Source: Desulfurococcales archaeon | Lineage (GTDB): Archaea > Thermoproteota > Thermoprotei_A > Sulfolobales > NBVN01 | Assembly: GCA_015523295.1 (NCBI GenBank) | Contig: WAKQ01000010.1 | Coordinates: 59,021-123,020 of the forward strand | Reading direction: 5' to 3' | DNA: 64,000 nt | Shown: in pieces, positions 1 to 64,000 of the stretch | Numbering within the stretch: the first letter of the stretch is position 1 | Layout: the number at the start of each line of letters is the position of its first letter | Made by a program: the position numbers and the translations under genes | Notes under the pieces: model-generated | Told to the model about the DNA's origin: nothing | Databases searched by the model: none | Seen by the model: the letters and a program-made list of their open reading frames with translations, nothing else

Positions 1-20
1 AAGAAAAACATTTAATTCAC

Positions 21-1319
21 TTGCATTATATATTCACGTGGTGCCCTGCAATGGGCTTCTGGAAAAGATACCTTGAATTCCCTGTAATTTGGAAAATTAC
101 TATCGGCTTCATAATAGGGATTATCGTCGGCTTAATAGTAGGTCCTCAAGCAGTAGTGCTGCAGCCTCTAGGCACATTCTTCCTAAGGCTCTTGAAGATG
201 ATAGTGATGCCGTTAATATTCTTCACATTAGTATTAGGTGCTGCCTCGATAAATCCGAAGACTTTGGGTAAGGCTGGAGGTGTAGTGATAGTAATATATA
301 TCATAACTTCGTTTATAGCGGCCACTATAGGCATCTCGCTAGCTCTAGCCTTCCATCCTGGTCAGGGGTTCACGTTAGCTGGTGTTACGTATAAGCCACC
401 TAAGCCGGTGAACTTCCTTCAAACAGTCCTTTCATGGATACCTACCAACCCCTTCGGGGCTTTAGCCCAGTTTCAAGTCATACCTACGATAATATTTGCC
501 TTGTTTGTTGGGATATCTCTAGCTTACCTGAGGGTCTCTGAGGTAAGCAGGATTAAAGAAGCGGCTGAGGTCACGTATAAGGTCTTTGATGCGTTATCGG
601 AGGTTATGTATAAGATAGTTAGGTTTGTGCTGGAGGTGGCTCCTTACGGTGTCTTTGCTCTCATAGCAATAAATATAGGGAAGGTGGGTATAGGCCTCCT
701 CATACCTTATGGCAGATTAATCGGCGTTGAGGCCCTGGGCGTGGCCATACAGATAGGTGTGGTGTATACGTCGATACTGTTGATAGGGAGGATAAACCCG
801 ATTAAGTTCTTCAGGGCGGCGGCAGAGCCTATGGTCACAGCCTTCGTAACCAGGAGTAGCTCTGGGACGTTGCCCGTTACGATGAGGGCCGCTGAAGAGA
901 AGCTAGGTATAGACAGAGGTCTGTATTCGTTCACCCTGCCCTTAGGTGCTACGATTAACATGGATGGCACAGCTATTTACATGACGGCGGTCGCCGTCTT
1001 CGCTGCGGATATCGTCGGGAGGACTTTGACTGCAGGCGAGATTGCCACAGTAGTTACTGCCGCTGTGATGGCTTCAGTGGGTGCTGCAGGTGTGCCTAGC
1101 GCAGGTCTGATAATGCTTACAGTAACCCTAGGTTCTGTAGGCTTGCCCTTCGAGGTCATCGGTCTTGTGGCAGGGATTGACGTCATCCTTGACATGATTA
1201 GGACTATGAATAACGTGACTGGTGACCTAACCGTGACGACGTTCACGGCTAAGCTCTTCCATCTAATAGACTTCAGTAAAGGTGTGTGGGCTGAAGGTAA
1301 AAAGGAGGAGGCAGCCTAG
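21..1319 (+). CDS. Dicarboxylate/amino acid:cation symporter (DAACS, GltP/GltPh family)
   Basis: 432-aa polytopic membrane ORF. Family motifs RSSSGTLPVT, NMDGTA and DMIRTMNNVTGD are present. The real start is probably the ATG at 51 (MGFWKRY). Confidence 0.85.
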   Translation: MHYIFTWCPAMGFWKRYLEFPVIWKITIGFIIGIIVGLIVGPQAVVLQPLGTFFLRLLKMIVMPLIFFTLVLGAASINPKTLGKAGGVVIVIYIITSFIAATIGISLALAFHPGQGFTLAGVTYKPPKPVNFLQTVLSWIPTNPFGALAQFQVIPTIIFALFVGISLAYLRVSEVSRIKEAAEVTYKVFDALSEVMYKIVRFVLEVAPYGVFALIAINIGKVGIGLLIPYGRLIGVEALGVAIQIGVVYTSILLIGRINPIKFFRAAAEPMVTAFVTRSSSGTLPVTMRAAEEKLGIDRGLYSFTLPLGATINMDGTAIYMTAVAVFAADIVGRTLTAGEIATVVTAAVMASVGAAGVPSAGLIMLTVTLGSVGLPFEVIGLVAGIDVILDMIRTMNNVTGDLTVTTFTAKLFHLIDFSKGVWAEGKKEEAA

Positions 1320-1367
1320 GTCATTATTTTTAACTCTAAATTATCAAGTACAAAGTGGTAGGTTTCC

Positions 1368-2561
1368 GTGCTGGATGAATGGTTCTCAGCTTTATCTATC
1401 CTTAGATGCACACGTTGCGGTAAGACTTACGACCCTAACGAGTTGAACACTGTTTGCCCTGCATGTAAAGGGGTTCTCTACGCTGAATACGATATCGAGA
1501 AGGTTAAGGAGAGACTGACATGGGATGTTATTAAGAGTAGGCCGAGAACCCTTGGGCTCTGGAGGTATTATGAGCTCCTTCCGGTTAGGAGGCGTGAAAA
1601 CGTGGTGAGCTTGGGTGAGGGGGCGACACCGTTGCTTAAAGCAGCCGGTTTGGGTAAGGCATTAGGGCTCAGCAACCTCTATATAAAGGATGAGTCGCTA
1701 AACCCTACGGGGACCTTCAAGGCTAGGGGTGTGGCTGTAGCTCTTTCTAAAGGTATTGAGTTAGGAGTTAGGAAGTTTGCAATGCCTTCAGCTGGGAATG
1801 CGGGTGCTGCCTTAGCGGCATATGCCGCTAAGGCAGGTGTGGAATCAGTCATATATGCACCTAAGTCAACCCCCATAGCGATGATTACGGAGATAAGGGC
1901 CTATGGCGCCAGGCTAACCCTTGTGGAGGGCTCCATCTCGGATGCGGCCAGAGAGCTGTCAAAGAGGGAAAAGGACGTCTTCGACATAACTACGATGAAG
2001 GAGCCTTACAGGGTTGAGGGTAAGAAAACTATGGGCTTCGAGATCGTTGAGCAGTTGGGTAGGGCTCCAGATGTTGTAATTTATCCTACGGGGGGAGGCA
2101 CGGGCCTCCTAGGGATATGGAAAGGGATGCTTGAATTGAGGGAGGCAGGCCTGTTAAAAGATGAGAGTATGCCTAGGATGGTTGCAGTGCAGTCTACAGG
2201 ATGCAACCCTATAGTTGAGGCGTTCAGGAAGGGTTGGGAGGAGGTGAAACCGCCTTCCAACCCCCAGACCATAGCAGCAGGCATTAGGGTTCCTAAGCCC
2301 TATGCAGATTACCTTATTCTTAAGGTTCTTCGTGAGAGCGGCGGTCTAGCTTTGGAAGTTACTGATGCTGAAATAATTGAGGCAGTTAAGGAGATGGCGA
2401 GGTTTGAAGGCCTCCTTCCATGCCCCGAAGGGGCTGCGACATTAGCAGGTCTCAAGAAGATGGTGAATGCCGGACAGATAGATAAGAGTGAGGAGGTAGT
2501 TCTGATTAACACAGGCTCAGGCCTCAAGTATATGGATGTTTTCTTGAGATATGGTCTTTAA
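1368..2561 (+). CDS. thrC: Threonine synthase (fold-type II PLP enzyme) with N-terminal Zn ribbon
   Basis: CTRCG..x..CPACKG zinc ribbon. PLP-lysine motif NPTGTFKARG, then SAGNAG and the glycine loop PTGGGTG. 397 aa. Confidence 0.85.
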   Translation: MLDEWFSALSILRCTRCGKTYDPNELNTVCPACKGVLYAEYDIEKVKERLTWDVIKSRPRTLGLWRYYELLPVRRRENVVSLGEGATPLLKAAGLGKALGLSNLYIKDESLNPTGTFKARGVAVALSKGIELGVRKFAMPSAGNAGAALAAYAAKAGVESVIYAPKSTPIAMITEIRAYGARLTLVEGSISDAARELSKREKDVFDITTMKEPYRVEGKKTMGFEIVEQLGRAPDVVIYPTGGGTGLLGIWKGMLELREAGLLKDESMPRMVAVQSTGCNPIVEAFRKGWEEVKPPSNPQTIAAGIRVPKPYADYLILKVLRESGGLALEVTDAEIIEAVKEMARFEGLLPCPEGAATLAGLKKMVNAGQIDKSEEVVLINTGSGLKYMDVFLRYGL

Positions 2562-2633
2562 TATGGGTTAAGGTTTTGGATGTGAATAGATTGATTGCTT
2601 GGGAAGGCTCCTTTCCTCTCATATAATAATTAG

Positions 2634-4085
2634 TTAGTGGCGACGTTTGAGTGATGTAGTTAGAAGTATTCCTATTATACCTCCAACAAGTATAATTATT
2701 ATTGCTGGGATCAGGTGGTCTTTATACACTACGTTTACATGTTCTGGGTTTGATGATGAGTTAGCTAATGAGGTTTGCTGAGATGTTGTTGGGATGTTGG
2801 TGGTTCTAGACGAGCTATATGGTGTAATGGAAGTTGTGCTTGAGGGTGTGAATTCGCTTCCATTATTCAATTGAGGTTGGGTGGTACTTACAGCTGTTGA
2901 AGTGGTTGTGTTGAAACTAGTATGCGTTGTTGGCGTGGTCGTAGATGAGACGTTGATTCTTGATGAGTTTTGCGGCGGGGTTTCAGCAGTTAGCGCTTCC
3001 TTGATCAACTGGATATACTTGCTAATCTTAGGATAAAGTACTGTGCTGAGGTTCCCCGTCTTTAAGGCATTGAGGAGGTCTTCCGGTACGGAACCTTCAG
3101 GATACACTTCCAGTATTTCAGCATACCTGTAGAGACTTAACTCCTGCTTCAATTCTTCAACTTCCTTGCTAGTTACATTAGCCTCCGTGGTCTCACCTGT
3201 TATTATGGAGGGGTATTTAATCAATGCACCTGCCAGGAAGTCGAGTGATATCCATCCCTTGCCTGGAAGGTACATCAGCACATATGCATGCGGACCGGCA
3301 TTTATATAGGTGATGTACGAGCCTTCAACATCGAAGGTGGAGTTGAATGGGAGGTAGACATAGGAATACTGGATCTTCGCAGGTATGCCGTAGCCCCATA
3401 GGAGGTTAATGAGGACTCTTGACATGTCGTCGCAGTCGCCTGTCCTATTCTCCACGACGTCTTCGATGGAGCGCGGTAGGGCTGATGCACTGTATTTTAT
3501 ATAATATTGCCCGTAGATAAAGATAGCCGCAGCTACACCTAAGAAAGCTTTAGACACATTGCTTGGAAGGTAACTGTTCTTCTTTAGCCAAGACTCGAAG
3601 GCACTTCTAACTGTGGTGTTCACTATGGGTAACGGCTTCTTAATATATTTCGACGTTATCTCATGCGGAGTATTATTGTAGATCCCTGAAAAAATCAAGG
3701 GATTCTTCACTATCTCAAACACTAATCCTGAGATGTTCTTCACCTGCTGTGTTATTTTGAGGACCACATAGCCGTAGGTGTTATTGCTCATGTTCATCGC
3801 GTATGGCGGGGTATTGTTCACTACCCTCGCCTCACCCCCTATCGCTATAGTGGTGACCGTCTGGTTTACAGTGCCATCACTATAGTTTATCGGGGTCTCG
3901 AAGTAACCGGGGGACTCATTGTTGCTGTAAACCACGTACGCATAGTCAAAGTAGTAGAACACGTTCCTGCTTATTGAGTAGCTGGTCTGTCCTGCACCAC
4001 CACTGCTCACGTTTAATGAGAGTAAGAGAATAAAGAGGAGCAGTAAACTCATAGACTTGCTAAATACTGTGCGACTATCTTTCAA
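2634..4085 (-). CDS. Secreted transglutaminase-like (Cys-protease fold) protein with Ser/Thr-rich stalk and C-terminal TM anchor
   Basis: N-terminal signal-like segment (LLLLFILLLSLNVSS). Transglutaminase-core-like GDCDDMSRVLINLLWGYGIPA with a downstream His/Asp. About 90 aa of S/T/P-rich sequence, many NxS/T sequons, and a terminal hydrophobic helix followed by KRRH. Confidence 0.55.
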   Translation of the reverse strand: MKDSRTVFSKSMSLLLLFILLLSLNVSSGGAGQTSYSISRNVFYYFDYAYVVYSNNESPGYFETPINYSDGTVNQTVTTIAIGGEARVVNNTPPYAMNMSNNTYGYVVLKITQQVKNISGLVFEIVKNPLIFSGIYNNTPHEITSKYIKKPLPIVNTTVRSAFESWLKKNSYLPSNVSKAFLGVAAAIFIYGQYYIKYSASALPRSIEDVVENRTGDCDDMSRVLINLLWGYGIPAKIQYSYVYLPFNSTFDVEGSYITYINAGPHAYVLMYLPGKGWISLDFLAGALIKYPSIITGETTEANVTSKEVEELKQELSLYRYAEILEVYPEGSVPEDLLNALKTGNLSTVLYPKISKYIQLIKEALTAETPPQNSSRINVSSTTTPTTHTSFNTTTSTAVSTTQPQLNNGSEFTPSSTTSITPYSSSRTTNIPTTSQQTSLANSSSNPEHVNVVYKDHLIPAIIIILVGGIIGILLTTSLKRRH

Positions 4086-4153
4086 TACTGGATACCTTAA
4101 GAAAAAGGTATCTTAAGCCCCTTAAACTATTTTGCCTTCCTTGAACTGATAAC

Positions 4154-5089
4154 ATGATATGTTGGGGTGCGGTAATGGTGATGGATGAGTTCTCAGCTAT
4201 TAGGAGGTTCTTAAAGCCTCTTGCTGAAACATATAAGAAAGGCGGAATTGGCTTCATGGATGATGCGTATGCGATACGCTTAGGTGAAACCTTAGTATTC
4301 ATTAAGATTGACGGCACCTCAATTAAGTCATCAATGTATCCTTGGATGGGTTATGACGACCTAATCTATAGGGTGGCAGCTGGCGCCATAGTAGACGTTA
4401 TCGCTAAGGGTGGGAGGCCTACAGTCATTACCGCGTCTATTGGGTTACCAGCAGATGAGTTGCCTAAGTCATTAGATCCCTTAAGTAATGGTTTATCAAG
4501 GCTCATAGAGAGATACGGCCTTATTTACGGAGGCGGAGATCTCAACTCATCCATCGGAGATGGGTGGATTGATATAGGTGTATTAGGTTATGGGGACAAG
4601 TTTATCCCTAATAAACCTCTCAGACCTGGGGACAAGATCTTTATCACTGGCTGCCTGGGGTTATCTGCTATCCCAGCCTTAATTCATTACAAGGGCCTGG
4701 AAGATAAATATATTAACAGGGTGAAAGGGAGAGTTGTTAACCCACATATTCCAGTGGAATTTCTAAGCGTTAAGAATAAAGTAAGGGCATCCACTGACAT
4801 CAGCGATGGATTAGAATCCTTAAGGAAAGCCCTTAACTTAAGCGGTGTGGCACTAAAAATTTCTGAGGAACCCCCCCTCTGCAAGGAGGCAGTAGAGTTC
4901 GCAGAGATGTACAGTCTAACAGTAAGTGATATCTTAGGGTATTTGGGTGAGGAGTTCGTTATCGCTTATGTCAGCGAGGAAGGGAGACATTACCTTGGTG
5001 AGATAGTGGAAGGTCCTTCAGGCCAGATACTATATAAGGATAAGGTTTTAAGAGGGGGCTGGGACAACTTCCTCGGCTTCATGAAGTAG
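4154..5089 (+). CDS. thiL: Thiamine-monophosphate kinase (AIR-synthase/PurM-like fold)
   Basis: Motifs GFMDDAYAI...FIKIDG and GGGDLNSS, with a size typical of ThiL. The likely start is the internal ATG at 4175 or 4181 (MDEFSAI). Confidence 0.65.
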   Translation: MICWGAVMVMDEFSAIRRFLKPLAETYKKGGIGFMDDAYAIRLGETLVFIKIDGTSIKSSMYPWMGYDDLIYRVAAGAIVDVIAKGGRPTVITASIGLPADELPKSLDPLSNGLSRLIERYGLIYGGGDLNSSIGDGWIDIGVLGYGDKFIPNKPLRPGDKIFITGCLGLSAIPALIHYKGLEDKYINRVKGRVVNPHIPVEFLSVKNKVRASTDISDGLESLRKALNLSGVALKISEEPPLCKEAVEFAEMYSLTVSDILGYLGEEFVIAYVSEEGRHYLGEIVEGPSGQILYKDKVLRGGWDNFLGFMK

Positions 5090-5153
5090 CTAAATAGTTT
5101 ACATCAGTAGATAACTTTTAATTTTAACACTGTATAAGTCATTACAGAGGTAC

Positions 5154-8100
5154 ATGAAGATGGGTACAGAATCCAGTAGTTCTGAAGGTGCATCGAAAAG
5201 CAAGGCCCCTCTTAAAGTGTCTGTGTTCGATCCGATAAGGAGAGTTGTTAGGATAGCAGATAGGGAGATCAAAATAGGTGGGCCCCTCCCTAAGGTTAGG
5301 GAAGGGGAGAAGCTGATAAGATACACTCAGTCCATCTGCCCCTACTGCTACAGACTGCTTCCTGCAATAATAGTGGAAAGAGACGGGAAATTCTATATAA
5401 GAAAAATATGTCCAGAACATGGTGAGATTGAAGAAGTCTATCAAGGAAGCTCTGAGTGGGCTAAGCGCATAGAGAAGTTCTTCATAGAAGGTAGAGGAAC
5501 CCGCTACGTCTATACTGACTTTACAGCACCATGTCCCTTCAGCTGTGGGTTATGCCCACTACACAAAAACCACACAGCTCTAGCAAACCTGGTGGCTACT
5601 AACAGATGCGACCTAGATTGCTGGTATTGCTTCCCTGAATGGGAGGAAGCTCTGTTTAAGGTTAATGGGAAAATTCAGCTGGTTAAGTTCGGGGAACTTG
5701 CGAAAAGGTTCGGATTTGAGCATAAAGTCGAGATAGATGGGTTCAGGGGGGAGTACTCAATACCAAACGATTTATACGTGCTTTCACTGCGAGGCGGTAA
5801 GGCTGAATGGGTTAGGGTAACTAAGTTCCTTAGAAGAAGGCATGAAGGCGATCTTGTAAAGATAAAGACAAGCTCAGGTAGAGAAATTCATGTAACCCCA
5901 GAACACAAGATTATGGTTGAGGGCCCTGAAGGCCTTGTGAAGAAAAGAGCTGACGAGGTGGAGATAGGGGATAGAGTTAGGATTCTATGCAGCATGAGTC
6001 AAGAAGGATCTATTAGACGGGTAAACCTTTTAGAAGCTTTTAAAAATCTTCCCGAGGAGGAGCAAAGGAAGATTTACGTCCATATCGGTAAAGGGCAGGA
6101 TCTCTCTGTTCTTAAAGAAATCTACGGTGAGAAGGTCTACTCCTGGAGAAGTCAAGGATCAGTGCCTTTGGAAGCTTACTATAAGATGAGCTCTAATTTA
6201 GCCATGGATCCTGAGCTGGGAAGAGATGCCACATCATATACGATGCCTTCCATAATCGAGTTAACTCCTGACTTAGGAAAGCTAATAGGATACTTCATAG
6301 CTGATGGGCACTATACGTACAAGGATCTAAGAATTACAGTAGGTGATGATGATGTTGAGAAGGAAATCTTAGGAATACTTGAAAGGCTTGGACTTCCCTA
6401 TAGCTTTATTGAATGGGAAGGTAAGGCGAGACAGATAGTTATAGGAAGTAGGCTTATGAGATTAGTGTTTAAGCATGTGTTCAAAATACCTGAGGGTGCT
6501 GCTGATAAGAGACTACCTGAGAGGTTCATGGAGTTCCCAAGGGAAGTTAAGTTAGCTATGTTGAGTGGTCTCTTTAACGGAGACGGGTACGTGGAGAAAG
6601 GCACTAGGCATCTCGCAATAGGTTATGCAAGCGTTTCAAAAGGACTGATCAGAGATCTCCTCTACCTCCTTACATCATTAGGCATATTTGCAAGAGTGAG
6701 CAAGGTACCTAAAGAGAAGATGGCTCTAGCAAAACATGATCTTTACAAGATAAAGATCTCAGGGGAGGAAATCAATAAATTCCTCGAGCTGGTAGAGCTG
6801 GTGCCACGACACCTTAAGAAGCTTGGGGTGGTTGGGAAGAGGAGGCCAGCACGTGTTAAGAAGATAGGTGACTATTGTGTTGATACTGTTAAGGAAATTA
6901 CCAGGATTCCCTACAGCGGCTATGTTTATGACCTGGAAGTCGATTCAGAAGATCACTACTTCATCGCTTCAGACGGTCTGCTAGTAAGCAATTGCTTCTT
7001 CTTTGCGGAGAAAGCTGGTTATGTGTATGAACCAACACTTGAGCAGATAGAACACATGGTTAAGGAATATCTGAAGCAGAGGGTGACCCCTGTTATACAG
7101 ATTACCGGTGGTGAGCCAACAATAAGAGAGGATCTTGTGGATATAATTAAGTTGTTGAAGAGGCTTGGTGTCAAGCATATTCAACTGAATACTAACATCA
7201 CTAAGTTCGCTAAGTTATATATTTCTCAAGGGGAGGAAGCAGCTGTTAGATATGCAAGGGAGATCAGGGAAGCGGGGGTAAACACTGTATATATGAGCTT
7301 TGATGGAGTTTCACCAAAGGCCAATCCTAAGAATCATTGGGAGGTCCCCTTTGCGTTCGATGCCTTCAGGAAAGCAGGCATGACTAGCGTTGTTCTGGTT
7401 CCGACAGTGATTAAAGGCGTTAACACAGAGGAATTAGGTGATATAATAAGGTTTGCAGCTATGAATAACGATATTGTTAGAGCGGTTAACTTCCAGCCCG
7501 TGTCCCTTACTGGAGCGATCAAGCGTGGCGATAGGGAAAAGTTGAGAGTCACGATGTATGATACTGTAAAACTTATTGAAGAGCAAACCGGTGGCCAGAT
7601 AACAGTCAATGACTGGTATCCTGTGCCAGTGACTGTATCCATATCTGAGTTCGCTGAGGCCTTAGCAAATGGATTCAAGTTTGAGATGGCCAACCATCCT
7701 GAATGCGGTGTCGGAACCTACGTCTATTATAGGAAGAAAGAGAATGGAGAAGGTTATGAATACATACCCATAACGAGAATGATCGATGTTGAAGGCTTTC
7801 TCACCTACCTCATGGAAAAAGCGATGGAGCTGAAGTCGGGCAAGAGTAAACTACTGGTAGGGACTAAGACGCTCTTCAACATATTTACGAAATTCATCAA
7901 GTGGGATGGCGTTCCTCCAGAGTTAAAGAAGACGCTGCCTAAAGTGTTATACAATATATTCACGAAGCAGTCCTATGAGGCGTTAGGTGAATGGCACTAC
8001 AAATTCATGTTCTTAGGGATGATGCACTTCATGGACTTATACAACTACGATGTTGAGAGAGTCATGAGATGCAACATTCACTACCTCATGCCAGATGGCA

Positions 8101-8366
8101 GGATTATACCCTTCTGCACGTTTAACGTCCTTAACGATATCTACAGAGACTATGTCCAAAAGAAGTATATGATACCACTGGATGAGTGGAAGAAGCTCAA
8201 GGGAGAAAACACTGTGGGTGAACCCATAAAGTATAGAAGAAACTTGGAACTCATAAAGAAGATGACCTCTCACCCACTCTACCTTAAGACATACGGACCC
8301 TTCATCCATAGGTGGAGGAAGCTGTATCCATGGCTCAATATTGAGGGTACTGAGCTGAAAGAGTAA
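5154..8366 (+). CDS. tes: Radical-SAM protein of the tetraether lipid synthase (Tes / GDGT-MAS, MJ0619-like) type, interrupted by an intein
   Basis: N-terminal 4-Cys knuckle CPYC..x..CPEHG and auxiliary-cluster motif CPFSCGLCPLH. The radical-SAM motif CDLDCWY|C is split by a 455-aa insert. Conserved C-terminal region MHFMDLYNYD..RCNIHY..PFCTFN. The spliced product would be about 615 aa. The radical-SAM assignment is firm, while the Tes family assignment is from memory of family motifs. Confidence 0.6.
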   Translation: MKMGTESSSSEGASKSKAPLKVSVFDPIRRVVRIADREIKIGGPLPKVREGEKLIRYTQSICPYCYRLLPAIIVERDGKFYIRKICPEHGEIEEVYQGSSEWAKRIEKFFIEGRGTRYVYTDFTAPCPFSCGLCPLHKNHTALANLVATNRCDLDCWYCFPEWEEALFKVNGKIQLVKFGELAKRFGFEHKVEIDGFRGEYSIPNDLYVLSLRGGKAEWVRVTKFLRRRHEGDLVKIKTSSGREIHVTPEHKIMVEGPEGLVKKRADEVEIGDRVRILCSMSQEGSIRRVNLLEAFKNLPEEEQRKIYVHIGKGQDLSVLKEIYGEKVYSWRSQGSVPLEAYYKMSSNLAMDPELGRDATSYTMPSIIELTPDLGKLIGYFIADGHYTYKDLRITVGDDDVEKEILGILERLGLPYSFIEWEGKARQIVIGSRLMRLVFKHVFKIPEGAADKRLPERFMEFPREVKLAMLSGLFNGDGYVEKGTRHLAIGYASVSKGLIRDLLYLLTSLGIFARVSKVPKEKMALAKHDLYKIKISGEEINKFLELVELVPRHLKKLGVVGKRRPARVKKIGDYCVDTVKEITRIPYSGYVYDLEVDSEDHYFIASDGLLVSNCFFFAEKAGYVYEPTLEQIEHMVKEYLKQRVTPVIQITGGEPTIREDLVDIIKLLKRLGVKHIQLNTNITKFAKLYISQGEEAAVRYAREIREAGVNTVYMSFDGVSPKANPKNHWEVPFAFDAFRKAGMTSVVLVPTVIKGVNTEELGDIIRFAAMNNDIVRAVNFQPVSLTGAIKRGDREKLRVTMYDTVKLIEEQTGGQITVNDWYPVPVTVSISEFAEALANGFKFEMANHPECGVGTYVYYRKKENGEGYEYIPITRMIDVEGFLTYLMEKAMELKSGKSKLLVGTKTLFNIFTKFIKWDGVPPELKKTLPKVLYNIFTKQSYEALGEWHYKFMFLGMMHFMDLYNYDVERVMRCNIHYLMPDGRIIPFCTFNVLNDIYRDYVQKKYMIPLDEWKKLKGENTVGEPIKYRRNLELIKKMTSHPLYLKTYGPFIHRWRKLYPWLNIEGTELKE
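5628..6992 (+). mobile_element. Intein (Hint domain plus LAGLIDADG homing endonuclease), 455 aa, in-frame within the radical-SAM gene
   Basis: Cys1 (CFPEWEEALFKV). Block B IHVTPEHKIMV (TxxH). LAGLIDADG motifs LIGYFIADGHY and LSGLFNGDGYV. Blocks F/G YVYDLEVDSEDHYFIASDGLLVSN followed by the +1 Cys. Excision restores CDLDCWYC. Confidence 0.85.
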
Positions 8367-8401
8367 AAGCCAAGCTTTTTCAAAGTTTTCGCTTTACAGA
8401 T

Positions 8402-9763
8402 TCACTTCTTGTATAACCTAGCTCTATACTCACTGAATAGGTCATCCACCCTACTGACCCAGGCTTTCAATCCCTTACTTTTTTGCGGGTAGTTCATGTA
8501 GGCATCCTTGACTTTACCCATGTAATCCGCTACTATCTTGAGCTGGAGGAGGAGGGACGGCCTTCTCAGTCCGGCAAGGAGTCTCATGGCCTTATCAACA
8601 ATGCCCAGTTCCAGGTCGCCTTTAAGCGATACAGTATTAAGGTCTTCCTCCTTAATCAACTTTTTCCTCATACCGTATTCCAGTTCTTCATCACTTAATT
8701 CCTGAAGGAACATTCTAAAAACATCTAGAGCTGCCTGCTTAGCACCGTATCTGCTCATATAGCATTTATTTACCTCCCATAGGGCGTCATTATCCCATTT
8801 ACCTTGGGCTTCTTCAAGAGCGTGAGAAAGACACCAGGCGGAGAGCATAGCTGAGCCCTTTCCTCCACCATGTATTGGATTTACTGTGTAAGCAGAGTCC
8901 CCTATTGCTGCTATTCCATTCCACACAAGAGTGTTGATAGGTCTCCTTGTGGGAACTGCAGCACCGCCTGACTCAATAACCTTGCTTTCACGAAGTTCAG
9001 CCCTGTTCAGTACTTTGGTATACAATAGGTCCTTCGGATGGGGATAGCCCCTCCCTCCCTGAACGCCTAAACCTATATTAACAGTGTGAGGCTCCATCGA
9101 GTAGGGGAAGAACCACCAGTACCCTCCAGGGGCTTTATCCTTAGAGACGTAAATCCTAAGTATCTCAGGCTCTTCAATATCTTTCTTCAATTCCCGTATC
9201 TCCCTGTAAGCGACATTCATTTCAGTAGGATTCAGCTCATCCCGTATGGGCCACTCACGCGGTAACTTTCTTATAAGTGCTCTAGACATTCCCGTGGCAT
9301 CGACCAGGAGGTTGGTGCTAACTTCCCATGAACCTTTCCTCCTACTCCAAAGGACAGCTCCTTTAACTATGCCGTCCTTGATAACGGGATCCTTGACCTG
9401 GGTTTCTTGGAAGTATTCAGCACCGTTATCAATAGCTAGCCTGATGAATCTCTGTGTGAAGGCAACTCGGTTAACCTCGAAGCCCTCCCCAAGAACCCTA
9501 TACTTCATCCCCTCTGAAGGGGAGTAGACGTCAATACCTCTTACTAAACCCTCAAGTTCCCCATTCCTGGGATACTCTATGCCAAGCTCATCTAAGTGAT
9601 GTTTTCCAATAGCATCTCCGCAGGGCTTATCACCGGCGCGGTGGAAGGGCTTCACATCAGCTAACAATACCTTAAACCCCTTCCTGCTGATGAAGTAAGC
9701 AGCTGAGGCACCCGCTATACCTGCACCAGCTATGACAACATCATATTTTTCCATTAAGGCCAC
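8402..9763 (-). CDS. Geranylgeranyl reductase family flavoprotein (digeranylgeranylglycerophospholipid reductase-like)
   Basis: N-terminal FAD fold YDVVIAGAGIAGASAAY, PCGDAIG motif, GDSAYTVNPIHGGG. 453 aa. Confidence 0.8.
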   Translation of the reverse strand: MALMEKYDVVIAGAGIAGASAAYFISRKGFKVLLADVKPFHRAGDKPCGDAIGKHHLDELGIEYPRNGELEGLVRGIDVYSPSEGMKYRVLGEGFEVNRVAFTQRFIRLAIDNGAEYFQETQVKDPVIKDGIVKGAVLWSRRKGSWEVSTNLLVDATGMSRALIRKLPREWPIRDELNPTEMNVAYREIRELKKDIEEPEILRIYVSKDKAPGGYWWFFPYSMEPHTVNIGLGVQGGRGYPHPKDLLYTKVLNRAELRESKVIESGGAAVPTRRPINTLVWNGIAAIGDSAYTVNPIHGGGKGSAMLSAWCLSHALEEAQGKWDNDALWEVNKCYMSRYGAKQAALDVFRMFLQELSDEELEYGMRKKLIKEEDLNTVSLKGDLELGIVDKAMRLLAGLRRPSLLLQLKIVADYMGKVKDAYMNYPQKSKGLKAWVSRVDDLFSEYRARLYKK

Positions 9764-9928
9764 CTCAATTAAAGTGTTGAAAGGAATTAATAATTAATCA
9801 TTCAGTCAATGAAGGTCCCCGTCGCTCCATCCACATCATCACTCAGTGAGTGTCGTCAGGTCATCCCTAAAACCATTTAATGGTACATCACTAAAAAATC
9901 CGAGGGTTTAGAAATCAGAAAATGCGAG

Positions 9929-10234
9929 GTGTGCGAGGACAAACCAGCTGTCGCGAAGTGCAAGATTTGTGGGAGAGAGGTCTGCGAGGATCATATAGCT
10001 GACGGCATATGCAGCGTGTGCAGGGACCTTATGGTTATGTATAAAGGAAAATTAAAACCTGCAGTAGGTAGGTGCCCCTTCTGCGGCCGTTTAATTTGCA
10101 GAGAATGCTCTGTGGAAATAGAGCCTGGAGTCAGAGTTTGCAAGGACTGTTTTCAGAAGCTTGACGAATATTTTAGAAAGTACCCGGTTTTAAGGGGATG
10201 TTACTCGAGATATCTGAGGGTGCTTAAAGCTTAA
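9929..10234 (+). CDS. Small Cys-rich zinc-finger protein (cross-brace / B-box-like plus a second CxxC cluster)
   Basis: C-x2-C-x8-C-x2-C-x4-C-x2-H-x5-C-x2-C pattern, then CPFC-x4-CREC-x10-CKDC. The first CxxC spans the annotated GTG, so the true start may lie upstream. Confidence 0.5.
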   Translation: MCEDKPAVAKCKICGREVCEDHIADGICSVCRDLMVMYKGKLKPAVGRCPFCGRLICRECSVEIEPGVRVCKDCFQKLDEYFRKYPVLRGCYSRYLRVLKA

Positions 10235-10269
10235 AACTTTATAATAGTAACTCACACCTAGGTGGTAGC

Positions 10270-10791
10270 ATGTCGTTTGCTGAAGCTGCGAAGATGATGG
10301 AAACCATTAATGAAAGGTTTAAGTCTACTAGGGAGGAGGCCGTAAAGGCTGTCAGCGCTCTCAAGATCTCAGCCTTTCATCTTCTAGGAGACTCCATATC
10401 TAGGCTTACAGAGGCTGTAGAGTACCTTTCGGAGATAGAGCGGGCAGCTGGAGTGAGCGGTACCGTTGGAAAAATATGTGACTCTTGGAACTACGTAAAT
10501 TATGAGAAGATCACTTCTGTAAGCAAACTGAAGCCTGCCCTAGCTTTGATGCATGACTCTGAAAAGAATCTTCTCAAGGTTTCTATGCCTGTTTTAGCCT
10601 TCGAGCTACAGCCTAGTAAGGCGTCAATAATCTATCGGGGTAATAGGATAGAAATACCCCTTACTTTGAAGGGTGTTGAGGAAAAAGCCGACCTCATTAA
10701 GGCCTTGGGTTCTAAGATCCTTTACCTAGTGGATGCGGTAAGCAGTAGGGTTGAGGCATGTGGGAAGATAAGGTATGGCGTAAGGATCTAA
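10270..10791 (+). CDS. Hypothetical protein
   Basis: 173-aa ORF with an ATG start just after the previous gene. I recognised no motif. Confidence 0.4.
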   Translation: MSFAEAAKMMETINERFKSTREEAVKAVSALKISAFHLLGDSISRLTEAVEYLSEIERAAGVSGTVGKICDSWNYVNYEKITSVSKLKPALALMHDSEKNLLKVSMPVLAFELQPSKASIIYRGNRIEIPLTLKGVEEKADLIKALGSKILYLVDAVSSRVEACGKIRYGVRI

Positions 10792-10795
10792 AGCA

Positions 10796-11263
10796 TTAGG
10801 TCTTCGCACTCCAAATAACTTCATTTCCGCAGAGAATGAAAACAATTCGGTAATTACTCCTCCTCTCACTGGAGAATCTTTTTACGCGGGGGAGGATAGT
10901 TTCCAACCAATCAAAACTACCGCTCCTTAAACGGCAACCCAGTAGTTGGTCATCGTTATCGCCCGTACATTGAATTATTGGCTTATTTATGAATGGCAGT
11001 AAGGGCCCTCTATACACTTCAAGGTAGTAGCCTTGCCTCCCGGTAGGTGTAGGGCCATTAACCATTATGCCTGTGAACATGCTTTGACGGCATTTAGCCG
11101 GTACTTCAATAATCTTGGTGGCAGTAGGCTTTAAGAGATCCTTGAGGCTCGGTGGCATCTCCTCAAGCAGAGATTTGATCTCATCCTCCTTTGCTAGGAA
11201 AGGGATCCCGTTAGCTAGGTACCCAAACCTGATGTGCAAAGCCTTATCCTCCAACACCTTCAC
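10796..11263 (-). CDS. Hypothetical protein
   Basis: 155-aa ORF, convergent with the previous gene across a 4-nt gap. I recognised no motif. Confidence 0.4.
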   Translation of the reverse strand: MKVLEDKALHIRFGYLANGIPFLAKEDEIKSLLEEMPPSLKDLLKPTATKIIEVPAKCRQSMFTGIMVNGPTPTGRQGYYLEVYRGPLLPFINKPIIQCTGDNDDQLLGCRLRSGSFDWLETILPRVKRFSSERRSNYRIVFILCGNEVIWSAKT

Positions 11264-11303
11264 TTAATTTAAAATTGTATATCTTGCTTTTTAATAAGAG
11301 TCG

Positions 11304-12155
11304 GTGATGGCGATGATCGGTATAGTCTATAGTCTCTCCGATCCTGCGGGGTCTGGCATCGCCGAATATATTAAGGAAACGTGCTCAGCGGATGAGATCG
11401 ATGTATTAAGGGCTAGAGGAGCATGGAAAATTAAAGGACTTGAAGCTGTGTTGGCTGGCTTTGCAGAGGACGTTATTTACTTCGACTTCTTAGACGAGGT
11501 TTTTCCAGATGCTCAATACTTCGTTTTTCTCTCAAGGCATTCTTCTTCTGCACATGTCAAGTCACTGACCACCCATCACACAGGAAATCCTCGAAGTAGG
11601 GCTGATGCTGGAGGGAAGCCATATGAGTTGTCAGTCTCTAACCCCCCACTCGCATGGTCCTTCCTTAAAGGTCTCTACAACCGTGTCAGTTCATCAAGTC
11701 TGCGAGATTTCCAGGTGACTTACGAAGCAACTCATCACGGCCCTACAAGCCTCAGCAAGCCATTAACTTTCATTGAGATAGGTTCATCTCCTGAGGAATG
11801 GAGGCTTAGGAAAGCCCATGAACTAGTTGGGGAGGTAGTCATAGAGGCGTTGAAGGAGGGGCTTGAAAAAATCTCCTGTAAACCTACAGCCGGTTTCGGA
11901 GGCCAACACTATGCAGAGAAATTCACGAGAAGGGCCTTAGAACTAGGAGAGTGCTACGGGCATATAATACCGAGATACGCTCTGAAGGAGCTGAGGGATG
12001 ATTCCCAGAACTTGAAGAGGGTTGTTCGCTCAGCCCTGACAAAGTCGTCAGTGAAGATAGAGCGAGCGGTAGTTCTGAGGAAGGCTGGAGGAGTTGTTAG
12101 GAGGGCAGTAGAGGAGATGGCTCAAGAGTTTTCAATCGAGGTCGTCAGGGATTAG
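11304..12155 (+). CDS. dtdA: D-aminoacyl-tRNA deacylase, archaeal type (DTD2)
   Basis: About 280 aa. N-terminus IGIVYSLSDPAGSGIA, with SRHSS...LTTHHTGN and EATHHGPT motifs characteristic of archaeal DTD2. Confidence 0.7.
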   Translation: MMAMIGIVYSLSDPAGSGIAEYIKETCSADEIDVLRARGAWKIKGLEAVLAGFAEDVIYFDFLDEVFPDAQYFVFLSRHSSSAHVKSLTTHHTGNPRSRADAGGKPYELSVSNPPLAWSFLKGLYNRVSSSSLRDFQVTYEATHHGPTSLSKPLTFIEIGSSPEEWRLRKAHELVGEVVIEALKEGLEKISCKPTAGFGGQHYAEKFTRRALELGECYGHIIPRYALKELRDDSQNLKRVVRSALTKSSVKIERAVVLRKAGGVVRRAVEEMAQEFSIEVVRD

Positions 12156-12229
12156 TTCCGTATATTTTAAACTACGTTTCCGGACGTCATTCTTTAAAGC
12201 TCCTCTTACCCTATTAGTGAGGGTAGCGT

Positions 12230-12907
12230 GTGAGAAAGGTAGTGCTTAAGTTAACGGGTAAACTTTTCAGGAAGGAACACGCCAATAAAATAAATGAGAT
12301 AGTCGGGTATATCACTGAATTTGTAGGGAGTGGAGGGAGAATAGCGGTTGTTACTGGAGGGGGTCAACTGGCAAGGGACTACATAGAATTAGGGGCTGAG
12401 GCAGGATTAAGGAGTAGGTCATGGCAAGATGTTATAGGGGTTGCCGCGTCCCGCCTTAATGCGTTACTATTCGCTTCCCTTCTGGATGAACACGCATATC
12501 TGCCTATACCTGAGTCTATCGAGGATTTCCTTCAGGCATGGTCGTCAGGGAAGGTCGTAATTATGGGTGGCCTGCAACCTGGTCAGTCGACAAATGCGGT
12601 AGCTGCTGCAATTGCAGAGCTAATTGCTGCGGACGTACTCATAAATGCCTCAGTGGTTGACGGTGTATATAATAAAGACCCTAACAGATTCGCTGATGCT
12701 AGGTTACTTAAGCATGTTAAGGTTGAGAAGCTCAGAGAATATCTTCAACAGTCCTTCATGCCCGGGAAGTATGAATTACTAGATCCCGTAGCTCTAGGAA
12801 TTATAGAGAGGTCTAAGTTAAGAGTTGTTTTCTTAAACGCCTTAAAACCCTTGAAAATTAGGCACGCCCTTAAAGGAGATTTCTCGGTAGGCACTTTAGT
12901 TGAATAA
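12230..12907 (+). CDS. pyrH: Uridylate (UMP) kinase, archaeal type
   Basis: Amino-acid-kinase fold: VVLKLTGKLF, VVTGGGQLARDY, STNAVAAAIAE, DGVYNKDP. 225 aa. Confidence 0.85.
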   Translation: MRKVVLKLTGKLFRKEHANKINEIVGYITEFVGSGGRIAVVTGGGQLARDYIELGAEAGLRSRSWQDVIGVAASRLNALLFASLLDEHAYLPIPESIEDFLQAWSSGKVVIMGGLQPGQSTNAVAAAIAELIAADVLINASVVDGVYNKDPNRFADARLLKHVKVEKLREYLQQSFMPGKYELLDPVALGIIERSKLRVVFLNALKPLKIRHALKGDFSVGTLVE

Positions 12908-12954
12908 TAGCTTAAGGCGCAAACCTAAATACCTCCTAACGCCTTCTTTCTTGG

Positions 12955-13064
12955 GCGGGGGTGCCCGAGCTCGGCCAAAGGGGGCGGGCTCAAGACCTTC
13001 CGGCTATGCGGGAGAGACCCGCTGGCGTAGGCCTGCGTGGGTTCGAATCCCACCCCCCGCACCA
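12955..13064 (+). tRNA. tRNA-Leu (CAA) with 22-nt intron at 37/38 and encoded CCA
   Basis: Acceptor GCGGGGG/CCCCCGC with discriminator A and CCA. Anticodon stem GCGGG/CCCGC with loop CUCAAG[intron 12995..13016]A. Long variable arm UGGCGUAGGCCUGCG. T arm GUGGG-UUCGAAU-CCCAC. Confidence 0.85.
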
Positions 13065-13084
13065 AAAATAAGAGGGTATAAAAG

Positions 13085-14101
13085 TTGGCTAGGATCAGGG
13101 CTCTTACGCTGATGATCCCGGAGATAAGCGGTTGTAGCTCATTATTTAATGAAGTAAGGAAACTTACCTCCTTGAAGAGGGAGCTAAGAGATGTTTGGAC
13201 TATCAGGGTATCTGTGGGAGGGGTCTTCGCTGAGAGATGCATAAAAGAGATAGCAGAGAAAGGTGTTCTCATAGCTTCCTATCATTCTCACCTTAAGGAA
13301 GTTGAATTAAGGGGCCTGGTAAACTACTTGAGTTATGGTAACACGTATGCTTCCTTGAAGGTATCTTCTAACCAAGAACTGGATCTTATCCCAGAGATTC
13401 TTGAGAGCCTTTCAAATATATTAGGCGCTGACTCGCTTACCAGAGTTGCATTTTCCATCGGAGGTGAGGTTGAGAGTCCCTACTTTCCTTTATCCTTCCC
13501 TAAGAGGTACGGTGTAGCTGTATCCCTCAGATATGCGGATGAGTTAAAAGGTCTTCACCCAGATGACTACGTGAAAAGAGTTAGCAGTGTTTTGAGCATG
13601 TATAGCAATGAGGTTGAAGGTAAGTCCAAGAGGTTAGGAGTTCCCTACCTGGGGGTTGATGCATCACTCTCTCCATGGATGGATGAGTCAGTAGTTCCTA
13701 TAGTTGAGGCAGCCTCAAGGGCTTCAATTCCTTCGGTAGGTATTGCAAGCGGTATTAGAGCAATCAATAAGGCTATTGAGGAAGCGGTTAAGAGGGCCTC
13801 AATTCCCTCGCTAGGCTTTAACGAATTAATGCTTCCCGTGGGTGAGGATAACATACTTAAGAAGCTCGTAAGCGAAGGGAAGCTAAGATTACATCACCTA
13901 ACCATGTATCCTGCTTACTGTGTGGCTGGGCTGGATATGGTAGGTGTACCTAAAGATAAGGAGTTAATAGTTAGAGCTGGAAGGGATTTGATTACTGCGC
14001 ATGAAGTTAAGGGAAGACCGGTGGGTATGAGGATAATAATTACTGAAAGGCCTCGCATTGAGATTAAGCATTTCGGAGTTATACCAATGGCTCTACCGTG
14101 A
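13085..14101 (+). CDS. DUF711/UPF0210-like protein
   Basis: 338-aa ORF. The C-terminal region CVAGLDMVGVPKD resembles the conserved G-LDM motif of the UPF0210 family. The assignment is tentative. Possible starts are TTG 13085 or ATG 13112. Confidence 0.45.
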   Translation: MARIRALTLMIPEISGCSSLFNEVRKLTSLKRELRDVWTIRVSVGGVFAERCIKEIAEKGVLIASYHSHLKEVELRGLVNYLSYGNTYASLKVSSNQELDLIPEILESLSNILGADSLTRVAFSIGGEVESPYFPLSFPKRYGVAVSLRYADELKGLHPDDYVKRVSSVLSMYSNEVEGKSKRLGVPYLGVDASLSPWMDESVVPIVEAASRASIPSVGIASGIRAINKAIEEAVKRASIPSLGFNELMLPVGEDNILKKLVSEGKLRLHHLTMYPAYCVAGLDMVGVPKDKELIVRAGRDLITAHEVKGRPVGMRIIITERPRIEIKHFGVIPMALP

Positions 14102-14278
14102 AGATAGACTGTTAAGTAATTTAAGCAATGAATAAGATAAATAAAACATCAATAATACGCATATCGGTATTATTATTGAACCTAAATCCAGTATTACTAC
14201 ATGCAATTGAGGGCTTACTTGATCATTAAGCGTAGTAATTGACCAATACTTATTACTTGAAGGATCAAATATCAATAG

Positions 14279-14545
14279 GTGATGCTTACGAAGATTATCG
14301 AAATTGATATGAAACAGACTAGAACGATTACATTAAGAATATCTAGGAATCTCAATGATGAGATTGAAAGAATTGTTAGGGAAAAGGGATACTTTTCTAA
14401 AAGTGACTTCATAAGAGACGCACTTAACGAGTTTCTCAGTGAATTTGAGAAAAGCGCTGCGGTAGATCCTAATTATAAACAATTTGAAGCAGATGACGGC
14501 TCCCAAAACTTGGTTGACAACCCTAATCTCGTCGTGATCTACTAG
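14279..14545 (+). CDS. Ribbon-helix-helix (CopG/Arc-type) DNA-binding protein
   Basis: RTITLRISRNLNDEIERIVREKGYFSKSDFIRDALNEFL gives a beta-strand, helix, helix pattern followed by an acidic tail. It lies in an AT-rich islet. Confidence 0.6.
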   Translation: MMLTKIIEIDMKQTRTITLRISRNLNDEIERIVREKGYFSKSDFIRDALNEFLSEFEKSAAVDPNYKQFEADDGSQNLVDNPNLVVIY

Positions 14546-14677
14546 CTTAAGCCCTTTTAGAGATTGATAGTGCCCTCAAATAAAAGGAAAGTATTTTACA
14601 TTAAGGAATCTAATACATTAATTTGTTTATTTCTTAATTAGCTCAAAGGTAGATACCTAGTAAATGGTGGTTATGAG

Positions 14678-15640
14678 GTGAGAGAATATGAAGACACTGT
14701 TATTTACCTTGCCCTAAAGAGAGATAAGAAGGCATTGGCTAGGATAATCTCCTTGATTGAGAGAGATCCTGATAAGGCTACGTTATTGCTGAGGAAATTA
14801 TGGCCTAGAAACCCTCGTTCCCACGTAGTAGGGTTTACAGGTCCGGGGGGAGTTGGGAAGTCAACTCTAATATCATCAGTTATTAAATTACTCACAGATT
14901 TAGGGAAAAGTGTCGCTGTTCTGGCCATTGATCCCTCCTCGCCTATAAGCGGAGGGGCTTTGCTTGGTGACCGAGTGAGAATGAGGGATGTTAGGGGAGA
15001 TGTATTCATAAGGTCTATGAGTACGGCTGCTGAGGAGTCATTGCCATGGAAGGCCTTGATAGCGGTTGAGGTTTTAGAGGGGGTGGGCTTCGATTATATC
15101 CTGTTAGAAACTCCGGGCGTCGGTCAATTCAATGTTGAAATAATGAATGCTGTTGATACGGTAGTTTTAGTCTTAATGCCTGAATTAGGGGATGAGATAC
15201 AGTCGCTAAAGGCTGGTCTGATGGAGATAGGTCATATTTATGTGGTTAATAAGGCAGACCTTCCAGGAGCTGATTTAATGGCTTCCCAAATAGAGGCTTC
15301 AGTAAGTGGGGTGTTAGTAAATGGATGGAAACCATGCCTAGTCAAAACTATTGCTTTTAGTAAGGAAAGGGTACGTGGCCTTGTTGAAGCTCTTTTCAAG
15401 AGGGATGAATACTTGAGAAAGCGTACTGACCTCCTCCATAAAAAGAGGGCAAACAGATGGTTGCTTGAGGTAAGGCTCATTACGGAAGACACCTTCAAAA
15501 ATAAGCTTCACGCGTATCTATCGAAAGGCACTGTTATGAGAAATTTACTGAACGAAATCCTATCTAAAGGTCAGGACACGATAACGCTCTCGAATCTGGT
15601 TCTAAAGGAATTGAGTTCGATGATACAGGAAAATAAATAA
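14678..15640 (+). CDS. meaB: MeaB/ArgK-type G3E GTPase (methylmalonyl-CoA mutase accessory protein)
   Basis: P-loop GFTGPGGVGKSTLI, then DPSSPISGGALLGDRVRM, ETPGVGQ and NKADL. 320 aa. Confidence 0.85.
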   Translation: MREYEDTVIYLALKRDKKALARIISLIERDPDKATLLLRKLWPRNPRSHVVGFTGPGGVGKSTLISSVIKLLTDLGKSVAVLAIDPSSPISGGALLGDRVRMRDVRGDVFIRSMSTAAEESLPWKALIAVEVLEGVGFDYILLETPGVGQFNVEIMNAVDTVVLVLMPELGDEIQSLKAGLMEIGHIYVVNKADLPGADLMASQIEASVSGVLVNGWKPCLVKTIAFSKERVRGLVEALFKRDEYLRKRTDLLHKKRANRWLLEVRLITEDTFKNKLHAYLSKGTVMRNLLNEILSKGQDTITLSNLVLKELSSMIQENK

Positions 15641-15667
15641 AAAACCCCTACATGAGAAAACGGTTAG

Positions 15668-15765
15668 GGGGCCGTAGTTTAGCTTGGGAGAATGCGGGGC
15701 TTGGGTCCTCACTCACACGGCAGGAACCCCCGTGGTCCGGGGTTCAAATCCCCGCGGCCCCACCA
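15668..15765 (+). tRNA. tRNA-Pro (UGG) with about 21-nt intron at 37/38 and encoded CCA
   Basis: Acceptor GGGGCCG/CGGCCCC plus A-CCA. Anticodon stem CGGGG/CCCCG with loop CUUGGG[intron 15706..15726]C. T arm CGGGG-UUCAAAU-CCCCG. Confidence 0.8.
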
Positions 15766-15896
15766 ACTCCTTGCCTAGTTGAAAAATTTTATACGTCTAG
15801 ATTTTTTCTGGGATATGTTCAATAATCAGTGAATTGGTTAAAAAGACCGATGAATTAATTAACTCCACGGTTTTATCCTTTTAAGGATGTATCAAA

Positions 15897-17690
15897 ATGC
15901 AACGTGTTATCCCACCCCTTGAAGAAATAACTCCTGAGAAGTTTAAGGAGACATTCCAAAGGATAATTGAGTTGAAGAAAAAGGCAGGCTTAATAGCTTT
16001 AAGAGATAATCCCCCAGACCTCTTCGAAAGAGCTAAGATGTACGGGATGCAATACAATAACGGCTCCTGGAACTGGGCTTCCAATATATGGAGTAGATCA
16101 GCAGCTAATACCGTAGTGATAGAGAACGATGATGAGATAAGGACGGAGCACAAGCTCCTTATGATGAGAGTACTTGAACACGTTCTAGCCCAAGGCCCGT
16201 TTATTAAAGTTGACGGGTATGCAGGGAAGCCAGGCACTAAGGCTCAGATGCATACCGCCGTGTATGTAGACCCTCAATTCCCCGACCTCGCCTTGAGGTG
16301 GAAGGCTTTAGTCTTCCCAGCCCCGCCGGATGAAAAACCTGATGTCGAGGTCTTCGTAGTCCCTCATTATTTGGGCAACCCTAACATACCCGGTACAGAC
16401 AGAATGATGATGGTTATGAGGTTCCCCCACCACAACTTCACGATAGTGACGGTCTCCTCCTATCAAGGAGAAGTTAAAAAAGCGGTTCTCACACACTGGA
16501 TCTACCATGTTTATAAACAGGGAGGTACGGGGGAACACGCAGCTCTCAGGGAGTTCACGGTCAAGACAGTTGATGGTGAATGGAAGAGGATCATTATGGG
16601 TGTGTGGGGTCTTACAGGGACAGGTAAGTCAACACACGGGCTATACGTATGGACACCTGAAAACTCGCAGAAGTACATTAAAGACTTCGGCGTAAATCCT
16701 TTGGACTATGTGAAAGATCAAGCTATTAAGAATGATGACATTATAGGAATATTTGAGGATACAGTCATAGGGTCAGAGGCAGGAAGCTGGACCAAAACAG
16801 AGGATCTAACTCCTGAGCAGGTAGCTATATGGCGTGCGGCAAACAGCCCTCATGCATTACATGAAAACACTGAATTCGATGAGAAGGGGTATCCTTCATT
16901 TAAGGGGGAGCTCTTCCAATACTTTGGGGCCCCTAACAAAAACGCCAGATCCGTGCTTAGACTTGAAGACACGGGTTACTTTGACGGTGATGTTCAGTCC
17001 AGTGGGCCGTTAAACACTGCTATATTTCTGAGTCCTGGGTACTTCACAGAGTGGGCATGGGTTAAGATAGTGGATCCAGCGCTAGCAGCTAAAGCCTTAG
17101 CGGACGGGAGGACAATAGGACATCCTGCGCAGGCGAAGGAAGTAGTAGGTAGGCTTAGATTCGTTGCGAGATTCGCTTTGCCGTTCACCATGGGGGTACC
17201 CAGCACGGCTCATGTGGTAAGGTTCTATCAGTTCCTTAAAAAGAGGATAGAGAAAGGAGATCCCATAGAGGTTTACATGTTCAACACTACTGGTAGGATA
17301 ATAGCTAAGTACAAATGGGTTGAGAAGAAGCTAGGTAATAAGGTAATTGAGGCCCCAGAACCTATACTTGTCGAGAAAGAGGGGAGGCCGAGGCCCGTAG
17401 GAGGTGAGAGACCCACTATAGAGGAAACAGAACTCTTCATCCTTCAGGCAACAAGGGGAGCTGTAGAATATAAGCCTCATCCCGTATGGGGTGAGAAGGT
17501 GTTAATACCTAAGGACGTGCCCGGATTAACTCAAGAGAGATTAAAGCAGCTTGACCCGACGAATTATCTTACCTTAGAGGAATTCAGGAAGCTCTTAAAG
17601 GCTCAAATAGAGGAAAGCAAGTACTGGCTAGACAAAAATGTTCCTGATCTTCCTAAGGAAATTTACAATGCAATGGATTTTGAAGATTGA
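15897..17690 (+). CDS. Divergent phosphoenolpyruvate carboxykinase (ATP)-like protein
   Basis: P-loop GLTGTGKSTHG parallels the PEPCK-ATP kinase-1a motif GLSGTGKTT. IKNDDIIGIF..GSEAGSWTKT parallels IGDDEHGW..FEGGCYAKT. NKNARSV parallels ENTRVSY. The rest of the protein is strongly diverged. 597 aa. Confidence 0.45.
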   Translation: MQRVIPPLEEITPEKFKETFQRIIELKKKAGLIALRDNPPDLFERAKMYGMQYNNGSWNWASNIWSRSAANTVVIENDDEIRTEHKLLMMRVLEHVLAQGPFIKVDGYAGKPGTKAQMHTAVYVDPQFPDLALRWKALVFPAPPDEKPDVEVFVVPHYLGNPNIPGTDRMMMVMRFPHHNFTIVTVSSYQGEVKKAVLTHWIYHVYKQGGTGEHAALREFTVKTVDGEWKRIIMGVWGLTGTGKSTHGLYVWTPENSQKYIKDFGVNPLDYVKDQAIKNDDIIGIFEDTVIGSEAGSWTKTEDLTPEQVAIWRAANSPHALHENTEFDEKGYPSFKGELFQYFGAPNKNARSVLRLEDTGYFDGDVQSSGPLNTAIFLSPGYFTEWAWVKIVDPALAAKALADGRTIGHPAQAKEVVGRLRFVARFALPFTMGVPSTAHVVRFYQFLKKRIEKGDPIEVYMFNTTGRIIAKYKWVEKKLGNKVIEAPEPILVEKEGRPRPVGGERPTIEETELFILQATRGAVEYKPHPVWGEKVLIPKDVPGLTQERLKQLDPTNYLTLEEFRKLLKAQIEESKYWLDKNVPDLPKEIYNAMDFED

Positions 17691-17753
17691 ACAAGTAAGT
17701 AGGTGTGCTTTTTAAATGAAAAGTCAACGCCTTGTTTTCTAGCAGATTGAAAA

Positions 17754-18272
17754 CTACATCGTTGTTGTAGTCGATTCTCTACCACTTCCTTTAGGTATTA
17801 TAGGAAAGTCTTCATTAAATGTTGAGACTATTATGAGGAATGAGTTTACTAACACCATGAGTTTACTGAGTAGTCTAGGTTTAAAAGCTTCGTCAACTTC
17901 ATCATCAAAAATGGTCAACCCTACACTGACCCCCTTAGGGTCTATGGGATTTGGCTGGATAGCTATGCTGCAAGTATTGCAAGCGGTTATCAATCTTGAA
18001 AGAAGTTTAGATGAGAACTTAAGTCTTCCCTCGTCTTTCAACCTTGCTAATGCTGCCTGATGCTCCGGTGAGACCCCAACACCTAATAAGAGTATCACCC
18101 TGTCCGGCCTCTCATCAGGCTTGAAGATTTTAATGTTAACCCTTAAGGGTGGAGGTGTGAAGACATCTACGCCCCACTTAAACCTCACCTGAGGCGATGG
18201 AGTAAGTTTCTTCACCTCGAAGCCCTCATCAATCAACCACTTAGTTATTAAATTCTGAACCTTGTCACTCAA
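17754..18272 (-). CDS. Hypothetical protein (conserved-archaeal look, function unknown)
   Basis: 172-aa ORF with no catalytic motif recognised. Confidence 0.4.
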   Translation of the reverse strand: MSDKVQNLITKWLIDEGFEVKKLTPSPQVRFKWGVDVFTPPPLRVNIKIFKPDERPDRVILLLGVGVSPEHQAALARLKDEGRLKFSSKLLSRLITACNTCSIAIQPNPIDPKGVSVGLTIFDDEVDEAFKPRLLSKLMVLVNSFLIIVSTFNEDFPIIPKGSGRESTTTTM

Positions 18273-18432
18273 CTTTACCTACCTATCCTTAGAGTGAGTG
18301 GCGAATTAAAGATGTTAGCCTTACTCAATTAACGTCCCGGTAATTGACTTCCCTTAGAACTGCATGAACTACTAAATCTTATATTAATCATAAGCTAACT
18401 ATGCTTAAAGGCATTGCAAAGGGGACATCAGT

Positions 18433-19044
18433 TTGAAGGATCTCCCAGAGGAATTCATTGATTACGTATTTAGAAGACGTAAAGCATCCGTTCTCAAAAT
18501 GGTAGAGGGAGGATTAACCGATAAAGAAATTCTTCTTGAGTTCACAAGGACAACACCAGCTGTGATAACTTATGGACCTGCTGGTCTAAGCGGCTCAATT
18601 AAAATGGTTGGCTTTCTCCCTAAAGCAGGCTCATTACCTACGGTAGTTAAAAATATTAGAGAATTGCTCAGTCATAAGTCCTCAATGTCTTTTAAGGAAT
18701 TCATGGTTAGATTTGTGACCATGGTATATGACGAGAACATCATGGATCTTGGACGGTTTGGAGGGCTTGAGATGGCGTTTAGGCATTCATGGAATAACAT
18801 TAGAGCCACAGGCAAGGCAACATTGCTATTCTATACTCCTCCTACAATATCTTATGAAGTGCGATGCAGTGTAAAGGTACATGAGGGTGATGGGATTTAC
18901 GAATATCTCAACCTCTTACACGATGTTTTCCACACACCTGATACTGGGAGAAGCGAATACCCTGCATATGAGTTCCTCGTTAATGAAATATATGATCAAT
19001 CCGCCACTCCTCAGGGCTTTGGAAGGCTTATCTACAAGGCCTGA
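18433..19044 (+). CDS. Hypothetical protein
   Basis: 203-aa ORF with a TTG start. I recognised no motif. Its stop codon abuts the stop of the convergent gene. Confidence 0.4.
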   Translation: MKDLPEEFIDYVFRRRKASVLKMVEGGLTDKEILLEFTRTTPAVITYGPAGLSGSIKMVGFLPKAGSLPTVVKNIRELLSHKSSMSFKEFMVRFVTMVYDENIMDLGRFGGLEMAFRHSWNNIRATGKATLLFYTPPTISYEVRCSVKVHEGDGIYEYLNLLHDVFHTPDTGRSEYPAYEFLVNEIYDQSATPQGFGRLIYKA

Positions 19045-20028
19045 CTACTCAACCTCCACTAATTTTAGAAGATTTACTACCGTGCGCATCTCGCCTGGAG
19101 TTCCAATGGATACTCTCACGAATTTATTCAGCCTACCCGTCAAATCCTTGACATCGATTCCATGGCGCCTGAAGTAGTTTGCAAGTGTTCTAGAGTCATA
19201 GTTTTTCTTATTAATTAGGACGAAGTTAGTTAAGGTGTTGATGACCTCTGTGCCATCTATTCTCCTCACCTCTGCAATGAACCAATTTTTAGTCTCCTTT
19301 ATCTTGGAAACTGTCTCCCTCATGTAGTTCAAGTCCTTTAAGGCACCTATCGCTGCGGCCATGGAGAGAAGGGAAACGTCGTAGAGTCTCCTCGTCCTTA
19401 GAAGAGCATTCCTAAGTTTTGCAGCTCCTAAGACATAGCCTACACGGGCCCCAGCTAAGCAGAACGCCTTCGATAGGGTTCTCAGGATCAGTAAGTTATC
19501 ATGTTCTTCAAGAAGGTCAGCACATGTTAGATCGCTGAATTCATAATATGATTCGTCGAGAATCACGGCTCTATACATCCTTAAGAGCTTAGGTAAAACA
19601 TCGCAATCAAGTACTTTCCCCCCTGTGGGGTTGTTAGGGTTAACTATGTAGAGAATACTCTCTCTGCTTCCAGCCTTAGAGATCTCCTCTATGTTCAATC
19701 TGTAATCCTCATCCAATGGCACGTCCTTCAACTGCACCCCTCTCATCTTAAGGTCCTCTATTGCTGGAATGAATGTAGGTGATGAATAAACTAAAGTGAG
19801 TCCTAAACTCCTTAATGCTTCTGACATGTAGATGAATAAGGCCTCAGACCCAGGCAATACTTCAATAAATCCTTCCGGTAAGCTGGTATAGTTGGAGAGC
19901 TCCATCATAAGTTCTTTGGTAAGCTCGGGAACCTCATATCTGTTTACGAACTTTACATATTTTCCAAGATATTCTAGTACTTTAGGGGACGGAGGATAAG
20001 GACACTCATTCCTGCTCAACACTATCAA
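19045..20028 (-). CDS. Class I/II aminotransferase, histidinol-phosphate aminotransferase-like
   Basis: NECPYPPSPKV near the N-terminus, NPNNPTG, and the PLP-lysine motif LSKAFCLAGARVGY. 327 aa. Confidence 0.7.
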   Translation of the reverse strand: MIVLSRNECPYPPSPKVLEYLGKYVKFVNRYEVPELTKELMMELSNYTSLPEGFIEVLPGSEALFIYMSEALRSLGLTLVYSSPTFIPAIEDLKMRGVQLKDVPLDEDYRLNIEEISKAGSRESILYIVNPNNPTGGKVLDCDVLPKLLRMYRAVILDESYYEFSDLTCADLLEEHDNLLILRTLSKAFCLAGARVGYVLGAAKLRNALLRTRRLYDVSLLSMAAAIGALKDLNYMRETVSKIKETKNWFIAEVRRIDGTEVINTLTNFVLINKKNYDSRTLANYFRRHGIDVKDLTGRLNKFVRVSIGTPGEMRTVVNLLKLVEVE

Positions 20029-20188
20029 TTTCTAACTCCTAAGTGTAGATAGGGATTTCAAGGAAATTAACTTAAACTGGGGGAGGGGGTCATGTAACGC
20101 TGATAATCAGTTCTGTTATCTAATGGAGGGCTTAGAAACGGTCAAGATATTCTGTAAGTAGGAAAAAGGTTTTCTTTTTAATACAGAT

Positions 20189-20638
20189 TTATACAGCCAG
20201 TGAAACATTAGCTTCTTTACTTATAGATAATAGTGCATAGAGCCCAGCTATCAGCATTATCCAGCCTAGGATGAAGAGCGCCGTAGCTATCGGGAAAGGC
20301 AACATGAAGTATGGTGCGTAAGCAGTGACCACATATCCCAACCCCATAGAAGTCGATATCCACAGGGACTGAATTGTGGGTACGGCAATCCCTTGAGGGT
20401 TACCGGGGTCTCTTTTATAGACAACCGGTATATACACGATCGAAGCAAGAACTATTATAGTTCCTAGAGTTAGCGAAAGGTAGAACCCCCTGTAGTTACC
20501 TGCCATGGTTCCCATGGCTAAGGTTATAAGTCCCAGCACTAGCATGAAAGATAGCATACCTAAGGATTTCTTCTTGAGTGCATTCCCTTTATCCATTAGC
20601 CCCACCTCAGAATCCTGTTTCCTTCTCAATCCACTCAC
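20189..20638 (-). CDS. Small integral membrane protein (4 predicted TM), likely accessory to the upstream permease
   Basis: Hydrophobic 149-aa ORF. The likely start is the internal ATG at 20596 (MDKGNALKKK), which removes the overlap with the permease gene. Confidence 0.45.
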   Translation of the reverse strand: MSGLRRKQDSEVGLMDKGNALKKKSLGMLSFMLVLGLITLAMGTMAGNYRGFYLSLTLGTIIVLASIVYIPVVYKRDPGNPQGIAVPTIQSLWISTSMGLGYVVTAYAPYFMLPFPIATALFILGWIMLIAGLYALLSISKEANVSLAV

Positions 20639-21983
20639 CCACCTCCCATTTGATACCGGCCTTTGCCATGGGTATTGCTATTAGTAAATAGAGGAAGAAC
20701 GCGGATAGTACTCCATTCACTACTGGTGTTCCGAGGCCGTAAACCCCTGAGAGCCATGCGATAATGCCTCCTAGGAGAGTTGCCGTTAATCCTGGAATGT
20801 TTATTGCTGCGTATTTGGTGCCTGGCCCAAACTTATACCTGGTCTTTATATCTTTGAGCCCTAACACATAAGGCCGGAATATGTAGAAGTCTGCAATGAG
20901 TACTGCACCCACAGGTGGTATGAAGTAACCCAACAACGACGCGAATTGGATGAAGGGATCTAAGCTCATACCCCATAGGCCTGCCCATACGCCAGCTATC
21001 AAGGTTCCTATAGTACCCAAGATGAGCACCCATGCCTTCTTGTTCAGCTTGCCTGTAGTGTTTATCCATGCTAGAGCGGCGCTCCATACGTTGTTGTCGT
21101 TGGTGGTCCATTGCCCTAGAATTGCTAGGAGGAGTGCACCTACACCTAGGCCTATTTGAGCTATTGCTACTATTACGTTAGGCGTTTTAGTCAGTAGAGT
21201 CATTACTCCTCCAGCAAACAGAAGTGCAGTCATGAAGATAGTCACATGCGTCGCCCAAGCTACAGCACCAGACCAAGGCTTCCTACCATACCTTGCAACG
21301 TCCGAAGTTATCACTGAACCCGACGCGTAGACTCCAACCACGTAGGTGATTCCTGCTCCTAGAGGGGCTATTACCTCAGGCCTTACTGTCCATACCTTGC
21401 TAAAGCCACCGGCTAGGTCTATAGAAGCGAAGAACCCTATAACTACTAAAGTGTACCAGAAGGGGACGGTTATATAGCTAAGTATTGCCATCGCCCTAAA
21501 TCCATAGTATGCAGTGATCATCATTAGAAAGCCACCCCATAAGGAGGCGGCAGCTATCGAAGTAAGGACATTATGGGGATAGATTACATTAACGGTTATC
21601 CCAAAGAGCCAGGTCTCGACAGCGAACCATACAATCAGTGGTATGGCGGATACTATCAAGTTGCCAATTATGGAGCCAATTCTTCCCAAGGGGTATCGTA
21701 GGATCATGTATGTGTTTGCCCTTGTTGAACCTCCAATATAAGCGATGAGGCCGCCGAAGATAGCAAGGATGATATTCCCTAACAACGCTACCTCCAGCAT
21801 CGTTGCTGCATCATACATTTGGGCTAGGCCTGAACCAGCGAAGATTGCTGCAACGACCGCGAGAACGCCCATGTAGATCATGAAGATGTTCAAGGTTGAC
21901 TTGGTTTCACTTTCAGGGATGGTTAATGTTGCGTAATCACCGTACACATCTTTTCTTTCAGCGTGCTTCTCGGCCTGTGACAT
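20607..21983 (-). CDS. NCS1-family (purine-cytosine / hydantoin / allantoin type) permease
   Basis: 458 aa with about 12 TM. The topology and glycine- and tryptophan-rich helices are typical of CodB/Mhp1-type transporters. Confidence 0.7.
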   Translation of the reverse strand: MSQAEKHAERKDVYGDYATLTIPESETKSTLNIFMIYMGVLAVVAAIFAGSGLAQMYDAATMLEVALLGNIILAIFGGLIAYIGGSTRANTYMILRYPLGRIGSIIGNLIVSAIPLIVWFAVETWLFGITVNVIYPHNVLTSIAAASLWGGFLMMITAYYGFRAMAILSYITVPFWYTLVVIGFFASIDLAGGFSKVWTVRPEVIAPLGAGITYVVGVYASGSVITSDVARYGRKPWSGAVAWATHVTIFMTALLFAGGVMTLLTKTPNVIVAIAQIGLGVGALLLAILGQWTTNDNNVWSAALAWINTTGKLNKKAWVLILGTIGTLIAGVWAGLWGMSLDPFIQFASLLGYFIPPVGAVLIADFYIFRPYVLGLKDIKTRYKFGPGTKYAAINIPGLTATLLGGIIAWLSGVYGLGTPVVNGVLSAFFLYLLIAIPMAKAGIKWEVGEWIEKETGF

Positions 21984-22202
21984 TCAGGTCACACCTTAAG
22001 GGGTATTAAATGTATATATTTTTTAAGTGTTATTAAACAAAATTATTGTAAAAACATGATTAGCATCCCAGAATGAATATTTGTATAGTTAGATTAATGT
22101 TTAGCAACAATTGAATAAATCCTTCAATCTTGTGGATTTTTTCCTATTAGAGAATAAGATTTTTTAGCCCGTAGCTCTCCCCACTAACGTAACTGGGTCG
22201 AG

Positions 22203-23297
22203 GTGGTAGTCACGAAGTTAACTCGTCAGGATATTGAAGACCTTGCTTTAGGCGCAACTGTTTTAGGTACTGGAGGGGGAGGCGATCCCTACATTGGTAA
22301 GTTGATGGCTATTCAAGCCCTCGAGAGAGGAGGCGAGATTGAGTTGATGGATCCTGATGTGGTTGATGATGACGCGTTTGTGGTGGCTGTGGCAGGGATG
22401 GGAGCCCCCGTAGTGATGATTGAGAAGACTCCTAGCGGCAAGGAAGCTGCTGCCTCACTAATTAGTTTAGAGAAGTACTTCGGTAGGAAGGCGGATTACA
22501 TCATAAGTATTGAGGCGGGGGGACTTAACTCGACAATACCCTTAGCAACGGCTGCTGAGCTGAAGAGGCCAGTTCTTGACGGGGATGGCATGGGGAGAGC
22601 ATTCCCTGAGCTGCAGATGGTAACCTTCCATCTTTATGGGGTGAAGGCGACACCGATGTCTATGGCTGACGAGAAAGGAAACTCAGTTATCCTCGATACC
22701 GTAGATAACTTCTGGGCTGAGAAGATCGCTAGGGCTATCACCGTGAAGTTTGGCGGTGTCGCCTGGATATCCATATATCCGATGAGTGGGAGAAAATACA
22801 AAGAGGCGGCAGTTAAATATTCCCTAACTAAAGAAATAGAGATTGGAAGAGCATTAAATGATGCCAAGAAGCAGGGAAAGAACCCGCTAGATGTTCTTCT
22901 TGACGTAACTCGAGGTTACCACCTTTTCACAGGAAAGATTGTTGACGTTGTGAGGAGAGCGACAGGTGGGTTTGCTAGAGGAGAGGCTGTCATAGAGGGT
23001 TTGGAGGATTTCAAAGGCTCTAAACTTGTGATCAGATTCCAGAATGAGAATCTCATAGCTATTAGGGATGGTGAAGTCCTGGCTTCAGTCCCTGATCTAA
23101 TAACCGTTGTAGACAAGGATAGTGCAAGGCCTATCACTACTGAGAGGCTTAAGTACGGATTGAGGGTCGCTGTATTAGGAATACCCTGCGATCCTAAATG
23201 GAGGAGTGAGAAGGCGTTAGAGGTTGTTGGCCCTAAGTACTTCGGATATGATATTGAGTACGTACCCATTGAGGAAGCTGTGAAAAAGTGGGGGTGA
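22203..23297 (+). CDS. DUF917-family protein
   Basis: N-terminal LGTGGGGDPYIGK motif and DGDGMGRAFPELQM. 364 aa. Translationally coupled to the next gene by a 10-nt overlap. Confidence 0.65.
   Translation: MVVTKLTRQDIEDLALGATVLGTGGGGDPYIGKLMAIQALERGGEIELMDPDVVDDDAFVVAVAGMGAPVVMIEKTPSGKEAAASLISLEKYFGRKADYIISIEAGGLNSTIPLATAAELKRPVLDGDGMGRAFPELQMVTFHLYGVKATPMSMADEKGNSVILDTVDNFWAEKIARAITVKFGGVAWISIYPMSGRKYKEAAVKYSLTKEIEIGRALNDAKKQGKNPLDVLLDVTRGYHLFTGKIVDVVRRATGGFARGEAVIEGLEDFKGSKLVIRFQNENLIAIRDGEVLASVPDLITVVDKDSARPITTERLKYGLRVAVLGIPCDPKWRSEKALEVVGPKYFGYDIEYVPIEEAVKKWG
22872..22925. repeat. 54-bp segment inside the DUF917 gene, duplicated exactly in inverted orientation at 26352..26405
   Basis: cagggaaagaacccgctagatgttcttcttgacgtaactcgaggttaccacctt is the exact reverse complement of 26352..26405. 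Confidence 0.9.
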
Positions 23298-24874
23298 AAC
23301 CGATGGCTAAGGTAAGAATCGGGATAGACGTAGGAAGCACTCACACAGACTCTGTAGCCATTAATGAGAGAAACGAGGTTATCCACGCAGTTAAAGCTAG
23401 GACAACCTCAGACGTGACCTCAGGCATTATAAAGAGCTTGCGCAAGCTCATCATAGGGGGTAACCTAAAAACTGATGATGTAGTCGCCGTAATGTTCGGA
23501 ACAACTCATATCCTTAACGCAATAGTGCAGAGGAAAGGCTTGAGCAAGGTTGGGGTGTTGAGGATCGGTGCCCCTGCAACAACAGCTATTGAACCTATGC
23601 TTGACTGGCCTGAAGACCTTAGAGTTGCAGTTGAAGGAGCAAAATACATTGTCAGAGGAGGCCATGAGTATACTGGTGATGAGATAGCACCATTAGATGA
23701 GGAAGAGGTTAGGAAGGCAGCTATGAATTTCGCTGAAAGAGGTGTAGACTCAGTTGCGATAACCGGTGTATTTTCTATAGTAAACCCCGAGCATGAGTTG
23801 AGAGCATCCGAAATTATAAGAGAGCTTCTCCCTAGCATCCCTATAGTGATGTCGCATGAGATAGGGAGTATGGGTCTCCTTGAAAGAGAGAATGCAACAA
23901 TCCTTAATGCTGCATCCATTGGCGCTATGAGGAAAGCTATAAGAAGCCTGAGAGAAAGCCTTAATGATCTCGGGCTTCAGGACACGCCAATGTTCTTTGC
24001 TCAAAACGACGGTACTACGGCTAGAGCCGACTTCATAGAAAAGTACCCTATATTCACGGTAGTTGCCCCAATTTCAAACAGCCTTAGAGGCGCATATGTT
24101 CTAACAGGGATTAAAGACGCGATAGTTGTAGATACAGGGGGCACTACAAGCAATATAGGTGTCCTGACTAAGGGCTATCCTAGAGAGGCCCTCGAGATAG
24201 AGATAGGCGGCGTTAGAACTAACATTCGTTCCCCTGACATAGTTGCTATAGGTCTTGCAGGGGGCTCCATTGTGAAGGTATCTGATGGTAAGGTAAGGGT
24301 AGGTCCCGTAAGCGTTGGATATAAGCTTATAGAGGAAGGTATTTCATGGGGAGGGAGCACAATAACGGCCACAGACATAGCGATAGCTAAAGGGGTTATG
24401 AAGATCGATGATCCTGGATGCGATCCTGAGAGAGCTAAGAAGCTTATACCTCCTGAAATTGTGGAGAAGGCCTATGAGTACATGGTGAGCAAGCTAGAGG
24501 AATCCATAGATAAGGTTAAGACCTCTCCCGAACCGGAAACAGTTATCCTTGTAGGTGGCGGTTCACTCATGTGGCCTAAGAGGCTAAGAGGGGCAAAGGA
24601 AGTCATCAGACCTAAATACGCACAGTCAGCCAACGCGCTAGGGGCTGCGACAGCATTGGTAGGAGGGCTTGTTGAGAAGGCATTCTCATATGATCACATA
24701 AAGAGAGAGGATGCCATCAAGATAGCTTCAGAGGAAGCTACGAGGAAGGCTATCATGGCTGGTGCCGACCCGACTACGGTAGAGATCATGGAGGTAGAGG
24801 AGATCGCTCTCCCATATCTTCCAGGAAATGCCGTGAAGATAAGGGTTAAGGCAGTAGGCAAGCTCAAACTTTAA
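23288..24874 (+). CDS. Hydantoinase/oxoprolinase-family (HyuA-like, ASKHA ATPase fold) protein
   Basis: N-terminal RIGIDVGSTHTDS, VDTGGTTSNIG and LVGGGS motifs. 528 aa. Confidence 0.7.
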   Translation: MGVKPMAKVRIGIDVGSTHTDSVAINERNEVIHAVKARTTSDVTSGIIKSLRKLIIGGNLKTDDVVAVMFGTTHILNAIVQRKGLSKVGVLRIGAPATTAIEPMLDWPEDLRVAVEGAKYIVRGGHEYTGDEIAPLDEEEVRKAAMNFAERGVDSVAITGVFSIVNPEHELRASEIIRELLPSIPIVMSHEIGSMGLLERENATILNAASIGAMRKAIRSLRESLNDLGLQDTPMFFAQNDGTTARADFIEKYPIFTVVAPISNSLRGAYVLTGIKDAIVVDTGGTTSNIGVLTKGYPREALEIEIGGVRTNIRSPDIVAIGLAGGSIVKVSDGKVRVGPVSVGYKLIEEGISWGGSTITATDIAIAKGVMKIDDPGCDPERAKKLIPPEIVEKAYEYMVSKLEESIDKVKTSPEPETVILVGGGSLMWPKRLRGAKEVIRPKYAQSANALGAATALVGGLVEKAFSYDHIKREDAIKIASEEATRKAIMAGADPTTVEIMEVEEIALPYLPGNAVKIRVKAVGKLKL

Positions 24875-25028
24875 AACTGGTTCATTAACTCATTTGACCT
24901 TCACCTTCATTATCTTTCGAGACTAGGAATACAATTTATCTTTATGTTAACTTTAACTTTCCTTACTCGTAATTATATTATCGGGGTCATTCATAAAAGT
25001 AAAGATTCTCGGAAGCGAGAGCCTAGGT

Positions 25029-26000
25029 GTGAGGGGGCTTTCATGTTTAATCGAAACTAGGGATGCTAGGATTCTCATAGACCCTGGTATTGCCTTAGGC
25101 TTCACAAGATGGGGTCTTCATCCACATCCTGTCCAAGCAGTGGCGGGTGATATCATTCGGAAAGAGATCATTGACGATTGGAGGAGTGCGGACTATGTAG
25201 TTTTGAGCCATATGCATGGAGATCACGTTCCTCTCTTTAATGCTAATCCTTTTCAGCTGGATCTCAGCAGATTAACCTGTAGGGAGGGTTTGAAGATCAT
25301 TGCCCCGCCAGGTGGTGGCCCCTCTCGTGTTCAAAGAGAAAGACTAAGTAAGATAAAGTCATTGGAATGTGTTAAAGTAAGTGAGGTAAGGGGGACTGAA
25401 TTCTCAGAAGGTCCAATAACTGTCTACAGACCATATGCTCATGGATTGTCCAATAGTTCAACTGTAATGATCACTCTCATAGACTCAGATGAGAGGATAG
25501 TGCATGCTTCAGATACTCAGCTATTAAATTCAGAGGCTGCCCACCTCATAAATAGGCTCAAGCCTGATTTAGTAATAACTGATGGACCTCCAATATATAG
25601 GTACTTGAGCAGGCCTGAAATCATGGATACATTGCTGAGAACTGCTGAGAGAAATCTCAAAATAATCACCTCTCAAGCCTCTAAAGTGATCATAGATCAC
25701 CACCTTCTCAGGCATGACGAAGGCTATCAATGGCTTGCAAAGATGAAAAAGGCCTTAAAGGACACACTGATACAATCAGCTGCAGAATACATGGGTAGAA
25801 AGCCACTCCTGCTTGAGGCGTGGAGAAGAACGCTCTACTACCACTATCCCGTAAACAATAATTGGTTTATCAGCATGTATAGGCCAGAAGTAGAGAAACA
25901 TTTCCCGATATACGTTGAGATCGTGAAGGCTTCTCCCAAACTTAACGAGATCTCTGAAAAAAGTTTTGATAAGCTTTTATATACACTCGAAAAACAATAA
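25029..26000 (+). CDS. Metallo-beta-lactamase-fold hydrolase
   Basis: LIDPG and HMHGDH (HxHxDH) motifs. The reading frame stays open upstream and encodes a typical first beta-strand (IKVKILGSESLG), so the N-terminus is probably mis-set. Confidence 0.65.
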   Translation: MRGLSCLIETRDARILIDPGIALGFTRWGLHPHPVQAVAGDIIRKEIIDDWRSADYVVLSHMHGDHVPLFNANPFQLDLSRLTCREGLKIIAPPGGGPSRVQRERLSKIKSLECVKVSEVRGTEFSEGPITVYRPYAHGLSNSSTVMITLIDSDERIVHASDTQLLNSEAAHLINRLKPDLVITDGPPIYRYLSRPEIMDTLLRTAERNLKIITSQASKVIIDHHLLRHDEGYQWLAKMKKALKDTLIQSAAEYMGRKPLLLEAWRRTLYYHYPVNNNWFISMYRPEVEKHFPIYVEIVKASPKLNEISEKSFDKLLYTLEKQ

Positions 26001-26048
26001 AAAATAGATGGAAATTCTTAAAGAATATAATTATTTACAGATGTATTT

Positions 26049-26127
26049 TGGTGGGCCCGCGGGGATTTGAACCCCGGACCTCCGCCGTGTAAGGGCGGCA
26101 TCCTAGACCAGGCTAGACGACGGGCCC
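26049..26127 (-). tRNA. tRNA-Val (UAC), intron-less, encoded CCA
   Basis: The minus strand reads GGGCCCG-UC-GUCU-AGCCUGGUCUA-GGAU-G-CCGCC-CUUACAC-GGCGG-AGGUC-CGGGG-UUCAAAU-CCCCG-CGGGCCC-A-CCA. Confidence 0.9.
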
Positions 26128-26351
26128 TGAACTCAATCAGAATTCTATTTAGATTAGCATTAAATAATTTAATGGATTCTTTATGACGAGAGGAACCCTC
26201 TATAGGAATTACAGCTCTCATTAACATAGTTAGCTAGGTCAGTAGCTAATATGAGAATCATTCTGGCTACCTCATCTGGGATCACGCATTCTCCCTTGGA
26301 GCAGTTTATTCTTGAAAATGACGCCTGGTTTGATAATGTCTAGTTTTAACT

Positions 26352-26405
26352 AAGGTGGTAACCTCGAGTTACGTCAAGAAGAACATCTAGCGGGTTCTTT
26401 CCCTG
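26352..26405. repeat. Orphan inverted copy of a 54-bp internal DUF917 gene fragment, in non-coding DNA
   Basis: Exact reverse complement of 22872..22925. The corresponding reading frame is closed by stops on both sides. Confidence 0.9.
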
Positions 26406-26535
26406 ATTTTAGGGATTACTTCTTCCTCAGTTTTTCTACACAAGTGAGAGACTGATTTACTGATGGATATCAAAAAACTCTCACCAAATCAACTAAGGTA
26501 ATATATGGTTGATGTGCAGAGCGAATATTTCGGAT

Positions 26536-27102
26536 TTAGTAATGCGTCCTTGGCTTTAGTAACTCTTTAATAAGGCTTTTCAAAAAACTATAGTATTTAT
26601 TTAGAGGTTCCCTTTCAATAAGAGACCAAACAAAAGCTTCAGTATTTTCAACTATCTCCTTAACATCGTTATAGCCCGTTTTTAAGTATCTAGCGCCTTG
26701 CAAATTAGTTGATAAATTATCTGCGAGCTTAACAATACAAGCCTCAAGGGATTTACAATCATTTAGCTCCTTGATTAACGTTGCATAGTCCTCCAGGCCT
26801 AATTCTCTTAGTGCTTCAAGGTCTAATTTGCTTGAAAGGGAAGAAGTGATATGATCTTTTGACCACTTCACTATGTCTCCGCTTATAGACTCAGGTAGGT
26901 CATGTATTATTGCTATCTTTAAGGCTTTTCCTTGATCAATGTCTATTCCGTGCTTCGCTAATGCTTCAGTAATGAGTAAAGTTAAGAAAGCTACCTCGAA
27001 AGTGTGTTCGGCTACACTCTCCGCCACTTCGTGGGGAACACCTCTTAACATCCAACCTGTTCTAGCAAGAGCTTTTAAATTCATGATTTTCTCGTAGTCC
27101 AT
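26536..27102 (-). CDS. HD-domain phosphohydrolase (YfbR-like 5'-nucleotidase type)
   Basis: RTGW...ESVAEHTFEVA and IHDLPESISGD motifs. 188 aa. Confidence 0.7.
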   Translation of the reverse strand: MDYEKIMNLKALARTGWMLRGVPHEVAESVAEHTFEVAFLTLLITEALAKHGIDIDQGKALKIAIIHDLPESISGDIVKWSKDHITSSLSSKLDLEALRELGLEDYATLIKELNDCKSLEACIVKLADNLSTNLQGARYLKTGYNDVKEIVENTEAFVWSLIEREPLNKYYSFLKSLIKELLKPRTHY

Positions 27103-27138
27103 GTCGTTGCATCCGTTAAGGATTGCAAGGTAGTGATT

Positions 27139-27867
27139 TTAAGCTATAGGCAGTATGTCAACGTAAGGCCCTTCCTTAAGAAGCTTAACCTTAATCCCAT
27201 AGAGCTTCGCAATAATCTTCTCCTTAAGAAACTCCTTTGCAGGCCCTGTAAAAAAGAGCTCACCACCTCTAAGCGCTATCACGTAGTCAGCGAAATTCAT
27301 TATGGGGTTTAGCTGATTAGAAGCAATTAATACGATCTTACCTTCTCTCCATGCTAACTCCCTTAACTCCTTAAGCACTCTTACTTGGTACCGGATGTCG
27401 GTATGGGCTAGGGGTTCATCGACTTCATAAATTGCTGAATTCCTTGAAAGCCCTCTAGCTATGAGGGCCCTTTCAAGTTCTCCACTACTTACTTCCCATA
27501 TCCTTCTCTCAAGCAGGTGATTTAAGTCGAGGAAGTTGACATAGTAATTAAGCCTACTCCTATCCATGGATGTGTCCACAAGGAGAAGATCACCTATGGT
27601 GATGTCAGGCAGTGCGGGAACATAAGGAGGTATGTAGGTTATTAATTTCATCCTTTCGCTGGGGTGGAGTGAGGAGATCTCGTGGTTGTTGAAGACCACG
27701 CTACCCTTATAGGGGACAATACATGCTAATGCCTTTAGGAGGGTTGACTTTCCTGCACCATTAGGTCCTATGAGGACAGTAACACCTTCACCTAATTCTA
27801 GGTCAATATTTCTTAATGCTTTTACAGCCCCATAATCAACTGAGAGCCTCTTAACCTCTAGTTTCAT
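27139..27867 (-). CDS. ABC transporter ATP-binding protein (FepC/BtuD iron-siderophore/B12 type)
   Basis: Walker A GPNGAGKSTLL, signature SSGELERA, Walker B IYEVDEP. Confidence 0.85.
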   Translation of the reverse strand: MKLEVKRLSVDYGAVKALRNIDLELGEGVTVLIGPNGAGKSTLLKALACIVPYKGSVVFNNHEISSLHPSERMKLITYIPPYVPALPDITIGDLLLVDTSMDRSRLNYYVNFLDLNHLLERRIWEVSSGELERALIARGLSRNSAIYEVDEPLAHTDIRYQVRVLKELRELAWREGKIVLIASNQLNPIMNFADYVIALRGGELFFTGPAKEFLKEKIIAKLYGIKVKLLKEGPYVDILPIA

Positions 27868-28909
27868 GCTTCAACCCCATCAGAATCGTAGCTAAGGCAG
27901 GCCCTCCAACTAGCGAAACTATTATATTTACAGGGATCTCCACAGGATAAATGATTGACTTACCCACAGCATCGGCGGCTACAGTCATGAGAGAGCCGAA
28001 GATAAGCGCTGGAGGCAGGACGAACCTTACATCACCTGATTTTATGAGTCTTCGAGAAACGTGAGGGGATGCTAGACCTACAAAGCCTATGATCCCATAC
28101 CAAGCTACGGTGAGCGATGCTATGAGAGATGCTATAAGGGTGAGGAGCTTCCTTAGCATCGCAGGGTCCTCGCCAAGCTCCCTTACGAAATCGTCACTGA
28201 TGTTCAAAGCGTTCATCACATCTACAAACTTATACAGGATTAGAAGGGATATAACCAGTGAGAGGAATATCATTGTCTCACCAAGGGGCTCAGGGTCTAC
28301 AAAGGAGCCTTGGCTCCACGCGAACAATTGATGAATGTTCTGAATGATTAAGTACTGGGGAAGTAAGCTGGCTGAGTACAGAGTTGTGCCTACTGCAACC
28401 CCTGCGAGAACTAAGGAAGTTGTAGTCATCCCTGCCTTGGATGCTATGGCAAGGGTTAATAAGTACGCGAGAACCCCTCCTATGAAGGCTGCGATAGGTC
28501 TCAAAACTAAGGTATATAGGGGTATTAAGGGCAGGGCGAAAGTTAGAACTACCCCGAAAAGCGCTCCTGACGAGATGCCCAAAAGGTAAGGGTCTCCTAA
28601 AGGATTTCTTGATGCTGTCTGTATCAGCAGCCCTGAAAGGGCGAGTGCCATGCCTCCAAGTAGTGAAGCGGTAAGCCTCATTACACGGTAGGAGGCTATC
28701 CCTGGATATCCATGAAGGATCTCTGAAATAGCTTCACTCATTATTTTGAATGGGTTCTCTGTACTTGACCCCACGGATACGTGAATTAAAGCAAGTGTTA
28801 TTAAAAGGCTGAGGAGGGTGAAGGTAACAGTGAAAAATCTCCTTTTCCTAACCTTAACGTATTCCTCAACACTTCTCATTTTCAGCCCGCCGAAAGACTT
28901 ATTCCCCAT
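27851..28909 (-). CDS. FecCD/BtuC-family ABC permease
   Basis: 352 aa with about 9-10 TM. Conserved RNPLGDPYLLGISSGA motif. Confidence 0.85.
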   Translation of the reverse strand: MGNKSFGGLKMRSVEEYVKVRKRRFFTVTFTLLSLLITLALIHVSVGSSTENPFKIMSEAISEILHGYPGIASYRVMRLTASLLGGMALALSGLLIQTASRNPLGDPYLLGISSGALFGVVLTFALPLIPLYTLVLRPIAAFIGGVLAYLLTLAIASKAGMTTTSLVLAGVAVGTTLYSASLLPQYLIIQNIHQLFAWSQGSFVDPEPLGETMIFLSLVISLLILYKFVDVMNALNISDDFVRELGEDPAMLRKLLTLIASLIASLTVAWYGIIGFVGLASPHVSRRLIKSGDVRFVLPPALIFGSLMTVAADAVGKSIIYPVEIPVNIIVSLVGGPALATILMGLKHETRG

Positions 28910-30276
28910 GACTCTAGTACAGTGTCGTTAATTGTTTGCGGTACTCCCTTAAGGTTGAAGGCTTGAGGATAGAAGATCCTTGCAAGCGCTGCAACGCCTA
29001 TCGCTACTCGAGGCCCTGGTCTATCGATAATGTCCTCAAGGGTTCCCTGTATTACGTATATGTGGCCTTTCTTAACAGCTGTGATATTGCTCCATCCCTG
29101 CCTGGATATGATGTGGTTAATGAGTTCCTGTGGGTTGCCGAACTGTCCGTAGTTATAGTTAGTTAGAATTATTTCGGGGTCATCCTTGAGTATTGCCTCA
29201 GGAGATGCGACGAAGTACGCATTAGTAACGTTGCTGAAGATGTTTTCCCCGCCTGCAAGCTTTATCACATCGTTAATGTATGATCCGCTTCCGACAGTCC
29301 AGTAATCAGGGAATATCTCATAGTATACCTTAACAGGCTTAATTCCCCTAGTATTTAGGTAGGCTATAACCTTCTCATGGGTCTCTAGGATCGTTTCTCT
29401 CATGTTGTTAACGACGTCTACAGCTTTATCCGGATGTCCCGTCACAACTCCCAAGGTTAAGATATCGTTGAACACGTCGGAGATTGACGAGGTCCTCATC
29501 ACTATGACGGTTAACCCCATATCTGACAGTTCTCTAGCGTACTTTTCTTGAACACCTGTTGACGTTATTACGAGGTCAGGTCTGAGCTTAAGTATTTCTT
29601 CAATGTTAAGCGTTGAGAAGCCCCCAATGACCTTCAAACTACCGTTTTTCTTTAACTCATTAACTATTGGAGGATAATTCGAGAATTGGTCCACGCCAAC
29701 GACCTGGCTTCCAGCCCCTATCATGAATAAAGTCTCAGTGATTGAGGGTGCTGTAGAAACTATTCTTAATGGTTTATGGGATATAGTGACTGATCGGCCT
29801 AAAGCATCAGTAATTGTAATGGGGTATTTAGCTTCTTCAACCTTCTTCTCAAGATCCAGTATTTTACCCTCTAAGGAGCTCTCCTTCTCACTAAGTAGCG
29901 AAAGCTTTGAAGAGAGCTCACTTATCCTCGACTGAACTCCTTTAATGTTGGTAGACAGCTTACTCACATTTTCCTTAATGCCGCTCACTTCTTCCTTCAA
30001 CGAAGCTATATGAGATGATATGCTTTCCAACCTTGCTGATTGGCTTGCAATCAGGTTAGTTACCGCTTGTGTCTGTGCATATATTATATAGAGGGCTATA
30101 CCGCTCACAACAACCGCTATCAGGGAAATGCCTATCAGAAGCCATGTGTAACCCTTCAACTCATTGGACACCCTATCCAATAATTTCAGGGGGAATAAAA
30201 GCTTATCTGGCGAATAAAGTGTTGGTAATACATGGTTAGGGGAATACTTTGAGGTGCTCCTCCTCGTTTCTAACAT
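28882..30276 (-). CDS. Periplasmic-binding-protein (BtuF/FepB class) anchored by an N-terminal TM helix and coiled-coil stalk
   Basis: TM segment WLLIGISLIAVVVSGIALYII, then about 85 aa of heptad-like Ser/Leu/Glu/Lys repeats, then the binding-domain pattern RIVSTAPSITE...DLVIT. Confidence 0.75.
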   Translation of the reverse strand: MLETRRSTSKYSPNHVLPTLYSPDKLLFPLKLLDRVSNELKGYTWLLIGISLIAVVVSGIALYIIYAQTQAVTNLIASQSARLESISSHIASLKEEVSGIKENVSKLSTNIKGVQSRISELSSKLSLLSEKESSLEGKILDLEKKVEEAKYPITITDALGRSVTISHKPLRIVSTAPSITETLFMIGAGSQVVGVDQFSNYPPIVNELKKNGSLKVIGGFSTLNIEEILKLRPDLVITSTGVQEKYARELSDMGLTVIVMRTSSISDVFNDILTLGVVTGHPDKAVDVVNNMRETILETHEKVIAYLNTRGIKPVKVYYEIFPDYWTVGSGSYINDVIKLAGGENIFSNVTNAYFVASPEAILKDDPEIILTNYNYGQFGNPQELINHIISRQGWSNITAVKKGHIYVIQGTLEDIIDRPGPRVAIGVAALARIFYPQAFNLKGVPQTINDTVLESWGISLSAG

Positions 30277-31030
30277 AGATCTCTATGTGTTTATCCAGAC
30301 CGCTTGTCATGATCTTTGGTTTTAGCACGGCCTCTATCTGGAAAAGTCCTGCCTTATCGTTCATGTGGACCTCTATTCTCGCCGGTCTTTCCCTTCCCTC
30401 CAGGATTTCCACCTTCTTTATGCTGATGGCTGATACTGCATGCATATCAAGCTTCCCTAACTTGTAAGGAATTCTCGCTCTACCCTCCGCCATGTCGGTA
30501 CCATCAGCTATTGTAACTACTCCTGCCTCCATTGTTAGAGCTCTTGTATTCATTTCCGTGGCATAAATGGCATGCATAACCTCTTGTCTTAGCAGGTACT
30601 TTCTAGAGCCTATGGAGGGTATCACCTCTGGAATAAGCCTGTCTAGAATATCCTTCGCCAGTAACGCCCCTATCATTTCATGATTCACTCTGTGCACAGC
30701 ATTGCCTATATCGTGGAGATATGCAGCTAGGAGGACTACAAGCTTAGCTTCCTCAAGATCCTTTGCAGTACCGTAGGCAATAGTGGTTGGCTTTATGCCG
30801 GCCTTCAGAAGGATCTCGAACAGCTCTAAAGCTGACCCACTCACTATCCTTGAGTGTACAATTCCATGATCATTATATCTCAACCTACCTACGGCCATAA
30901 TATTAGCCATCTTTATCAGCTCTTGAACCTCATCATCAGATTCTAAGATCTCATATGCTTTTCTAAGCAGTTCTGACCTGCTGATATGCTTGCTTATTAG
31001 TGTAGGAGATACTACCACCACTTCAACCAC
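30236..31030 (-). CDS. HD-domain metal-dependent phosphohydrolase
   Basis: HGIVHS and LHDIGNAVHRVNHE motifs. 264 aa. Confidence 0.65.
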   Translation of the reverse strand: MVEVVVVSPTLISKHISRSELLRKAYEILESDDEVQELIKMANIMAVGRLRYNDHGIVHSRIVSGSALELFEILLKAGIKPTTIAYGTAKDLEEAKLVVLLAAYLHDIGNAVHRVNHEMIGALLAKDILDRLIPEVIPSIGSRKYLLRQEVMHAIYATEMNTRALTMEAGVVTIADGTDMAEGRARIPYKLGKLDMHAVSAISIKKVEILEGRERPARIEVHMNDKAGLFQIEAVLKPKIMTSGLDKHIEIYVRNEEEHLKVFP

Positions 31031-31071
31031 CTTATCAACTTAAGGTTTGAGTACTTATTAAGTGAGACTGA

Positions 31072-31130
31072 ACCTCAGTCGAGGACAATACAATCATTAA
31101 ATCATTCCGGCTCTTCCTCATCATCATTTA
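31072..31130 (-). ncRNA. Candidate C/D-box sRNA (minus strand)
   Basis: The minus strand reads AUGAUGA (31124..31118), a 12-nt guide GGAAGAGCCGGA, D' AUGA, UUUA, C' AUGAUUG, a 12-nt guide UAUUGUCCUCGA, then D CUGA (31078..31075). The 12/12 spacing is canonical, but C' and D' are degenerate. Confidence 0.4.
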
Positions 31131-31167
31131 ATTAAAGGGGCTAAAATCTAATAAAACAGTGATGGTT

Positions 31168-31236
31168 TAGCTGATGATGACGAGAACCACCTGATATATT
31201 AGAAAGTATGTGATGAACCTAGACCAGCCTGAAACT
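31168..31236 (+). ncRNA. Candidate C/D-box sRNA (plus strand)
   Basis: C box cUGAUGA/aUGAUGA (31171..31180), a 10-13 nt guide, D' CUGA (31191..31194), a 15-nt spacer, C' GUGAUGA (31210..31216), a 12-nt guide ACCUAGACCAGC, then D CUGA (31229..31232). Confidence 0.45.
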
Positions 31237-31310
31237 CTATAAATTTGGGATTTTACTACTTACTCATTTATTCGAACATACATTATTAACTAATAACTCA
31301 TATATTTAGG

Positions 31311-31592
31311 ATGCTAGGATATATTATAATGGTGTCCACTATCTTGATAGACGCTGATGACGTGCTTAACTGGATTAGGGATAGGAAGGAGTCCTTCGTG
31401 AACTCCAGAAAAGTGGCTAAGAGGTTCCGGATAAGCACGAAGGCGGCTGGGCAGATCCTTAAGAAGCTAAGCGAGAAAGGTTACCTCAAGCTCCACAGAA
31501 GGAGGAGGGGTCGTTTCAACATCTACAAGGTCAGAGAGTCTGTTATAGGGTTGAAAAGCAGAACCCATCTCTCCAGAATAAGGAAGAAGTGA
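31311..31592 (+). CDS. Small winged-helix DNA-binding protein
   Basis: RKVAKRFRISTKAAGQILKKLSEKGYLKL gives an HTH followed by a basic wing. 93 aa. Confidence 0.45.
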   Translation: MLGYIIMVSTILIDADDVLNWIRDRKESFVNSRKVAKRFRISTKAAGQILKKLSEKGYLKLHRRRRGRFNIYKVRESVIGLKSRTHLSRIRKK

Positions 31593-32543
31593 TTGGGTGC
31601 GGATTACTTGCCGCCGTTGGAAGGGGATGAATTAATTCTTAAGGATGGATCTATATGGATCGTTAAAGGATGCTATCACCCACCGAAAAAATACGTTGCG
31701 ATGCCCCGTAGAGTAGAGGGTAGGAAGGTTAAAACATTCAAGGAGTCCCTCGCCTTAGTGAAAAGATACTATCGGCATTATCTCCAGAAAATCCCTGAAA
31801 TCGATGATAAAGTCCCTGTAGTTCCTCAGGAAGATGTCCTCGTATACAGGGAGGCGCTTGCTTGGAAACCAAGTGACTTGAAGAAACCCATTGAATGTGT
31901 AGCAGAGGAGCTGATAACATTCCTGAGGGATGAATGCAACCTCACCTGCGGCATAACAGGTAGCCTGCTCGGAGGTTACGCCACCAAGACATCTGATATT
32001 GACATAGTATGTATGGATAGAGAGGGGGCGTATGAGTGTTTAAGTAAGTTGAGAAAAGAGGGCCTCATCCAGCCTCTCTATCCTCAATACACGGTAAAGG
32101 AAATCGGGGAAGTTAAGGAGGTGATCTCTCAGCAATTGCACACTGTGTTAGCCTCGCGAAGGTTAACTCAAGGGATATTTAAAGGCTATCCATATACTAT
32201 GAAAATCGTTAACTGCAGGAGAGGTAAGGATCTAAATGTTAAGCCTATTTACAGCCTCACCTCTGAATTAACTATAATCCTCAGGGGAAGTGATTATCGA
32301 TGTCCATCCATATATCCAGCAGATTTGCTAAGCACATCAACCGTGCTTAAGAAGGCATACCTTCTAACGTTTAGAACTAGGTTAACTGAGCTTAAAGAAG
32401 GCACAATACTTAGAGGTGTGGGTTACATAATGTATTACGAAGATCTAAATCACGCCCTGATAAGTTTCGACAGGCCTCCATCATTTATTAAATACCTAAT
32501 TACTCCCTCCGAATGTATAGGTAATAGCCCAACACCGTTATAG
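31593..32543 (+). CDS. Pol-beta-superfamily nucleotidyltransferase domain protein
   Basis: The GITGSLLGGYATKTSDIDIVC motif (GS...DxD) sits about 130 aa from the N-terminus. The TTG start follows the upstream TGA directly. Confidence 0.55.
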   Translation: MGADYLPPLEGDELILKDGSIWIVKGCYHPPKKYVAMPRRVEGRKVKTFKESLALVKRYYRHYLQKIPEIDDKVPVVPQEDVLVYREALAWKPSDLKKPIECVAEELITFLRDECNLTCGITGSLLGGYATKTSDIDIVCMDREGAYECLSKLRKEGLIQPLYPQYTVKEIGEVKEVISQQLHTVLASRRLTQGIFKGYPYTMKIVNCRRGKDLNVKPIYSLTSELTIILRGSDYRCPSIYPADLLSTSTVLKKAYLLTFRTRLTELKEGTILRGVGYIMYYEDLNHALISFDRPPSFIKYLITPSECIGNSPTPL

Positions 32544-33240
32544 TTAGGACGAAAGCCAAGCCACCCACAATAATTAAAAGTATGTTAAACCACGGATAGG
32601 AAGCATTATTATTCTCCGAGGTCTTAGTGATTGTCTTCACGCCCCCTCCTAGAACGTACTCAGCTTCATCTATAGCACCCGTTAGGGCTTCCTTGCTACT
32701 TTGTATCAAAGCCATTGCCATAACCGTCCCGTTTGTTAAGCCTTGAAATCCTTGTGGCGCCTTAGCAGTGATAATTAATCTAGTCCCTTCTACATGTATC
32801 GATGCTTTAGACATGTAGGAGAACCCCTTGCCAACAATACTTAATGATGATACCTTATCTATGGAGGGAGCAGTATTATCATAGCTAACTGTTAAATACG
32901 CTGGAGAGCCGTTTACAAGGGCTGGAGCCATAAGAGTATATGAGAATATGTAATGGGACTTATTTCCTAACCCAGCATCCTCAATCTCCAAAGGATATCC
33001 GTTTAATTCAAACACTACCTCTATAGCCCCCTTTTCTAAGGCAATTTCAACCTCCGTTATGTCAATAGAGCTAACAGAAACGTTTGGGAGAGCGCCAAAG
33101 TTAGAGATTTTCACATCACCGATTTCATCGTGTATTACTATATGAGTCCATAATTCCCATGCTGTTGGTGTAATTGCTTCCGACAGTGCTAGGATGAGTA
33201 GGCAAGTGACGACCAAAGCCCTCATATTTAAGGTCATCAA
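32500..33240 (-). CDS. Secreted protein with signal peptide and C-terminal TM anchor (unknown function)
   Basis: N-terminal hydrophobic signal (ALVVTCLLILALSEA) and C-terminal helix IVGGLAFVLTITVLGYYLY followed by IRRE. Its 3' end overlaps the convergent gene by 44 nt. Confidence 0.45.
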   Translation of the reverse strand: MMTLNMRALVVTCLLILALSEAITPTAWELWTHIVIHDEIGDVKISNFGALPNVSVSSIDITEVEIALEKGAIEVVFELNGYPLEIEDAGLGNKSHYIFSYTLMAPALVNGSPAYLTVSYDNTAPSIDKVSSLSIVGKGFSYMSKASIHVEGTRLIITAKAPQGFQGLTNGTVMAMALIQSSKEALTGAIDEAEYVLGGGVKTITKTSENNNASYPWFNILLIIVGGLAFVLTITVLGYYLYIRRE

Positions 33241-33464
33241 TTCACCTAAATTATGAATAATAGATATGCTATTTATTTTAAGTTATGTATTATATTATTA
33301 GGTTATATGGTTATCCGGAAAAGGAACGTCTATGAGAAAAGTCTATGGGCTGTTAGTCACTCTCTAGGCTTCTGTCAAGCTTTTAAACGTGTTTAAGGAG
33401 TTGTTATTACCGGGTATCGTTGGGAAGGCCTTAGATTGGATGCCTTAACAATTAGTTCCTGAGG

Positions 33465-34199
33465 GTGGTATGTGTGAACACTAAAAGAAAACGTGTGAAA
33501 GCATACGTTGATGCTATAAGTGAACTCATTCTCTCGAAAGACTGGAGCAGGGAGAAAGCAGTAGAGCTTGTTAAAAGGAATCTTGAGTCAACAGGGGTTG
33601 AGCCATTTAGAGGTGCATCCAAGCCTGAAGACATTTATGATAAGGAGCTGATAAGTTTATTCATTGTAGGGACGAGAGGTTTAGGCATAAATAAGGAGTT
33701 TGAAGGTGTTTTTAAAGAAGTGTTTAGTAAGGAGATGAAATATGAGGCTGTGATAAAGGCGCTTGAGAGCGATCAGCCTGTAGAGCAGGTAAGGACAACG
33801 ATCAAATCGCTTTTTCCTGAATTGAGTGAGAATGATGTGGCCAGAATCCTAAGGTTTGCCGTGACCCTCTACTATCTTGACTTCAAGCCCTATGACTTCG
33901 TAACTAAGGTAATAAGAAGGTTGAATGAGGCCCTCCCAGAGTACTCTGAAACTATAAGGAGGTTCACCAGATTCTTCATAGCTATTAAGTTGGCTGAGGA
34001 AATCTTTACAGGAAATATTAAGACTAAGGTGGATAAGGAGATTAGAAAACAGGTGATTTCTCTTGAGACCGGTATAGAGAGATCCACGCCATCCGATGAT
34101 TATGTCAGAAAGGTGGCGCAGGTAGCATACGAGATACCTGAGCAGGTGTTAAGGGGTATCTTCACCCAGAAGGAAGGTAAAAGGGATAGCAGGGGCTGA
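33465..34199 (+). CDS. Hypothetical protein (helical, conserved-archaeal look)
   Basis: 244-aa ORF with no motif recognised. Confidence 0.4.
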   Translation: MVCVNTKRKRVKAYVDAISELILSKDWSREKAVELVKRNLESTGVEPFRGASKPEDIYDKELISLFIVGTRGLGINKEFEGVFKEVFSKEMKYEAVIKALESDQPVEQVRTTIKSLFPELSENDVARILRFAVTLYYLDFKPYDFVTKVIRRLNEALPEYSETIRRFTRFFIAIKLAEEIFTGNIKTKVDKEIRKQVISLETGIERSTPSDDYVRKVAQVAYEIPEQVLRGIFTQKEGKRDSRG

Positions 34200-34238
34200 C
34201 AAGATAAATTTAAAATACCCGCACTCAGAGTAGTGTAG

Positions 34239-34514
34239 GTGACTGACTTGCTAAAAGCTCTTAGAGAAGCAGTCTACAATGTACGGCGTGGTAGGGAGGA
34301 AATGGTTATCGAGTTAATGCGAACCCCTGGTGGAAAGAGCTATGTTGTAATACATAAGACTCTGAGAGGTGCGTACGAGGCAGGTGAAGGAGAGAAGAAG
34401 GAATGGGATCTACTTGAAAAAGAGGGCTTTAAGGAAGTAAAGGATTCGCAAATTGAGTATAAAACCCTATCTCCTGAGATTAGGAAAGCTATTTCATCAG
34501 CCTTTAGATACTGA
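34239..34514 (+). CDS. Hypothetical small protein
   Basis: 91-aa ORF on the same strand, just downstream of the previous gene. Confidence 0.35.
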   Translation: MTDLLKALREAVYNVRRGREEMVIELMRTPGGKSYVVIHKTLRGAYEAGEGEKKEWDLLEKEGFKEVKDSQIEYKTLSPEIRKAISSAFRY

Positions 34515-34609
34515 GTCCCAAAACATTAATGCGTTCAATTAACATCAGATATAATAAGCTAGCAAATCAATTCTTAATTCTTCTAAACTATGTGCTGATG
34601 GTGTAGACA

Positions 34610-35572
34610 TTGAATCCCGTAACAAGACTTAAGGCATCGATGATTCTCGCCTTAGGAGGGGTTATAACCTTATCCACGCTTCTCCTTACTGCGCTATTGT
34701 TGATTATAGCTCCGGGTGGGAATGTAGGTGCTTTTATCACTTTAACGCTGGGTGTTGTAGTAACTTTCCACTTTATTCAATGGCTTGCAGGACCTAAGAT
34801 AATCGAGCTAGCCTATAATGTCAGACCCTTGCAAGATGGGAAGTATACTTGGATTAACGATTTATTGGATAGGCTCTCAACTGCCTCAGGCTTGAGTGAA
34901 AAACCAAAGCCGATGATCGCTGACGTGGTTGTGCCAAACGCCTTCGCTTATGGCAACATCCTCACAGGGTATAAGGTGGCAGTAACGAAAGGGTTGCTTG
35001 ATTTTCCTTATGAAGAAGTGGAGGCGATACTGGGGCATGAGCTTGGGCATATAAAGCATAGAGATGTCGAGCTAATGATGGTGATCAGCCTGTTACCAGC
35101 ACTGATACTATGGCTAGGCCGATCCCTAATGCTCATGGGATGGTTTGGAGGCAGTGATGATGAGAGTGAGGCCTCTCTCCTACCTATAGTAGGAATCTCT
35201 TTAATAGCGGTATCATTCGTTTTTAACATCATAGTTCTTTACGTAAGTCGCCTCCGTGAATACTACGCTGACTCACATTCCGCTAAGGTCGTTCCGGATG
35301 GGGCTAGGAAACTGCAGAGAGCTCTCGCAAGAATTCTTTTGATCTCTGGGGAAGTGAAGAAATTTAACCCAAGGCTCATCAGCGATGCCAGTAAAATGAA
35401 GGCGCTGCTCATTTCAGACCCCGAAGTAGGTTTGGAAAGAGGTGGCTGGAGGGGAGACATTCAGGATGTGGTGGAATGGATCAAGTCAAGGCCAAAGCTC
35501 ATGGCATTAGAGATCTTTGCAACCCATCCAGACCCTGCCAAGAGGCTCAGATTTCTCGATACTCTATGTTAG
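34610..35572 (+). CDS. htpX: M48-family zinc metalloprotease (HtpX-like)
   Basis: HELGHIKHRD (HExxH), flanking TM helices, and a downstream EYYADSHSA motif. Confidence 0.8.
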   Translation: MNPVTRLKASMILALGGVITLSTLLLTALLLIIAPGGNVGAFITLTLGVVVTFHFIQWLAGPKIIELAYNVRPLQDGKYTWINDLLDRLSTASGLSEKPKPMIADVVVPNAFAYGNILTGYKVAVTKGLLDFPYEEVEAILGHELGHIKHRDVELMMVISLLPALILWLGRSLMLMGWFGGSDDESEASLLPIVGISLIAVSFVFNIIVLYVSRLREYYADSHSAKVVPDGARKLQRALARILLISGEVKKFNPRLISDASKMKALLISDPEVGLERGGWRGDIQDVVEWIKSRPKLMALEIFATHPDPAKRLRFLDTLC

Positions 35573-35606
35573 AACTTGGAATAAAGAAATAGTAAGTAAT
35601 TGAATC

Positions 35607-36350
35607 TTAAAGAAGTATTCTCAATGGCGTATATGTTTTTGCTGGAATATAGGGAAGAACGTGGCGTGTTGTCTTTGGTGGAAGAACACCTCCGTTTTTG
35701 ACAATGCTCATAATCTCTTTCTTGCTAAGGGGACGACGCACTAATACAGATAGAACCTCACTTTTTTCTAGATCCTGAAGTGCGTCCTCAAGCAGTCCAT
35801 ACCATGCTAGTGAGATTAAGCCCTTCAAATTCAGTCTATCCAGTTCCTTTAGAATTGCTTTTTGCTCGTCAATCCCTCCAGGCACTTCGAAGCATGAGTC
35901 ATTACCTAAGACAATGAATGCCCGTCCATCAAGGTCTCTTGGCTTAAGTTTTCCTGGATCATGGCTGCATTGAAGAGCCCTTAGATGAACGCTTTTTGCA
36001 ATATTAGCAATGAATATCGGTGGACGGTCGGTGGCTGGATACCAGGTATAAACCTTTACAGATGGGTCGAAGTAGTCAATTATTATTGCTGGGATTTTGG
36101 ATGCTCCAAGGCGCTTAAGTGCTGCCCACCTATGGTGCCCGTCAACGATGAGATATTTCTTTGTTCCTGGAATGGGTGAGGCTATTATTGGCATGTCTAC
36201 TGCTTGCATTTTCATTATTGACTGCATGACTGAGTTAAGTCTCTCACTAACGATCTCCTCGTGAGGGAGTAGGTCATTAACGTTTAGCAATATTGGGGTG
36301 ATCCTCTTCACAGGAAGGTCGTACTTCGGAAGTCTTATCTTAAGTGACAA
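35607..36350 (-). CDS. ParB/sulfiredoxin-fold protein, candidate ADP-dependent serine kinase (SerK-like)
   Basis: KYLIVDGHHRWAALKRLG motif (DGHHR). 247 aa. It starts 6 nt downstream of the SerA-like gene in the same operon. Confidence 0.5.
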   Translation of the reverse strand: MSLKIRLPKYDLPVKRITPILLNVNDLLPHEEIVSERLNSVMQSIMKMQAVDMPIIASPIPGTKKYLIVDGHHRWAALKRLGASKIPAIIIDYFDPSVKVYTWYPATDRPPIFIANIAKSVHLRALQCSHDPGKLKPRDLDGRAFIVLGNDSCFEVPGGIDEQKAILKELDRLNLKGLISLAWYGLLEDALQDLEKSEVLSVLVRRPLSKKEIMSIVKNGGVLPPKTTRHVLPYIPAKTYTPLRILL

Positions 36351-36356
36351 TAGGCA

Positions 36357-37289
36357 TCACCGAGTTTCCTTCTGGAAAAATTCGATGAGCTTACTAGCCA
36401 CCTCTATGCCTGCCCTAGCCTGAGCCTCTATGGTTGAGGCCCCTATATGAGGGGTTAGAACAACATTGTTCAGCTTTGTGAGGGGATGTCCTTCGGGAAG
36501 AGGCTCCTCTTCATAGACGTCGAGGCCCGCACCAGCTATCCATCCCTCTTTAAGAGCTTTAATCAGAGCGTTGGTATCGACTATCCCGCCTCTAGAGGTA
36601 TTAATAAGTATAGCTGTTTTCTTCATTAGCTTAAGCCTACGCTCATTCACTAAATGATATGTTGAGTCTAGTAGAGGAACGTGAAGAGATACTACGTCAG
36701 CCCTTCTGAAAACTTCATCAAGCTCCAGCCTTAAAGCTTCCAGTGCCTTTACTATATCTTGAGGTGGTTCGACCACATCGTAGAAAATCACCTTCATTCC
36801 TAGCCCGAACTTAGCGATTCTCGCAACTTCCCTTCCTATCCTTCCGAAGCCAACAATTCCTATGGTCTTACCGTAAAGCTCATATCCCAAACATTCTTTT
36901 TTAACCCACTTGCCTTCCCTCAGATTTCTGTCGGCATAGGCAATCTTTCTGGCAACCGCTAGGAGCAGGCCAATGACGAGCTCAGCTACACTTCTAGATG
37001 GTGCAGCTGGAGCGTTGAATATGGCTATCCCCCTCTTCTTCGCCTCACTGACGTCTATATTATCCAACCCAACACCTGCCCTGGCAATGGCCTTAAGCCC
37101 CTTCCCTGCGGCGATTACCTCCTTAGGTACTTTTGGCTTACTCCTAACCACTAGCGCATCAGCGTCTTTTACAAGGTCTTTTAACTCTTCAACGCTTGGG
37201 TATTCCCTGTAAACAACATCAAATCCTGCCTCTTCTAGCATTTTAATGGCATCTGGATGTATGGGTGCGGCTACGAGGATCTTGACCAT
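36357..37289 (-). CDS. D-isomer-specific 2-hydroxyacid dehydrogenase (3-phosphoglycerate dehydrogenase or hydroxypyruvate reductase type, no ACT domain)
   Basis: NAD-binding motif GIVGFGRIGREVA, catalytic-region motifs SRGGIVD and LTPHIGAST. 310 aa. Confidence 0.8.
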   Translation of the reverse strand: MVKILVAAPIHPDAIKMLEEAGFDVVYREYPSVEELKDLVKDADALVVRSKPKVPKEVIAAGKGLKAIARAGVGLDNIDVSEAKKRGIAIFNAPAAPSRSVAELVIGLLLAVARKIAYADRNLREGKWVKKECLGYELYGKTIGIVGFGRIGREVARIAKFGLGMKVIFYDVVEPPQDIVKALEALRLELDEVFRRADVVSLHVPLLDSTYHLVNERRLKLMKKTAILINTSRGGIVDTNALIKALKEGWIAGAGLDVYEEEPLPEGHPLTKLNNVVLTPHIGASTIEAQARAGIEVASKLIEFFQKETR

Positions 37290-37295
37290 TGATTA

Positions 37296-38456
37296 TCACC
37301 TTCTCAATTCCTCTATTACCTTGCCAAGCTCCTCAAGCATTTCATCAATGTATTCATTGGGCATATAGCCCATATGCCCTATTCTGAAGCTCTTATTCTT
37401 TAGCTCGCCATATCCTTTAGCAAGTTCGTAACCTCTCTTTCTCATGGCCTCATATACTTCCAATCCATCTACACCTTCAGGTGCTCTCACACAGGTAATC
37501 GTAGGTGATTCAAAGCCTTTTCTAGCCAGGATCGATAGCCCGAGTTTCTTGACCCCTTCTCTAACCTTAGCCGCCCTTTCCTGATATAGGCTCAACCAAG
37601 CGTACTTACCTCCTATTTCATCAATAATTCTGAGTACCACATTAAGGGCAATGATCTGAGGTATGGGGGGTGTTGATGGAGTTGACCACTGTTTCTCCTG
37701 GTACTTCACGTACTTCAAGATATCGAAATACCATCCTCTGTTGGGTATATTCTCAGCTTTCTTTAGAGCGGCCTTGCTGAAGGCTCCAATAGCCAACCCC
37801 GGTGGTAAGCCAAAGGCCTTCTGACTACTGCTGAAGACGACGTCCACTCCCCATTCATCGAACTTTATATCTGCAGCACCCATAGCTGATACCGCATCAA
37901 CAAATACCAGTTTCCCATGCTCCTTAGCAACAGAGGCTAGTTCCTTAAGAGGATTGAGCACTCCAGTACTGGTCTCATTATATGTGATAGTAACGGCCTC
38001 CACAGATGGATTCTTCCTTAGGGCATCATCCAGTTCCTCAGGCAGGACGGGCTCCCCAAGACCTTTCTCTAAGACCACAGCCTTTCTTCCATTGCTTTCA
38101 ACTACTTCCCTGTATCTTTTCCCGAACGCTCCGATAACTGTAACCAAAACAGATCCATTTGGGGAAACAAAATTCCTAACGGAGGCCTCCATAATTCCAG
38201 TGCCGCTTGCTGGGAATAGAAGAACTATAGATTCTTGAGCTTCAAGAAAGGATGTGAGCCTTAGAATAGTGTCCTTATGTAGCGTTTGGTACTCCTTGGA
38301 TCGGTGGCTGAACATTTGGAAACTCATAGCCTGGAGGACTTCAGGAAAGCATGCAACAGGTCCTGCTGTAAATAGTTTGAGTGGCTTAGGCCAGACCATA
38401 TCCTTAACTTCATTAACGACCTCATTAAACGAGGTTTTCAATATTACATCACCCAT
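37296..38456 (-). CDS. Class-V aminotransferase (serine-pyruvate / phosphoserine aminotransferase type)
   Basis: PLP-lysine motif SSSQKAFGLPPG. The size and N-terminal FTAGPV pattern are typical of the class. Confidence 0.8.
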   Translation of the reverse strand: MGDVILKTSFNEVVNEVKDMVWPKPLKLFTAGPVACFPEVLQAMSFQMFSHRSKEYQTLHKDTILRLTSFLEAQESIVLLFPASGTGIMEASVRNFVSPNGSVLVTVIGAFGKRYREVVESNGRKAVVLEKGLGEPVLPEELDDALRKNPSVEAVTITYNETSTGVLNPLKELASVAKEHGKLVFVDAVSAMGAADIKFDEWGVDVVFSSSQKAFGLPPGLAIGAFSKAALKKAENIPNRGWYFDILKYVKYQEKQWSTPSTPPIPQIIALNVVLRIIDEIGGKYAWLSLYQERAAKVREGVKKLGLSILARKGFESPTITCVRAPEGVDGLEVYEAMRKRGYELAKGYGELKNKSFRIGHMGYMPNEYIDEMLEELGKVIEELRR

Positions 38457-38600
38457 GGTGTATTGTGTGAGGCCTTATTTATTGATTATTTTACAGAGTG
38501 GAGTAATTGATTAATCTACTTTGGCTTTTCACATAAATCTATATACTTTCATATAACCCTCCCTCTGAGGAAACTTTTTCCAGAATAACTTAAGTATACC

Positions 38601-38804
38601 TTGCCCTCCATACACCAACATGGTGTGAATGTGTTGAGAGTTGTGACATTTAAGTTGCCTGACGCCCTGCTCGAGGAGCTGGATATGTATGCTTTAAAGC
38701 ATGGGATGAGCAGGTCTGATGTTATTAGGTTAGCTATTAAGAACTTAGTTCTTCAATCAACTCGCAGACCTCGGTACAGGGTTAAGAGGATAGTGCTCAC
38801 GTAG
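38601..38804 (+). CDS. Ribbon-helix-helix (CopG-type) DNA-binding protein
   Basis: VVTFKLPDALLEELDMYALKHGMSRSDVIRLAIKNLV, followed by the basic tail RRPRYRVKRIVLT. The real start is probably GTG/TTG at 38625-38634. Confidence 0.6.
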   Translation: MPSIHQHGVNVLRVVTFKLPDALLEELDMYALKHGMSRSDVIRLAIKNLVLQSTRRPRYRVKRIVLT

Positions 38805-38964
38805 CCAAGCGGTCAGTCGGGGATTCTATCTTCATTAATTTTCTGCAGCGACGGCTTTCCTCATCCTGATCTGCTATCACTTTAAACCTTAATTAAGGTA
38901 GCCATTAATATTCATTTATAAGAGCCAGCACTTTTGGTTCAGATGTTAACGTATATATGATAAG

Positions 38965-40227
38965 ATGGGAAGAGAATTATTTAAGCCTAACATTCTAGAT
39001 CCCCCTGTGGTCAATATGAGAAAGATATCAAACCGAGTAAATGTTTTCAAACCATCCCCCCATAGAATGTTAGCTGCTAAGGCTGAGGAACTTGCGCGAG
39101 CTGGAAGAGATGTCTACAATTACTCGGTAGGGCAGCCAGGCCTGCCACCTTCATCGGAACTCATTGATATGCTCTGCACTAAGGCGAAGGAAGAGCCGTT
39201 CGTGCATTTTAAGTACTTCAGTGCGAGCGGTATGTACTCACTCAAGGAGGCTGTAAGCGCAGATCTTAAGAAGTATGGTGGTATCGACATACCTCCCTCG
39301 AATATCGTGATTACCACAGGCGGTATTGAGGCTTTTCACTTCGCTCTAGAGATTACAACGGATCCTGGGGACGAGGTATTCCTTTTAGATCCTTCATATA
39401 GTGTTTACTGGGATCTCCTCAAGTTCCTAGGATTGAAGATCAGGAAATGTCCGCAGACAGTTGACACAGGTTTCCAGCCAGATGAAGAATGTATTAAGGA
39501 AAATATTACTGATAAAACATCTGCGGTGATCATGGTTAGCCCTGATAACCCTACAAGCAGGATATTAGACGAGAAAATCCTTAAGTTGGTAGCAGATCTC
39601 GCTGCTGAGAAGAATACTTGGATAATTTACGACGAGGCATACAAGCACATAATATACGAAGGCGAGCATATCTGGATACATAAGTATGGGGATACCCTTA
39701 ACAGGCTTATAAGCGTGAACACCTTCTCGAAGGATATAGCAATACCTGGCTTCAGGCTGGGCTACATCTACGGCCCGAAAGAGGTGGTAACTCAGGCAGC
39801 AAAGCTAAAAGGCATACTTTCACTTACTGCCCCTGTACCCGGTCAGTGGATGGCTTACTATGCTCTTACCACAGACATTAAGGAGAAGTACTTGAAATAC
39901 GTACTCCCTATATACAAGGAAAGGCGTGATGTAGCATATGAGGCATTCAGGAGATACCTGCCCGAAGCTAAGATATGGAAGCCTCCTGCAGGTATGTATC
40001 TATTCCCTGACATGAGCTACTACCTAAGCAGGTTAGGTCTTAACGACATTGACTTTGCCTTCAGGCTTGCGGAGGAGAAGGCAGTGATTATGTTGCCTGG
40101 GTCTATATTCGGAGAGGCAGGGAGGAATCATCTTAGGGTTACCTTTGTGACTCAGGAACCCGAAAGGCTTGATAAGGGTATAAAGCTTATGGCTGAGTTT
40201 ATTGAGGAGAAAATAAATAAAATCTAA
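38965..40227 (+). CDS. Class-I pyridoxal-phosphate aminotransferase (aspartate/aromatic type)
   Basis: SPDNPTS and the PLP-lysine motif NTFSKDIAIPGFRLGY, with RVTF near the C-terminus. 420 aa. Confidence 0.8.
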   Translation: MGRELFKPNILDPPVVNMRKISNRVNVFKPSPHRMLAAKAEELARAGRDVYNYSVGQPGLPPSSELIDMLCTKAKEEPFVHFKYFSASGMYSLKEAVSADLKKYGGIDIPPSNIVITTGGIEAFHFALEITTDPGDEVFLLDPSYSVYWDLLKFLGLKIRKCPQTVDTGFQPDEECIKENITDKTSAVIMVSPDNPTSRILDEKILKLVADLAAEKNTWIIYDEAYKHIIYEGEHIWIHKYGDTLNRLISVNTFSKDIAIPGFRLGYIYGPKEVVTQAAKLKGILSLTAPVPGQWMAYYALTTDIKEKYLKYVLPIYKERRDVAYEAFRRYLPEAKIWKPPAGMYLFPDMSYYLSRLGLNDIDFAFRLAEEKAVIMLPGSIFGEAGRNHLRVTFVTQEPERLDKGIKLMAEFIEEKINKI

Positions 40228-40264
40228 AAATACTCCCTCTTTAAGCTTTAAGATTATTTCCCAT

Positions 40265-41188
40265 TCAGATGCCTAATACCTCTTTAATTAGTGCAGCTCT
40301 TGCAAACATGCCGTTCCTGGCCTGTTCGAAGTACTTGGCTTGAGGTAGCTCGTCTACGCTGGGATCCAGTTCCCATACCCTCGGCAACGGATGCATAATG
40401 ATGGGGATGTGTTTGAACTTAGACAGGAATTCCTTATCGATTTTGTAGGCACCCTTAAGCCTCTCATATTCCTCAGGATTACTGAACCTCTCCTTCTGTA
40501 ACCTTGTGACATAGAGCACGTCAAGTTCCTCAATCACATCCTCAGGCCTTCCAACCTTAACATACTTCACTTTTCCTTCTATCTTCTCAAGAATCTCATC
40601 TCTGATCTGTATCTGTTCAGGTGCGATGTAGTAAATTGTCACGTTGTTGAACCTAGTCAGCATGTATGAAAGGGATGAAGGCGTCCTCCCATATTTAAGG
40701 TCACCCATAATCCCAATTTTCAGGCCATCTATCTTACCGAGCTCCCTCCATATAGTGTAGAGGTCTAGCAGCGCCTGAGTGGGATGTTCGTTGGGGCCAT
40801 CCCCTGCATTTATTATAGGGGCTTTAACGATATCCTTAACCCTATGAGGGAAGAACGGTATTTTTTGCCTTATAACTATCACATCTGGGTCATAACCGTC
40901 TAAGATCTTCATAGTGTCCACATCGCTCTCTCCTTTAAGGACGCTTGAAGTGCTTACATCGAAATTAATTACCCGGCCGCCAAGTTTCTCCATAGCGAAC
41001 TGAAAGCTCAGCTTAGTTCTCGTGCTGGGTTCGAAGAATGCCGTCAACATTATTTTGCCCTTAGCATAGTCCAGAACTCCCCTCTCGGATATTTCAGTTC
41101 GAAGCTGATCAGCTAACTTGAACAACCTCTCAAGATCTTCTCTTTCAAAATCAAATGCTGATAATATGTCTTTTCCTTTCAAACTCAT
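40265..41188 (-). CDS. pyrB: Aspartate carbamoyltransferase catalytic subunit
   Basis: EPSTRTKLSF, HPTQALLD and MHPLPRV motifs. 307 aa. No pyrI is adjacent. Confidence 0.85.
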   Translation of the reverse strand: MSLKGKDILSAFDFEREDLERLFKLADQLRTEISERGVLDYAKGKIMLTAFFEPSTRTKLSFQFAMEKLGGRVINFDVSTSSVLKGESDVDTMKILDGYDPDVIVIRQKIPFFPHRVKDIVKAPIINAGDGPNEHPTQALLDLYTIWRELGKIDGLKIGIMGDLKYGRTPSSLSYMLTRFNNVTIYYIAPEQIQIRDEILEKIEGKVKYVKVGRPEDVIEELDVLYVTRLQKERFSNPEEYERLKGAYKIDKEFLSKFKHIPIIMHPLPRVWELDPSVDELPQAKYFEQARNGMFARAALIKEVLGI

Positions 41189-41267
41189 TTTATGTACACC
41201 TCGTACATATACCTAGCAAGCGTTTAAAGATTTTTGATTTAAAAATTAATTTATTTTAGTTAAAAAG

Positions 41268-41780
41268 CTATTCTTTGCTTATCTCAGCAACTTTTGTCGT
41301 CCCTTTCCTGAGCTCCTCAGCGGCTTTCATTGCAGCTTTTACGATGTTCACGTAGCCCGTGCATCTGCAAAGGTTTCCTCTTATATAGTCCCTGATCTCC
41401 TCCTCGGTTGGATTGGGATTCTCTTTAAGTAGCTTATCTATCATTATGACGAAGCCTGGGGTGCAGTAACCACATTGGACACCGGCCTCCTCTATAAGAG
41501 CCTTCTGCACTAAAGTTAGCTCCCTGCTTTTCGCAAGGCCTTCCACGGTAGTCACTTCATGACCGTCTACGTCAACTGCCAGAGTAAGGCATGAGAGGAC
41601 CGGCTCGCCATCAAGTAACACGGTGCAGGCCCCACATTCACCAATTCCGCAAACATATTTGGGTCCTGTATATCCGAACTTCTCCCTGAGCAGGTTTAGC
41701 AGTAGCTCGTTAGGCTCGACCTCTGTCCTGACTTTTTGCCCGTTAAGCGTGAACTCTATAGGTATCTTCATTTCATCCAC
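41268..41780 (-). CDS. Molybdopterin hydroxylase small subunit, [2Fe-2S] (CoxS/CutC type), cluster 1
   Basis: CGIGECGACTV, QCGYCTPGF and NLCRCTGY motifs. Confidence 0.85.
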   Translation of the reverse strand: MDEMKIPIEFTLNGQKVRTEVEPNELLLNLLREKFGYTGPKYVCGIGECGACTVLLDGEPVLSCLTLAVDVDGHEVTTVEGLAKSRELTLVQKALIEEAGVQCGYCTPGFVIMIDKLLKENPNPTEEEIRDYIRGNLCRCTGYVNIVKAAMKAAEELRKGTTKVAEISKE

Positions 41781-42706
41781 CCCTTAACAACCCTCTCGTG
41801 AGAAAGGATGAGCGCGTCCTCAACTATAACTTTAGAGACTTCTCTACGGTAAAACGCTGTTGACCTGACGTCGTCGATAGGGCTTATTTCCGTCTCAACA
41901 AGCTTTACGTTCTCCCTTATGACCTCGGGGGTGAAGGGTTTGCCTTTTAAGGCCTCTTCTGTTTTCCAAGCTCGTACTGGTGTGGGAGCAGCCGACCCTA
42001 TTGCTATCCTAGCGAACTTAATTCTGCCGTCCTCCACCTTCACTGCAGTTGCTGCACTTATTTTAGCTAGGTCCATTGCCGTCCTGGCCACCTTGATGAA
42101 CGCTGAACCTGTTCCTGGTTCAGGCTTAGGTATTATTATCTCTTTCAGGAGCTCGTCAGGCCTCATCACTGTCTTACCAGGTCCTTTGAAGAACTGGGTT
42201 ATTGGTACTTCTCTCTCCCCTTCCCTGCTCGCTAGTATTAGGCGTGCTTCAAGAACCATCAGCGGCGGGGCGCTGTCAGCTGCCGGAGAAGCATTACACA
42301 AATTACCCCCAATAGTGGCCATGTTCCTTATTTGAGTTCCTCCCATAGCCTTAACTGCATCGTAGAGTGCAGGGAAGTACTTCATTATTACGTCAGATCT
42401 CTCAAGCTCCCTCCACTTGGTGAGGGCCCCTATACGTACTTCACCGCCTTCATCGCGTATGTAGCTGAGTTCCTTAAGCTTCTTGATGTTGATCACGTAT
42501 TTCGGCTCGACAACCCTCATCTTCATCTTCACTAGCAGGTCAGTGCCACCTGCAAGAACTTTTGCCTCACTACCATACTTATTCAGTAATTCCAATGCCT
42601 CCTCAAGCGATGAAGGTGCGAAGTATTCGAACCTTACTGGTATTATATGCGTATTATACAGGTTATGTCTTGAAGGCCTTATATTGACTTGGGTCATGTC
42701 TTTCAC
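41768..42706 (-). CDS. Molybdopterin hydroxylase medium subunit, FAD-binding (CoxM/CutB type), cluster 1
   Basis: AGGTDL and GGNLCNASPAADS motifs, with C-terminal ISPIDDVRSTAFYRR. 312 aa. Confidence 0.85.
   Translation of the reverse strand: MKDMTQVNIRPSRHNLYNTHIIPVRFEYFAPSSLEEALELLNKYGSEAKVLAGGTDLLVKMKMRVVEPKYVINIKKLKELSYIRDEGGEVRIGALTKWRELERSDVIMKYFPALYDAVKAMGGTQIRNMATIGGNLCNASPAADSAPPLMVLEARLILASREGEREVPITQFFKGPGKTVMRPDELLKEIIIPKPEPGTGSAFIKVARTAMDLAKISAATAVKVEDGRIKFARIAIGSAAPTPVRAWKTEEALKGKPFTPEVIRENVKLVETEISPIDDVRSTAFYRREVSKVIVEDALILSHERVVKGWMK
42128..42319. repeat. Near-identical tract shared with the paralogous FAD-subunit gene at 50070..50261 (inverted orientation)
   Basis: 42179..42319 matches 50070..50210 at 139/141 nt, and both differences are synonymous. 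42128..42157 matches 50232..50261 at 30/30. The 21 nt between these blocks and the flanks outside them are strongly diverged. Confidence 0.9.
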
Positions 42707-45057
42707 CTCCCTTTCTTCTTAAGGGCTTCAAGGATTCTTTCTGGGGTTATGGGCAGCTCGTAGAACCGCACTCCTATCGCGTTGTAGATAGCGTTAGCGA
42801 CGGCCCCAGCAACCGAGTTAAGTGCGGCTTCACCCAGTCCCTTAGCTCCGTGAGGTCCTGTGGGTTCGTAGGTGTGAGCGAATATAACCTGGAAGTCATC
42901 TAATTTAGGCATGTCTGGCGCTGTCAGGATCTTGTAGTCGGTTATGAAGCCCTTATTCGTTAGCTCACCTGTTCTGGGATCGTATATCGTGTCTTCTAAT
43001 GTAGCCATCCCCCAACCCTGGGCAAATCCTCCATGGAGCTGTCCTGCAGCATAGTCTGGGTTTATCACGGTTCCAATATCGGCGCCTGCAATTACCTTAA
43101 CTGGCCTCACCTTCCCCGTGTATGTATCTACCTCGACCTCAACAAAGTATACTGTGAAGCTGGGCGGTGCAGCCTTAGACCTGTAGGTGACTGTAGTGGA
43201 TATTGTTCCCCAGTTTCTTTGCCATGCTATAGTTGCGAGGTCTTTAAGCGTTATCCTCATCTGCGGGTTATCTCTGACATACACCACTGCCTGCCCAAGT
43301 TCCTTATCATAGCCAAGCTCAAGCATGTCCTGATTTACCGCTTTATTCAGGACTCTTATGGCATAGTTGAATATCTTATTCTTTAATTCTCTAGCTGCCT
43401 GAACTGCAGCACCGCCTCCCACATAGGTACCTCTCGACGCATGCGTACATACGTCGTATAGCGTTGTTTGAGTGTCAGACCACACAAGGTTTATGAGGTC
43501 AGGTGGAACCCCAAGCTCCTCAGCAATTATCTTTACATGAGCGTCAAGTGTACCGCCTCCATGATCCTGTAACGCGGTTATATAGTCAATGGTTCCATCT
43601 TCATTCAACTTCAGTATAGCGCCTGTGTAGTCAATTGTCTCGCCGGAGATAGGCCCTCCTGCACCTGAGGTGTGGAAAGACCTGCCGACGCCTATACCTC
43701 TCCTATATCTCCCCGTCTTCTCAGAGGGTGGTCTCCTCCTCTCCCAGCCGATTAGTTCTTTACCCCTCTGCAGGAGTTCAGGCACTCCATCAGATCTTAT
43801 AATGCTCTTCACGGTAGGACCCTGTCCCCAGAATATATCGCCCTTACCCACATAGTTCTTAAGGCGGAACTCAACCGGGTCAATCCCAAGTTCCTCAGCC
43901 ATCTCATCTATTAGGGTCTCAACAGCCCAAGAGACCTGTGGTGCACCGTAACCTCTAAAGGCGCATGTTGGTACTTTATTTGTGTAGACCGCTTTACCAA
44001 CATATCTTATGTTCTTCCATTTATAGAGGGAGACAAACCATCCTAAAGCAGTTCCTAGTAATGGATATGCCTGAATCTGATGTGCCCCTATGTCCATGAT
44101 GTTCTCAAGTTCTCCGGCAATAAGCGTGCCATCACTTTTAGCTCCAGCACGTATCTTGAAATGCATCTGGTACGCAGCATGGTCATAAATGTCTTCTTCA
44201 CGTGTCATTGATATTTTAACGGGTTTCCTAGCCTTCAGGCATAATGCAACGCTAATTGGCACTACCGGATTTATCTGGATGCTTGACCCGAAGGAGCCTC
44301 CTATAGGCACCTTCACTACGTTGATCTTGCTCATAGGGATGTCAAAGATCTGGCTGATCAGAATTCTAGTGTTATGGATTGTTTGGGTCGTGGAGTATAT
44401 GGTGATGCTCCCATCACTATGGGGTATACAGACAGATGTCTTCGGCTCGAGTTGCATGTGGTACCTTCTGTTAGTTCTGAACCTTCTCTCAAGAACCACG
44501 TCTGCTTCCTTCAGTGCCTTATCTACATCACCCTCACTGTACTCGAGAGTGCATCCAACATTGTTTTTAACATCGATCCACTCATCTCCCTTCAATATCC
44601 TCTTATGTATTAATGGGGCGCTAGGTGACATCGCTTCGAAAGGATCGAGTATAGGTTCATACACTCTTTCGAATTCAACCTTTATTGCCTCAAGAGCTCT
44701 CTGGGCTGCTTCCTCCGTAGGTGCAGCGACCGCCGCGATCGCGTCTCCTAAGTAGCGAGGGTGCTTAGTTAGGACTCTGTAATCCTTGTAGGTCACTTCA
44801 AAGATGCTGACTAATCTAGGATTGAAGATTTTGTCAGGAACATCGTCAGGCGTTATCACGACAGCGCCCATCCTCTCAGCTTCTGAGGTGTCTATCCTCT
44901 TAACGTCTGCGAATGCGTAAGGACTCTTAAAGACCCTGCCAACCAGCATTCCCGGAACATAGATATCGGAAGAGAACTTCAGGGTTCCAGTTACCTTAGG
45001 GATACCATCCTTCCTAATTGTTTTCTTACCAATGAAGATATGTTTCGGTTCCTCCAA
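42703..45057 (-). CDS. Molybdopterin hydroxylase large subunit (xanthine dehydrogenase / aldehyde oxidoreductase / CutA family), cluster 1
   Basis: 784 aa. Family motifs include FRGYGAPQ, EVEVDTYTGKVR and GPHGAKGLGEAA. Confidence 0.85.
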   Translation of the reverse strand: MEEPKHIFIGKKTIRKDGIPKVTGTLKFSSDIYVPGMLVGRVFKSPYAFADVKRIDTSEAERMGAVVITPDDVPDKIFNPRLVSIFEVTYKDYRVLTKHPRYLGDAIAAVAAPTEEAAQRALEAIKVEFERVYEPILDPFEAMSPSAPLIHKRILKGDEWIDVKNNVGCTLEYSEGDVDKALKEADVVLERRFRTNRRYHMQLEPKTSVCIPHSDGSITIYSTTQTIHNTRILISQIFDIPMSKINVVKVPIGGSFGSSIQINPVVPISVALCLKARKPVKISMTREEDIYDHAAYQMHFKIRAGAKSDGTLIAGELENIMDIGAHQIQAYPLLGTALGWFVSLYKWKNIRYVGKAVYTNKVPTCAFRGYGAPQVSWAVETLIDEMAEELGIDPVEFRLKNYVGKGDIFWGQGPTVKSIIRSDGVPELLQRGKELIGWERRRPPSEKTGRYRRGIGVGRSFHTSGAGGPISGETIDYTGAILKLNEDGTIDYITALQDHGGGTLDAHVKIIAEELGVPPDLINLVWSDTQTTLYDVCTHASRGTYVGGGAAVQAARELKNKIFNYAIRVLNKAVNQDMLELGYDKELGQAVVYVRDNPQMRITLKDLATIAWQRNWGTISTTVTYRSKAAPPSFTVYFVEVEVDTYTGKVRPVKVIAGADIGTVINPDYAAGQLHGGFAQGWGMATLEDTIYDPRTGELTNKGFITDYKILTAPDMPKLDDFQVIFAHTYEPTGPHGAKGLGEAALNSVAGAVANAIYNAIGVRFYELPITPERILEALKKKGR

Positions 45058-45163
45058 TATCGGATCACGATTAAAACCTCATGAATTCTGTTAAAAGTAT
45101 TTCGTAGTTTATAAAAGGAAAACCTATTTATTTCACATTCATCTATGAAAGACGGTAATTGTT

Positions 45164-46504
45164 ATGAGCGGAGGAAGCATCCTACTTAAAGGAGGGATTC
45201 TGATAACTCCCTCGGCGTCCATCAAAGCTGACATAAAAGTTGTCGATGGTAAGATCGCTGAAATAGGGGCAGCGCTAAACAATGCAGGCGTTGAAGAGGT
45301 TCTTGACGTATCAGGAATGTACGTTTTTCCCGGTGTTGTCGATGAGCACGTGCATATGAGGGAACCCGGACTTGAGTATAAGGATGACTTCACCCATGGT
45401 ACTGCAGGAGCTGCTGTAGGGGGTGTTACTACAGTCTTGGAAATGCCTAACACTAAGCCACCTGTTGATTCAGCAACCATATTGGAGGAAAAGAAAAGGC
45501 TCCTCTCGCAGAAGGCAAACGTGGATTTTGGGCTCTACGGCGTCATCCATAATACTAATGCACATAACTTTGATGATATAGTTGCCGCAGGTGCAGTCGG
45601 TTTCAAAATATTCTTAGGACCCACTACAGGCAACATACCACCTCCCGACGATGGGACATTATATGAGGTGCTAGAGAAATCAGCTAAGTATGATGTCCCA
45701 CTAGCTTTCCACGCTGAAAACGCTGACCTGGTGAAGTACTTCACCCAGAAAGTGAGATCAAGCGGAAGAACAGATCCTTCTGCACACACCGATGCCAGAC
45801 CTCCTATATGTGAGGAGGAGTCGATAAGGAAGTTAATTATACTATCTAAGTGGACGAATGGGAGGGTTCATATAGTACACATAGCGGCTAAGGAGGGTGT
45901 CGAGCTAGTGAGGGAGGCTAAGCATATGGGATATAAAGTCACGGGGGAGACATGTCCACATTACTTACTACTAAACACCGAGGATTACAAGAAGTATGGG
46001 ACGGCGATAAAGGTGAACCCCCCTATAAGAGATAGGGAACATCAAGAGGCCTTATGGAAAGGAGTATTGGACGGTACGATATATACTCTAGGTTCAGATC
46101 ATGCACCACATTCAGCAGAAGAAAAGAAGGGAGACATTTGGAAATGTGCAGCAGGCTTCACAGGGGTGCAAACCTTTCTCCCCCTGATGCTCGACCAAGC
46201 GCTTAAGGGGAGACTCCCGATAAATAAGATCCCCCAACTAATGAGCGAAAACCCTGCAAAGCTCTTCAGGCTATGGCCTAGGAAGGGCGCAATCATGGTT
46301 GGAAGTGATGGCGACTTTGCAATTGTAGACCCCAATGGCACAACAACCATTACTAAGGAATGGCTGATTGCTAAATATCCAATAACTCCCTATATAGGGT
46401 GGAAACTGAAGGGAAGTATCAGATACACTATTCTCAGAGGGCAGATAATAGCGAAGGATGGCAAGCTCATTCAACCTAGGAAAGGCACTTTCATTAAACC
46501 TTAA
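45164..46504 (+). CDS. pyrC: Dihydroorotase (cyclic amidohydrolase superfamily)
   Basis: VDEHVHMREPG and EMPNTKPP motifs typical of type-I PyrC, FKIFLG (the carboxylated-Lys region), SDHAPH. 446 aa. Confidence 0.7.
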   Translation: MSGGSILLKGGILITPSASIKADIKVVDGKIAEIGAALNNAGVEEVLDVSGMYVFPGVVDEHVHMREPGLEYKDDFTHGTAGAAVGGVTTVLEMPNTKPPVDSATILEEKKRLLSQKANVDFGLYGVIHNTNAHNFDDIVAAGAVGFKIFLGPTTGNIPPPDDGTLYEVLEKSAKYDVPLAFHAENADLVKYFTQKVRSSGRTDPSAHTDARPPICEEESIRKLIILSKWTNGRVHIVHIAAKEGVELVREAKHMGYKVTGETCPHYLLLNTEDYKKYGTAIKVNPPIRDREHQEALWKGVLDGTIYTLGSDHAPHSAEEKKGDIWKCAAGFTGVQTFLPLMLDQALKGRLPINKIPQLMSENPAKLFRLWPRKGAIMVGSDGDFAIVDPNGTTTITKEWLIAKYPITPYIGWKLKGSIRYTILRGQIIAKDGKLIQPRKGTFIKP

Positions 46505-46857
46505 GTTAATATACGGAGTAATAAAATTAAATTCTCTAATTTCAAATTTATTTTCTGAATTATGTAGATGAATGCAAAAATAATTATATTATTATCTTGA
46601 TTAGAGTACATAATTTTCCTTAATCCTACTCTGAACTACTGCTTATCTTCCCCTAAATCTTAAAAAGCAAATTAGAAAAGCATCAGTGAATTGCTAATTA
46701 ATTCATCGTATTTAATTATATATTAATTTTAGGTATATGGAATAAGCTGCTGAAAGTGCCTTATACCTAGTCAGGAATGCTCCAAGGTAGAGAAAGCCTA
46801 GTTGCATAGATCTACAGGGAATCATTACTAAAAGAATCAACCATGTTACTGGGGATT

Positions 46858-47157
46858 TTACTCTCTATGCTCGAAGTCTGGAGCTATGTCTAACTTCTCT
46901 CCTTTCTTTACAGCTATGAGGAAGAGTTTACCGTTAAGGACAAGTGTCTCCTTAACTATATAGCCTTCCTTCCCTAGGTTTCTGAAGATGTGCTGGAGTC
47001 TGATAGGTATTAAGTCGGTTGTAATTACCCTAACATCATCTTCGCTAACTCTTTCTTCTTTGGCAGCGTTTTCAATTGCTTCATGTAGAAGCCGTCTCTC
47101 TTCATCTGTTAAACCTTCAGGCTCAGGTGAATAGGTGAGGCCTTCTTTGAATCCCAA
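46858..47157 (-). CDS. Hypothetical small protein
   Basis: 99-aa ORF isolated within a 0.9-kb AT-rich spacer. No motif recognised. Confidence 0.3.
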   Translation of the reverse strand: MGFKEGLTYSPEPEGLTDEERRLLHEAIENAAKEERVSEDDVRVITTDLIPIRLQHIFRNLGKEGYIVKETLVLNGKLFLIAVKKGEKLDIAPDFEHRE

Positions 47158-47385
47158 CTTAATACACCTTGAAATATTGGGTTTCCCTGTAATATTAAGC
47201 CTATGCTTCGATTCACCTGCCTCTTAAGTCTCTTCATACTAATTTATTTGATTAAATGAAAAAAACAGGTATTGTTTACAAGTCAGAATATCTGATTTAT
47301 ATTAATTCATGGTTAAAAAGTGAAAAGCTTTTTAACGCATAATCCTCCGTTACTATGGATATCTAAACTTTAAAGAGGTGATTTA

Positions 47386-49728
47386 ATGAGTGCAGCAGAA
47401 GATCCGTATACTTTAATGGAGAAATGGCTTAAGGCGAAGGAGTTCTTGGTGGTTGGCAAGGGCGTTAGGAGAGCTGACGCTATTGAAAAAGCTTTAGGAA
47501 TGGCTAGGTACGTTGAAGATTTCTATATGCCAGGCCATATGTTATTTGTTAAGCAGGTGTTAAGCACTGAACCCCATGCAAGGATATTAGGTGTGGATGC
47601 TTCGAAAGCCTTAGAGATTCCAGGTGTTGAGGGGGTATTCACAGCAAAGGATATTCCTGGGGAAAATCAGGTCGGCTATGCTCTGCCTGATCAGCCTCTA
47701 TTAGCTGATGGCAAGGTCAGGTTTGTCGGCGATCTTGTGGCCCTCGTAGCCGCCAGGGATTTCGATACAGCGATAAGGGCTGCTGAAGAGGTCAGGATTA
47801 AATATGAGCCTCTGCCCTATGTTCTAGATCCTCTTGAAGCTATGAAGAGAACCGACGTTTTAGTTCATGAGGAGGTCGGCTCTAACATAGCTTTTAGAAC
47901 CAAGGTAAGAAAGGGCAATGTGGAGGAAGGGTTTGCTAAGTCAGACGTGATCGTAGAGAACGAATATAGGACCCATCATCAAGACCACCTTTACTTAGAG
48001 ACAGAGGGCGCGTTAGCCCTTCCAGAGCTGGGAGACAGGCTTACTGTCATATCGGCAGGCCAGTATCCCCACCTAGTGAGGGCCATAGTGTCGAGGGTTG
48101 TAGGCCTTCCAGAGAGCCATGTTAAGGTGATAATACCCTATATGGGAGGTGGTTTCGGCGGTAAGGATGATGAGGGCCCCTTAGTTGCTGCTAAGGCGGC
48201 GTTGGTTGCAAGGCTTACCGGGAAGCCGTCCTTCCTTCTCTACACAAGGGAAGAATCCCTCATAATGCATCCTAAGAGAGAAGCTACTGTGATTAAGTAC
48301 AAGAGTGGCGCGTCAAAGGATGGAAAGCTGCAGGCCATTGATGTGCAAATAATTCATGATACAGGTGCATTCACTAATAGAGGACCTTTCATATTGTGGA
48401 GGGCGACAGTTCACGCTTCAGGGCCATATAAGGTGCCGCACGCAAAGGTAGACGGATACTGCATATATACCAACAAAGTATACCAAGGTTCCTATAGGGG
48501 ATTCGGAAATCCATCCGTGCAGTTTGCAGCCGAGGCCCAAATGGATAGACTTGCTGAGAAGCTTGGAATGGATCCAGTGGACTTCCGCCTTAAGAACCTT
48601 CTGAGACCTGGAGATACAACAATCACTAATCAGCTCCTAGACCATTCCGTAGGTGTGGCTGATGCAGTTGCAAAACTAGCTGAAACGGCTGGGTGGAGAG
48701 AGAAGAGGGAGAGGTACTCTAAGGAAAACGGAGGAAGGTATAGGAAAGGTATAGGGATAGGAGTCGCTTGGCACGGCATAAGCACCTCCAGAGGCGTGCC
48801 TGACTGGTCTAACGCCTTAGTGAAGATAGAGAAGGACGGGTCGGTTAGTGTGCATACAGGCATTGTTGAGATGGGGCAGGGCTCTCCCGTAAGCTCCCAC
48901 CGTCAAATAGCTGCCGAGATCTTAGGTGCACCCATAGATCTGGTGACTGTTGACTTCGGCACCACTGACGCTCCTGACACTGGGGCGACGCATGCATCAA
49001 GAGGTACAAGTATCGGTGCTATAGGCGTCTATGTAGCGTCAGCTAAGCTTAGAGAGAGGCTAAACAGGCTGGCGGCTGAGCTCCTCGAGACATCACCTGA
49101 CGACATAGTGATTAAGGATGGTAAGGCTTATGCTAGGAGCAATCCCAGCAAGAGTATTAGTTGGAAAGACCTCATCAAGGAGGCTTACGCTAGAGGAGTG
49201 GAGATGAGCGCGACAGGCTACTTCTTCCTACCTAAGGGTAAGTTCGATGACCAGAAAGGGCAGGGCTATGCCTATCCAGCCTTCAGTTATGTTGCTATGA
49301 TAGCTGAGGTCGAGGTAGATACATACACGGGGAAGGTGAGGGTTCTGAGGATATGGCCTGGCCTGGCTGCGGGGAAGATAATAAATCCAACTCAGGTAGA
49401 AGGGCAGGTAGAAGGAGCTGCAGTTCAAGGAATGGGCTATGCCCTAATGGAGCAGTTCGTCTTCGACGATAAGGGCAGGATACTAAACGCTGATATGACT
49501 GACTATGTGATCCCGACAGCTTTAGATGCGCCTGAAATAATGAAGCCTGTATATGTTGAAGACATATTCAAGTATGGACCCTTCGGAGCTAAGGGTGTGG
49601 GTGAGATGGCATTGATACCGGCACCCGCAGCAATAGCTAATGCAGTGTCGAATGCCTTAGGGATCAAGGTTACTAAGCTACCTCTAACCTCAGAGAATGT
49701 TTACTTCCTGATTAAGGGGAAGAGATAG
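47386..49728 (+). CDS. Molybdopterin hydroxylase large subunit, cluster 2
   Basis: 780 aa. Motifs GGGFGGKDD, YRGFGNPS, EVEVDTYTGKVR and GPFGAKGVGEMA. Confidence 0.85.
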   Translation: MSAAEDPYTLMEKWLKAKEFLVVGKGVRRADAIEKALGMARYVEDFYMPGHMLFVKQVLSTEPHARILGVDASKALEIPGVEGVFTAKDIPGENQVGYALPDQPLLADGKVRFVGDLVALVAARDFDTAIRAAEEVRIKYEPLPYVLDPLEAMKRTDVLVHEEVGSNIAFRTKVRKGNVEEGFAKSDVIVENEYRTHHQDHLYLETEGALALPELGDRLTVISAGQYPHLVRAIVSRVVGLPESHVKVIIPYMGGGFGGKDDEGPLVAAKAALVARLTGKPSFLLYTREESLIMHPKREATVIKYKSGASKDGKLQAIDVQIIHDTGAFTNRGPFILWRATVHASGPYKVPHAKVDGYCIYTNKVYQGSYRGFGNPSVQFAAEAQMDRLAEKLGMDPVDFRLKNLLRPGDTTITNQLLDHSVGVADAVAKLAETAGWREKRERYSKENGGRYRKGIGIGVAWHGISTSRGVPDWSNALVKIEKDGSVSVHTGIVEMGQGSPVSSHRQIAAEILGAPIDLVTVDFGTTDAPDTGATHASRGTSIGAIGVYVASAKLRERLNRLAAELLETSPDDIVIKDGKAYARSNPSKSISWKDLIKEAYARGVEMSATGYFFLPKGKFDDQKGQGYAYPAFSYVAMIAEVEVDTYTGKVRVLRIWPGLAAGKIINPTQVEGQVEGAAVQGMGYALMEQFVFDDKGRILNADMTDYVIPTALDAPEIMKPVYVEDIFKYGPFGAKGVGEMALIPAPAAIANAVSNALGIKVTKLPLTSENVYFLIKGKR

Positions 49729-49739
49729 GGGGTGAGAGC

Positions 49740-50626
49740 ATGTTCTACAGGATACCTGAAATAAACTACATATATGTCTCAAAACTTGATGAAGCCCTAG
49801 AGGTCTTACACACGCTGGACAACGCGAGAGTTCTAGCGGGTGGTACTGACCTAGTGATGGATCTGAAAATAGGCCGTATAAGGCCGGAGACCATTGTAGA
49901 CATATCTAGGGTTGACGAGCTTAAGTACATTAAAGATGAGGGGGATTATCTAAGGATCGGTGCTCTAACCACTCTTCAAGATATAGTGGAGTCAAGCCTT
50001 GTAAGGGCTAAAGCTCCTGTACTTGTAAAGGCTGTGAATGAGATGGCCTCATGGCAAGTCCGGAATGTTGCCACTATTGGGGGTAATTTGTGTAATGCTT
50101 CTCCGGCAGCTGACAGCGCCCCGCCGCTGATGGTTCTTGAGGCACGCCTAATACTAGCGAGCAGGGAAGGAGAGAGAGAAGTACCAATAACCCAGTTCTT
50201 CAAAGGACCTAGGAAAACTGAGCTCAGGAAGGACGAGCTCCTGAAAGAGATAATAATACCTTATGAGAGGGGTAGCGGGCAGCACTATATTAAGCTGGGA
50301 AGGAGGGATGCGTTCACTCTCTCCATAGTTTCAGTAGCGGCTTTAGTTAAGGTGAGTAATGGAAAGTTCAGCGATGTGAGAATAGCGCTGAACTCTGTGG
50401 CTCCAACACCTGTAAGAGCCTATGATGCTGAGAACGCATTAAAGGGTAGGGAAGTGAATCTAGAGAATATTGAGAATGTGTCGAAGCTGGTGCTCAACTC
50501 CATATCCCCCCAATAACTGACGTCAGGGCTTCAGCTGAGTACAGGAAAGAGATGTCAGTGGTTTTAACTCGTGATGCATTACTAGCTGCGTTAAAGGATT
50601 TAGGCATTAACTTAGGAGGTGAGTAA
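49740..50626 (+). pseudogene. Molybdopterin hydroxylase FAD-binding medium subunit, cluster 2, interrupted by a frameshift at a C6 run
   Basis: The annotated frame stops at 50514..50516 after ...LNSISPQ. The -1 frame continues as ITDVRASAEYRKEMSVVLTRDALLAALKDLGINLGGE* (to 50626). This is the conserved C-terminus of the family; compare ISPIDDVRSTAFYRRE in cluster 1. Confidence 0.7.
50070..50261. repeat. Partner of the near-identical tract at 42128..42319
   Basis: See 42128..42319. The shared tract encodes ATIGGNLCNASPAADSAPPLMVLEARLILASREGEREVPITQFFKGP, identical in both paralogs. Confidence 0.9.
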
Positions 50627-50628
50627 GC

Positions 50629-51096
50629 ATGGAGGTATTCTTCAAACTAAATGGTCAGCCTGTTAAAGTTGATGTAAAGCCTAACGAGGTGCTGCTAGAT
50701 GTCCTTAGGCTAAAGCTGGGGATCAAGAGTGTCAAGAGGGGATGTGAGAGGGCGGAGTGCGGAACCTGCACAGTACTTCTTGACGGCAAGCCAACATATT
50801 CATGCATGATCCTAGCGCCCTACGTTAATGGAAGGGAAGTAGCAACCATAGAATACCTGAAGGAAAACGGGGAGCTTAAGCCACTGGTTGAGGCCTTCGC
50901 TGATGTAGGAGCTGTCCAATGCGGATTCTGCACACCTGGGTTCCTCTTAACTGTCTATGCCTTCCTGAAGAAGAACCCCAGTCCTACTAGGGAGGAGATA
51001 AAGAAAGCTATAGAGGGTAATCTCTGCAGATGCACAGGCTATAAGAAGATAATCGAAGCTATAGAGCTTGCCAGTAAGAAGATGAAGTCCGGCTAG
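50629..51096 (+). CDS. Molybdopterin hydroxylase small subunit, [2Fe-2S], cluster 2
   Basis: CERAECGTCTV, QCGFCTPGF and NLCRCTGY motifs. A GGAGGTGA Shine-Dalgarno-like sequence lies upstream. Confidence 0.85.
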   Translation: MEVFFKLNGQPVKVDVKPNEVLLDVLRLKLGIKSVKRGCERAECGTCTVLLDGKPTYSCMILAPYVNGREVATIEYLKENGELKPLVEAFADVGAVQCGFCTPGFLLTVYAFLKKNPSPTREEIKKAIEGNLCRCTGYKKIIEAIELASKKMKSG

Positions 51097-51264
51097 CTAT
51101 AATAGTTTAATATGAGTCTACAAATAAGGCAAATGATTAACAAACTTTTTTTGTTTGAAATGATGTAAAATATTTTCAAATAATGAACATAATGAAGAAC
51201 ATATCCTAGTATAGATGGATGTAATATAAAACAAAAAATTTATTATAACAGATTAAACATTTAT

Positions 51265-52680
51265 GTGTGGTGTAGCTTAATGACAAGGAAATTCAGAAAA
51301 GCTTTATCAAAAGCGGCAACAGTCTCAATTATAGTAATTATAATAATAGCAGTCGCAGCTGGAATAGCTTACTATTACTACCAGTCAGCAGCACCGGCAC
51401 CTACTGCCACTACCACCACTTCCACTATATCATCGCCTTCACCCACGCAAACCACCACTTCCACTGCCGCTACTAAGCCTAAAATATCGGTGATTAAGAT
51501 AGGGTTGATTGAGCCTCTCACAGGATCGCATGCTGTCTTCGGTCAGGAGGCTAAGGAAGCAGCAGAGCTGGCTGTAGATGTAATAAACAATGAGTTAGGA
51601 GGTATCAAGTCACTAGGAGGTGCGAAGCTTCAGTTAATAGTTCAGGACTCTGGTGAATCACCCGATAACGCTAGGTTGGCGGCTGAGAAGCTGATCTCAC
51701 AGTATCATCCTAATATAGTGATAGGAGCCTACATAAGCAGATTAACTGCAGCGGTTGCTGAGGTGACGGAGAGATCACACACAATCCTCTTCATGGACGG
51801 CCTGGTCGACGACTTAACTCAACATGGCTGGAAATACGTGTTTAGAGCAGCTCCGAAGGCAAGCGCTCATGGTAAGTCAGCAGTTGACTTCATCATTGAC
51901 ATGGCTAAAAAGAAAGGCATTAAGGTTAAGACCGCTATAGTCCTGAACGAGGACTCAGTGTTCGGAACGTATGTGGGCAACGGCGCTACCCTAGAGCTAG
52001 TTAAGAACGGTATCAAAGTGCTTGACCATATAACATATCCATATGATATATCTGATGTGAGCTCAATAATCAACAAGATAAAGTCCGAGAAGCCGGATGT
52101 TGTCATCTCGGTACCATACTTCCACGATGCTGTCCTCATAGCTAAGGCGATAAAGTCTCAGGGCATACACCTTATGTTCATTGCTGGTGCTGGAGGTTGT
52201 GGCTACACGGATCCTGACTCAATTAAGGCCGCTGGAGATGCAGTGCTCTATTATACACAGACGTACAGCTTCAACCCGTTTAGACCTACAAAATGGGATC
52301 AGAAACTTGTAAGCATGTTCAAGGAGAAGTACGGTAAGATACCTACTGAGGCAGGAGGCATTATACTATACACGATGTTCACAATATATGCAGGCCTTGA
52401 GAAGGCAGGGCAGATGTATCCCAACGATCCACTCAATCCAGACAATCTGAGGAATGTCTTCCTCTCATTAGATCTGACAGACAATAACAGCATCGCAGGT
52501 CAGCTCTACCCGACAGGTCATATCAAGTTCCTACCTAACGGCGATAACGAGTATGCAGGAACTGCAATCTTGCAGGTGCAGAGGATTAACGGGACACTGC
52601 AACCAGTGCTGGTGTGGCCTGAGCCACAGCCCGGAGTACAGCCGGTCTTCCCGAGACCTGACTGGACACCTTCAGGTTAA
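51265..52680 (+). CDS. Liv-type (branched-chain amino acid / amide family) ABC substrate-binding protein, TM-anchored with Thr-rich linker
   Basis: N-terminal TM helix, the linker PAPTATTTTSTISSPSPTQTTTSTAATKP, then a type-I periplasmic-binding fold pattern (IKIGLIEPLTGSHAVFG). Confidence 0.8.
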   Translation: MWCSLMTRKFRKALSKAATVSIIVIIIIAVAAGIAYYYYQSAAPAPTATTTTSTISSPSPTQTTTSTAATKPKISVIKIGLIEPLTGSHAVFGQEAKEAAELAVDVINNELGGIKSLGGAKLQLIVQDSGESPDNARLAAEKLISQYHPNIVIGAYISRLTAAVAEVTERSHTILFMDGLVDDLTQHGWKYVFRAAPKASAHGKSAVDFIIDMAKKKGIKVKTAIVLNEDSVFGTYVGNGATLELVKNGIKVLDHITYPYDISDVSSIINKIKSEKPDVVISVPYFHDAVLIAKAIKSQGIHLMFIAGAGGCGYTDPDSIKAAGDAVLYYTQTYSFNPFRPTKWDQKLVSMFKEKYGKIPTEAGGIILYTMFTIYAGLEKAGQMYPNDPLNPDNLRNVFLSLDLTDNNSIAGQLYPTGHIKFLPNGDNEYAGTAILQVQRINGTLQPVLVWPEPQPGVQPVFPRPDWTPSG

Positions 52681-52828
52681 AATAAAATAACATGCTGAAG
52701 ATAAAACCTCAAAATGAAAAAAGGCTTATTTTTATCAATCTGCTTCAATTAAAAACTTTTAAAAACCACTAAAGCTTTTAAGTTAATTCTTAACAAGTTG
52801 ATAGAACTCATTCCAAAGAGGTTGAGTC

Positions 52829-53698
52829 ATGATGGATCCAATACTAGTAACGAATAACGTGCTTGACGGGCTCCTCATGGGCTTGCTCTACTCTCTAGTT
52901 GCATTGGGGCTAGCCTTAATCTTCGGTGTGATGGACATCATCAACTTTGCTCACGGTGACTTCGTCATGATTGGGGCATACACGGCATGGCTGCTGGCGA
53001 TGGCGTTCTGGGTGGATCCCTCAGTGACTGCCATAATTACTGTACCGTTATTCTTCATCATCGGAATAGGCATTTACAAGCTAGTGATCGAGCCAGTGCT
53101 AGGTGCTGAACCCTTAATTCAGATAGCTGTCACGGTAGGTCTTGGCTATGTGTTCCAGAATATTGCGCTGGCATTATGGCATGCAGAGCCTAAGTCATTC
53201 CCAGCTCCTTGGCTAAACTTCAGCATCTCTGCTGGCGGGATAACTCTCTCAGTGGCTAAGCTAATCGCTGGCGGGATATCAATTATCTCACTATACTTGA
53301 TACATTACATGCTTACGAAAACCAAGTTCGGTCTTGCAGTTAGAGCTACCTCAGCTAATAGAGAGGTCGCCCCTCTTATGGGTATAAACGTCAAGAAAGT
53401 GTATGCAATCACGTTCGGTATAGGGACAGCTCTCACAGCCTTAGGTGCCGCCCTGTATATGTCTTGGGGTCAGACGAACCCCTACCTAGGGCAATCCTTC
53501 AGCCTACTCTCGTGGGTTATAGTGGCTATGGGAGGCTTAGGTGGAGTTATAGGGGTGCTGTACTCCGGCCTCATCGTGGGGGTCTTAGAAGCACTTGGGA
53601 GCACCTTCATAACACCTAGTGCTAGGCTTGCAGTGGTCTACCTAGCGTTCTTCTTGCTTCTGTGGTTCAGGCCTAGAGGCCTCTTCGCTAGGAGGTGA
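52829..53698 (+). CDS. livH: Branched-chain amino acid-type ABC permease (LivH family)
   Basis: 289 aa, polytopic. The INFAHGDF motif is typical of LivH. Confidence 0.85.
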   Translation: MMDPILVTNNVLDGLLMGLLYSLVALGLALIFGVMDIINFAHGDFVMIGAYTAWLLAMAFWVDPSVTAIITVPLFFIIGIGIYKLVIEPVLGAEPLIQIAVTVGLGYVFQNIALALWHAEPKSFPAPWLNFSISAGGITLSVAKLIAGGISIISLYLIHYMLTKTKFGLAVRATSANREVAPLMGINVKKVYAITFGIGTALTALGAALYMSWGQTNPYLGQSFSLLSWVIVAMGGLGGVIGVLYSGLIVGVLEALGSTFITPSARLAVVYLAFFLLLWFRPRGLFARR

Positions 53699-54717
53699 TC
53701 GCGATGGCGCTCAGTGAATGGGTTAGGGAGAGTAGGAAATACATCCTCGGAACTATAATTCTGGTCCTGGTATTGGCATTCATCCCCTTCATCATAGGCT
53801 TCGATCAATACCTCCTCCTCATATTGTCAACTGCAGCAATATTCGCCGTATTTGTCGTGGCTTGGAACATCATAGGGGGATATGCTGGCCAGCTAGATCT
53901 AGGAGCTTTCGCCTATATAGCATTAGGCGGGATAGTAGCAGCTCAGCTTCTCGTAGTGTATAATATAACTCCCTGGATAGGGATGTTCGTAGGTGCTGGC
54001 GTATCCGCTGTACTGGCAGCGGCCATAGGTTACCCCACTTTCAGGTTCGGGATTAAGGAGGTATGGTATGCACTCCTGACAGCCGCCCTAGTTGTTATTC
54101 TGAATAATATCTTTCATCTCCCAGAGGTTCTAGGTTCCCTTGACCATTATCTACCACCCGCGAACGGTTGGTATTATCTGAAGTTCCCTGTTTATGAGAA
54201 CATATACTGGTTCATCTTAGCTATGCTGGCGATTGTAGTGTTCATCAACCTATGGGTAAGTAAGTCTAAGGTAGGATACTATCTAAGAGCTATACGTGAG
54301 GATGAGCTCGCCGCCGAGGCATTAGGTATTGACGTGAGGAAGTATAAGCTTGAGGCCCTAGTCCTCTACGCAGCTATCCTGGGTTTCATGGGTTACGTAT
54401 ATATAGTGATAGCAGGCACATACTCATACCATACATTCGACAGCCCTCATTCAATAGCTATTGCGATTATGGGTATCATAGGAGGCCTAGGCTCTATAGC
54501 AGGTGCCCTGACCTCTGCTATAACCCTGAAGGTGGTTGAGGAGTACCTGAGGGCGTCAATCGGAGCTACCATTCCCGGAATACATCTCCTGATTTACGGC
54601 CTCCTCCTAATAATAATAGGCATATTCAAGCCCGACGGGCTTGCAGGGATATATGAGTCCCTTAAAAAGAGGAGAACTTCTGGCAGAAAGAAGATTTCAG
54701 GAGGTGGTAATCCTTGA
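53695..54717 (+). CDS. livM: Branched-chain amino acid-type ABC permease (LivM family)
   Basis: 340 aa, polytopic. [10 protein letters not shown] motif. 4-nt overlap with livH. Confidence 0.85.
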
Positions 54718-55451
54718 GCGGTGGGGAGGAAATCCTGAAAGTCGAAAACGTGGTTAAAAGGTTCGGGGGGATTACAGCCGTCAACAGAGTATCCTTTAAT
54801 GTGAGGAAAGGCGAGATATTAGGGCTTATAGGCCCTAACGGTGCCGGTAAGACGACGCTATTTAACTGCATAACAGGTGTTTACAGACCTGAGGAGGGCA
54901 GGATAGTATTCTTAGGTGAAGATATCACTGGCCTGCAACCACACGTAATTGCAAGGAAGGGCATTGTAAGGACATGGCAAAAGGTCCGCCCATTTAAGAA
55001 GATGACAGTTCTCGACACAGTTACCGTGGGAGCACTGCTTAGAACAAACAGCGTTACAGAAGCTAAGAGAAAGGCCGAAGACATCCTTAAATTTATCGAG
55101 TTCCCTGAGGATAAGTTCGAGGTTATGGGGAAGGAGATAACATTGATAGAGCATAAGCTGGTGGACCTTGCAAGAGCTATAGCAACAGAGCCAACATTAC
55201 TTCTCCTAGATGAGGTGGCGGCAGGGCTAAGACCTAATGAGATGGAGAGGCTTGCGTCAATACTTAAGAAGGTTAATAAAGAGAGAAACCTGACGATGAT
55301 TGTCGTGGAGCACGTCATGCGTTTTGTTATGGGCTTAAGTCAGAGGATGATCGTGATGCATGAGGGTGAGAAGATAGCTGAAGGCACACCTCAGGAAATA
55401 GCGAATAATCCGAGAGTGATAGAAGCGTACTTAGGCACTAAGCCTTTGTAA
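54714..55451 (+). CDS. livG: ABC ATP-binding protein (LivG family)
   Basis: Walker [13 protein letters not shown], Walker B LLLLDE, C-terminal [10 protein letters not shown]. Confidence 0.9.
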
Positions 55452-55467
55452 GATGAGGTGAAGGGGA

Positions 55468-56181
55468 ATGGCTTCCATGCTAGAGTTGAAGAATGTCCAC
55501 GCAGGCTACGGGGAGTTTAGAGTCCTACATGGAGTGAATATGAGGGTAGATAAAGGTGAGATAGTCGCTCTTGTAGGCCCTAACGGTGCCGGTAAAACGA
55601 CGACTCTGAGGACTATACTTAATATGACTACCCGTTATGAAGGGGAAATAAAATTCCAGGGCAGGGACATTACCAGGATACCTACTCATAAGATAGTTGA
55701 GGAAGGCATAACGATGGTTCCTGAAGGGCGAGGGATTTTCAACCCACTCACAGTCTATGAGAACCTCTTAGCGGGTGCTTACACGAAGAGGGCTCAAGAG
55801 AAGATTGAGGACTCATTAGAGTTCGTGTTCTCCCTCTTCCCAAGACTTAAGGAAAGGAAGAACCAGATAGCCGGCACCCTCTCAGGCGGTGAGGCGCAGA
55901 TGCTGGCAATAGCTAGGGCGCTGATGGCAAGGCCTACGCTCCTAATGTTCGATGAGCCAAGCCTAGGCCTGGCACCTAAGATAGTGCTGGAGGTCTTCGA
56001 CGTTGTTGTTAAGTTAAGGGATTCGGGAGTGACTGTCCTCATAGTGGAGCAGCACGTGAAGAACTCATTAGAGGTTGCGGATAGGGCCTATGTTATGGAG
56101 ATGGGTCAGATAGTTCTCGAAGGTGAGGGTAAGGCGTTACTGAAGGATGAGAGGCTGAAGAAAGCCTACCTGATAATCTAA
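55468..56181 (+). CDS. livF: ABC ATP-binding protein (LivF family)
   Basis: Walker [12 protein letters not shown], signature LSGGEAQML, Walker B LLMFDEPS, C-terminal KKAYL. Confidence 0.9.
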   Translation: MASMLELKNVHAGYGEFRVLHGVNMRVDKGEIVALVGPNGAGKTTTLRTILNMTTRYEGEIKFQGRDITRIPTHKIVEEGITMVPEGRGIFNPLTVYENLLAGAYTKRAQEKIEDSLEFVFSLFPRLKERKNQIAGTLSGGEAQMLAIARALMARPTLLMFDEPSLGLAPKIVLEVFDVVVKLRDSGVTVLIVEQHVKNSLEVADRAYVMEMGQIVLEGEGKALLKDERLKKAYLII

Positions 56182-56210
56182 TGTTTTCTCACAAGAGCTT
56201 AAGGATGCTT

Positions 56211-56732
56211 TCAACCCCGCAAACCTCTTCTCATCTCATACTTAATTAACTCACTGAGAATGGACTCATATCTCTCTGAGGTGAGGGATACCCTAATAAA
56301 CCTCATTTGCCTGCCGGGCGGTTCTCCGGTGATGAGAGTGTGCAAGAGCTTTCTAGTTGTGACTGTTAAGTTAAGCCTTAAGGCATCTTTAAGAGGAAAG
56401 AACCCTATATCGAGGGATTCCTCGTTCGGGACAGGGTTTGAGGGTTCCACGTCTATAAGGTAGTCGAACATTATGTAATGATACATTAAATCATTTCTTT
56501 CCCCTACTTCAATATATTCAGTGATAGCATAGGGAATGACATTTACGGCCCTCAGCCCTGTTTCCTCCTTGAGCTCTCTAACGGCAGCTTCCTCAAGCGA
56601 CTCACCCGGCTCTACATGACCACCCGGCAAGGCCCACCTACCTGATGATGGATTAAACCTCCTCTTAACTAGGAGAATTTCCCCATCTTTAAGGACTATT
56701 GCGCCCACAGCAACTTTAGGCCAACCTGTCAT
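56211..56732 (-). CDS. NUDIX hydrolase
   Basis: Nudix box [24 protein letters not shown]. Confidence 0.8.
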
Positions 56733-56810
56733 GTCTTATCACTGAATACTAAAATCAGGAAGAGAAATATTAACTGGCGATAGAAGCTGGCTTCAGCAGC
56801 AATTACGTAC

Positions 56811-58127
56811 TTGAGATGCCTTAAGTGTGGCGAAAGATTCAACTCGGTAAACAAGGAAGTGAGGTGCCCGGTCTGTGGAGGGCTATTGATCCCTGCTTTA
56901 GAGGCGTCGACCTCCCTAAAGCCTTCCCCGGGTATTGGAGTGTGGATCTGGAGGAACTATCTTTTCAGTAGCAGATTGAGGGTTAACCTCTCCTTAGGGG
57001 AGGGCTTTACCCCCTTCTTAAAGCTTGAAAATCTCGGCAAGATCTATCGCTTAAGAAGGCTGTTCGTTAAGCTTGAGTCAAGGAACCCTACGGGAACGTT
57101 TATCGACCGCGGTTCGGCGACTCTTTTAAGTGTCGCTAAGGCCTTGAGGTTAAGGAATGTAGTAATAGCTGCTGCAGGCGATCTTGGCATCTCCATCTCA
57201 GCCTATGCAAGGAAGGCCGGCATAAAGACTAAGGTCTTCATGCCGTCAGCTACGACGACGGGCAAGGCAGCGAGAGCGGCTATTCTAGCTGATGACGTGG
57301 TATTCACGCAGGACTATGAGGAGGCTCTGAAGAAAGCGATAAAGTATGAGGGGGTTGACGGCACGTTGTTAGGAGTTCCCTATAATCCATACCTCATCGA
57401 CGGCTATAGGACTTTAGGATATGAAATCTTTCACTCTACATCCTCGCTGAACGGAAGGCTCAACATCCTGGTTCCTATAGGTAATGGAGCTTTAATGGTT
57501 GCTTTATGGAGTGCATTCAAAGACCTTAAGGGCAGGGCAAGATTCATAGGTGTGAAGGGGTGCTCTGACACACCCTTAATCAAGGATATATACGTTAGAA
57601 ACCCCCTTTTCGGAGATCTGGTGGGGGAAATTGTTGGTGAGACAGGAGGGGAGATTGTTGAAGTCTGTGAGGATGAAGCCCTGAAGGCTTCATCAAATTT
57701 AGCTAGATATGAGGGGATATTGGCGGGTCCGGTAGGCAGCTCCACTATAGCCGCCTTAAAAAAGCTTGACTTTATGCAGGAGGACATCATAGTTAGTGTA
57801 GTCAGCGGTGACTCACCGCCTGACCCAGCCGCTATTTATAGGATGCTAGAGCTTGGGAAGAGGAGGTTAAAGCGTGAAACCCCTCTGGGTCCCACCAAGA
57901 TTAAGATACTGGAGGTTATTGCGTTGAAGGGTCCAATACATCCCTACGAGATATGGAGAACTCTAAAAGTGGAGAATTCTTTCAGGCTTGGGCTAAGGAC
58001 TGTTTACCAGCATATCAACGAGTTGGAGAGTGCAGGGTACATCACTCTTTCAGGAGTGATTAACGTGAACGGCAGAAGAAGGAAGCTATACGACTTAACA
58101 CCACTTGCACTAAAGGCTTTAAGGTAG
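56811..58127 (+). CDS. Threonine-synthase-like (fold-type II PLP domain) protein lacking the catalytic lysine, fused to a C-terminal winged-helix DNA-binding domain
   Basis: N-terminal Zn ribbon CLKCG..CPVCGG. The motif reads NPTGTFIDRG where ThrC has NPTGTFKARG, with Ile98 encoded by ATC at 57102..57104. C-terminal residues about 352-438 (KIKILEVIALKGPIHPYEIWRTL...VYQHINELESAGYITL...GRRRKLYDLT) have an ArsR/MarR-like wHTH pattern. Confidence 0.7.
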   Translation: MRCLKCGERFNSVNKEVRCPVCGGLLIPALEASTSLKPSPGIGVWIWRNYLFSSRLRVNLSLGEGFTPFLKLENLGKIYRLRRLFVKLESRNPTGTFIDRGSATLLSVAKALRLRNVVIAAAGDLGISISAYARKAGIKTKVFMPSATTTGKAARAAILADDVVFTQDYEEALKKAIKYEGVDGTLLGVPYNPYLIDGYRTLGYEIFHSTSSLNGRLNILVPIGNGALMVALWSAFKDLKGRARFIGVKGCSDTPLIKDIYVRNPLFGDLVGEIVGETGGEIVEVCEDEALKASSNLARYEGILAGPVGSSTIAALKKLDFMQEDIIVSVVSGDSPPDPAAIYRMLELGKRRLKRETPLGPTKIKILEVIALKGPIHPYEIWRTLKVENSFRLGLRTVYQHINELESAGYITLSGVINVNGRRRKLYDLTPLALKALR

Positions 58128-58187
58128 GATGGAAAGAAGTTACAAGCTTTAAAGTAAAGACACACCCTAGATATTGAAGCTTATATT

Positions 58188-58994
58188 GTGGTTAACCTAC
58201 TAAAGCCCGCTAATGTGATTAGGCGGGGGAAGCACATGAAGTTTGATGTGATTAAGGCAACTCTCTATACGGCAGCTGTGTATGTAGCCACTGTTATACT
58301 GCAGGTCTCCACTCCGGCGACAGGAGGTTACTTCAATCTGGGTGAGACGGCCATCTATGTTGCCGCTCTCTTAAGCGATCCCCTGACAGCTGGGATAGCT
58401 GGTGGTGTAGGTTCGGCATTGGCGGACCTCACCACAGGGTACAGCTACTACGCGCCTGCAACGTTGGTGATAAAGTTTGTTGAAGGGTTCACAGTCTCCT
58501 GGCTAGCCCTTAAGCTTAGGGGTTGGAGCCTCTCACGAAGCAGGTATGCCTCCGCAATAACATCAGTTATTGTAGGTCTTGTGATAGCTGTAGTAGGTTT
58601 TTACCAGCTCTCAGGAGCATCGACAATATCATCAGCTCCTATTGAAGTATTAGGAGTAAAGTTGACCTCACTGCAGGTACAGGTATACCTTCCAGCAGCT
58701 TTCTGGACCGCTGTAGGCGTGATCGTGGCAGGGCTACTGTTCTACTTCACGGTCGTGAAGGGAGGTAGGAACGTTCACCTCACTCTCGCAATAGCTGTAG
58801 GAGGTTCACTCATGGTGCTTGGTTACCTCTTATACGAATATTTCATCGTTAACCCCATCATTCTTAAGTCACCACCAGTGCAGGCACTTACGGAGGTTCC
58901 AGTGAATTACGGACAGGTGTTCGTAGGGATGGCTGTGGCACTACCCATCACTTCCTTCGTCAGGGAGGCTTCAGGTAGTGAGGCTGAGAGTTGA
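58188..58994 (+). CDS. ECF-transporter substrate-specific (S) component-like membrane protein
   Basis: GGYFNLGETAIYVAALL...GVGSALADLTTGYSYYAPATLVIKFVEG matches the conserved S-component pattern of the riboflavin/queuosine-type family. It is longer than usual at 268 aa. The likely start is ATG 58233. Confidence 0.5.
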   Translation: MVNLLKPANVIRRGKHMKFDVIKATLYTAAVYVATVILQVSTPATGGYFNLGETAIYVAALLSDPLTAGIAGGVGSALADLTTGYSYYAPATLVIKFVEGFTVSWLALKLRGWSLSRSRYASAITSVIVGLVIAVVGFYQLSGASTISSAPIEVLGVKLTSLQVQVYLPAAFWTAVGVIVAGLLFYFTVVKGGRNVHLTLAIAVGGSLMVLGYLLYEYFIVNPIILKSPPVQALTEVPVNYGQVFVGMAVALPITSFVREASGSEAES

Positions 58995-60228
58995 AGGCCT
59001 TAGCGTCGCCTTCGGAAAACGCAAGGTACTTAACTCAGTCACTTTTTCCCTTGCAGATGGAGAGGCAATATTAATCGCAGGACCATCCGGATCCGGTAAG
59101 ACAACTCTACTTAGAACGCTAGCCGGTTTGACGGCTGGGTTCAAAGATTTCAGGGTGAGCGGCCGAGTAGAGCCGGGCCTCGTTGAAAGGCAGTCATATA
59201 TGGCCTACTTGCCTCAGGAACCTTGGTACGGCATTGCAACACCTTATGTATGGTCTGAAGTCACATCATTCAGTGGAGAGCCTGTTCAAAGAGTTGATGA
59301 GATATTATCAAGGTATGGGATGTCCGGAATGTCTATGAGGACTACCTACACCCTGAGCGCTGGTGAAACTCAGAGGCTTGCCACTCTCGTGGCTGAGAAG
59401 TCAGGTAAGCAGGTTCTCCTGCTGGACGAGCCAACCTCCCACTTGGATATAGGTAATGCCGAGAGAGTTAGGGAGGCTCTTAAAGCTTTAAGGGATGAAG
59501 GCAGGTCAATGATTATCGTTGACCATAATCCTGCATTCTGGGAAGGTATTGTGGACAAGAAGTACGTTATCTGGGATGGGAACCTCATCGATTACACTGA
59601 TGCAGTATATGCTGAAGCCATTAAGAGGTTAAGTGCTTTAAACCCTCCCAATAGCCGAGGAAGAGAGGTGCTCGACGTCCATGTGAGAAGATTCAGGCAC
59701 CCAGGCTCTAAGAGAGTTGTGATAAAGGAGTTTAGGCTTACCCTCCATAAGGGAGAGATAGTGTCTATATACGGTCCGTCTGGAGCTGGAAAGACCACTC
59801 TCCTTAAGGTGATTGCTTCATCATCACTTCTCCCGAGACCTGGCGCTGAGGTCACGCTTTCAGGTAAGCTGCTCTTCATCCCAGATAACCCTCTTCTCTT
59901 CTTCACAGCCCCCACATTAATGGAGGAGGTGGGTGAATCCAATGCATCCCTCCTTGAGGTGTTTCAGCTAACCAAGGTCGCCAATGTTCCCGTAGGCTTC
60001 CTTAGTACTGGTGAGAGAAGAAGGGGGGCGGTGGCTTCAGCCATCTCAAGAGGAGCCTCAGTAATTCTAGCGGATGAGCCCACAATAGGGCTCGACCCCC
60101 TAAACAAGGTTAACGTGCTTGAGTCTATAATTAGAGCTAGTGAAAAGGGTTGTGCCTTCTTAATAGCAACCCATGACCCAATCCTCCGCAACATCTCAAA
60201 CAGGGTGGTAGATGTTGGAAGTAGTTAG
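58978..60228 (+). CDS. Fused tandem ECF/CbiO-type ABC ATPase (A-A')
   Basis: Two Walker A motifs (GPSGSGKTTLL and GPSGAGKTTLL), two signature-like motifs (LSAGETQRL and LSTGERRR), and two Walker B motifs. Confidence 0.85.
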   Translation: MRLRVEGLSVAFGKRKVLNSVTFSLADGEAILIAGPSGSGKTTLLRTLAGLTAGFKDFRVSGRVEPGLVERQSYMAYLPQEPWYGIATPYVWSEVTSFSGEPVQRVDEILSRYGMSGMSMRTTYTLSAGETQRLATLVAEKSGKQVLLLDEPTSHLDIGNAERVREALKALRDEGRSMIIVDHNPAFWEGIVDKKYVIWDGNLIDYTDAVYAEAIKRLSALNPPNSRGREVLDVHVRRFRHPGSKRVVIKEFRLTLHKGEIVSIYGPSGAGKTTLLKVIASSSLLPRPGAEVTLSGKLLFIPDNPLLFFTAPTLMEEVGESNASLLEVFQLTKVANVPVGFLSTGERRRGAVASAISRGASVILADEPTIGLDPLNKVNVLESIIRASEKGCAFLIATHDPILRNISNRVVDVGSS

Positions 60229-60928
60229 GCATGTCCGCAACCTCCTCAACATAGCGACTGAGGTCGTATACCGGTCGATCTTCATAGGGGATGATCTACC
60301 AGCCAAGCATGTTAGCTTTGTAATCTACACCGCATATGCGTCCACCGAGATCCTACTTGCGAGGGAAGGGCTGTGTGGCATTGTAATAGCTACCATTTTC
60401 CTCCTTCTTCAATCGGGGCTTCAGAAAACTCATGAATGGCTAATATACTCCCTTCTTCTTGGAAGCCTCCCAGCAACATGGTACTTCATAACCACATTAC
60501 CCTTTACCTTATCGCCTCATTACTCCGGCTTAATTGCTTTAAGAGTCCTCATAATTTCTGCAGCCCTAACCTCCGTCCTGCAAAGACTTAATCCTATGGA
60601 GCTAGCATATATAGGCAGGAGGTTAGGGATAGGAGGGTCTTCTTTATATTTACCGCTTCTCTGGAAGGTCACACCTCACCTAATGAAGGACGTTGAGAAC
60701 GCGTTGACAGTGACAGCATTGAAAAGGGAGAAACTGTGGAAGGGCCTAGCGATCAGCTTCCTTGCCCTGGAAGAATACAGTGGCTACTACGAGGAAGGTC
60801 TTCATCTGAAGAAGGGGCTCTTCAGGCCAACATTCTGGTACGATTGGAGCGAGACTGCCCTGATGATTGCCCTACTAACTGCCTCTTCATTGACTTTAGC
60901 CTTCATGTGGTTCACTAGCATGCCATAG
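60212..60928 (+). CDS. ECF transporter transmembrane (T, CbiQ-like) component
   Basis: 238-aa polytopic protein that overlaps the ATPase gene by 17 nt. Its position and topology fit EcfT, but the motifs are weak. Confidence 0.5.
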   Translation: MLEVVRHVRNLLNIATEVVYRSIFIGDDLPAKHVSFVIYTAYASTEILLAREGLCGIVIATIFLLLQSGLQKTHEWLIYSLLLGSLPATWYFITTLPFTLSPHYSGLIALRVLIISAALTSVLQRLNPMELAYIGRRLGIGGSSLYLPLLWKVTPHLMKDVENALTVTALKREKLWKGLAISFLALEEYSGYYEEGLHLKKGLFRPTFWYDWSETALMIALLTASSLTLAFMWFTSMP

Positions 60929-60988
60929 CAGTTAAAGGATGAATTATTAGCTTCACATTGTTAATGATAAGGGGGTGATACTTAAGTC

Positions 60989-61369
60989 ATGAAGGTAGGT
61001 GATTCCTTCGAATACGTCTTTAAGACAGGGCATGAGCACTCCGCAAGGCATTTAGGTTCAGGAGATGTGGACGTCCTCTCAACGCCTTCAATGATCCTCT
61101 TTATGGAGGAAGCATGTAGGAGGTATTCTGATGAGGGGTTAAGGCCTAAGGAAACGACAGTTGGGATTCATGTAGACGTATATCATTTTAAGGCAGCGCC
61201 GACAGGCTCTGAAATAAAGGTCAGGGGGAAACTTCTCAGCATGGATGGTAGAAGGCTGACCTTCTGGGTTGAGGCTTGGTGGGGAGATGTCAAAATAGGG
61301 CAGGGGCTACATGAAAGGTACATAGTTAACAGAGAGGAATTCATTAGAAGGTTGCGTGGTGGGCAGTGA
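60989..61369 (+). CDS. Hotdog-fold thioesterase (FlK-like family)
   Basis: HLGSGDVDVLSTPSMILFMEEA...TTVG...H..AAPTG...GRRLTF pattern. 126 aa. Confidence 0.65.
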   Translation: MKVGDSFEYVFKTGHEHSARHLGSGDVDVLSTPSMILFMEEACRRYSDEGLRPKETTVGIHVDVYHFKAAPTGSEIKVRGKLLSMDGRRLTFWVEAWWGDVKIGQGLHERYIVNREEFIRRLRGGQ

Positions 61370-62088
61370 TGGTCTTGAGATGGTGTGAGTTAACAGGTAA
61401 GGATTTCGAGAAGCTGAAGCCTCAGATAGCGATCCTCCCGGTAGGGACTGTTGAGAGGCACGGAGATCACCTTCCATTAGGAACTGATAATATTGTTCCT
61501 GAATGGCTTGCTGAAAGAGTTGCTGAGAGGCTTGAGAATGCTGTAGTCCTACCTCCCGTCAAGTATGGGGTCTCAATAACGTTGGCTAAGTTCCCAGGTA
61601 CTATAAGCATACCACCTGAAGCCTTCATGAATTACGTAAAGCATATAATGCTTGAGGTGGTGAGGAACGGCATCAAGTACTTAGTAGTTATAAACGGTCA
61701 TGGAGGGAACACCAGGGAGCTTCAGGTCATATCTAAGGAAGTAGCTGCTGAGACGGAAGCTTCTGTATTGCTCATTGACTGGTGGCGTGACGTGGCTCAA
61801 GACAAACGGTTCAAGATATTCCAATATCCGGGGCATGCTGGAGAGGATGAAACGTCAGCGATTATGGCGATCAGGCCTGAACTCGTTAAGATGGAACATG
61901 CTGAAGATCATGTAATGCCTTATCCGAGGCTTAAGATCTACTCAAGAGTGCTGGAAGATAAGCTCTTCCCAAGGGCAGTGAATGGGAAGGCCACACTAGC
62001 AAGTGCGGAGAAGGGCAAAGAGTTCCTGAACGCGGTCATTGCTGATATAATTAAGGCTGTCGAGGAGTTCACGAAGTTAGTTGCTTAA
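61366..62088 (+). CDS. Creatininase-family amidohydrolase (ArfB-like formamide hydrolase family)
   Basis: LPVGTVERHGDHLPLGTDN, NGHGGN and GHAGEDETS motifs. TGATG coupling to the upstream gene. Confidence 0.75.
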   Translation: MMVLRWCELTGKDFEKLKPQIAILPVGTVERHGDHLPLGTDNIVPEWLAERVAERLENAVVLPPVKYGVSITLAKFPGTISIPPEAFMNYVKHIMLEVVRNGIKYLVVINGHGGNTRELQVISKEVAAETEASVLLIDWWRDVAQDKRFKIFQYPGHAGEDETSAIMAIRPELVKMEHAEDHVMPYPRLKIYSRVLEDKLFPRAVNGKATLASAEKGKEFLNAVIADIIKAVEEFTKLVA

Positions 62089-62130
62089 TAACGTCGGCAA
62101 GTAACTCAGGACATGATTAGGTGATCGGGG

Positions 62131-63210
62131 TTGGATGTAGAGGAGCGAGTAAATCTCATACTCCGAGATGTTGAGGAGGTGATAACTGAGAATGAGTTGA
62201 AGCATTTACTGGAAACCGGTGGTGGGAGCGGTTATCTTGGCTTCGAACCCAGTGGAGTGTTCCACATAGGATGGCTTGTCTGGGCTTTCAAGTTTAAGGA
62301 CTTAGTAGATGCCGGGATTCGGATGACCCTCCTGTCAGCAACGTGGCATGCATGGATAAACGATAAGCTTGGAGGGAATAGGGAGCTAATTAGAGCCTCA
62401 TCCGATCATGTAGTAGCTGTCCTCAATGCCTTAGGTCTGGAGAACCGTTTTAGCCTAGTATATGCTGAAGACCTAGTCAGCGACATGGATTACTGGGAGA
62501 AGCTGCTTAGGTCGGCTAAAGCCTCCAGCCTGGCAAGGGTTAGGAGGGCTTTAACCATAATGGGCAGGAAGATGGGCGAGGGCGAGACAGATTTTTCTAA
62601 GCTTATCTATCCCCTAATGCAGGTAACTGACATAAACTACCTAGGTGTGGACATTGCTTTGGGAGGAATGGATCAGAGGAGGGCACATATGCTTCAAAGG
62701 GATACTGCGGAGAAGTTAGGTTGGAAGAAGGTGATAGCGATACACACGCCTTTAATTCCTTCCCTGCAGGGAGCAGGGAGAATGGATCTTGGGACCCTCA
62801 CAAGTGAGGACCTCCTTGTTGAGGTGAAGATGAGTAAATCGAAGCCGGAGTCAGCGATCTTTATAATTGACAGTGATAGGGAGATAGCTAATAAGGTGAG
62901 AAAAGCGTATTGCCCTCCTAGGGTCGTAGAGAACAACCCGGTACTATCTATAGCTAAGCATATAATATTCAGGGGCAGGGAAAAAGACTTCATAATTGAC
63001 AGGCCATCAAAGTTCGGCGGGCCTCTAGAAGTTCATACATATCGTGAACTTGAAAACCTCTACAAAGAGGGGAGGCTGCACCCCCTAGACCTGAAGAACG
63101 CTGTAGCTAAGGAGTTAATCCATATAGTCTCACCCGTAAGGGAGAAAATAATGAGTGACCCAAGACTAAGATCCATTGTTGAAAGGTTGATGGCTTCAGT
63201 CACCAGGTAA
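62131..63210 (+). CDS. tyrS: Tyrosyl-tRNA synthetase (archaeal type)
   Basis: YLGFEPSGVFHIGW (HIGH region), YPLMQVTDINYLGVDIALGGMDQRRAHML, KMSKSKP, and KAYCPP..VENNPV. It is colinear with M. jannaschii TyrRS as I remember that sequence. Confidence 0.9.
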   Translation: MDVEERVNLILRDVEEVITENELKHLLETGGGSGYLGFEPSGVFHIGWLVWAFKFKDLVDAGIRMTLLSATWHAWINDKLGGNRELIRASSDHVVAVLNALGLENRFSLVYAEDLVSDMDYWEKLLRSAKASSLARVRRALTIMGRKMGEGETDFSKLIYPLMQVTDINYLGVDIALGGMDQRRAHMLQRDTAEKLGWKKVIAIHTPLIPSLQGAGRMDLGTLTSEDLLVEVKMSKSKPESAIFIIDSDREIANKVRKAYCPPRVVENNPVLSIAKHIIFRGREKDFIIDRPSKFGGPLEVHTYRELENLYKEGRLHPLDLKNAVAKELIHIVSPVREKIMSDPRLRSIVERLMASVTR

Positions 63211-63234
63211 AGTATTTATGCCAGGGGTGACCCT

Positions 63235-63276
63235 CCCCACCTCACAATCCCTCGGTACTCGAGGGCTTCAGTGGGG
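63235..63276. other. Nested hairpin in the convergent intergenic region downstream of tyrS
   Basis: Outer stem CCCCAC (63235..63240) / GUGGGG (63271..63276). Inner stem CCCUCG (63249..63254) / CGAGGG (63260..63265) with loop GUACU. Confidence 0.3.
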
Positions 63277-63357
63277 CCATGAATTCCTTGACCTAGTTGC
63301 TAATTAACTTTAATGTCCTACGTCAAGGAGCACGCCGTCTTACAAGTTATTTACTGA

Positions 63358-63792
63358 TTAAACGTTCCTACCGCCAGACCTTCTGCTCCTGAGGATTATC
63401 TCAGGTGACTCTAGTTCCCTAATCCTCCTCTCCAGCTCCTCATTCTTGGACAGGAGTTCATTAAGCATGGACTCCATAACAAAGAGCTTGCCCTTTAGGT
63501 AAGTGATCTCGTTCTCGTAATCCTTCATCTTACTTTGAATTGCTAGACCGTCCGACTTGAGATCGCCATGAAGCCCTTGCTTTATAAACATTTTCACCAG
63601 ATCAGTAATTTGAATACCCATACTGCTGGCAAGCTCCCTTAGCTCCTCATAGAGCCTTTCAGGCATCGATAAGTGGACTGTTGGAATGTCGTATCCCCTC
63701 AAGAGGAATACTGAAAGAGTAGTATTTAAAATTACCTCTAATATGTATTCCTCTTTAAAGAGGAATACATGACTCTGATTAAGTGGAGTCAC
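63358..63792 (-). CDS. Ribbon-helix-helix DNA-binding protein with C-terminal coiled coil
   Basis: PTVHLSMPERLYEELRELASSMGIQITDLVKMFIKQGL forms the RHH, followed by heptad-rich EITYLKGKLFVMESMLNELLSKNEELERRIRELE. The first 30 codons of the maximal ORF run through a TATA box and a palindrome, so the likely real start is TTG at 63702. Confidence 0.55.
   Translation of the reverse strand: MTPLNQSHVFLFKEEYILEVILNTTLSVFLLRGYDIPTVHLSMPERLYEELRELASSMGIQITDLVKMFIKQGLHGDLKSDGLAIQSKMKDYENEITYLKGKLFVMESMLNELLSKNEELERRIRELESPEIILRSRRSGGRNV
63745..63768. promoter_or_regulatory. Perfect 24-bp palindrome (candidate RHH operator) between divergent RHH genes
   Basis: GTATTCCTCTTTAAAGAGGAATAC equals its own reverse complement. 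A third half-site, AAGAGGAATAC, sits at 63701..63711 over the TTG start. TATA-like boxes flank it at 63723..63732 (minus gene) and 63810..63817 (plus gene). Confidence 0.55.
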
Positions 63793-63828
63793 TTAATCGA
63801 TTCTACGTGTTATATATCGGGAGAGAGT

Positions 63829-64000
63829 GTGAAGATCGTGACCTTCAAACTAGATGATAAGCTTCTGGAGAAGATCGATCGTATGGCTCAAAGAGAAGGT
63901 ATTTCTCGATCTGAGGTGATTAGGGAGGCGATTATTAACTACCTTAATGGTAACTTAAAGAGGGGGAAAAGAAACTCTATAAGGGTAAAATATGTTGTCC
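63829..64000 (+). CDS. Ribbon-helix-helix (CopG-type) protein, 3' end beyond the window
   Basis: (VKI)VTFKLDDKLLEKIDRMAQREGISRSEVIREAIINYL followed by the basic tail KRGKRNSIRVKYVV. It is a paralog of 38601..38804. GTG at 63838 fits the TATA spacing better than GTG at 63829. The frame is open to the window end. Confidence 0.5.
   Translation, partial: MKIVTFKLDDKLLEKIDRMAQREGISRSEVIREAIINYLNGNLKRGKRNSIRVKYVV

Follow-up and report, generated by a model that had tools for sequence, protein, structure and literature searches.

In the window, by which we mean the whole 64-kb stretch of DNA from an uncultured Desulfurococcales archaeon analysed here, the tetraether lipid synthase gene (tes) is very probably interrupted by a full-length class-1 intein belonging to the known Tes-a allele, long referred to as the Pyrococcus abyssi 'MoaA intein'. 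The insertion point lies directly before the third cysteine of the CX3CX2C radical-SAM motif, and this same cysteine is the +1 nucleophile of the intein.

A predicted intein within the radical-SAM motif of tes

The tes reading frame (5154..8366, + strand) encodes 1070 amino acids and is intact and stop-free across 3210 nt. An in-frame insert of 455 amino acids (nt 5628..6992) separates CDLDCWY from CFFFAEK; the insert begins with CFPEWEE at residue 159 (nt 5628), and the C-extein begins with CFFFAEK at residue 614 (nt 6993). The recomputed coordinates of the frame and the insert coincided exactly with those of the original prediction, and each of the motifs it had listed (Cys1, block B, two LAGLIDADG motifs, blocks F and G) was found in the sequence (Table 1).

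Table 1. Features of the tes locus and its convergent neighbour, in window coordinates
Feature	Position	Strand	Evidence
N-extein of tes, aa 1-158	5154..5627	+	Pfam Zn_ribbon_HMPTM, aa 55-96; 7TOL alignment; motif spacing
Rubredoxin-type CX2CX20CX2H site, N-extein	5337..5420	+	Spacing matches Lloyd et al. 2022, PMC9433317
N-terminal auxiliary-cluster motif CPFSCGLCPLH	5532..5564	+	Spacing matches Lloyd et al. 2022, PMC9433317
Radical-SAM cysteines 1 and 2 (CDLDCWY)	5607..5627	+	
Predicted intein, class-1 Hint split by LAGLIDADG homing endonuclease, 455 aa, ~52 kDa	5628..6992	+	Pfam; NCBIfam; AF2; Foldseek; empty allele L001
Intein Cys1	5628	+	
Intein block B GREIHVTPEHKIMV, TxxH = T90 + H93	5877..5918	+	Both residues invariant in 42 Tes inteins
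LAGLIDADG motif 1 LGKLIGYFIADGHY, predicted catalytic Asp226	6273..6314	+	Pfam LAGLIDADG_3; aligns to PI-PkoII motif 1
LAGLIDADG motif 2 LAMLSGLFNGDGYV, predicted catalytic Asp319	6552..6593	+	Pfam LAGLIDADG_3 and Hom_end; aligns to PI-PkoII motif 2
Intein block F GYVYDLEVDSEDHYFIA (D435, H443 = key residues of F/G)	6918..6968	+	NCBIfam intein_Cterm TIGR01443
Intein block G SDGLLVSN, penultimate S454, terminal N455 (6990..6992)	6969..6992	+	NCBIfam intein_Cterm TIGR01443
C-extein of tes, aa 614-1070	6993..8366	+	Pfam Radical_SAM; NF045702; 7TOL alignment; invariant columns
Cys+1, splice nucleophile and third radical-SAM cluster ligand	6993..6995	+	
SAM-binding ITGGEP, C-extein	7101..7118	+	
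C-terminal cluster region GMMHFMD...C...C	8016..8126	+	
Digeranylgeranylglycerophospholipid (DGGGPL) reductase, convergent neighbour	8402..9763	-	NF041080, 604.5 bits vs cutoff 580

Searching the insert for Hint and LAGLIDADG profiles, a check that had been proposed together with the intein claim, returned matches to Pfam Intein_splicing (1.2e-18, 67.9 bits against a cutoff of 35.8), LAGLIDADG_3 (4.4e-21, 75.4 bits, two stretches matched) and Hom_end (5.6e-05, 23.7 bits), as well as to NCBIfam TIGR01445 (48.5 bits, cutoff 24.5) and TIGR01443 (26.8 bits with the full precursor and 23.3 with the intein alone, cutoff 15.6). Positions 156-610 of NCBIfam NF045703 align with intein residues 1-455 at 1.9e-188 and 628 bits. 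Matches of this strength lie well outside what chance would give. Among solved inteins the closest sequence was PI-PkoII (1.2e-19); both LAGLIDADG motifs align with it, and D226 and D319 stand opposite its acidic residues. An AF2 model of the intein (pLDDT 92.2, pTM 0.91) likewise had PI-PkoII (2cw7) as its top Foldseek match (E 9e-30, TM 0.70), followed by the intein endonucleases 7qsu, 7qss, 7qst, 1dq3 and PI-SceI; the homing endonucleases I-DmoI and I-Tsp061I were also matched, and the Hint part of the model matched the mini-inteins 4e2t, 5o9i, 2lcj and 7oec. The profiles, the PI-PkoII alignment and the modelled fold thus bear out the LAGLIDADG-intein reading, and the insert, as judged from them, is a class-1 Hint intein with a two-motif LAGLIDADG homing endonuclease. 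It shares with PI-PkoII (the Pol intein of Thermococcus kodakarensis), PI-PfuI, the Tli/Pho VMA inteins and PI-SceI the common architecture of a Hint domain, an inserted two-motif LAGLIDADG domain and an extra DNA-binding region, but these inteins have other host proteins and other insertion sites and are only ~20% identical to it.

The residues expected to carry out splicing (C1, T90, H93, N455 and C+1) are all present and are invariant among 42 homologous Tes inteins. The same set shows no variation at D435 and H443 and at least 90% conservation of S454; G221, Y222, F223 and G227 of LAGLIDADG motif 1 and N317 and G320 of motif 2 are invariant, with D226 and D319 each at least 90% conserved.

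Empty alleles and boundaries of the insert

Alignment with homologues had been set beforehand as the comparison that could refute an intein. Using the full precursor as query (the intein alone recovered 11 matches), we obtained 118 resolved homologues, of which 67 bear an intein and 51 do not, one of the latter having exteins 95.9% identical to those of the window tes. Among GTDB species representatives there were at least 589 confirmed tes matches. All 67 intein-bearing homologues have CW[YF]/C...[SG]N/CFF junctions (slashes mark the splice points). Empty alleles are therefore common and the boundaries exact, and PDB entry 7TOL also has no insert, which rules out the insert as a conserved domain of the family.

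The closest intein-free allele (protein P0017 on contig L001) encodes 615 amino acids. Its DNA aligns to window positions 4989..5632 and 6993..8972, which defines a clean insertion of 1365 bp with syntenic flanks; both tes genes are 1848 nt long once the insert is removed. The empty site reads ACTAACAGATGTGACCTCGACTGCTGGTAC followed directly by TGCTTTTTCTTTGCAGAGAAGGCCGGTTAT. Seven homologues have mini-inteins of 171-235 amino acids at the same site, the LAGLIDADG domain being gone, and in a regular-expression check of the 61 full-length inteins, 13 had at least one motif in which no acidic residue was recognised. The exact protein of the window was not found on record. An apparent multi-intein gene (L023) was spurious and reflected two neighbouring radical-SAM genes.

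The host is a tetraether lipid synthase

The identification of the host as a Tes/GDGT-MAS orthologue, made in the original prediction, held on several grounds. The NCBIfam equivalog NF045702 scored 662.4 bits with the spliced sequence and 639.1 with the unspliced one (cutoff 450). The spliced host aligns with 7TOL at E 2.8e-132, placing CDLDCWYC opposite CNLNCPIC. Its metal sites comprise a rubredoxin-type site (C62/C65/C86/H89), an N-terminal cluster (C127/C131/C134/H137), the radical-SAM cluster (C152/C156/C614) and a C-terminal cluster region (GMMHFMD...C973...C988), in agreement with the GDGT-MAS motifs C9X2C12X20C33X2H36 and C73/C77/C80 plus His described by Lloyd et al. 2022 (PMC9433317). 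In comparison with MJ0619, the GDGT-MAS/Tes of Methanocaldococcus jannaschii (7TOL/7TOM), the alignment of the spliced extein covers residues 50-560, with all four metal-site motifs present; MJ0619 has no intein, whereas the window protein has a ~55-aa C-terminal extension and a longer N-terminus. A genuine MoaA (GTP 3',8-cyclase) was considered and rejected, with TIGR02666 at 69.7 bits against a cutoff of 284 and TIGR02668 at 67.1 against 325; the historical 'MoaA' label of this host is a misannotation. Orthology and the adjacent DGGGPL reductase gene suggest that the host would catalyse biphytanyl C-C coupling.

The junctions and the 7TOL alignment agree with the claim that the insertion falls inside CX3CX2C and that the +1 Cys doubles as the third Fe-S ligand. 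The accompanying statement that excision restores CDLDCWYC needs correction: the precursor already reads CDLDCWYC, because intein Cys1 sits at the position of the third Cys. What excision restores is the connection of the motif to the remainder of the radical-SAM core (CFFFAEK...). Even before excision, the precursor has three cysteines at CX3CX2C spacing; that it would be unable to bind the radical-SAM cluster before splicing is plausible, and we infer that it is catalytically dead.

The DGGGPL reductase gene also adjoins the intein-free tes on L001. Saturated lipid chains, the substrate of Tes, are the product of this reductase, saturation preceding coupling (Lloyd et al. 2022, PMC9433317); its gene belongs to the context of the locus outside the intein.

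The same allele in Pyrococcus abyssi and in close relatives

The intein had been put forward as possibly new to this family. It is not: NF045703 is a curated NCBIfam model named 'tetraether lipid synthase Tes, intein-containing', applied by RefSeq to Pyrococcus and Thermococcus proteins, and the P. abyssi protein CAB49617/Q9V0T6, annotated 'MoaA' and now 'Tes, intein-containing' at NCBI, is a Tes with an intein at the identical site. The P. abyssi (Pab) intein has an orthologous host and shares with the window intein the insertion site (CWY/C...SN/CFF), the length of 455 aa, Cys1, Cys+1, the penultimate Ser, the CWYC (Cys-3/Cys1) arrangement and both LAGLIDADG motifs. The two inteins are 62.6% identical over 455 aa while the exteins are only 47.7% identical, and the host in the window is a Desulfurococcales (Thermoproteota) Tes whose C-extein starts with CFFFA rather than the CFFYA of Pab. 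Whole-protein scores against NF045703 were 1222.5 bits for the window, 1210 for P0012 of the same clade and 2149 for Pab, so that the window protein falls below the cutoff of 1700. The model appears to be tuned to Thermococcales, and the sub-cutoff score to be a matter of scoring, the architecture being equal.

Two reviews (PMC3922620, PMC10663303), citing Callahan et al. 2011, describe the Pab MoaA intein as having a native Cys-3/Cys1 disulfide, a redox trap that controls its activity, and this redox-trap literature still terms its host 'MoaA oxidoreductase'. The Tes-a allele was already known from P. abyssi, as were its location within the radical-SAM motif and the redox-sensitive Cys-3/Cys1 pair; all of these are curated by NCBI. 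Our literature search found no papers linking inteins with the tetraether lipid synthase Tes or with GDGT, a link that is present in database names only; Lloyd et al. 2022 (PMC9433317) makes no mention of inteins. The host name 'MoaA' in the sampled intein literature is outdated; the protein is a tetraether lipid synthase, and conditional-splicing physiology therefore concerns membrane lipids and not the molybdenum cofactor.

Much closer copies are found in metagenomic and MAG Tes proteins of Desulfurococcales (P0012, P0141, P0142 and L002), none of which is annotated as intein-containing. They have the same allele, with inteins of 455 aa that are 88-89.5% identical to that of the window and share its CFPEWEEALFKV start and GLLVSN end. 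Their exteins diverge more than the inteins, with 84-87% amino-acid identity and saturated synonymous sites. L002 (JALWQN010000029, Desulfurococcales archaeon M2_metabat1_scaf2bin.068) is the closest GTDB species representative among the matches listed, at 88% identity.

The penultimate serine and the proposed splicing pathway

A penultimate His usually assists cyclisation of the terminal Asn, and PI-PkoII, PI-PfuI, the Tli/Pho VMA inteins and PI-SceI generally carry one. In the window intein the penultimate residue of block G is Ser454 in place of this common but non-obligatory His, a feature originally singled out as unusual. Within the allele it is the rule: 64 of the 67 Tes inteins, that of Pab included, end in SN, three end in GN, and none ends in HN. 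Because the whole allele has Ser or Gly here and the Pab intein, reported to be active, itself ends in SN, Ser454 is a trait of the Tes-a allele and no defect. Absence of the His may nonetheless mean slow or conditional splicing.

The sequence allows a complete pathway of protein splicing to be proposed. Translation would yield a 123-kDa precursor. Its Tyr158-Cys159 bond would undergo an N-S acyl shift onto Cys159 (intein Cys1), aided by Thr90 and His93 of block B. Attack of Cys614 (+1) on the thioester would give a branched intermediate, which would be resolved by cyclisation of Asn455 with the help of block F His443, the family-wide Ser standing in place of the usual penultimate His. An S-N shift would then join ...CDLDCWY to CFFFAEK..., giving a Tes of 615 aa and 71 kDa in which the former +1 Cys would be the third [4Fe-4S] ligand. 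The excised 52-kDa LAGLIDADG intein would be expected to cut intein-free tes at the CWY/CFF codons and then to copy itself in. The Cys156/Cys159 pair (Cys-3/Cys1, CWYC) may form a redox-sensitive disulfide, as reported for the Pab intein.

Mobility and selection

We compared fourfold-degenerate sites of the window tes with those of L002. In the intein 75 of 109 sites (69%) were identical, compared with 38 of 142 (27%) in the exteins (Fisher p 3e-11), a contrast that points to recent horizontal homing. Neighbour-joining trees of intein and extein were incongruent. The ancestry of the intein is younger than that of its host gene. The intein is under purifying selection (dN/dS ~0.095; ~0.105 for the endonuclease part); purifying selection on the exteins is very strong, their dN/dS against the empty allele being 0.02. 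Composition revealed no signature of a foreign insert, as the GC content of the intein (0.435; GC3 0.437) shows no departure from that of the exteins or of the 64-kb window (0.451). A look for co-conversion tracts beside the junctions showed slightly raised identity to L002 (0.84-0.91) over the 90 nt upstream, in a region that doubles as the conserved radical-SAM motif. The conserved acidic residues, the dN/dS of the endonuclease part and the younger ancestry of the intein lead us to predict that the endonuclease would cleave intein-less tes alleles.

A splicing-competent intein whose endonuclease is dead or decaying, and which is now a vertically inherited and immobile passenger, is the main competitor of this prediction, though an unlikely one. 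The mini-inteins at the same site indicate that the homing cycle reaches a decay stage in the Tes-a allele, and the full-length inteins lacking an acidic residue in at least one motif would fit such a course. The window intein itself, however, retains both D226 and D319; selection on its endonuclease is no weaker than on its splicing domain; its synonymous-site identity to L002 points to recent horizontal movement; and the allele whose exteins are 95.9% identical has no insert. With an active endonuclease, the occupied allele, the 96%-identical empty one, the mini-inteins and the low synonymous divergence of the intein relative to its host would together represent a clean natural case of a live homing cycle, and the tes intein is a possible test case for mobility between Thermococcales and Thermoproteota.

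Could splicing be a regulatory switch?

The intein might instead be kept as an adaptive conditional switch, in which the Cys156-Cys159 disulfide, or Fe-S binding at the Cys1-containing CX3CX2C of the precursor, would hold splicing up at its initial step; the cell would produce active Tes, and with it tetraether membrane lipid, solely when conditions are reducing or iron-replete. We consider this improbable. Its appeal is that a CWYC-type motif occurs in the window and in every homologue, that the arrangement is shared with the P. abyssi intein, whose native Cys-3/Cys1 disulfide is described in the reviews cited above (PMC3922620, PMC10663303), and that Tes, a three-cluster enzyme, is oxygen-labile (Lloyd et al. 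2022, PMC9433317). The CxxC spacing, however, is imposed by the radical-SAM motif of the host, and the 51 alleles without an intein have it just as well, so its conservation gives no information on whether a switch has been selected for. The intein is dispensable, since close relatives lack it, the evolutionary pattern is that of a selfish mobile element, and binding of a cluster by the precursor is purely speculative. It is doubtful that redox state or Fe-S delivery gates splicing and renders tetraether lipid synthesis post-translationally conditional in hyperthermophilic archaea; if it did, the redox-trap intein literature on a 'MoaA oxidoreductase' would actually describe control of membrane monolayer formation.

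A non-splicing insertion (a defunct intein or a domain of the family), with the gene inactivated or working with the insert in place, draws on the missing penultimate His but is very improbable, given the 51 of 118 homologues and 7TOL that lack the insert and hence speak against a family domain, the invariance of the other splicing residues across 42 inteins, the intact frame over 3210 nt, an extein dN/dS of 0.02 not expected of a dead gene, an intein dN/dS of ~0.1, and the activity reported in the same reviews (PMC3922620, PMC10663303) for the Pab intein, whose last two residues are likewise SN.

Intein anatomy and junctions

The original prediction placed a 455-aa LAGLIDADG intein in a Tes-like (tetraether lipid synthase, or GDGT-MAS) radical-SAM gene. 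The ORF translation agrees exactly, residue 159 (nt 5628) being the first of CFPEWEE and residue 614 (nt 6993) the first of CFFFAEK, and all of the motifs quoted were located in it. Excision was said to restore CDLDCWYC; the unspliced precursor already reads CDLDCWYC because the first residue of the intein is itself Cys, and what removal of the insert does is rejoin the motif to the remainder of the radical-SAM core, before which the precursor would be inactive.

Features of the tes region and of other genes in the window
Feature	Position	Strand	Basis
tes ORF, 1070 aa	5154..8366	+	one long ORF
Intein insert, 455 aa	5628..6992	+	start positions of CFPEWEE and CFFFAEK
Intein block B, GREIHVTPEHKIMV	5877..5918	+	motif in ORF
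LAGLIDADG 1, LGKLIGYFIADGHY	6273..6314	+	motif in ORF
LAGLIDADG 2, LAMLSGLFNGDGYV	6552..6593	+	motif in ORF
Intein block F	6918..6968	+	motif in ORF
Intein block G	6969..6992	+	motif in ORF
Digeranylgeranylglycerophospholipid reductase gene, downstream, convergent with tes	8402..9763	-	NF041080, about 604 bits vs 580
483-aa ORF	2634..4085	-	N-terminal hydrophobic segment, many N-x-S/T sites, long Ser/Thr-rich tail, C-terminal hydrophobic anchor
Xanthine-dehydrogenase-family molybdenum hydroxylase large subunit	42703..45057	-	best matches below equivalog cutoffs
Xanthine-dehydrogenase-family molybdenum hydroxylase large subunit, paralogue	47386..49728	+	best matches below equivalog cutoffs

The intein assignment was borne out by profiles and a structure model alike. 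Pfam models matched in the 455 aa were Intein_splicing (1.2e-18), LAGLIDADG_3 (4.4e-21, two stretches) and Hom_end, and the N-terminal and C-terminal intein splicing regions of NCBIfam both exceeded their cutoffs. The best PDB sequence relative is the intein endonuclease PI-PkoII (2cw7, 1.2e-19); the alignment takes in the two LAGLIDADG helices together with the acidic residues that end them (D226 and D319 in the window). An AlphaFold2 model based on 42 homologous inteins was confident (pLDDT 92.2, pTM 0.91); its top Foldseek matches were intein homing endonucleases only, 2cw7 first (9e-30) and then Tli and Pho VMA, PI-PfuI and PI-SceI. The Hint part was matched by mini-inteins, the endonuclease part by I-DmoI and I-Tsp061I.

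Host gene

Assignment of the host to the Tes/GDGT-MAS family also held. Without the insert the protein has 615 aa and scores 662 bits on the NCBIfam Tes equivalog (cutoff 450). This spliced product aligns over residues 50-560 with the crystal structure of M. jannaschii GDGT-MAS (7TOL, E 2.8e-132), CDLDCWYC standing opposite CNLNCPIC. The product also has all the other metal sites that Lloyd et al. 2022 (PMC9433317) described: the rubredoxin-type CX2CX20CX2H site, the N-terminal cluster (CX3CX2C + His) and the C-terminal cluster region. By profile the host is not a true MoaA, models of which fall far below their cutoffs. The reductase gene downstream, which also follows tes at the intein-free metagenomic locus L001, makes with tes a small lipid-synthesis gene pair, a fitting context.

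Empty, full and reduced alleles

The alignment with homologues proposed in the original prediction revealed a clean insertion. The L001 protein (P0017, 615 aa) shares 95.9% identity with the window protein in spliced form and reads uninterrupted CDLDCWYCFFFAEK across the insertion site. L001 DNA aligns to window positions 4989..5632 and 6993..8972 at 84-85% identity, both neighbour genes included. Intein and C-extein start with identical bases, so that the two aligned segments share 5 nt (TGCTT). With the insert deleted, window tes measures 1848 nt, as does L001 tes. Among 118 homologues with resolvable junctions, a sample biased to intein carriers because the query contained an intein, 51 have no intein, 60 have one of full length (382-472 aa) and seven have a mini-intein (171-235 aa) devoid of LAGLIDADG domains, all inserts lying at one point. 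The mini-inteins (in proteins P0007, P0008, P0032 from Zestosphaera sp., P0113, P0116, P0129 and P0130) are the decay stage of a homing cycle, and related lineages have full or empty alleles as well.

Evolution and mobility of the intein

The evolution of the intein is the only result that goes beyond confirming the original prediction. No protein identical to window Tes was found in the collections searched; the closest among the matches listed in GTDB species representatives is L002 (JALWQN010000029), an intein-bearing Desulfurococcales MAG, at 88% identity. Between window and L002, Nei-Gojobori pS is 0.42 for the intein and 0.87 (saturated) for the exteins. Fourfold-degenerate sites, counted at conserved residues only, are identical at 75/109 positions (69%) in the intein and 38/142 (27%) in the exteins (Fisher p = 3e-11); the window exteins and those of the empty allele L001 agree at 55% of such sites. 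The common ancestor of the two inteins is thus younger than either host-gene split, the signature of horizontal homing. Compared with Thermococcales, the intein is 57-63% identical and the exteins only 47-49%; within the window's own clade the intein has diverged faster than the exteins. Incongruent NJ trees of intein and exteins, built without bootstraps, are only suggestive. The insert showed no compositional anomaly, and no co-conversion tracts were demonstrable.

Canonical class-1 splicing of the precursor, after which the released LAGLIDADG enzyme would promote homing, is by far the likeliest mechanism. As to the endonuclease, it may have decayed in an intein that still splices, an unlikely but not negligible alternative; intein dN/dS is 0.095 overall and 0.105 in the endonuclease part (residues 126-410), indicating purifying selection on both, and D226 and D319 are at least 90% conserved in the 42 inteins.

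A known allele with a conserved Ser-Asn end

The intein had been thought new to the Tes family; the allele is in fact known, curated and experimentally studied. In NCBIfam the full-length tes product matches best the model named 'tetraether lipid synthase Tes, intein-containing' (NF045703), whose positions 156-610 correspond to intein residues 1-455. In RefSeq this name is already carried by proteins from Pyrococcus sp. NA2, Thermococcus celer, T. camini and T. zilligii. P. abyssi CAB49617/Q9V0T6, in the 90%-identity cluster of the NA2 protein, once went under 'molybdenum cofactor biosynthesis MoaA'; its present name is 'Tes, intein-containing'. Its NF045703 score is 2149 bits, and no MoaA model matches it at E<1e-30. 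Its 455-aa intein (Pab; CNLNCWY/CFPPTEE...GILVSN/CFFYA) is 62.6% identical to ours, which is therefore a new member of a known allele, in a Desulfurococcales lineage.

According to two reviews (PMC3922620, PMC10663303), both citing Callahan et al. 2011, the Pab intein has a native Cys-3/Cys1 disulfide, a redox trap; intein reviews to 2023 (the same two) still name the host 'oxidoreductase MoaA'. We did not find Tes named as host in the literature searched, including Lloyd et al. 2022 (PMC9433317), and this identity seems absent from those papers. The Cys-3/Cys1 pair consists of the second and 'third' radical-SAM cysteines (CWYC), and the window has the same pair, which might form a similar trap. 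An adaptive switch gated by redox or Fe-S is improbable.

The penultimate Ser, regarded as unusual in the original prediction, is the rule: 64 of 67 inteins at this site end in SN, Pab included, three in GN and none in HN. Lack of the penultimate His is thus a conserved allele trait rather than a peculiarity of the window sequence, and is a legitimate question about splicing mechanism. C1, T90, H93, D435, H443 and N455 are invariant in the 42 inteins and S454 is at least 90% conserved; that the insert does not splice is hardly credible.

A second insertion site and other genes

Some Tes homologues have a second intein site directly before Thr of the SAM-binding TGGEP (…VQL/S…HN/TGGEP): protein P0111 (aa ~645-1186) and loci L026 (3242..4726), L034 (431..2032) and L045 (~5937..7556). 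Both sites are occupied in P0111 and L026, and apparently only the second in two MAGs, L034 (Iainarchaeum) and L045 (Aenigmatarchaeota). The window equivalent, ITGGEP at 7101..7118, is uninterrupted.

The 483-aa ORF had no NCBIfam match and, judging by its sequence features, probably encodes a glycosylated surface protein. The two hydroxylase large subunits, less than 5 kb apart, are both XdhA- or glyceraldehyde dehydrogenase alpha-like.

Follow-up and report, generated by a model that had tools for sequence, protein, structure and literature searches.

The window analysed here, a stretch of 64,000 nucleotides, carries an exact inverted copy of 54 nt from inside a DUF917 gene, set in a 408-nt gap beside a tRNA-Val gene. 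In our view the copy is most likely a neutral templated or captured insertion that arose in a decaying short-chain dehydrogenase (SDR) gene, through break repair or through a template switch during replication. Its perfect identity to the donor is a sign of youth and not of selection. The source is a metagenome-assembled archaeon with 45% G+C, and its best GTDB relatives are Thermoprotei/Desulfurococcales metagenome-assembled genomes, at ~50% amino acid identity for the MBL protein.

A BLASTN comparison of the gap with the whole window identified positions 26352..26405 as the exact reverse complement of 22872..22925 (54/54 identity, E 1e-25) and, beyond this match, nothing longer than 13 nt. 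This confirms both the repeat and its place within the DUF917 coding sequence, as proposed in an earlier sequence-only reading of the same DNA, which had suggested such a self-comparison. The two copies are inverted relative to each other and lie 3426 nt apart (~3.4 kb). That reading also held that identity stops abruptly at both ends, which is true of one of them. On the side of the tRNA, identity with DUF917 ends sharply at 26351/26352, but on the side of the neighboring HD-domain gene two of the next three nucleotides still match, extending the copy to 57 nt with one mismatch (22869..22925). Over the next 23 nt on this side, 14 match the donor flank, which is somewhat above chance and unexplained; because the match continues past the edge, the repeat search reports 77 nt at 88%. 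The copy is non-coding, as had been stated, with the DUF917 frame closed by a TAA two codons upstream and another TAA one codon downstream.

Searching all 64 kb for repeats uncovered no second orphan fragment copy of this kind. A different repeat occurs in two divergent, paralogous molybdenum-hydroxylase operons of the xanthine dehydrogenase / CO dehydrogenase type (41268..45057 on the - strand and 47386..51096 on the + strand), which comprise large, FAD and 2Fe-2S subunits. An inverted repeat of 246 nt at 85% identity is common to both, as is a 37-nt patch that matches exactly (43105..43141 / 49305..49341); gene conversion between the paralogues is the probable cause.

The DUF917 gene (22203..23297, + strand) is intact. 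It encodes a 364-residue, S-Me-THD-like protein that matches Pfam PF06032 and PF20906 over its full length and has thousands of full-length homologues. The copied segment (22872..22925, + strand, reaching 22869 if one mismatch is allowed) corresponds to codons 224-241 and encodes QGKNPLDVLLDVTRGYHL in frame. Across 15 DUF917 proteins from Thermoprotei archaea, Thermococcus, Archaeoglobus and Firmicutes, it is conserved and ungapped within the S-Me-THD_C domain. This ungapped conservation within the C-terminal domain identifies the DUF917 gene as the donor and the gap as the site of the copy. We also considered a diverged DUF917 paralogue in the gap and rejected it, since protein-level similarity in TBLASTX and TBLASTN searches is confined to 18 codons. 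The closest DUF917 gene that we found (L023, from JGI 3300053005) is 95% identical in amino acids and 83.7% in nucleotides, and it differs at 10 of the 54 copied positions, whereas the copy matches the window's own gene at every one. The copying thus took place within this lineage, after its split from L023, and on this comparison the insertion is recent and lineage-specific.

The gap (26128..26535) had been described as a gene-free stretch next to the 5' end of tRNA-Val. Its position is correct, but it is not gene-free: alignment to related genomes identifies it as a decayed SDR gene, with every part accounted for. Three related loci (L016, L017 and L018) carry an ABC transporter, an HD-domain gene, an SDR gene and tRNA-Val(TAC) on one strand, in the same order and orientation, and their intact SDR (adh_short) has 263 residues; the L018 protein matches PF00106 and PF13561. 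In all three, the 3' end of SDR and the sequence downstream of it align with window positions 26129..26351 at 77-78% nucleotide identity (BLASTN, E 1e-43 to 1e-47), and residues 208-263 of the L018 SDR match the gap in TBLASTN (E 8e-11). This homology to the relatives' SDR 3' end and tRNA promoter stops exactly at the copy.

Every feature of the region lies on the - strand. The tRNA-Val(TAC) gene (26049..26127), detected by both ARAGORN and Rfam, has its 5' end facing the gap and occupies the syntenic position in L016, L017, L018 and two further relatives, L021 and L024. Its upstream region (26128..26180), delimited by alignment to relatives, includes an A/T-rich block, ATCCATTAAATTATTTAAT (26159..26177), that is invariant in the window and the three loci with an intact SDR and is presumably the tRNA-Val promoter. 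Next comes the SDR 3' remnant (26181..26351), found by BLASTN, TBLASTN and alignments, in which the final ~56 codons survive, broken by +1, +1 and -4 frameshifts and closed by the stop TAA at 26181..26183; its longest surviving open reading frame, of 34 residues, still reads …PDEVARMILILATDLANYVN…. The DUF917 copy (26352..26405) follows, with its sense strand on the SDR coding strand, and together with the three junction nucleotides 26406..26408 it forms a 57-nt insertion that has no counterpart in the relatives. Those three nucleotides lead into an internal SDR remnant (26409..26456, the whole segment being 26406..26456) that resembles L018 at about 9221..9262; BLASTN matches 26419..26439 to L018 9236..9257, and pairwise alignment agrees. 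The SDR 5' remnant (26457..26489, matching L018 8630..8661 in BLASTN) holds the upstream region and the first ~10 codons, with the start ATG changed to ATA and an extra T, and directly after it ~560-575 bp of the gene are deleted. The HD-domain (YfbR-like) gene identified by Pfam (26536..27102) is the upstream neighbor of SDR in the relatives, and its product is 74-79% identical to the HD proteins of L016-L018. Apart from this region, Rfam finds a third tRNA in the window at 12955..13061 (+ strand, 107 nt, 40 bits) that ARAGORN misses; an intron is presumably present in it, and likewise in the 98-nt tRNA-Pro at 15668..15765.

Homology to intact orthologues at a syntenic site is accompanied here by disabling lesions, the combination that defines a pseudogene: the start codon is lost, ~560-575 bp of the interior are deleted, the 57-nt insertion brings an in-frame TGA and the 3' part carries the three indels. 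Other relatives have lost the gene altogether. L024, from the same JGI sample as L023, reads MBL-tRNA-Val-48 nt-HD, and L021 reads tRNA-Val-nitroreductase-HD; both are without SDR and without the fragment. By these comparisons, SDR is intact, a remnant or gone among the relatives, and the fragment is confined to the remnant. Across 20607..27102, amino acid identity to L023/L024 falls from 96% for the permease and 95% for DUF917 to 89-94% for the hydantoinase, 77% for MBL and 48% for HD. Given this fall, and the closeness of the HD protein to those of the intact-SDR lineages, the tRNA-Val neighborhood looks like a mosaic or recombination junction.

The intact genes also define the insertion point. 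In all three, CTAA is joined directly to AGTTAAAAC with nothing in between, and the 57 nt are absent. In wider context, the intact SDR reads …ATACTAA followed immediately by AGTTAAAACTAGAT…, while the - strand of the window reads …TCCCTAA-AAT-(54 nt)-AGTTAAAACTAGAC…; an empty-site allele would join …TTTTAACT straight to TTAGGGATTAC…. The insertion removed no SDR bases, and it places a TGA stop in the SDR frame. Three readings fit the AAT at 26406..26408, namely untemplated nucleotides, part of a 57-nt copy that carries a single substitution, or a duplication of the 3 nt AGT in which one base was substituted; the junction microhomology varies from 0 to 3 nt with this assignment. Sequence that is extra relative to orthologues and identical to an ancestral donor copy in the same genome is the hallmark of a templated insertion, and this is what we found.

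Comparison with related genomes, which the sequence-only reading had also proposed, revealed no conservation, as the fragment is absent from every relative found (L016, L017, L018, L021 and L024). Its 30-mer core is likewise absent from the viral contig and JGI metagenome collections. A gapped pattern of the tRNA-Val promoter plus tRNA had no match in the JGI metagenome contigs, though L017 is itself from a JGI sample, so the collection scanned evidently misses some JGI contigs. GTDB-representative loci found through the MBL protein (L001-L010, <=56% amino acid identity) are too distant and have no DUF917 gene nearby.

Since the sequence is a metagenome-assembled genome and 54 is near a common k of 55, the copy might in principle be a chimeric join or a k-mer-sized false repeat. 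We find this scarcely credible. The locus recurs in three other assemblies built with different k, with unique flanks on both sides of the copy, although all of these may stem from one sampling campaign and share the same reads. GCA_027008205.1 (L011/L013) has the same arrangement with 1 mismatch in 10.9 kb. In the ENA assembly ERZ23495891, the two copies are split between a 287-kb scaffold that carries the one in the gap (L014) and a 30-kb scaffold that carries the one in the gene (L015), both copies having unique flanks, and the 55-nt overlap of these scaffolds falls elsewhere, in the tRNA. A Logan k=31 contig of SRR10312496 (L012) starts at window position 22896, exactly 30 nt (k-1) inside the repeat, which is the behavior expected at a true repeat boundary. 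Additionally, the DUF917/hydantoinase side and the HD side are adjacent across tRNA-Val in L021 and L024 as well, so the 3.4-kb spacing is no scaffolding error. The ENA break itself, within tRNA-Val at window 26049..26103 where the ends of L014 and L015 overlap, suggests co-occurring related strains that share the tRNA and differ on one side of it.

The most striking property of the copy is its perfect complementarity to an mRNA, and the sequence-only reading had put it forward as a trans-acting antisense regulator. In that case, one-step insertion just downstream of an existing TATA-like box and upstream of a T-run would have created an accidental, newborn antisense RNA: a + strand transcript of ~60 nt (about 26374..26436) would pair perfectly with DUF917 codons 224-234 over ~32 nt and thereby damp expression of the DUF917-hydantoinase operon. 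The copy is indeed flanked by TTTTAAC (26344..26350), just upstream on the + strand, which resembles A/T boxes 30-40 nt upstream of several window genes and is over-represented in the window (22 matches against 8.8 expected), and by runs of four T (26407..26410) and five T (26432..26436), the latter 27 nt downstream of the copy. However, the heptamer is ancestral SDR coding sequence that relatives keep for coding reasons; the upstream TTTTAACTA element pointed out earlier is the reverse complement of SDR codons AAG TTA AAA CTA, kept in all three intact genes. TTTTAAC is also common in the window, and when we placed the 22 matches against the list of open reading frames, most fell inside genes. 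The region matches no Rfam family (the one match, at E 0.71, is at chance level), RNA from the + strand folds no better than shuffled sequence (z -0.38 to -1.41), the fragment is missing from all relatives, and the flanking DNA is visibly decaying. The proposed regulator therefore finds no support, and we regard it as improbable. Were it real, it would be an archaeal counterpart of the birth of miRNA genes by template switching (PMC10710096). Like archaeal trans-encoded antisense sRNAs, the copy is a perfect complement of an mRNA at a separate non-coding locus; unlike them, it shows neither conservation nor structure, and any promoter or transcript of its own would be putative. Pairing by known trans-sRNAs is as a rule imperfect and commonly falls close to translation starts or 3' UTRs, rather than covering 54 nt midway through a coding sequence. 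Nothing observed here points to a function. Most likely the copy is a neutral scar, which in the main settles a false lead: the perfect antisense match is a mutational scar inside a pseudogene.

Elsewhere in the window, TTTTAAC occurs for example at 1328, 5122, 45090 and 47330, and boxes of the CTTTAA/TTTTAA type lie ~30-40 nt upstream of many start codons. These are probably this organism's flavor of TATA box, with short or absent leaders.

Two further readings would give the repeat a role in rearrangement or trace it to mobile DNA. Being perfect, inverted and 3426 nt apart, the copies could recombine and flip the 3.4-kb segment between them (the DUF917 3' end, hydantoinase, MBL and tRNA-Val) as an on/off switch; the flipped junction would read CAC CTT AGT TAA and truncate DUF917 after residue 241 (…GYHLS, then stop). 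This is very unlikely, as all four assemblies show one orientation, the DUF917 90% cluster contains only 364-residue members and no 242-residue form, Pfam finds no recombinase gene in or beside the segment, and the repeat itself goes back to a chance insertion in a pseudogene. That the copies mark where an integrative element attached at tRNA-Val, or form the ends of a MITE or IS element there, is more doubtful still. tRNA genes are common integration sites in archaea, and around this one gene content varies among relatives and amino acid identity to the closest relative drops sharply. Nonetheless, the repeat is inverted rather than direct and lies 224 nt from the tRNA with no overlap; these 224 nt are colinear with the relatives' SDR 3' end and tRNA-Val promoter, and the enclosed genes encode DUF917, hydantoinase and MBL hydrolase with no integrase or transposase. 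Nor do MITE or IS ends fit, because one arm belongs to a conserved coding domain, the copies number only two, with none in the viral and metagenome scans, and no clear target-site duplication is seen. Of the alternative raised in the sequence-only reading, a recombination or integration scar at the tRNA, the scar survives and the integration at the tRNA does not.

We return to the preferred reading, a templated insertion. An intact SDR gene once separated the HD gene from tRNA-Val on the - strand, and this lineage is losing it. A DNA break or stalled fork would have arisen in this region, and from a free 3' end a short piece of DNA would have been synthesized on an ectopic template of little or no homology, before that end was rejoined to the other one. 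In this way, 54 nt of the genome's own DUF917 gene, 3.4 kb away, would have been copied in one step and inserted in the inverse orientation on the chromosome. Either the repair of a break or a switch at a replication fork would fit. What is seen is a single-site, inverted copy-paste of 54-57 nt into an SDR gene that was already dead or was killed by the insertion, with no transposon-type duplication at the junctions and, by Pfam, no mobile-element genes between the copies, only DUF917, hydantoinase and MBL hydrolase. Several observations weigh against this explanation: the junctions lack a clean signature, with microhomology of 0-3 nt; textbook template switches reach tens to hundreds of bases, compared with 3.4 kb here; 14 of 23 nt past the HD-side boundary match the donor flank; and the TATA-like box and the T5 run might allow fortuitous antisense transcription. 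Two specific routes were considered and set aside. Microhomology priming through an AAGAAG/CTTCTT motif common to both sites predicts junctions that differ from those observed. Off-target spacer integration of the Cas1 type was rejected by reasoning, as the junctions have no repeat-length target duplication; moreover, 54-57 nt is long for a spacer.

As a group, Thermoprotei-like archaea mostly lack Ku, and end joining in them is only now being characterized. By analogy with published work, repair or template switching of the kinds described in PMC12019639 and PMC10710096 would be the most likely mechanism. The PriSL replicative primase of Thermoprotei/Sulfolobales anneals on 2-4 nt of microhomology, polymerizes across discontinuous templates and promotes Ku-independent end joining (PMC12019639), and a single template-switch mutation yields a perfect reverse-complement copy where no similarity existed before (PMC10710096). 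Our literature searches turned up no description of ectopic templated insertion in archaea. The locus would offer a clean natural archaeal case of an inverted insertion of 54-57 nt from an ectopic template, with hardly any homology at the junctions. Its value is modest, and it comes with a view of three stages of one gene's loss among relatives: intact, remnant and gone.

Set beside known systems, the locus most resembles templated (filler) insertions, as made by polymerase-theta end joining in eukaryotes and by PriSL-promoted microhomology-mediated end joining in Sulfolobales (PMC12019639). As in those, a short stretch of the same genome is inserted at a single site, with little or no junction homology, no transposon-type target-site duplication and no mobile-element genes, and the host is a Thermoprotei-like archaeon. 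In contrast, the indels reported from experiments in S. islandicus are mostly 1-2 bp (PMC12019639), compared with an ectopic copy of 54-57 nt here; additionally, the break and the enzyme behind the present insertion are putative. Template-switch mutations (Ripley 1982; Löytynoja & Goldman 2017; PMC10710096) share with it the production, in one event, of a perfect reverse-complement copy that needs no prior similarity. They differ in that the described events are short-range, usually over tens to hundreds of bases, and make local hairpins, whereas here the distance is 3.4 kb and the copy is a pure insertion, not a replacement. The surroundings conform to prokaryotic pseudogene decay, in which remnants persist in spacers: a remnant lies at the syntenic site of an intact orthologue, it has lost its start codon and acquired a large internal deletion and frameshifts, and the gene is wholly lost in other relatives. 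Only the foreign 57-nt patch is unusual for such decay. We conclude that the copy is a new example of an already known kind of event.

Follow-up and report, generated by a model that had tools for sequence, protein, structure and literature searches.

A SerK-type protein encoded with probable serine-pathway enzymes in a three-gene operon of an uncultured archaeon

Introduction

The locus analyzed here places a 247-aa protein carrying a ParB-type motif directly behind genes for a class-V aminotransferase and a SerA-like dehydrogenase, which raises the question of whether this protein belongs to DNA partition, as its N-terminal domain might suggest, or to serine metabolism. If it is an enzyme, it must also be asked which phosphate donor it uses, whether the intermediates of the pathway are phosphorylated, and in which direction the pathway runs. 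We address these questions through profile searches, comparison to solved and predicted structures, a family tree, and the arrangement of the same genes in related loci.

Results

Gene Arrangement and Transcription Signals

The three genes lie on the minus strand of a 64-kb window (the whole stretch of DNA that was analyzed), and the ORF coordinates bear out the spacing described in the original prediction, with gaps of exactly 6 nt at 37290-37295 and 36351-36356. The genes and the signals around them are as follows:

37296..38456, minus strand, first gene: class-V (AGXT-like) PLP aminotransferase, 386 aa, ATG start
36357..37289, minus strand, second gene: short D-3-phosphoglycerate dehydrogenase homologue (SerA without ASB/ACT), 310 aa, ATG start
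35607..36350, minus strand, third gene: free L-serine kinase (SerK) homologue, 247 aa, TTG start
37295..37300, minus strand: putative Shine-Dalgarno-like GGTGAT, read from the sequence, 5 nt before the dehydrogenase ATG
36356..36361, minus strand: putative Shine-Dalgarno-like GGTGAT, read from the sequence, 5 nt before the serK TTG
38475..38493, minus strand: candidate archaeal promoter, AT-rich and TATA-like, taaaataatcaataaataa, 19-37 nt upstream of the first ATG
35573..35606, minus strand: convergent intergenic spacer past the serK stop codon, with a candidate archaeal terminator (T-rich tract ctatttctttatt)

At both internal junctions the TGA stop of the upstream gene sits inside GGTGAT and is followed by 5 nt and the start codon. 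This arrangement supports a single transcript as well as the TTG start of serK, which is also called in the related loci L012, L014, and L016; GGTG motifs of a similar kind precede internal genes in related loci. The placement of taaaataatcaataaataa makes the aminotransferase mRNA a candidate for a leaderless or very short-leader transcript, while the tract ctatttctttatt is held in a 34-nt convergent intergenic spacer. Two motifs singled out in the original prediction were also located, namely SSSQKAFGLPPG at residues 209-220 of the aminotransferase, where SSSQK contains K213 as the expected PLP lysine, and KYLIVDGHHRWAALKRLG in the 247-aa protein, where DGHHR occupies residues 70-74. The E-values of the three proteins to solved structures range from 1e-58 to 4e-171, so these homologies are not due to chance. 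Elsewhere in the window there are an ABC transporter for branched-chain amino acids and three more genes for aminotransferases.

The Third Gene Encodes a SerK-Type Protein

The 247-aa protein is matched in Pfam by ParB_N (1e-9) and SerK_C (2.5e-17), with PF02195 on residues 15-95 and PF18231 on residues 102-205, each exceeding its gathering score. This is the two-domain architecture of SerK, i.e., a ParB/Srx-like N-domain followed by SerK_C in a chain of about 240-255 aa that has no HTH. The top match of the protein is the NCBIfam SerK model (NF053625) with an E-value of 2e-86, where its score of 289.1 bits lies below the equivalog cut-off of 380. This cut-off appears to be tuned to the Thermococcales type, since NCBI lists those members of the family's crenarchaeal clade (see below) that have a name as "DUF5603" or "ParB."

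The likeness to SerK extends over the whole chain. A phmmer search aligns residues 6-242 with T. kodakarensis SerK (PDB 5x0b, E = 1e-58), and the match to P. furiosus PF0380 (PDB 1vk1, E = 3.5e-60) is full-length. The predicted AF2 model of the protein (pLDDT 94.9) superposes in Foldseek on 5x0b with a TM of 0.92/0.94 and an rmsd of 1.9 Å over 244 columns, compared to a TM of 0.67 for SbnI and of approximately 0.27 for ParB, Noc, and Srx, which align with the N-domain only (about 80 residues). The comparison with SerK, ParB, and sulfiredoxin that was proposed along with the original prediction shows full-length likeness to SerK, with likeness to the other two confined to the N-domain. The catalytic Glu is kept as E31 (in LPHEE), equivalent to E30 of the T. 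kodakarensis enzyme, the position altered in the mutant structures PDB 5x0e and 5x0j; E31 and D70-R74 are invariant in 119 homologues, and the protein retains each of the 29 residues that are invariant in the family, among them H30, E31, D70-A76, R205, K210, T228, and R229.

That the protein is a SerK-type metabolic enzyme tied to the phosphorylated serine pathway, and not a partition ParB, is strongly supported, since the full-length sequence and fold matches, the catalytic Glu, the conserved operon, and the PGDH-type residues of the dehydrogenase (both described below) all point to this assignment. Judging from its sequence and predicted fold, the protein would act as a kinase on L-serine.

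The Probable Phosphate Donor

In a neighbor-joining tree the family falls into two clades, one of Thermococcales and one crenarchaeal, with bootstrap support (n = 200) of 99% and 100%, respectively, and the query is placed in the latter. The crenarchaeal clade includes D. mucosus ADV65208.1 and D. amylolyticus ACL11184.1, both of which are named "ATP-dependent L-serine kinase" in UniRef (these two sequences were obtained via cluster membership; the single scan of contigs yielded uncultured relatives only). The query has 47-48% identity to the two Desulfurococcus enzymes and 39-42% to Thermococcales SerK, and it is sister to the homologue P0003, near Zestosphaera-type sequences, in a subclade other than that of the Desulfurococcus enzymes.

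Eight residues fixed in the Thermococcales (Q31, L32, E36, W51, K52, G76, M168, and M189) are replaced in the query by E, I, R, D, M, A, L, and L. Seven of these (E32, R37, D52, M53, A77, L173, and L194) are shared with both Desulfurococcus enzymes, the eighth being I vs. L. The charge changes between the clades are E36 to R37 and W51-K52 to D52-M53, and alignment with the ParB motif regions would place R37, D52, and M53 near the nucleotide pocket. We know of no established sequence determinant of the choice between ATP and ADP as donor. Relatives in the crenarchaeal clade reportedly phosphorylate L-serine.

The title of Mori et al. (2021), as cited in PMC9700705, names an ATP-dependent serine kinase from S. 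marinus. Based on this title, the UniRef names, and the clade placement, the donor is probably ATP or another NTP rather than ADP. An ADP-dependent serine kinase like TK0378 (Ser + ADP → phosphoserine + AMP) would share with the query the full-length homology to T. kodakarensis SerK, the fold, and the catalytic Glu, and the sequence itself gives no direct readout of the donor. We nevertheless regard ADP dependence as unlikely, since the query falls outside the Thermococcales clade and within the clade of the two ATP-named enzymes, and the residues separating both clades are in the crenarchaeal state. The original prediction of a candidate ADP-dependent serine kinase therefore holds for the serine-kinase type, given the match to 5x0b, and probably does not hold for ADP, given the placement in the crenarchaeal clade.

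Proposed Pathway and Direction of Flux

With ATP or another NTP as the preferred donor, SerK would convert L-serine to O-phosphoserine as the Desulfurococcus enzymes do, and not with ADP as in Thermococcus. The class-V aminotransferase would then convert phosphoserine to 3-phosphohydroxypyruvate, which the short SerA-type dehydrogenase would reduce with NADH to 3-phosphoglycerate. Serine imported by this peptide- and amino-acid-using archaeon could in this manner feed glycolysis or gluconeogenesis, and phosphoserine may in addition supply cysteine synthesis. The PGDH equilibrium lies on the side of 3-phosphoglycerate. We consider it likely that the operon constitutes such a phosphorylated route joining free serine to central metabolism, with a kinase that most probably draws on ATP or another NTP.

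The kinase reaction has a Keq of approximately 4e-4 in the reverse direction (GapMind 2026 preprint), which means that an NTP-driven kinase step would be effectively irreversible. This value bears directly on the converse possibility that SerK runs chiefly backward, or reversibly, and takes the place of SerB as the third step of a self-contained operon for full serine biosynthesis from 3-phosphoglycerate (phosphoserine + NDP → serine + NTP). The gene order (serC-like, serA-like, third gene) does resemble that of a biosynthetic operon, and the DUF1015 protein "SerBK" is proposed to replace SerB though it is serine-kinase-like (GapMind 2026 preprint). SerBK is likewise encoded with serA and serC and has been discussed for both serine use and serine synthesis; it differs from the protein described here in being bacterial and in belonging to a separate family, with a remote structural relation to SbnI only. 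A Pfam scan of the 57 ORFs in the window that are 100 aa or longer found no SerB, and the same is true of CysK/OPSS and GlyA, so that the window offers no candidate for the step that would follow phosphoserine or 3-phosphoglycerate. These negatives apply to the 64 kb of the window, which belongs to a scaffold of 287 kb or more and makes up only a minor share of the genome. Two PALP proteins in the window were considered as OPSS and rejected as threonine-synthase-like.

A role in place of SerB seems quite unlikely, as the reverse equilibrium becomes worse still at physiological ATP/ADP ratios (GapMind 2026 preprint) and the genetics of T. kodakarensis point to the use of serine and the synthesis of cysteine rather than to serine formation (PMC5120207). 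The suggestion that the protein could serve as the "missing phosphoserine-phosphatase equivalent" is unsupported here and runs against the equilibrium of the kinase.

Evidence for Phosphorylated Intermediates

Part of the evidence for a phosphorylated route comes from the dehydrogenase. In Pfam it is matched by 2-Hacid_dh_C (2e-69) and 2-Hacid_dh (1e-34), and its closest structure is the P. horikoshii PGDH PH1387 (PDB 1wwk, E = 5e-125), far nearer than the glyoxylate reductases (E = 3e-74). The match to the 525-position model TIGR01327 is limited to positions 1-304, which means that the ASB/ACT regulatory part is absent, in keeping with the original description of a SerA-like dehydrogenase without an ACT domain; the score of 338.8 bits is below the cut-off of 454 for a model that spans the ASB/ACT part missing here. 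R49-S50, R70, and K130 occupy the positions of R54-S55, R75, and R135', which contact the substrate and its phosphate in human PHGDH (K130 being Lys where the human enzyme has Arg), and the catalytic R/H pair is R233 and H281. At the sites of R49-S50 and R70 the glyoxylate reductases have T-M-L and N. In T. kodakarensis, genetics identify the SerA protein TK1966 as its PGDH.

The aminotransferase (Aminotran_5, 9e-26, in Pfam) matches P. horikoshii PH1308 (PDB 2dr1) over residues 9-386 with E = 3.7e-171. Sequence comparison makes it the orthologue of PH1308, which is listed together with TK1548 of T. kodakarensis, and the functions of both of these are annotation-only. Canonical SerC models are not reached (47 bits for TIGR01364 vs. 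a cut-off of about 443-444), and in profile comparison the enzyme is nearer to AGXT/PhnW-type enzymes than to SerC. Since it is AGXT/PhnW-like and not SerC, the presumed activity as a phosphoserine:2-oxoacid aminotransferase is drawn from the operon context.

This resemblance would also fit a non-phosphorylated route, in which the aminotransferase converts serine to hydroxypyruvate, the dehydrogenase acts as a hydroxypyruvate reductase, and the kinase acts on glycerate or another product. The aminotransferase is of the AGXT or serine-glyoxylate type, with orthologues annotated as "serine aminotransferase," and the dehydrogenase scores 317 bits on glyoxylate reductase models vs. 339 for PGDH. 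It is very improbable that the operon works in this manner, given how much nearer the dehydrogenase is to 1wwk and given its R-S, R, and K PHGDH-contact residues, which the glyoxylate reductases lack; in addition, Mori et al. (2021) reportedly showed that relatives in the SerK clade phosphorylate L-serine, and UniRef names these relatives L-serine kinases.

Relation to ParB, Sulfiredoxin, and SbnI

A ParB-like role in partition or regulation through DNA binding, perhaps as a moonlighting function in the manner of SbnI (a serine kinase and transcriptional regulator according to its NCBIfam name), would account for the ParB_N domain but is hardly credible, and the partition reading was rejected, as the 247-aa protein has neither an HTH nor a C-terminal dimerization domain, reaches 34.2 bits on TIGR00180 vs. 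a cut-off of 58.45 and that in the N-domain only, and is matched by ParB, Noc, and KorB structures over about 80 residues (TMq 0.27 for ParB), while Pfam, run on the 57 window ORFs of 100 aa or longer, finds no ParA-type partner, in agreement with the earlier remark that HTH and partition partner are lacking. What is shared with ParB/Noc and sulfiredoxin is the ParB/Srx nucleotide-binding N-domain of about 80 residues with its GxxR-type motif (DGHHR in the query). Sulfiredoxin is a single domain of about 100 aa with a catalytic Cys in FGGCHR; a sulfiredoxin reading was rejected, the query having no Cys in DGHHR and an extra C-domain of 150 aa (SerK_C, which also sets it apart from ParB/Noc), with Srx aligned over about 80 residues only.

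SbnI of Staphylococcus, an ATP-dependent free serine kinase (staphyloferrin B), has in common with the query a ParB-like N-domain followed by a C-domain and, by prediction, the reaction catalyzed. It differs in that identity is 17-20% with the sequence likeness confined to the N-domain, and in that it is bacterial, devoted to siderophore synthesis, and a DNA-binding regulator as well.

The Operon in Related Archaea

A cluster of serK, dehydrogenase, and aminotransferase genes has been described for D. mucosus, S. marinus, and S. hellenicus, and a role in serine assimilation was proposed for it (Makino 2016, PMC5120207). We re-found the serK cluster in seven related uncultured loci. The order aminotransferase-serA-serK occurs in L001, L002, L004, L006, L012/L013, and L016, and serA-serK without the aminotransferase in L010 and L014/L015. 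The operon link to the phosphorylated serine pathway that the original prediction had drawn thus stands, given the conserved operon and the PGDH-type residues of the dehydrogenase, whereas its novelty does not (PMC5120207).

The closest known systems are the ATP-dependent kinases of the Desulfurococcales, i.e., D. mucosus Desmu_0904 (ADV65208.1), D. amylolyticus DKAM_0858 (ACL11184.1), and S. marinus Smar_0555. These share with the query the clade, length, two-domain build, and clade-specific residues, and a serA-type dehydrogenase gene adjoins serK, with a class-V aminotransferase in several genomes. Apart from the moderate sequence identity given above, the query differs in coming from an uncultured archaeon that is known here from sequence, and in having the three-gene form where Desulfurococcus has a two-gene serA-serK arrangement. 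T. kodakarensis SerK TK0378 (PDB 5x0b/e/f/g/j/k) and P. furiosus PF0380 (1vk1) share the fold, and the catalytic Glu, DGHHRWA, TW.P, R205, K210, and PKTTRH are all kept in the query. They differ in their lower identity, separate clade, and eight fixed residues, as well as in the probable use of ATP or another NTP by the query. The T. kodakarensis serK gene lies outside any operon (PMC5120207).

Discussion

The 247-aa protein was correctly spotted as SerK-like but is an ordinary addition to the known archaeal SerK proteins, in an operon of a type already described, and the finding of this operon poses no new biological question. A replacement of SerB by SerK, if it did occur, would have its counterpart in the proposal made for "SerBK" of the bacterial family DUF1015, which is unrelated to SerK (GapMind 2026 preprint).

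For the family, the comparison is of use in annotation. In the crenarchaeal SerK clade we found 88 sequences, nearly all of which are unnamed or carry "DUF5603" or "ParB" names, and the NCBIfam SerK cut-off misses the 247-aa protein and, judging by the annotation of its relatives, the remaining crenarchaeal clade. The contrast between R37/D52/M53 and E36/W51/K52 is fixed between the clades, which makes these positions candidate determinants for the switch between ATP and ADP in a ParB-fold kinase. For the organisms themselves, the published SerK-centred serine route of the Desulfurococcales extends into a deeper set of uncultured crenarchaeal lineages.

Organization of the serine operon

The original prediction of three minus-strand genes 6 nt apart agrees with the ORF coordinates, both inter-gene gaps being exactly 6 nt, and the peptide strings it cited were found in the window proteins. 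In order of transcription, the genes are as follows.

37296..38456, minus strand: aminotransferase ORF, 386 aa, Pfam Aminotran_5
36357..37289, minus strand: dehydrogenase ORF, 310 aa, Pfam 2-Hacid_dh and 2-Hacid_dh_C
35607..36350, minus strand: ParB-like/SerK ORF (the query), 247 aa, TTG start, Pfam ParB_N and SerK_C

Both internal junctions carry GGTGAT, 5 nt and then the start codon, with the TGA stop of the upstream gene lying inside the motif, and comparable GGTG motifs, with TTG as the serK start codon, also occur in related loci. An AT-rich, TATA-like stretch is located 19-37 nt 5' of the first ATG and a T-rich tract lies 3' of the last stop codon; together with the junction motifs, these signals may delimit one transcript.

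Assignment of the ParB-like protein to the serine kinase family

The best NCBIfam match of the query is the archaeal free serine kinase (SerK) model (2e-86, 289 bits), under the strict cut-off of 380. In a search of solved structures, residues 6-242 matched the free serine kinase of Thermococcus kodakarensis (Tk; 5x0b) with E = 1e-58 and the query matched P. furiosus 1vk1 with 3.5e-60, while sequence matches to SbnI, ParB and Noc are no better than E = 1e-6 and do not extend beyond its first ~100 residues. An AlphaFold2 model of the query built from 40 homologues (mean pLDDT 94.9) superimposes on 5x0b with a TM score of 0.92 and an rmsd of 1.9 Å, compared with a TM score of 0.67 for SbnI and ~0.25-0.28 over ~80 residues for ParB, Noc, KorB and sulfiredoxin. 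The catalytic glutamate is kept (query E31; its Tk counterpart, E30, is mutated to Q or A in PDB 5x0j and 5x0e), as are 28 further positions invariant among 119 homologues, including H30, DGHHRWA 70-76, T102, W103, R205, K210, T228 and R229.

It is clear from this profile and fold comparison, which had been proposed along with the original prediction, that the query groups with SerK and apart from DNA-binding ParB and sulfiredoxin, so that either of the latter identities is rejected; the recognition of a SerK homologue from raw sequence was right at its core. A Pfam scan of the 57 ORFs of at least 100 aa in the window found no ParA gene. A 286,919-bp metagenome scaffold (ENA ERZ23495891, REYS20-1) and MAG GCA_027008205.1 both encode a protein identical to the query. 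Its nearest homologues reach only 58-61% identity, and the genomes that match best come from uncultured Desulfurococcales, which places the source organism among the uncultured crenarchaea of this group. The query is a new, fairly divergent member of the known SerK family, with a predicted activity, in a known operon type.

With regard to annotation, the query (289 bits) falls short of the 380-bit equivalog cut-off of the NCBIfam SerK model. Those members of the crenarchaeal SerK clade (homologues P0002-P0087) that have a name at NCBI appear there as “DUF5603 domain-containing protein” or “chromosome partitioning protein ParB”, and two members of this clade already bear the UniRef label of ATP-dependent L-serine kinase.

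Clade membership and the phosphate donor

A neighbour-joining tree of the homologues, with a small third clade as outgroup, separates a Thermococcales clade (n=27, with P. furiosus 1vk1) from a crenarchaeal clade (n=88) that holds the query and, by cluster look-up, D. mucosus ADV65208.1 and D. amylolyticus 1221n ACL11184.1, both named “ATP-dependent L-serine kinase” in UniRef. With these two Desulfurococcus sequences added, bootstrap support over 200 replicates is 100% for the crenarchaeal and 99% for the Thermococcales clade. Pairwise identity of the query is 47-48% with the two Desulfurococcus enzymes, against 39-42% with Thermococcales SerK. At eight alignment columns each clade has its own fixed residue; all eight residues of the query are those of the crenarchaeal clade, and seven of them recur in the Desulfurococcus enzymes.

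Residues at the eight clade-separating alignment columns
Crenarchaeal state (query numbering): E32, I33, R37, D52, M53, A77, L173, L194
Thermococcales state (same columns): Q31, L32, E36, W51, K52, G76, M168, M189

The enzymes of S. marinus, D. amylolyticus and D. mucosus reportedly used ATP and not ADP, and accepted other NTPs. In a passage of PMC9700705, Mori et al. are cited for the Staphylothermus marinus serine kinase, and serine kinase is counted there among the cases using ADP in Thermococcales and ATP in other archaea. Clade placement, residue states, UniRef names and the work of Mori et al. point to ATP or another NTP as the likely donor for the query, a judgement that follows clade membership and no demonstrated sequence rule. 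The ADP dependence originally put forward, which would match the Thermococcales enzymes, is therefore unlikely for a protein inside a clade with enzymes named as ATP-dependent and with every crenarchaeal residue; its donor is probably ATP. R37 lies directly past the catalytic PHEE loop and D52-M53 lie within the stretch aligned to the ParB “GxxQPI” nucleotide-pocket strand, which makes these residues reasonable candidates for the donor switch. Since E, W, K and G, as in Thermococcales, are also found in the outgroup clade, the crenarchaeal states would be derived.

The third, distant SerK-like clade (~31% identity; homologues P0117-P0120, locus L019 3436-4197 and L007 6001-6381) keeps E30, DGHHR, R205, K210 and TTRH with the Thermococcales-type E/W/K/G, and differs at Q163 and at Y184-G185. 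Its genes are solitary, without serA or an aminotransferase, the one in L019 adjoining the gene for a divergent adenylate kinase. A Methanobacteriota MAG contains a related partial match.

Conservation of the operon

The order aminotransferase-dehydrogenase-serK recurs in four related loci from uncultured genomes (L001, L002, L004 and L006), in Zestosphaera MAGs (L012, L013) and in L016, with HtpX and DUF2192 neighbours, as here, in L001, L002 and L006; a two-gene serA-serK form is found in one Desulfurococcus sp. MAG and one other MAG. The operon link, offered originally as a new prediction, is already in print, as Makino et al. (2016) reported that in D. mucosus, S. marinus and S. hellenicus serK adjoins genes for phosphoglycerate dehydrogenase and an aminotransferase, and that in D. 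kamchatkensis it has only the dehydrogenase gene beside it. They read this neighbourhood as support for a serine assimilation pathway.

SerK identity between the query and L001, L002 and L006 (51-54%) is well below that of its operon partners in the same loci (aminotransferase 75%, dehydrogenase 69-70%), and the neighbours are also less diverged (HtpX 62-64%, DUF2192 66-67%). In L005 1189-6023 (a Desulfurococcaceae MAG), the serA homologue is ~3.2 kb upstream of serK and not adjacent, so something is inserted between them.

Other features of the window

Between the serine operon and a divergent class-I/II aminotransferase gene lies a small ribbon-helix-helix ORF (38601-38804, plus strand) matching NCBIfam aCcr1, an archaeal cell-cycle regulator, at 64.7 bits against a cut-off of 60. 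It has no gene call in the public record, and related loci lack it here, their spacer at this position measuring only ~260 nt.

An intein with a LAGLIDADG homing-endonuclease domain splits a radical-SAM protein of 1070 aa (5154-8366, plus strand) that has a zinc ribbon of the HMPTM type. An unusual enzyme-regulator fusion (56811-58127, plus strand) joins a threonine-synthase-like PALP (residues 61-333) to a C-terminal PadR-type regulator domain (366-431). Immediately downstream of a sodium:dicarboxylate-symporter-family transporter gene is the gene for a threonine-synthase-like PLP enzyme that is extended by ~65 residues at its N-terminus (21-2561, plus strand). Two sets of xanthine-dehydrogenase/CO-dehydrogenase-type molybdoenzyme subunits (large, FAD, 2Fe-2S; 20607-26000 and 40265-50516), with amidohydrolase, carbamoyltransferase, hydantoinase A-like and S-Me-THD-like proteins and a cytosine/purine permease nearby, suggest a region for nucleobase or heterocycle breakdown.

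Proposed pathway and its direction

The best-supported reading of the operon is a three-step route from L-serine to 3-phosphoglycerate. SerK would convert L-serine and NTP to O-phosphoserine, the class-V aminotransferase would convert phosphoserine and a 2-oxoacid to 3-phosphohydroxypyruvate and an amino acid, and the short SerA would reduce 3-phosphohydroxypyruvate with NADH to 3-phosphoglycerate. The phosphoglycerate dehydrogenase (PGDH) equilibrium lies toward 3-phosphoglycerate. Because the kinase step is also strongly forward, with a reverse Keq of ~4e-4 (GapMind 2026 preprint), the route is thermodynamically suited to serine use. A bidirectional kinase, or one replacing the phosphoserine phosphatase SerB, finds a recent parallel in DUF1015 “SerBK”, an unrelated family (GapMind 2026 preprint), but is thermodynamically awkward and seems improbable here.

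The dehydrogenase is closest to the P. horikoshii “phosphoglycerate dehydrogenase” 1wwk (E = 5e-125), followed by glyoxylate reductases (3e-74) and human PHGDH (2e-70). Its match to the PGDH model is limited to the first 304 of 525 positions, so the regulatory ACT part is missing. In T. kodakarensis, genetic work identified another SerA, TK1966, as the 3-phosphoglycerate dehydrogenase of that species. In human PHGDH, R54, S55 and R75 move onto the substrate and the phosphate of 3-PG is bound by R135' of the partner subunit (PMC8081924). The dehydrogenase has R49-S50, R70 and K130 at the aligned sites, the first two of which are occupied by T-M-L and N in the archaeal glyoxylate reductases; its PHGDH-type residues favour a phosphorylated substrate. 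A non-phosphorylated route, with the kinase acting on another substrate, is very unlikely beside them, and a DNA-binding role for the query, given its fold, is scarcely credible.

The aminotransferase has a close homologue in P. horikoshii, PH1308 (2dr1, E = 3.7e-171), and is closer to AGXT/PhnW-type enzymes than to SerC. The phosphoserine step in T. kodakarensis has been given to TK1548 (Makino et al.), and both PH1308 and TK1548 are annotation-only in a 2023 survey. Phosphoserine would be the substrate of the operon aminotransferase judging from context, which is the weakest link in the proposed route.

Phosphoserine might additionally supply cysteine synthesis, as in T. kodakarensis. The Pfam scan of 57 ORFs found no phosphoserine sulfhydrylase in the 64-kb window, whose two PALP proteins are threonine-synthase-like and were rejected for this role. 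An amino-acid-consuming lifestyle would fit the branched-chain amino-acid ABC transporter and the three further aminotransferases that are likewise encoded in the window.

Follow-up and report, generated by a model that had tools for sequence, protein, structure and literature searches.

Probable repeated ectopic gene conversion between the FAD-binding subunit genes of two molybdenum hydroxylase clusters in an uncultured Desulfurococcales-like archaeon

When analyzing a 64,000-nucleotide stretch of archaeal DNA (referred to here as the window), we examined two gene clusters of the xanthine-dehydrogenase/CO-dehydrogenase family whose FAD-binding medium-subunit genes, M1 and M2, share a nearly identical tract. 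We consider the tract to be probably the product of repeated ectopic gene conversion within the chromosome between the anciently duplicated M1 and M2, with a probability of about 0.86. At the level of sequence, comparison with relatives shows that at least five other lineages have homogenized the same segment, either independently or more than once, which is recurrent concerted evolution and not one event.

The host is an uncultured, Desulfurococcales-like archaeon in which the two clusters are divergently arranged, cluster 1 (S1-M1-L1) being encoded by the minus strand and cluster 2 (L2-M2-S2) by the plus strand (Table 1). Both M proteins contain the Pfam domains FAD_binding_5 and CO_deh_flav_C (E = 1e-55 to 1e-57), and the nearest solved structure for M1 is CutM of CO dehydrogenase (1ffu_C, E = 3e-52). 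With these domains and with MoCo-binding large and 2Fe-2S small subunits as neighbors, M1 and M2 are CoxM/CutM/XdhB-type FAD-binding medium subunits; none of the molybdenum-hydroxylase subunits reached an equivalog cutoff in NCBIfam. M1 is likewise called at 309 amino acids in the near-identical strain L001, and there is an alternative GTG start at 42706. M2 is frameshifted in the window at a run of six C (50506-50511), with a stop codon at 50514-50516 and a product of 258 amino acids, while in L001 the run is C4 and the gene is intact (294 amino acids). The L1 and L2 proteins are 34% identical, and comparison of S1 with S2 in the window revealed no common tract. The cyclic amidohydrolase gene between the inverted tracts had been labeled pyrC in a preliminary description of this DNA. 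It does pass the curated NCBIfam cutoff for dihydroorotase (pyrC_multi, 362.6 bits; cutoff, 279.05), but the label is uncertain because the allantoinase cutoff is passed as well (404.7 bits; cutoff, 357.85).

Table 1. Predicted genes and matching segments of the two clusters (window coordinates)
Feature	Position	Strand	Remarks
S1, 2Fe-2S small subunit, cluster 1	41268..41780	-	
M1, FAD-binding medium subunit, cluster 1	41768..42697	-	309 aa from ATG
M1 block B, 30 nt, DELLKEIIIP	42128..42157	-	30/30 with 50232-50261
M1 native patch, GKTVMRP	42158..42178	-	Unconverted in the window; 11/21 with M2 patch
M1 block A, 141 nt (ATIGGNLCNASPAADSAPPLMVLEARLILASREGEREVPITQFFKGP)	42179..42319	-	139/141 with 50070-50210
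L1, molybdopterin-binding large subunit, cluster 1	42703..45057	-	Pfam Ald_Xan_dh_C, MoCoBD_1, MoCoBD_2
L1 micro-tract, 37 nt (EVEVDTYTGKVR)	43105..43141	-	37/37 with 49305-49341
Cyclic amidohydrolase, allantoinase or dihydroorotase type	45164..46504	+	Between the inverted tracts
L2, molybdopterin-binding large subunit, cluster 2	47386..49728	+	Domain search
L2 micro-tract, 37 nt	49305..49341	+	37/37 with 43105-43141
M2, FAD-binding medium subunit, cluster 2	49740..50626	+	Frameshifted in the window
M2 block A	50070..50210	+	139/141 with 42179-42319
M2 native patch, RKTELRK	50211..50231	+	Replaced by the M1 patch in L001
M2 block B	50232..50261	+	30/30 with 42128-42157
S2, 2Fe-2S small subunit, cluster 2	50629..51096	+	

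A recount reproduced the near-identity of block A, including its coordinates, and the exact match of block B, as the preliminary description had given them. The two differences in block A, at 50141 (G in M2) and 50171 (A in M2), are both synonymous (GAA/GAG for Glu and GGG/GGA for Gly). The 21-nucleotide patch does interrupt the tract, but to call it fully diverged was wrong, as its identity is at the background level for M1 and M2. Outside the tract, identity between the two genes is only about 50% for the DNA and 43% for the protein, in agreement with the loose similarity that had been claimed and far from a uniform identity over the whole gene pair. The same codon is used at 54 of 56 shared degenerate residues inside the tract and at 32 of 98 outside (binomial P = 4e-24). 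The longest exact run between M1 and M2 is 71 nt, and permuting sites or codon columns 10,000 times never gave a run above 27 to 33 nt (0/10,000), so that the reported identity at synonymous positions with abrupt ends is borne out. A repeat search of the window recovered the M1/M2 tract pair independently, together with a second exact inverted match, absent from the preliminary description, between the large-subunit genes. In this micro-tract, both copies have the codons GTC..ACG GGG AAG GTG AGG, which are specific to the window lineage and found in no other lineage.

Comparison with strains and relatives had been proposed, and in two near-identical strains the tract differs from that in the window. 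Over 22 kb, the L001 locus and the window have 99.89% identity and differ by 23 substitutions, 12 of which lie within 50141-50231 in the M2 tract, all of them from the M2 to the M1 state in L001. Within the M2 patch (50211-50231), 10 positions differ from the window and each is M1-type. At 50141 and 50171, M2 has G/A in the window, G/G in L002, and A/G in L001. L002 represents a third haplotype, with a 10-N scaffold gap within the tract; its haplotype and the 100% state of L001 could come partly from assembly. Judging from these haplotypes, strains that are 99.9% identical still vary in the extent of the tract.

The more distant sequences, like those of the strains, are short-read metagenome assemblies or metagenome-assembled genomes (MAGs). 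A genome-contig search gave useful loci from two relatives only (L003 and L004), and a metagenome-contig search with M1 returned relatives at no more than 47% identity, with no new strains or lineages. No fewer than five additional lineages have tracts in which M1 equals M2 over 83 to 223 nt, and each lineage has a distinctive tract sequence, extent, or donor signature. The match within the genome is 99% in the 141-nt block in the window, 192 nt at 100% in L001, 155 nt at 98% in L004/L025 (one MAG), 83 nt at 100% in L022, 156 nt exact in Zestosphaera (L051 to L054), and 223 nt at 100%, shifted upstream, in L055; in L028/L027 (one metagenome), it is 188 nt at 94.7%, with 100% in a 47-codon block. 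Within-genome tract identity is 98 to 100% in converted lineages with a full-length tract and only 82% over the 47-codon block in L022, because the exact tract there spans just 83 nt. Between lineages, tract identity is only 62 to 88%. Outside the tract, paralogues are 50 to 57% identical and orthologues 63 to 83%; the tract sequences group by genome and the flanks by paralogue. A V/A difference between L051 and L053 inside the tract is carried by both paralogues of either genome. We surveyed 23 same-genome M1/M2 protein pairs, 19 of them on one contig and 4 matched by sample or common tract (the pairing of P0124 with P0004 is putative). The 47-residue tract is fully identical in 8 of the 23 pairs, the identical run is 28 residues in L022 and 74 in L055, and unconverted pairs have in common only a motif of about 20 residues.

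Residue signatures point to the direction of transfer. The M1 patch matches M1 orthologues at 15 to 18 of 21 positions, against 10 to 12 of 21 for M2 orthologues, and the M2 patch matches M2 orthologues at 16 of 21. Both patches are native in the window, and L001 and L029 bear the M1 patch inside M2. In the 3' half of M1 block A, the residues are M2-like (VL, ARL, FFKGP) relative to native M1 orthologues. The window, L004, and L028 lineages carry M2-like residues in the tract, and L022 and Zestosphaera carry M1-like ones. Sequence therefore seems to have been transferred both from M1 to M2 and from M2 to M1. For the main tract of the window, the donor was read from residue signatures only: in DNA, the 3' half of this tract is nearly as far from native M1 references (50/75) as from native M2 references (52/75), and these distances do not decide; the closest M2 reference, L029, is partly converted itself. 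Homogenization of M1 and M2 implies non-reciprocal transfer, and the comparative data agree with the patchy, non-reciprocal recombination that had been proposed; a single recent event, which was also part of that proposal, does not fit a tract that recurs in at least five other lineages.

Recurrence would lose its force if one ancient conversion had been inherited and alleles were later exchanged between strains, with the differences between the window and L001 arising by ordinary homologous recombination with M2 alleles of other strains. The window, L004, and L028 lineages do form one clade, and their M2-like tracts all have the 3' boundary after FFKGP. Reimport from another strain could in principle account for the native M2 patch of the window, the nearest M2 relative, L029, having the M1-type patch. 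A single old event is, however, incompatible with 98 to 100% identity of M1 and M2 within genomes alongside tracts that differ by 12 to 27% between lineages, and the identities indicate that M1 and M2 coalesce after the lineages split. L003, which large-subunit comparisons place as the closest relative of the window, retains the native M1 tract; the L022 and Zestosphaera tracts have the other donor signature and that of L055 occupies another part of the gene; and the 12 clustered differences of L001 all equal the sequence of its own M1. We regard inheritance from one event as improbable. It is extremely unlikely that selection, acting through purifying constraint on the FAD motif, codon bias, or an RNA or regulatory element, holds the DNA identical without recombination. 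The start of the tract does coincide with the motif that is best conserved in the family, a stretch of about 20 residues without variation in any pair. However, synonymous identity exists only within a genome, and many synonymous differences separate the lineages. L021 serves as an unconverted control: it has the same synteny as the window and an equally conserved protein motif, but M1 and M2 have only 68% identity in the tract region, with a longest run of 10 nt, there is no tract, and the same-codon fraction is at background (15/42 inside versus 36/99 outside; P = 0.59). This control and the synonymous divergence between lineages rule out codon bias and protein selection, the latter as had been argued from the window. 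An RNA element was also rejected, as the predicted fold of the tract RNA is less stable than that of shuffled sequences (z = +1.97) and an Rfam search gave no match.

Short reads underlie all of the data, and assemblers might have merged or cross-threaded the paralogues so that the identity is present in no real genome. The tract evidently disturbs assembly, as the scaffold gap in L002 shows, and M genes that switch type at the tract are confined to contigs of 1.5 to 6 kb. But exact runs between unconverted copies are at most 14 nt, below any assembly k-mer, and a de Bruijn graph therefore cannot join the copies and create the tract. Lineage-specific tracts recur across projects and contig styles (SPAdes-type NODE names, scaffold records, and NCBI MAGs), and the tract-free L021 assembles with the same synteny. 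Long contigs of 26 to 287 kb cross both copies with correct unique flanks; three independent ones through both converted copies are those of L022 (26.6 kb), L001 (287 kb), and the window, and the contigs of Zestosphaera L051 to L054 and of L055 also span both copies. An assembly artifact is unlikely as the origin of the tract itself, and we give very little credence to an identity that exists in no genome; a chimeric assembly, which the preliminary description had named as a possible source of the tract, is not what these contigs indicate.

Inverted repeats of this kind had been suggested to mediate inversion of the segment between them. In the clade with the inverted arrangement, the loci spanning both clusters (window, L001, L021, L022, and L055) have one orientation throughout, and no long contig examined contained an inverted isomer. 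A 4.3-kb contig, L030, has an inversion-type junction (L1, M1-N, tract, M2-C, S2), with misassembly possible, and P0222, on a 1.7-kb contig of another lineage, is of the reciprocal chimera type. Chimeras of the M1-N/M2-C and M2-N/M1-C types were found in four lineages (P0113, P0174, P0192/P0200, and P0222), on short contigs only, and could be misassemblies across the repeat. No recombinase gene was found in the segment (L1, the amidohydrolase, a 99-aa ORF without a family match, and L2) or in the adjoining genes, and the genes flanking the clusters on both sides encode metabolic or transporter Pfam domains. There is a small chance that the segment is a selected swap point or that its homogenization is kept by selection for a common flavoprotein partner. 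The exact inverted repeats of 140 to 220 nt in the M genes would then allow inversion of the 7.7-kb segment; in Zestosphaera, whose clusters have a direct arrangement, recombination between these repeats would cause deletion of the segment. Hybrid operons (L1 + M1-N/M2-C + S2 and the reciprocal) would re-pair the subunits of the two molybdenum enzymes. The chimeras of four lineages, with the expected junctions, and the recurring 3' boundary of independent tracts fit a swap point, and they fit misassembly or mere mechanics as well.

Under repeated gene conversion, strand invasion or template switching would pair M1 and M2 at the invariant FAD-binding motif (ATIGGNLCNASPAAD.APPL) and form a heteroduplex of perhaps a few hundred bases. 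Excision and refilling of short patches, without coordination, would then remove the mismatches in the heteroduplex, a mode of resolution demonstrated by experiment in Sulfolobus acidocaldarius. In that organism, heteroduplex extends over hundreds of base pairs, and uncoordinated short-patch conversion interrupts strings of donor markers (PMC3367456). Such repair would overwrite one paralogue with the other non-reciprocally and may leave unconverted islands, for example, the 21-nt patch. Once present, a tract of high identity would promote more conversion within the same bounds, so that the segment evolves in concert while identity in the remainder of the genes remains near 50%. As unconverted M1/M2 segments are 61 to 73% identical, with exact runs of 8 to 14 nt, the first conversions must have begun at this level, which would be very inefficient where mismatch repair exists. 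MutS and MutL are absent from hyperthermophilic archaea (PMC3367456).

Segment-limited gene conversion is a known kind of process, of which the M1/M2 tract is a new example; in the literature searched, we found no description of gene conversion in archaeal xanthine-dehydrogenase-family genes. The crenarchaeal thermosome (chaperonin) paralogues have reportedly undergone repeated partial conversion concentrated in conserved regions, and the inverted paralogues tufA and tufB of Salmonella and E. coli are said to show both conversion and inversion. The tuf genes are near-identical along their whole length. M1 and M2 differ from them in having flanks about 50% identical, and therefore crossovers give chimeric genes, unlike in tuf.

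As far as the published account describes them, mtrA-1 and mtrA-2 of Methanococcales and Methanomicrobiales (Wang et al. 2015, PMC4632066) are, like M1 and M2, archaeal paralogues of an ancient duplication in which one domain or segment was homogenized in separate lineages and the rest of the genes stays different. In contrast to that account, M1 and M2 encode FAD subunits of molybdenum hydroxylases and belong to two separate three-gene clusters, inverted in the clade, instead of one operon, and their tract is much shorter (83 to 223 nt), mosaic in its interior, and polymorphic among near-identical strains. Long-lasting recurrent concerted evolution in prokaryotes, as outlined by Wang and Chen (2018, PMC6053082), likewise involves paralogues of one genome that are more alike than orthologues, a pattern that recurs across lineages, and genes for subunits of complexes. 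In that outline the pattern is described gene by gene, whereas in M1/M2 it involves about one-sixth of the gene; the terms xanthine, molybd, and carbon monoxide are absent from the main text of the study. Recombination in S. acidocaldarius (Mao and Grogan 2012, PMC3367456) also occurs in a hyperthermophilic crenarchaeon and in discontinuous short patches, and its interrupted runs of donor markers equal the M1/M2 pattern of 141 nt converted, 21 not converted, and 30 converted. In that system, cells were transformed with exogenous DNA, a single locus (pyrE) was followed, and the sequences were nearly identical, whereas the events described here are ectopic, between homeologous chromosomal copies, inferred from natural sequences, and in a different archaeal order.

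For work with these genomes, the tracts cause breaks or false joins in short-read assemblies of this locus, a point of relevance to MAG curation, and they distort trees of CoxM/XdhB-type subunits. The tracts also create chimeric flavoproteins whose genes are still intact. The short-patch recombination known from Sulfolobus in the laboratory appears to have a natural counterpart in uncultured hyperthermophilic archaea of hot springs, with a mosaic tract, two-way transfer, and strain-level polymorphism of tract ends. Conversion seems to start repeatedly at about 61 to 73% identity, which bears on how much homology archaea without MutS/MutL need for recombination.

The window holds two molybdenum-hydroxylase clusters, each encoding a large (L1, L2), an FAD-binding medium (M1, M2), and a small subunit (S1, S2). 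Among solved structures, M1 is closest to CutM of CO dehydrogenase. None of the cluster subunits reached an NCBIfam equivalog cutoff, and hence no substrate was assigned. The paralogue pairs are old, with protein identities between the clusters of 34% (L1/L2), 43% (M1/M2), and 48% (S1/S2). The amidohydrolase encoded between them at 45164-46504 scores above the curated cutoffs for allantoinase and dihydroorotase alike, so "pyrC," the label in the preliminary description, is one possible name only. Related loci (L0xx) that carry names are Desulfurococcales and Zestosphaera MAGs. Conserved synteny in relatives runs aminotransferase, carbamoyltransferase, S1-M1-L1, amidohydrolase, small ORF, L2-M2-S2, and ABC transporter.

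Cluster genes of the window and M1/M2 matches within the window and related loci
Entry	Position	Strand	Description
M1	41768-42697	minus	FAD_binding_5 + CO_deh_flav_C
M2	49740-50626	plus	FAD_binding_5 + CO_deh_flav_C
L1	42703-45057	minus	molybdopterin-binding large subunit
L2	47386-49728	plus	molybdopterin-binding large subunit
S1	41268-41780	minus	2Fe-2S small subunit
S2	50629-51096	plus	2Fe-2S small subunit
Window			192 nt at 93.75% (139/141, patch, 30/30)
L001			192 nt at 100%
L004/L025 (one MAG)			155 nt at 98%
L028/L027 (one metagenome)			188 nt at 94.7%; 47-codon block 100%
L022			83 nt exact
Zestosphaera L051-L054			156 nt exact
L055	4147-4369 and 10173-10395		223 nt exact; upstream shift, residues 75-148
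L021			no tract; longest run 10 nt; same-codon fraction at background (P = 0.59)

M1 and M2 are about 50% identical at the DNA level outside a short tract. Recounts at both loci bore out what had been described there: 139 of 141 bases are identical between 42179-42319 (minus strand) and 50070-50210 (plus strand), both differences (GAA/GAG and GGG/GGA) are synonymous, and a second block, 42128-42157 versus 50232-50261, matches at 30/30 positions. The 21-nt patch between the blocks (42158-42178 and 50211-50231) had been called fully diverged, which it is not; with 11/21 bases identical, it is at the background level of the gene pair. An independent repeat search also retrieved the tract. Its longest exact run is 71 nt, against a maximum of 27 to 33 nt when sites or codon columns were permuted 10,000 times. 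At aligned identical degenerate residues, the same codon is used in 54 of 56 cases within the tract versus 32 of 98 outside (binomial P = 4e-24). An RNA element was considered and rejected, as the fold of the tract is not unusual (z = +1.97) and there is no Rfam match.

Lineages were compared by codon alignments and within-genome self-comparisons. Each lineage with the tract has its own tract sequence (62 to 88% identity between lineages), and outside the tract paralogues are 50 to 57% and orthologues 63 to 83% identical in all lineages, a pattern of concerted evolution confined to a sub-genic segment. We also surveyed 23 same-genome M1/M2 protein pairs, 19 on one contig and 4 paired by sample or shared tract (P0124/P0004 being a presumed pair). 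The 47-residue tract is fully identical in 8 of them, the identical run is 28 residues in L022 and 74 in L055, and unconverted pairs have only an invariant motif of ~20 residues in common. The L055 tract ends in the middle of the window tract. In Zestosphaera (L051-L054, from MAGs and metagenomes), the clusters are direct (L1-M1-S1, amidohydrolase, L2-M2-S2) and still share the tract; inverted orientation is thus not essential. There, cluster 1 as a whole lies opposite to its orientation in the window's clade.

By large-subunit identity, the window is nearest to L003 and then to L004 and L028; L021 and L022 follow, with Zestosphaera outermost. In L003, its closest relative, the M1 tract is native (VYEAKV...EFFTGP), whereas M1 of the window has M2-type residues at the same place (VLEARL...QFFKGP), so it was converted after the split from L003. 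DNA distances are not decisive for the donor of the window tract, which may be read from residue types that leave the 5' third unplaced. The tract differs by 13% between L004/L025 and L028/L027 and is 99 to 100% identical within each, so conversion went on after they diverged. A V/A change in the tract separates L051 from L053 and is found in both paralogues of each genome. The tracts of L022 and Zestosphaera carry M1-type residues, which indicates M1-to-M2 transfer.

Variation extends to strains. L001, a 287-kb metagenome scaffold, aligns to the window over 22.3 kb at 99.89% identity; 23 substitutions and one 2-nt indel separate the two. Twelve of the substitutions fall within 50141-50231, and all 12 turn M2 to the M1 state, so that neither the patch nor the two synonymous differences remain. 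The species has a third assembly, L002, in which the base is of M2 type at 50141 and of M1 type at 50171. The patch in each window copy is native, matching M1 orthologues at 15 to 18 of 21 bases in M1 and M2 orthologues at 16/21 in M2. A more distant M2, L029 (83% DNA identity outside the tract), has a patch of M1 type that bears synonymous changes of its own, so conversion across the patch is natural; that it is an assembly effect alone seems unlikely. Further along, a run of six C (50506-50511) cuts the window M2 to 258 aa (stop at 50514-50516), while the frame downstream is open to 50626 and retains conservation; in L001 the run is four C long and the gene, of 294 aa, is intact. The six-C run may stem from a sequencing error or from slippage that truly inactivated the gene, or it may mark a slippage-prone site.

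An assembly chimera is an unlikely origin of the tract. Exact runs common to unconverted copies are only 8 to 14 nt, below any k-mer, so assemblers could not have created it; contigs from several different projects contain it, and both copies lie within single long contigs. An existing tract does disrupt short-read assembly, as in L002, where a 10-N scaffold gap in the tract (4356-4365, window ~50193) is followed by a restart at window 49864. Among 239 homologues (P0xxx), 8 were flagged as having N- and C-terminal parts of different classes, all on contigs of 1.5 to 6.4 kb. Alignment inspection gave five clear chimeras switching at the tract, P0113, P0174, P0192, and P0200 (M1-N/M2-C) and P0222 (M2-N/M1-C), and one mosaic, P0198, in which M1 contains a stretch of M2 type; the class of P0213 and P0229 is ambiguous. 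These six chimeric or mosaic genes come from four lineages, on short contigs only. Such genes may have arisen by inversion or deletion in the genome, or by the assembler switching paths. L030, which encodes P0113, aligns with L004 on the M1 side (99.1%) and with L025 on the M2 side (97.0%); the two alignments overlap within the tract (L030 3240-3394), and its junction fits inversion between inverted tracts and an assembler wrong turn equally. As to the suggested inversion of the intervening segment, no inverted arrangement was seen in any contig spanning both clusters.

The repeat search gave a second exact inverted match, in the large subunits (37/37 nt, 43105-43141 versus 49305-49341; EVEVDTYTGKVR). 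Its codons, common to both copies, are seen in no other lineage, and at this position L004/L025 match exactly over 26 nt; the 37-nt match is probably a second micro-conversion. Adjacent ABC ATPase paralogues match over 51 nt at 86% near Walker A (54807-54857 versus 55552-55602), and at the equivalent spot L022 has a 32/32 exact match (14982-15013 versus 15726-15757); this may be another small conversion tract. Elsewhere, an internal 54-nt piece of an S-Me-THD-like gene (22203-23297) has an exact inverted copy (~22872-22925 versus ~26352-26405) in noncoding DNA between tRNA-Val (26049-26127) and an HD-domain gene. The last 33 nt of tRNA-Pro (15668-15765) match the 3' end of this tRNA-Val, on the other strand, at 97%; with a length of 98 nt, tRNA-Pro probably holds an intron.

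The patchy, nonreciprocal recombination proposed in the preliminary description is supported, but not as a single event. Transfer is non-allelic, recurrent, apparently bidirectional, and population-polymorphic, has a mosaic interior, and is limited to a segment starting at or near the invariant FAD-binding motif. We infer that the copies pair at this motif, that a heteroduplex of a few hundred bases forms, and that mismatches are resolved by uncoordinated short patches; the latter two steps follow the demonstration by Mao and Grogan in S. acidocaldarius, which naturally lacks MutS/MutL and in which short patches break up strings of donor markers (PMC3367456). After a first event, high tract identity and sharp divergence just outside should confine later ones. 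Past FFKGP the copies read GGT AAG ACA GTG ATG versus AGG AAA ACT GAG CTC, and such confinement would explain the recurring 3' boundary.

Partial conversions are known in chaperonin paralogues of Crenarchaeota, and tufA and tufB are inverted paralogues with both conversion and inversion. Among described cases, mtrA-1/mtrA-2 of methanogens come closest: there, long-lasting conversion homogenized one domain in separate lineages (PMC4632066). The M1/M2 pattern also fits the class of "rare, long-lasting, recurrent concerted evolution" set out in PMC6053082, in whose main text terms for the xanthine-dehydrogenase/molybdenum-hydroxylase family are absent. Our literature search found no description of conversion in archaeal xanthine-dehydrogenase-family genes. 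The M1/M2 tract adds a new example to a known process. It is notable for how little homology conversions seem to need at their start, for the natural mosaic tracts, and for chimeric genes that may reflect real inversions or deletions.
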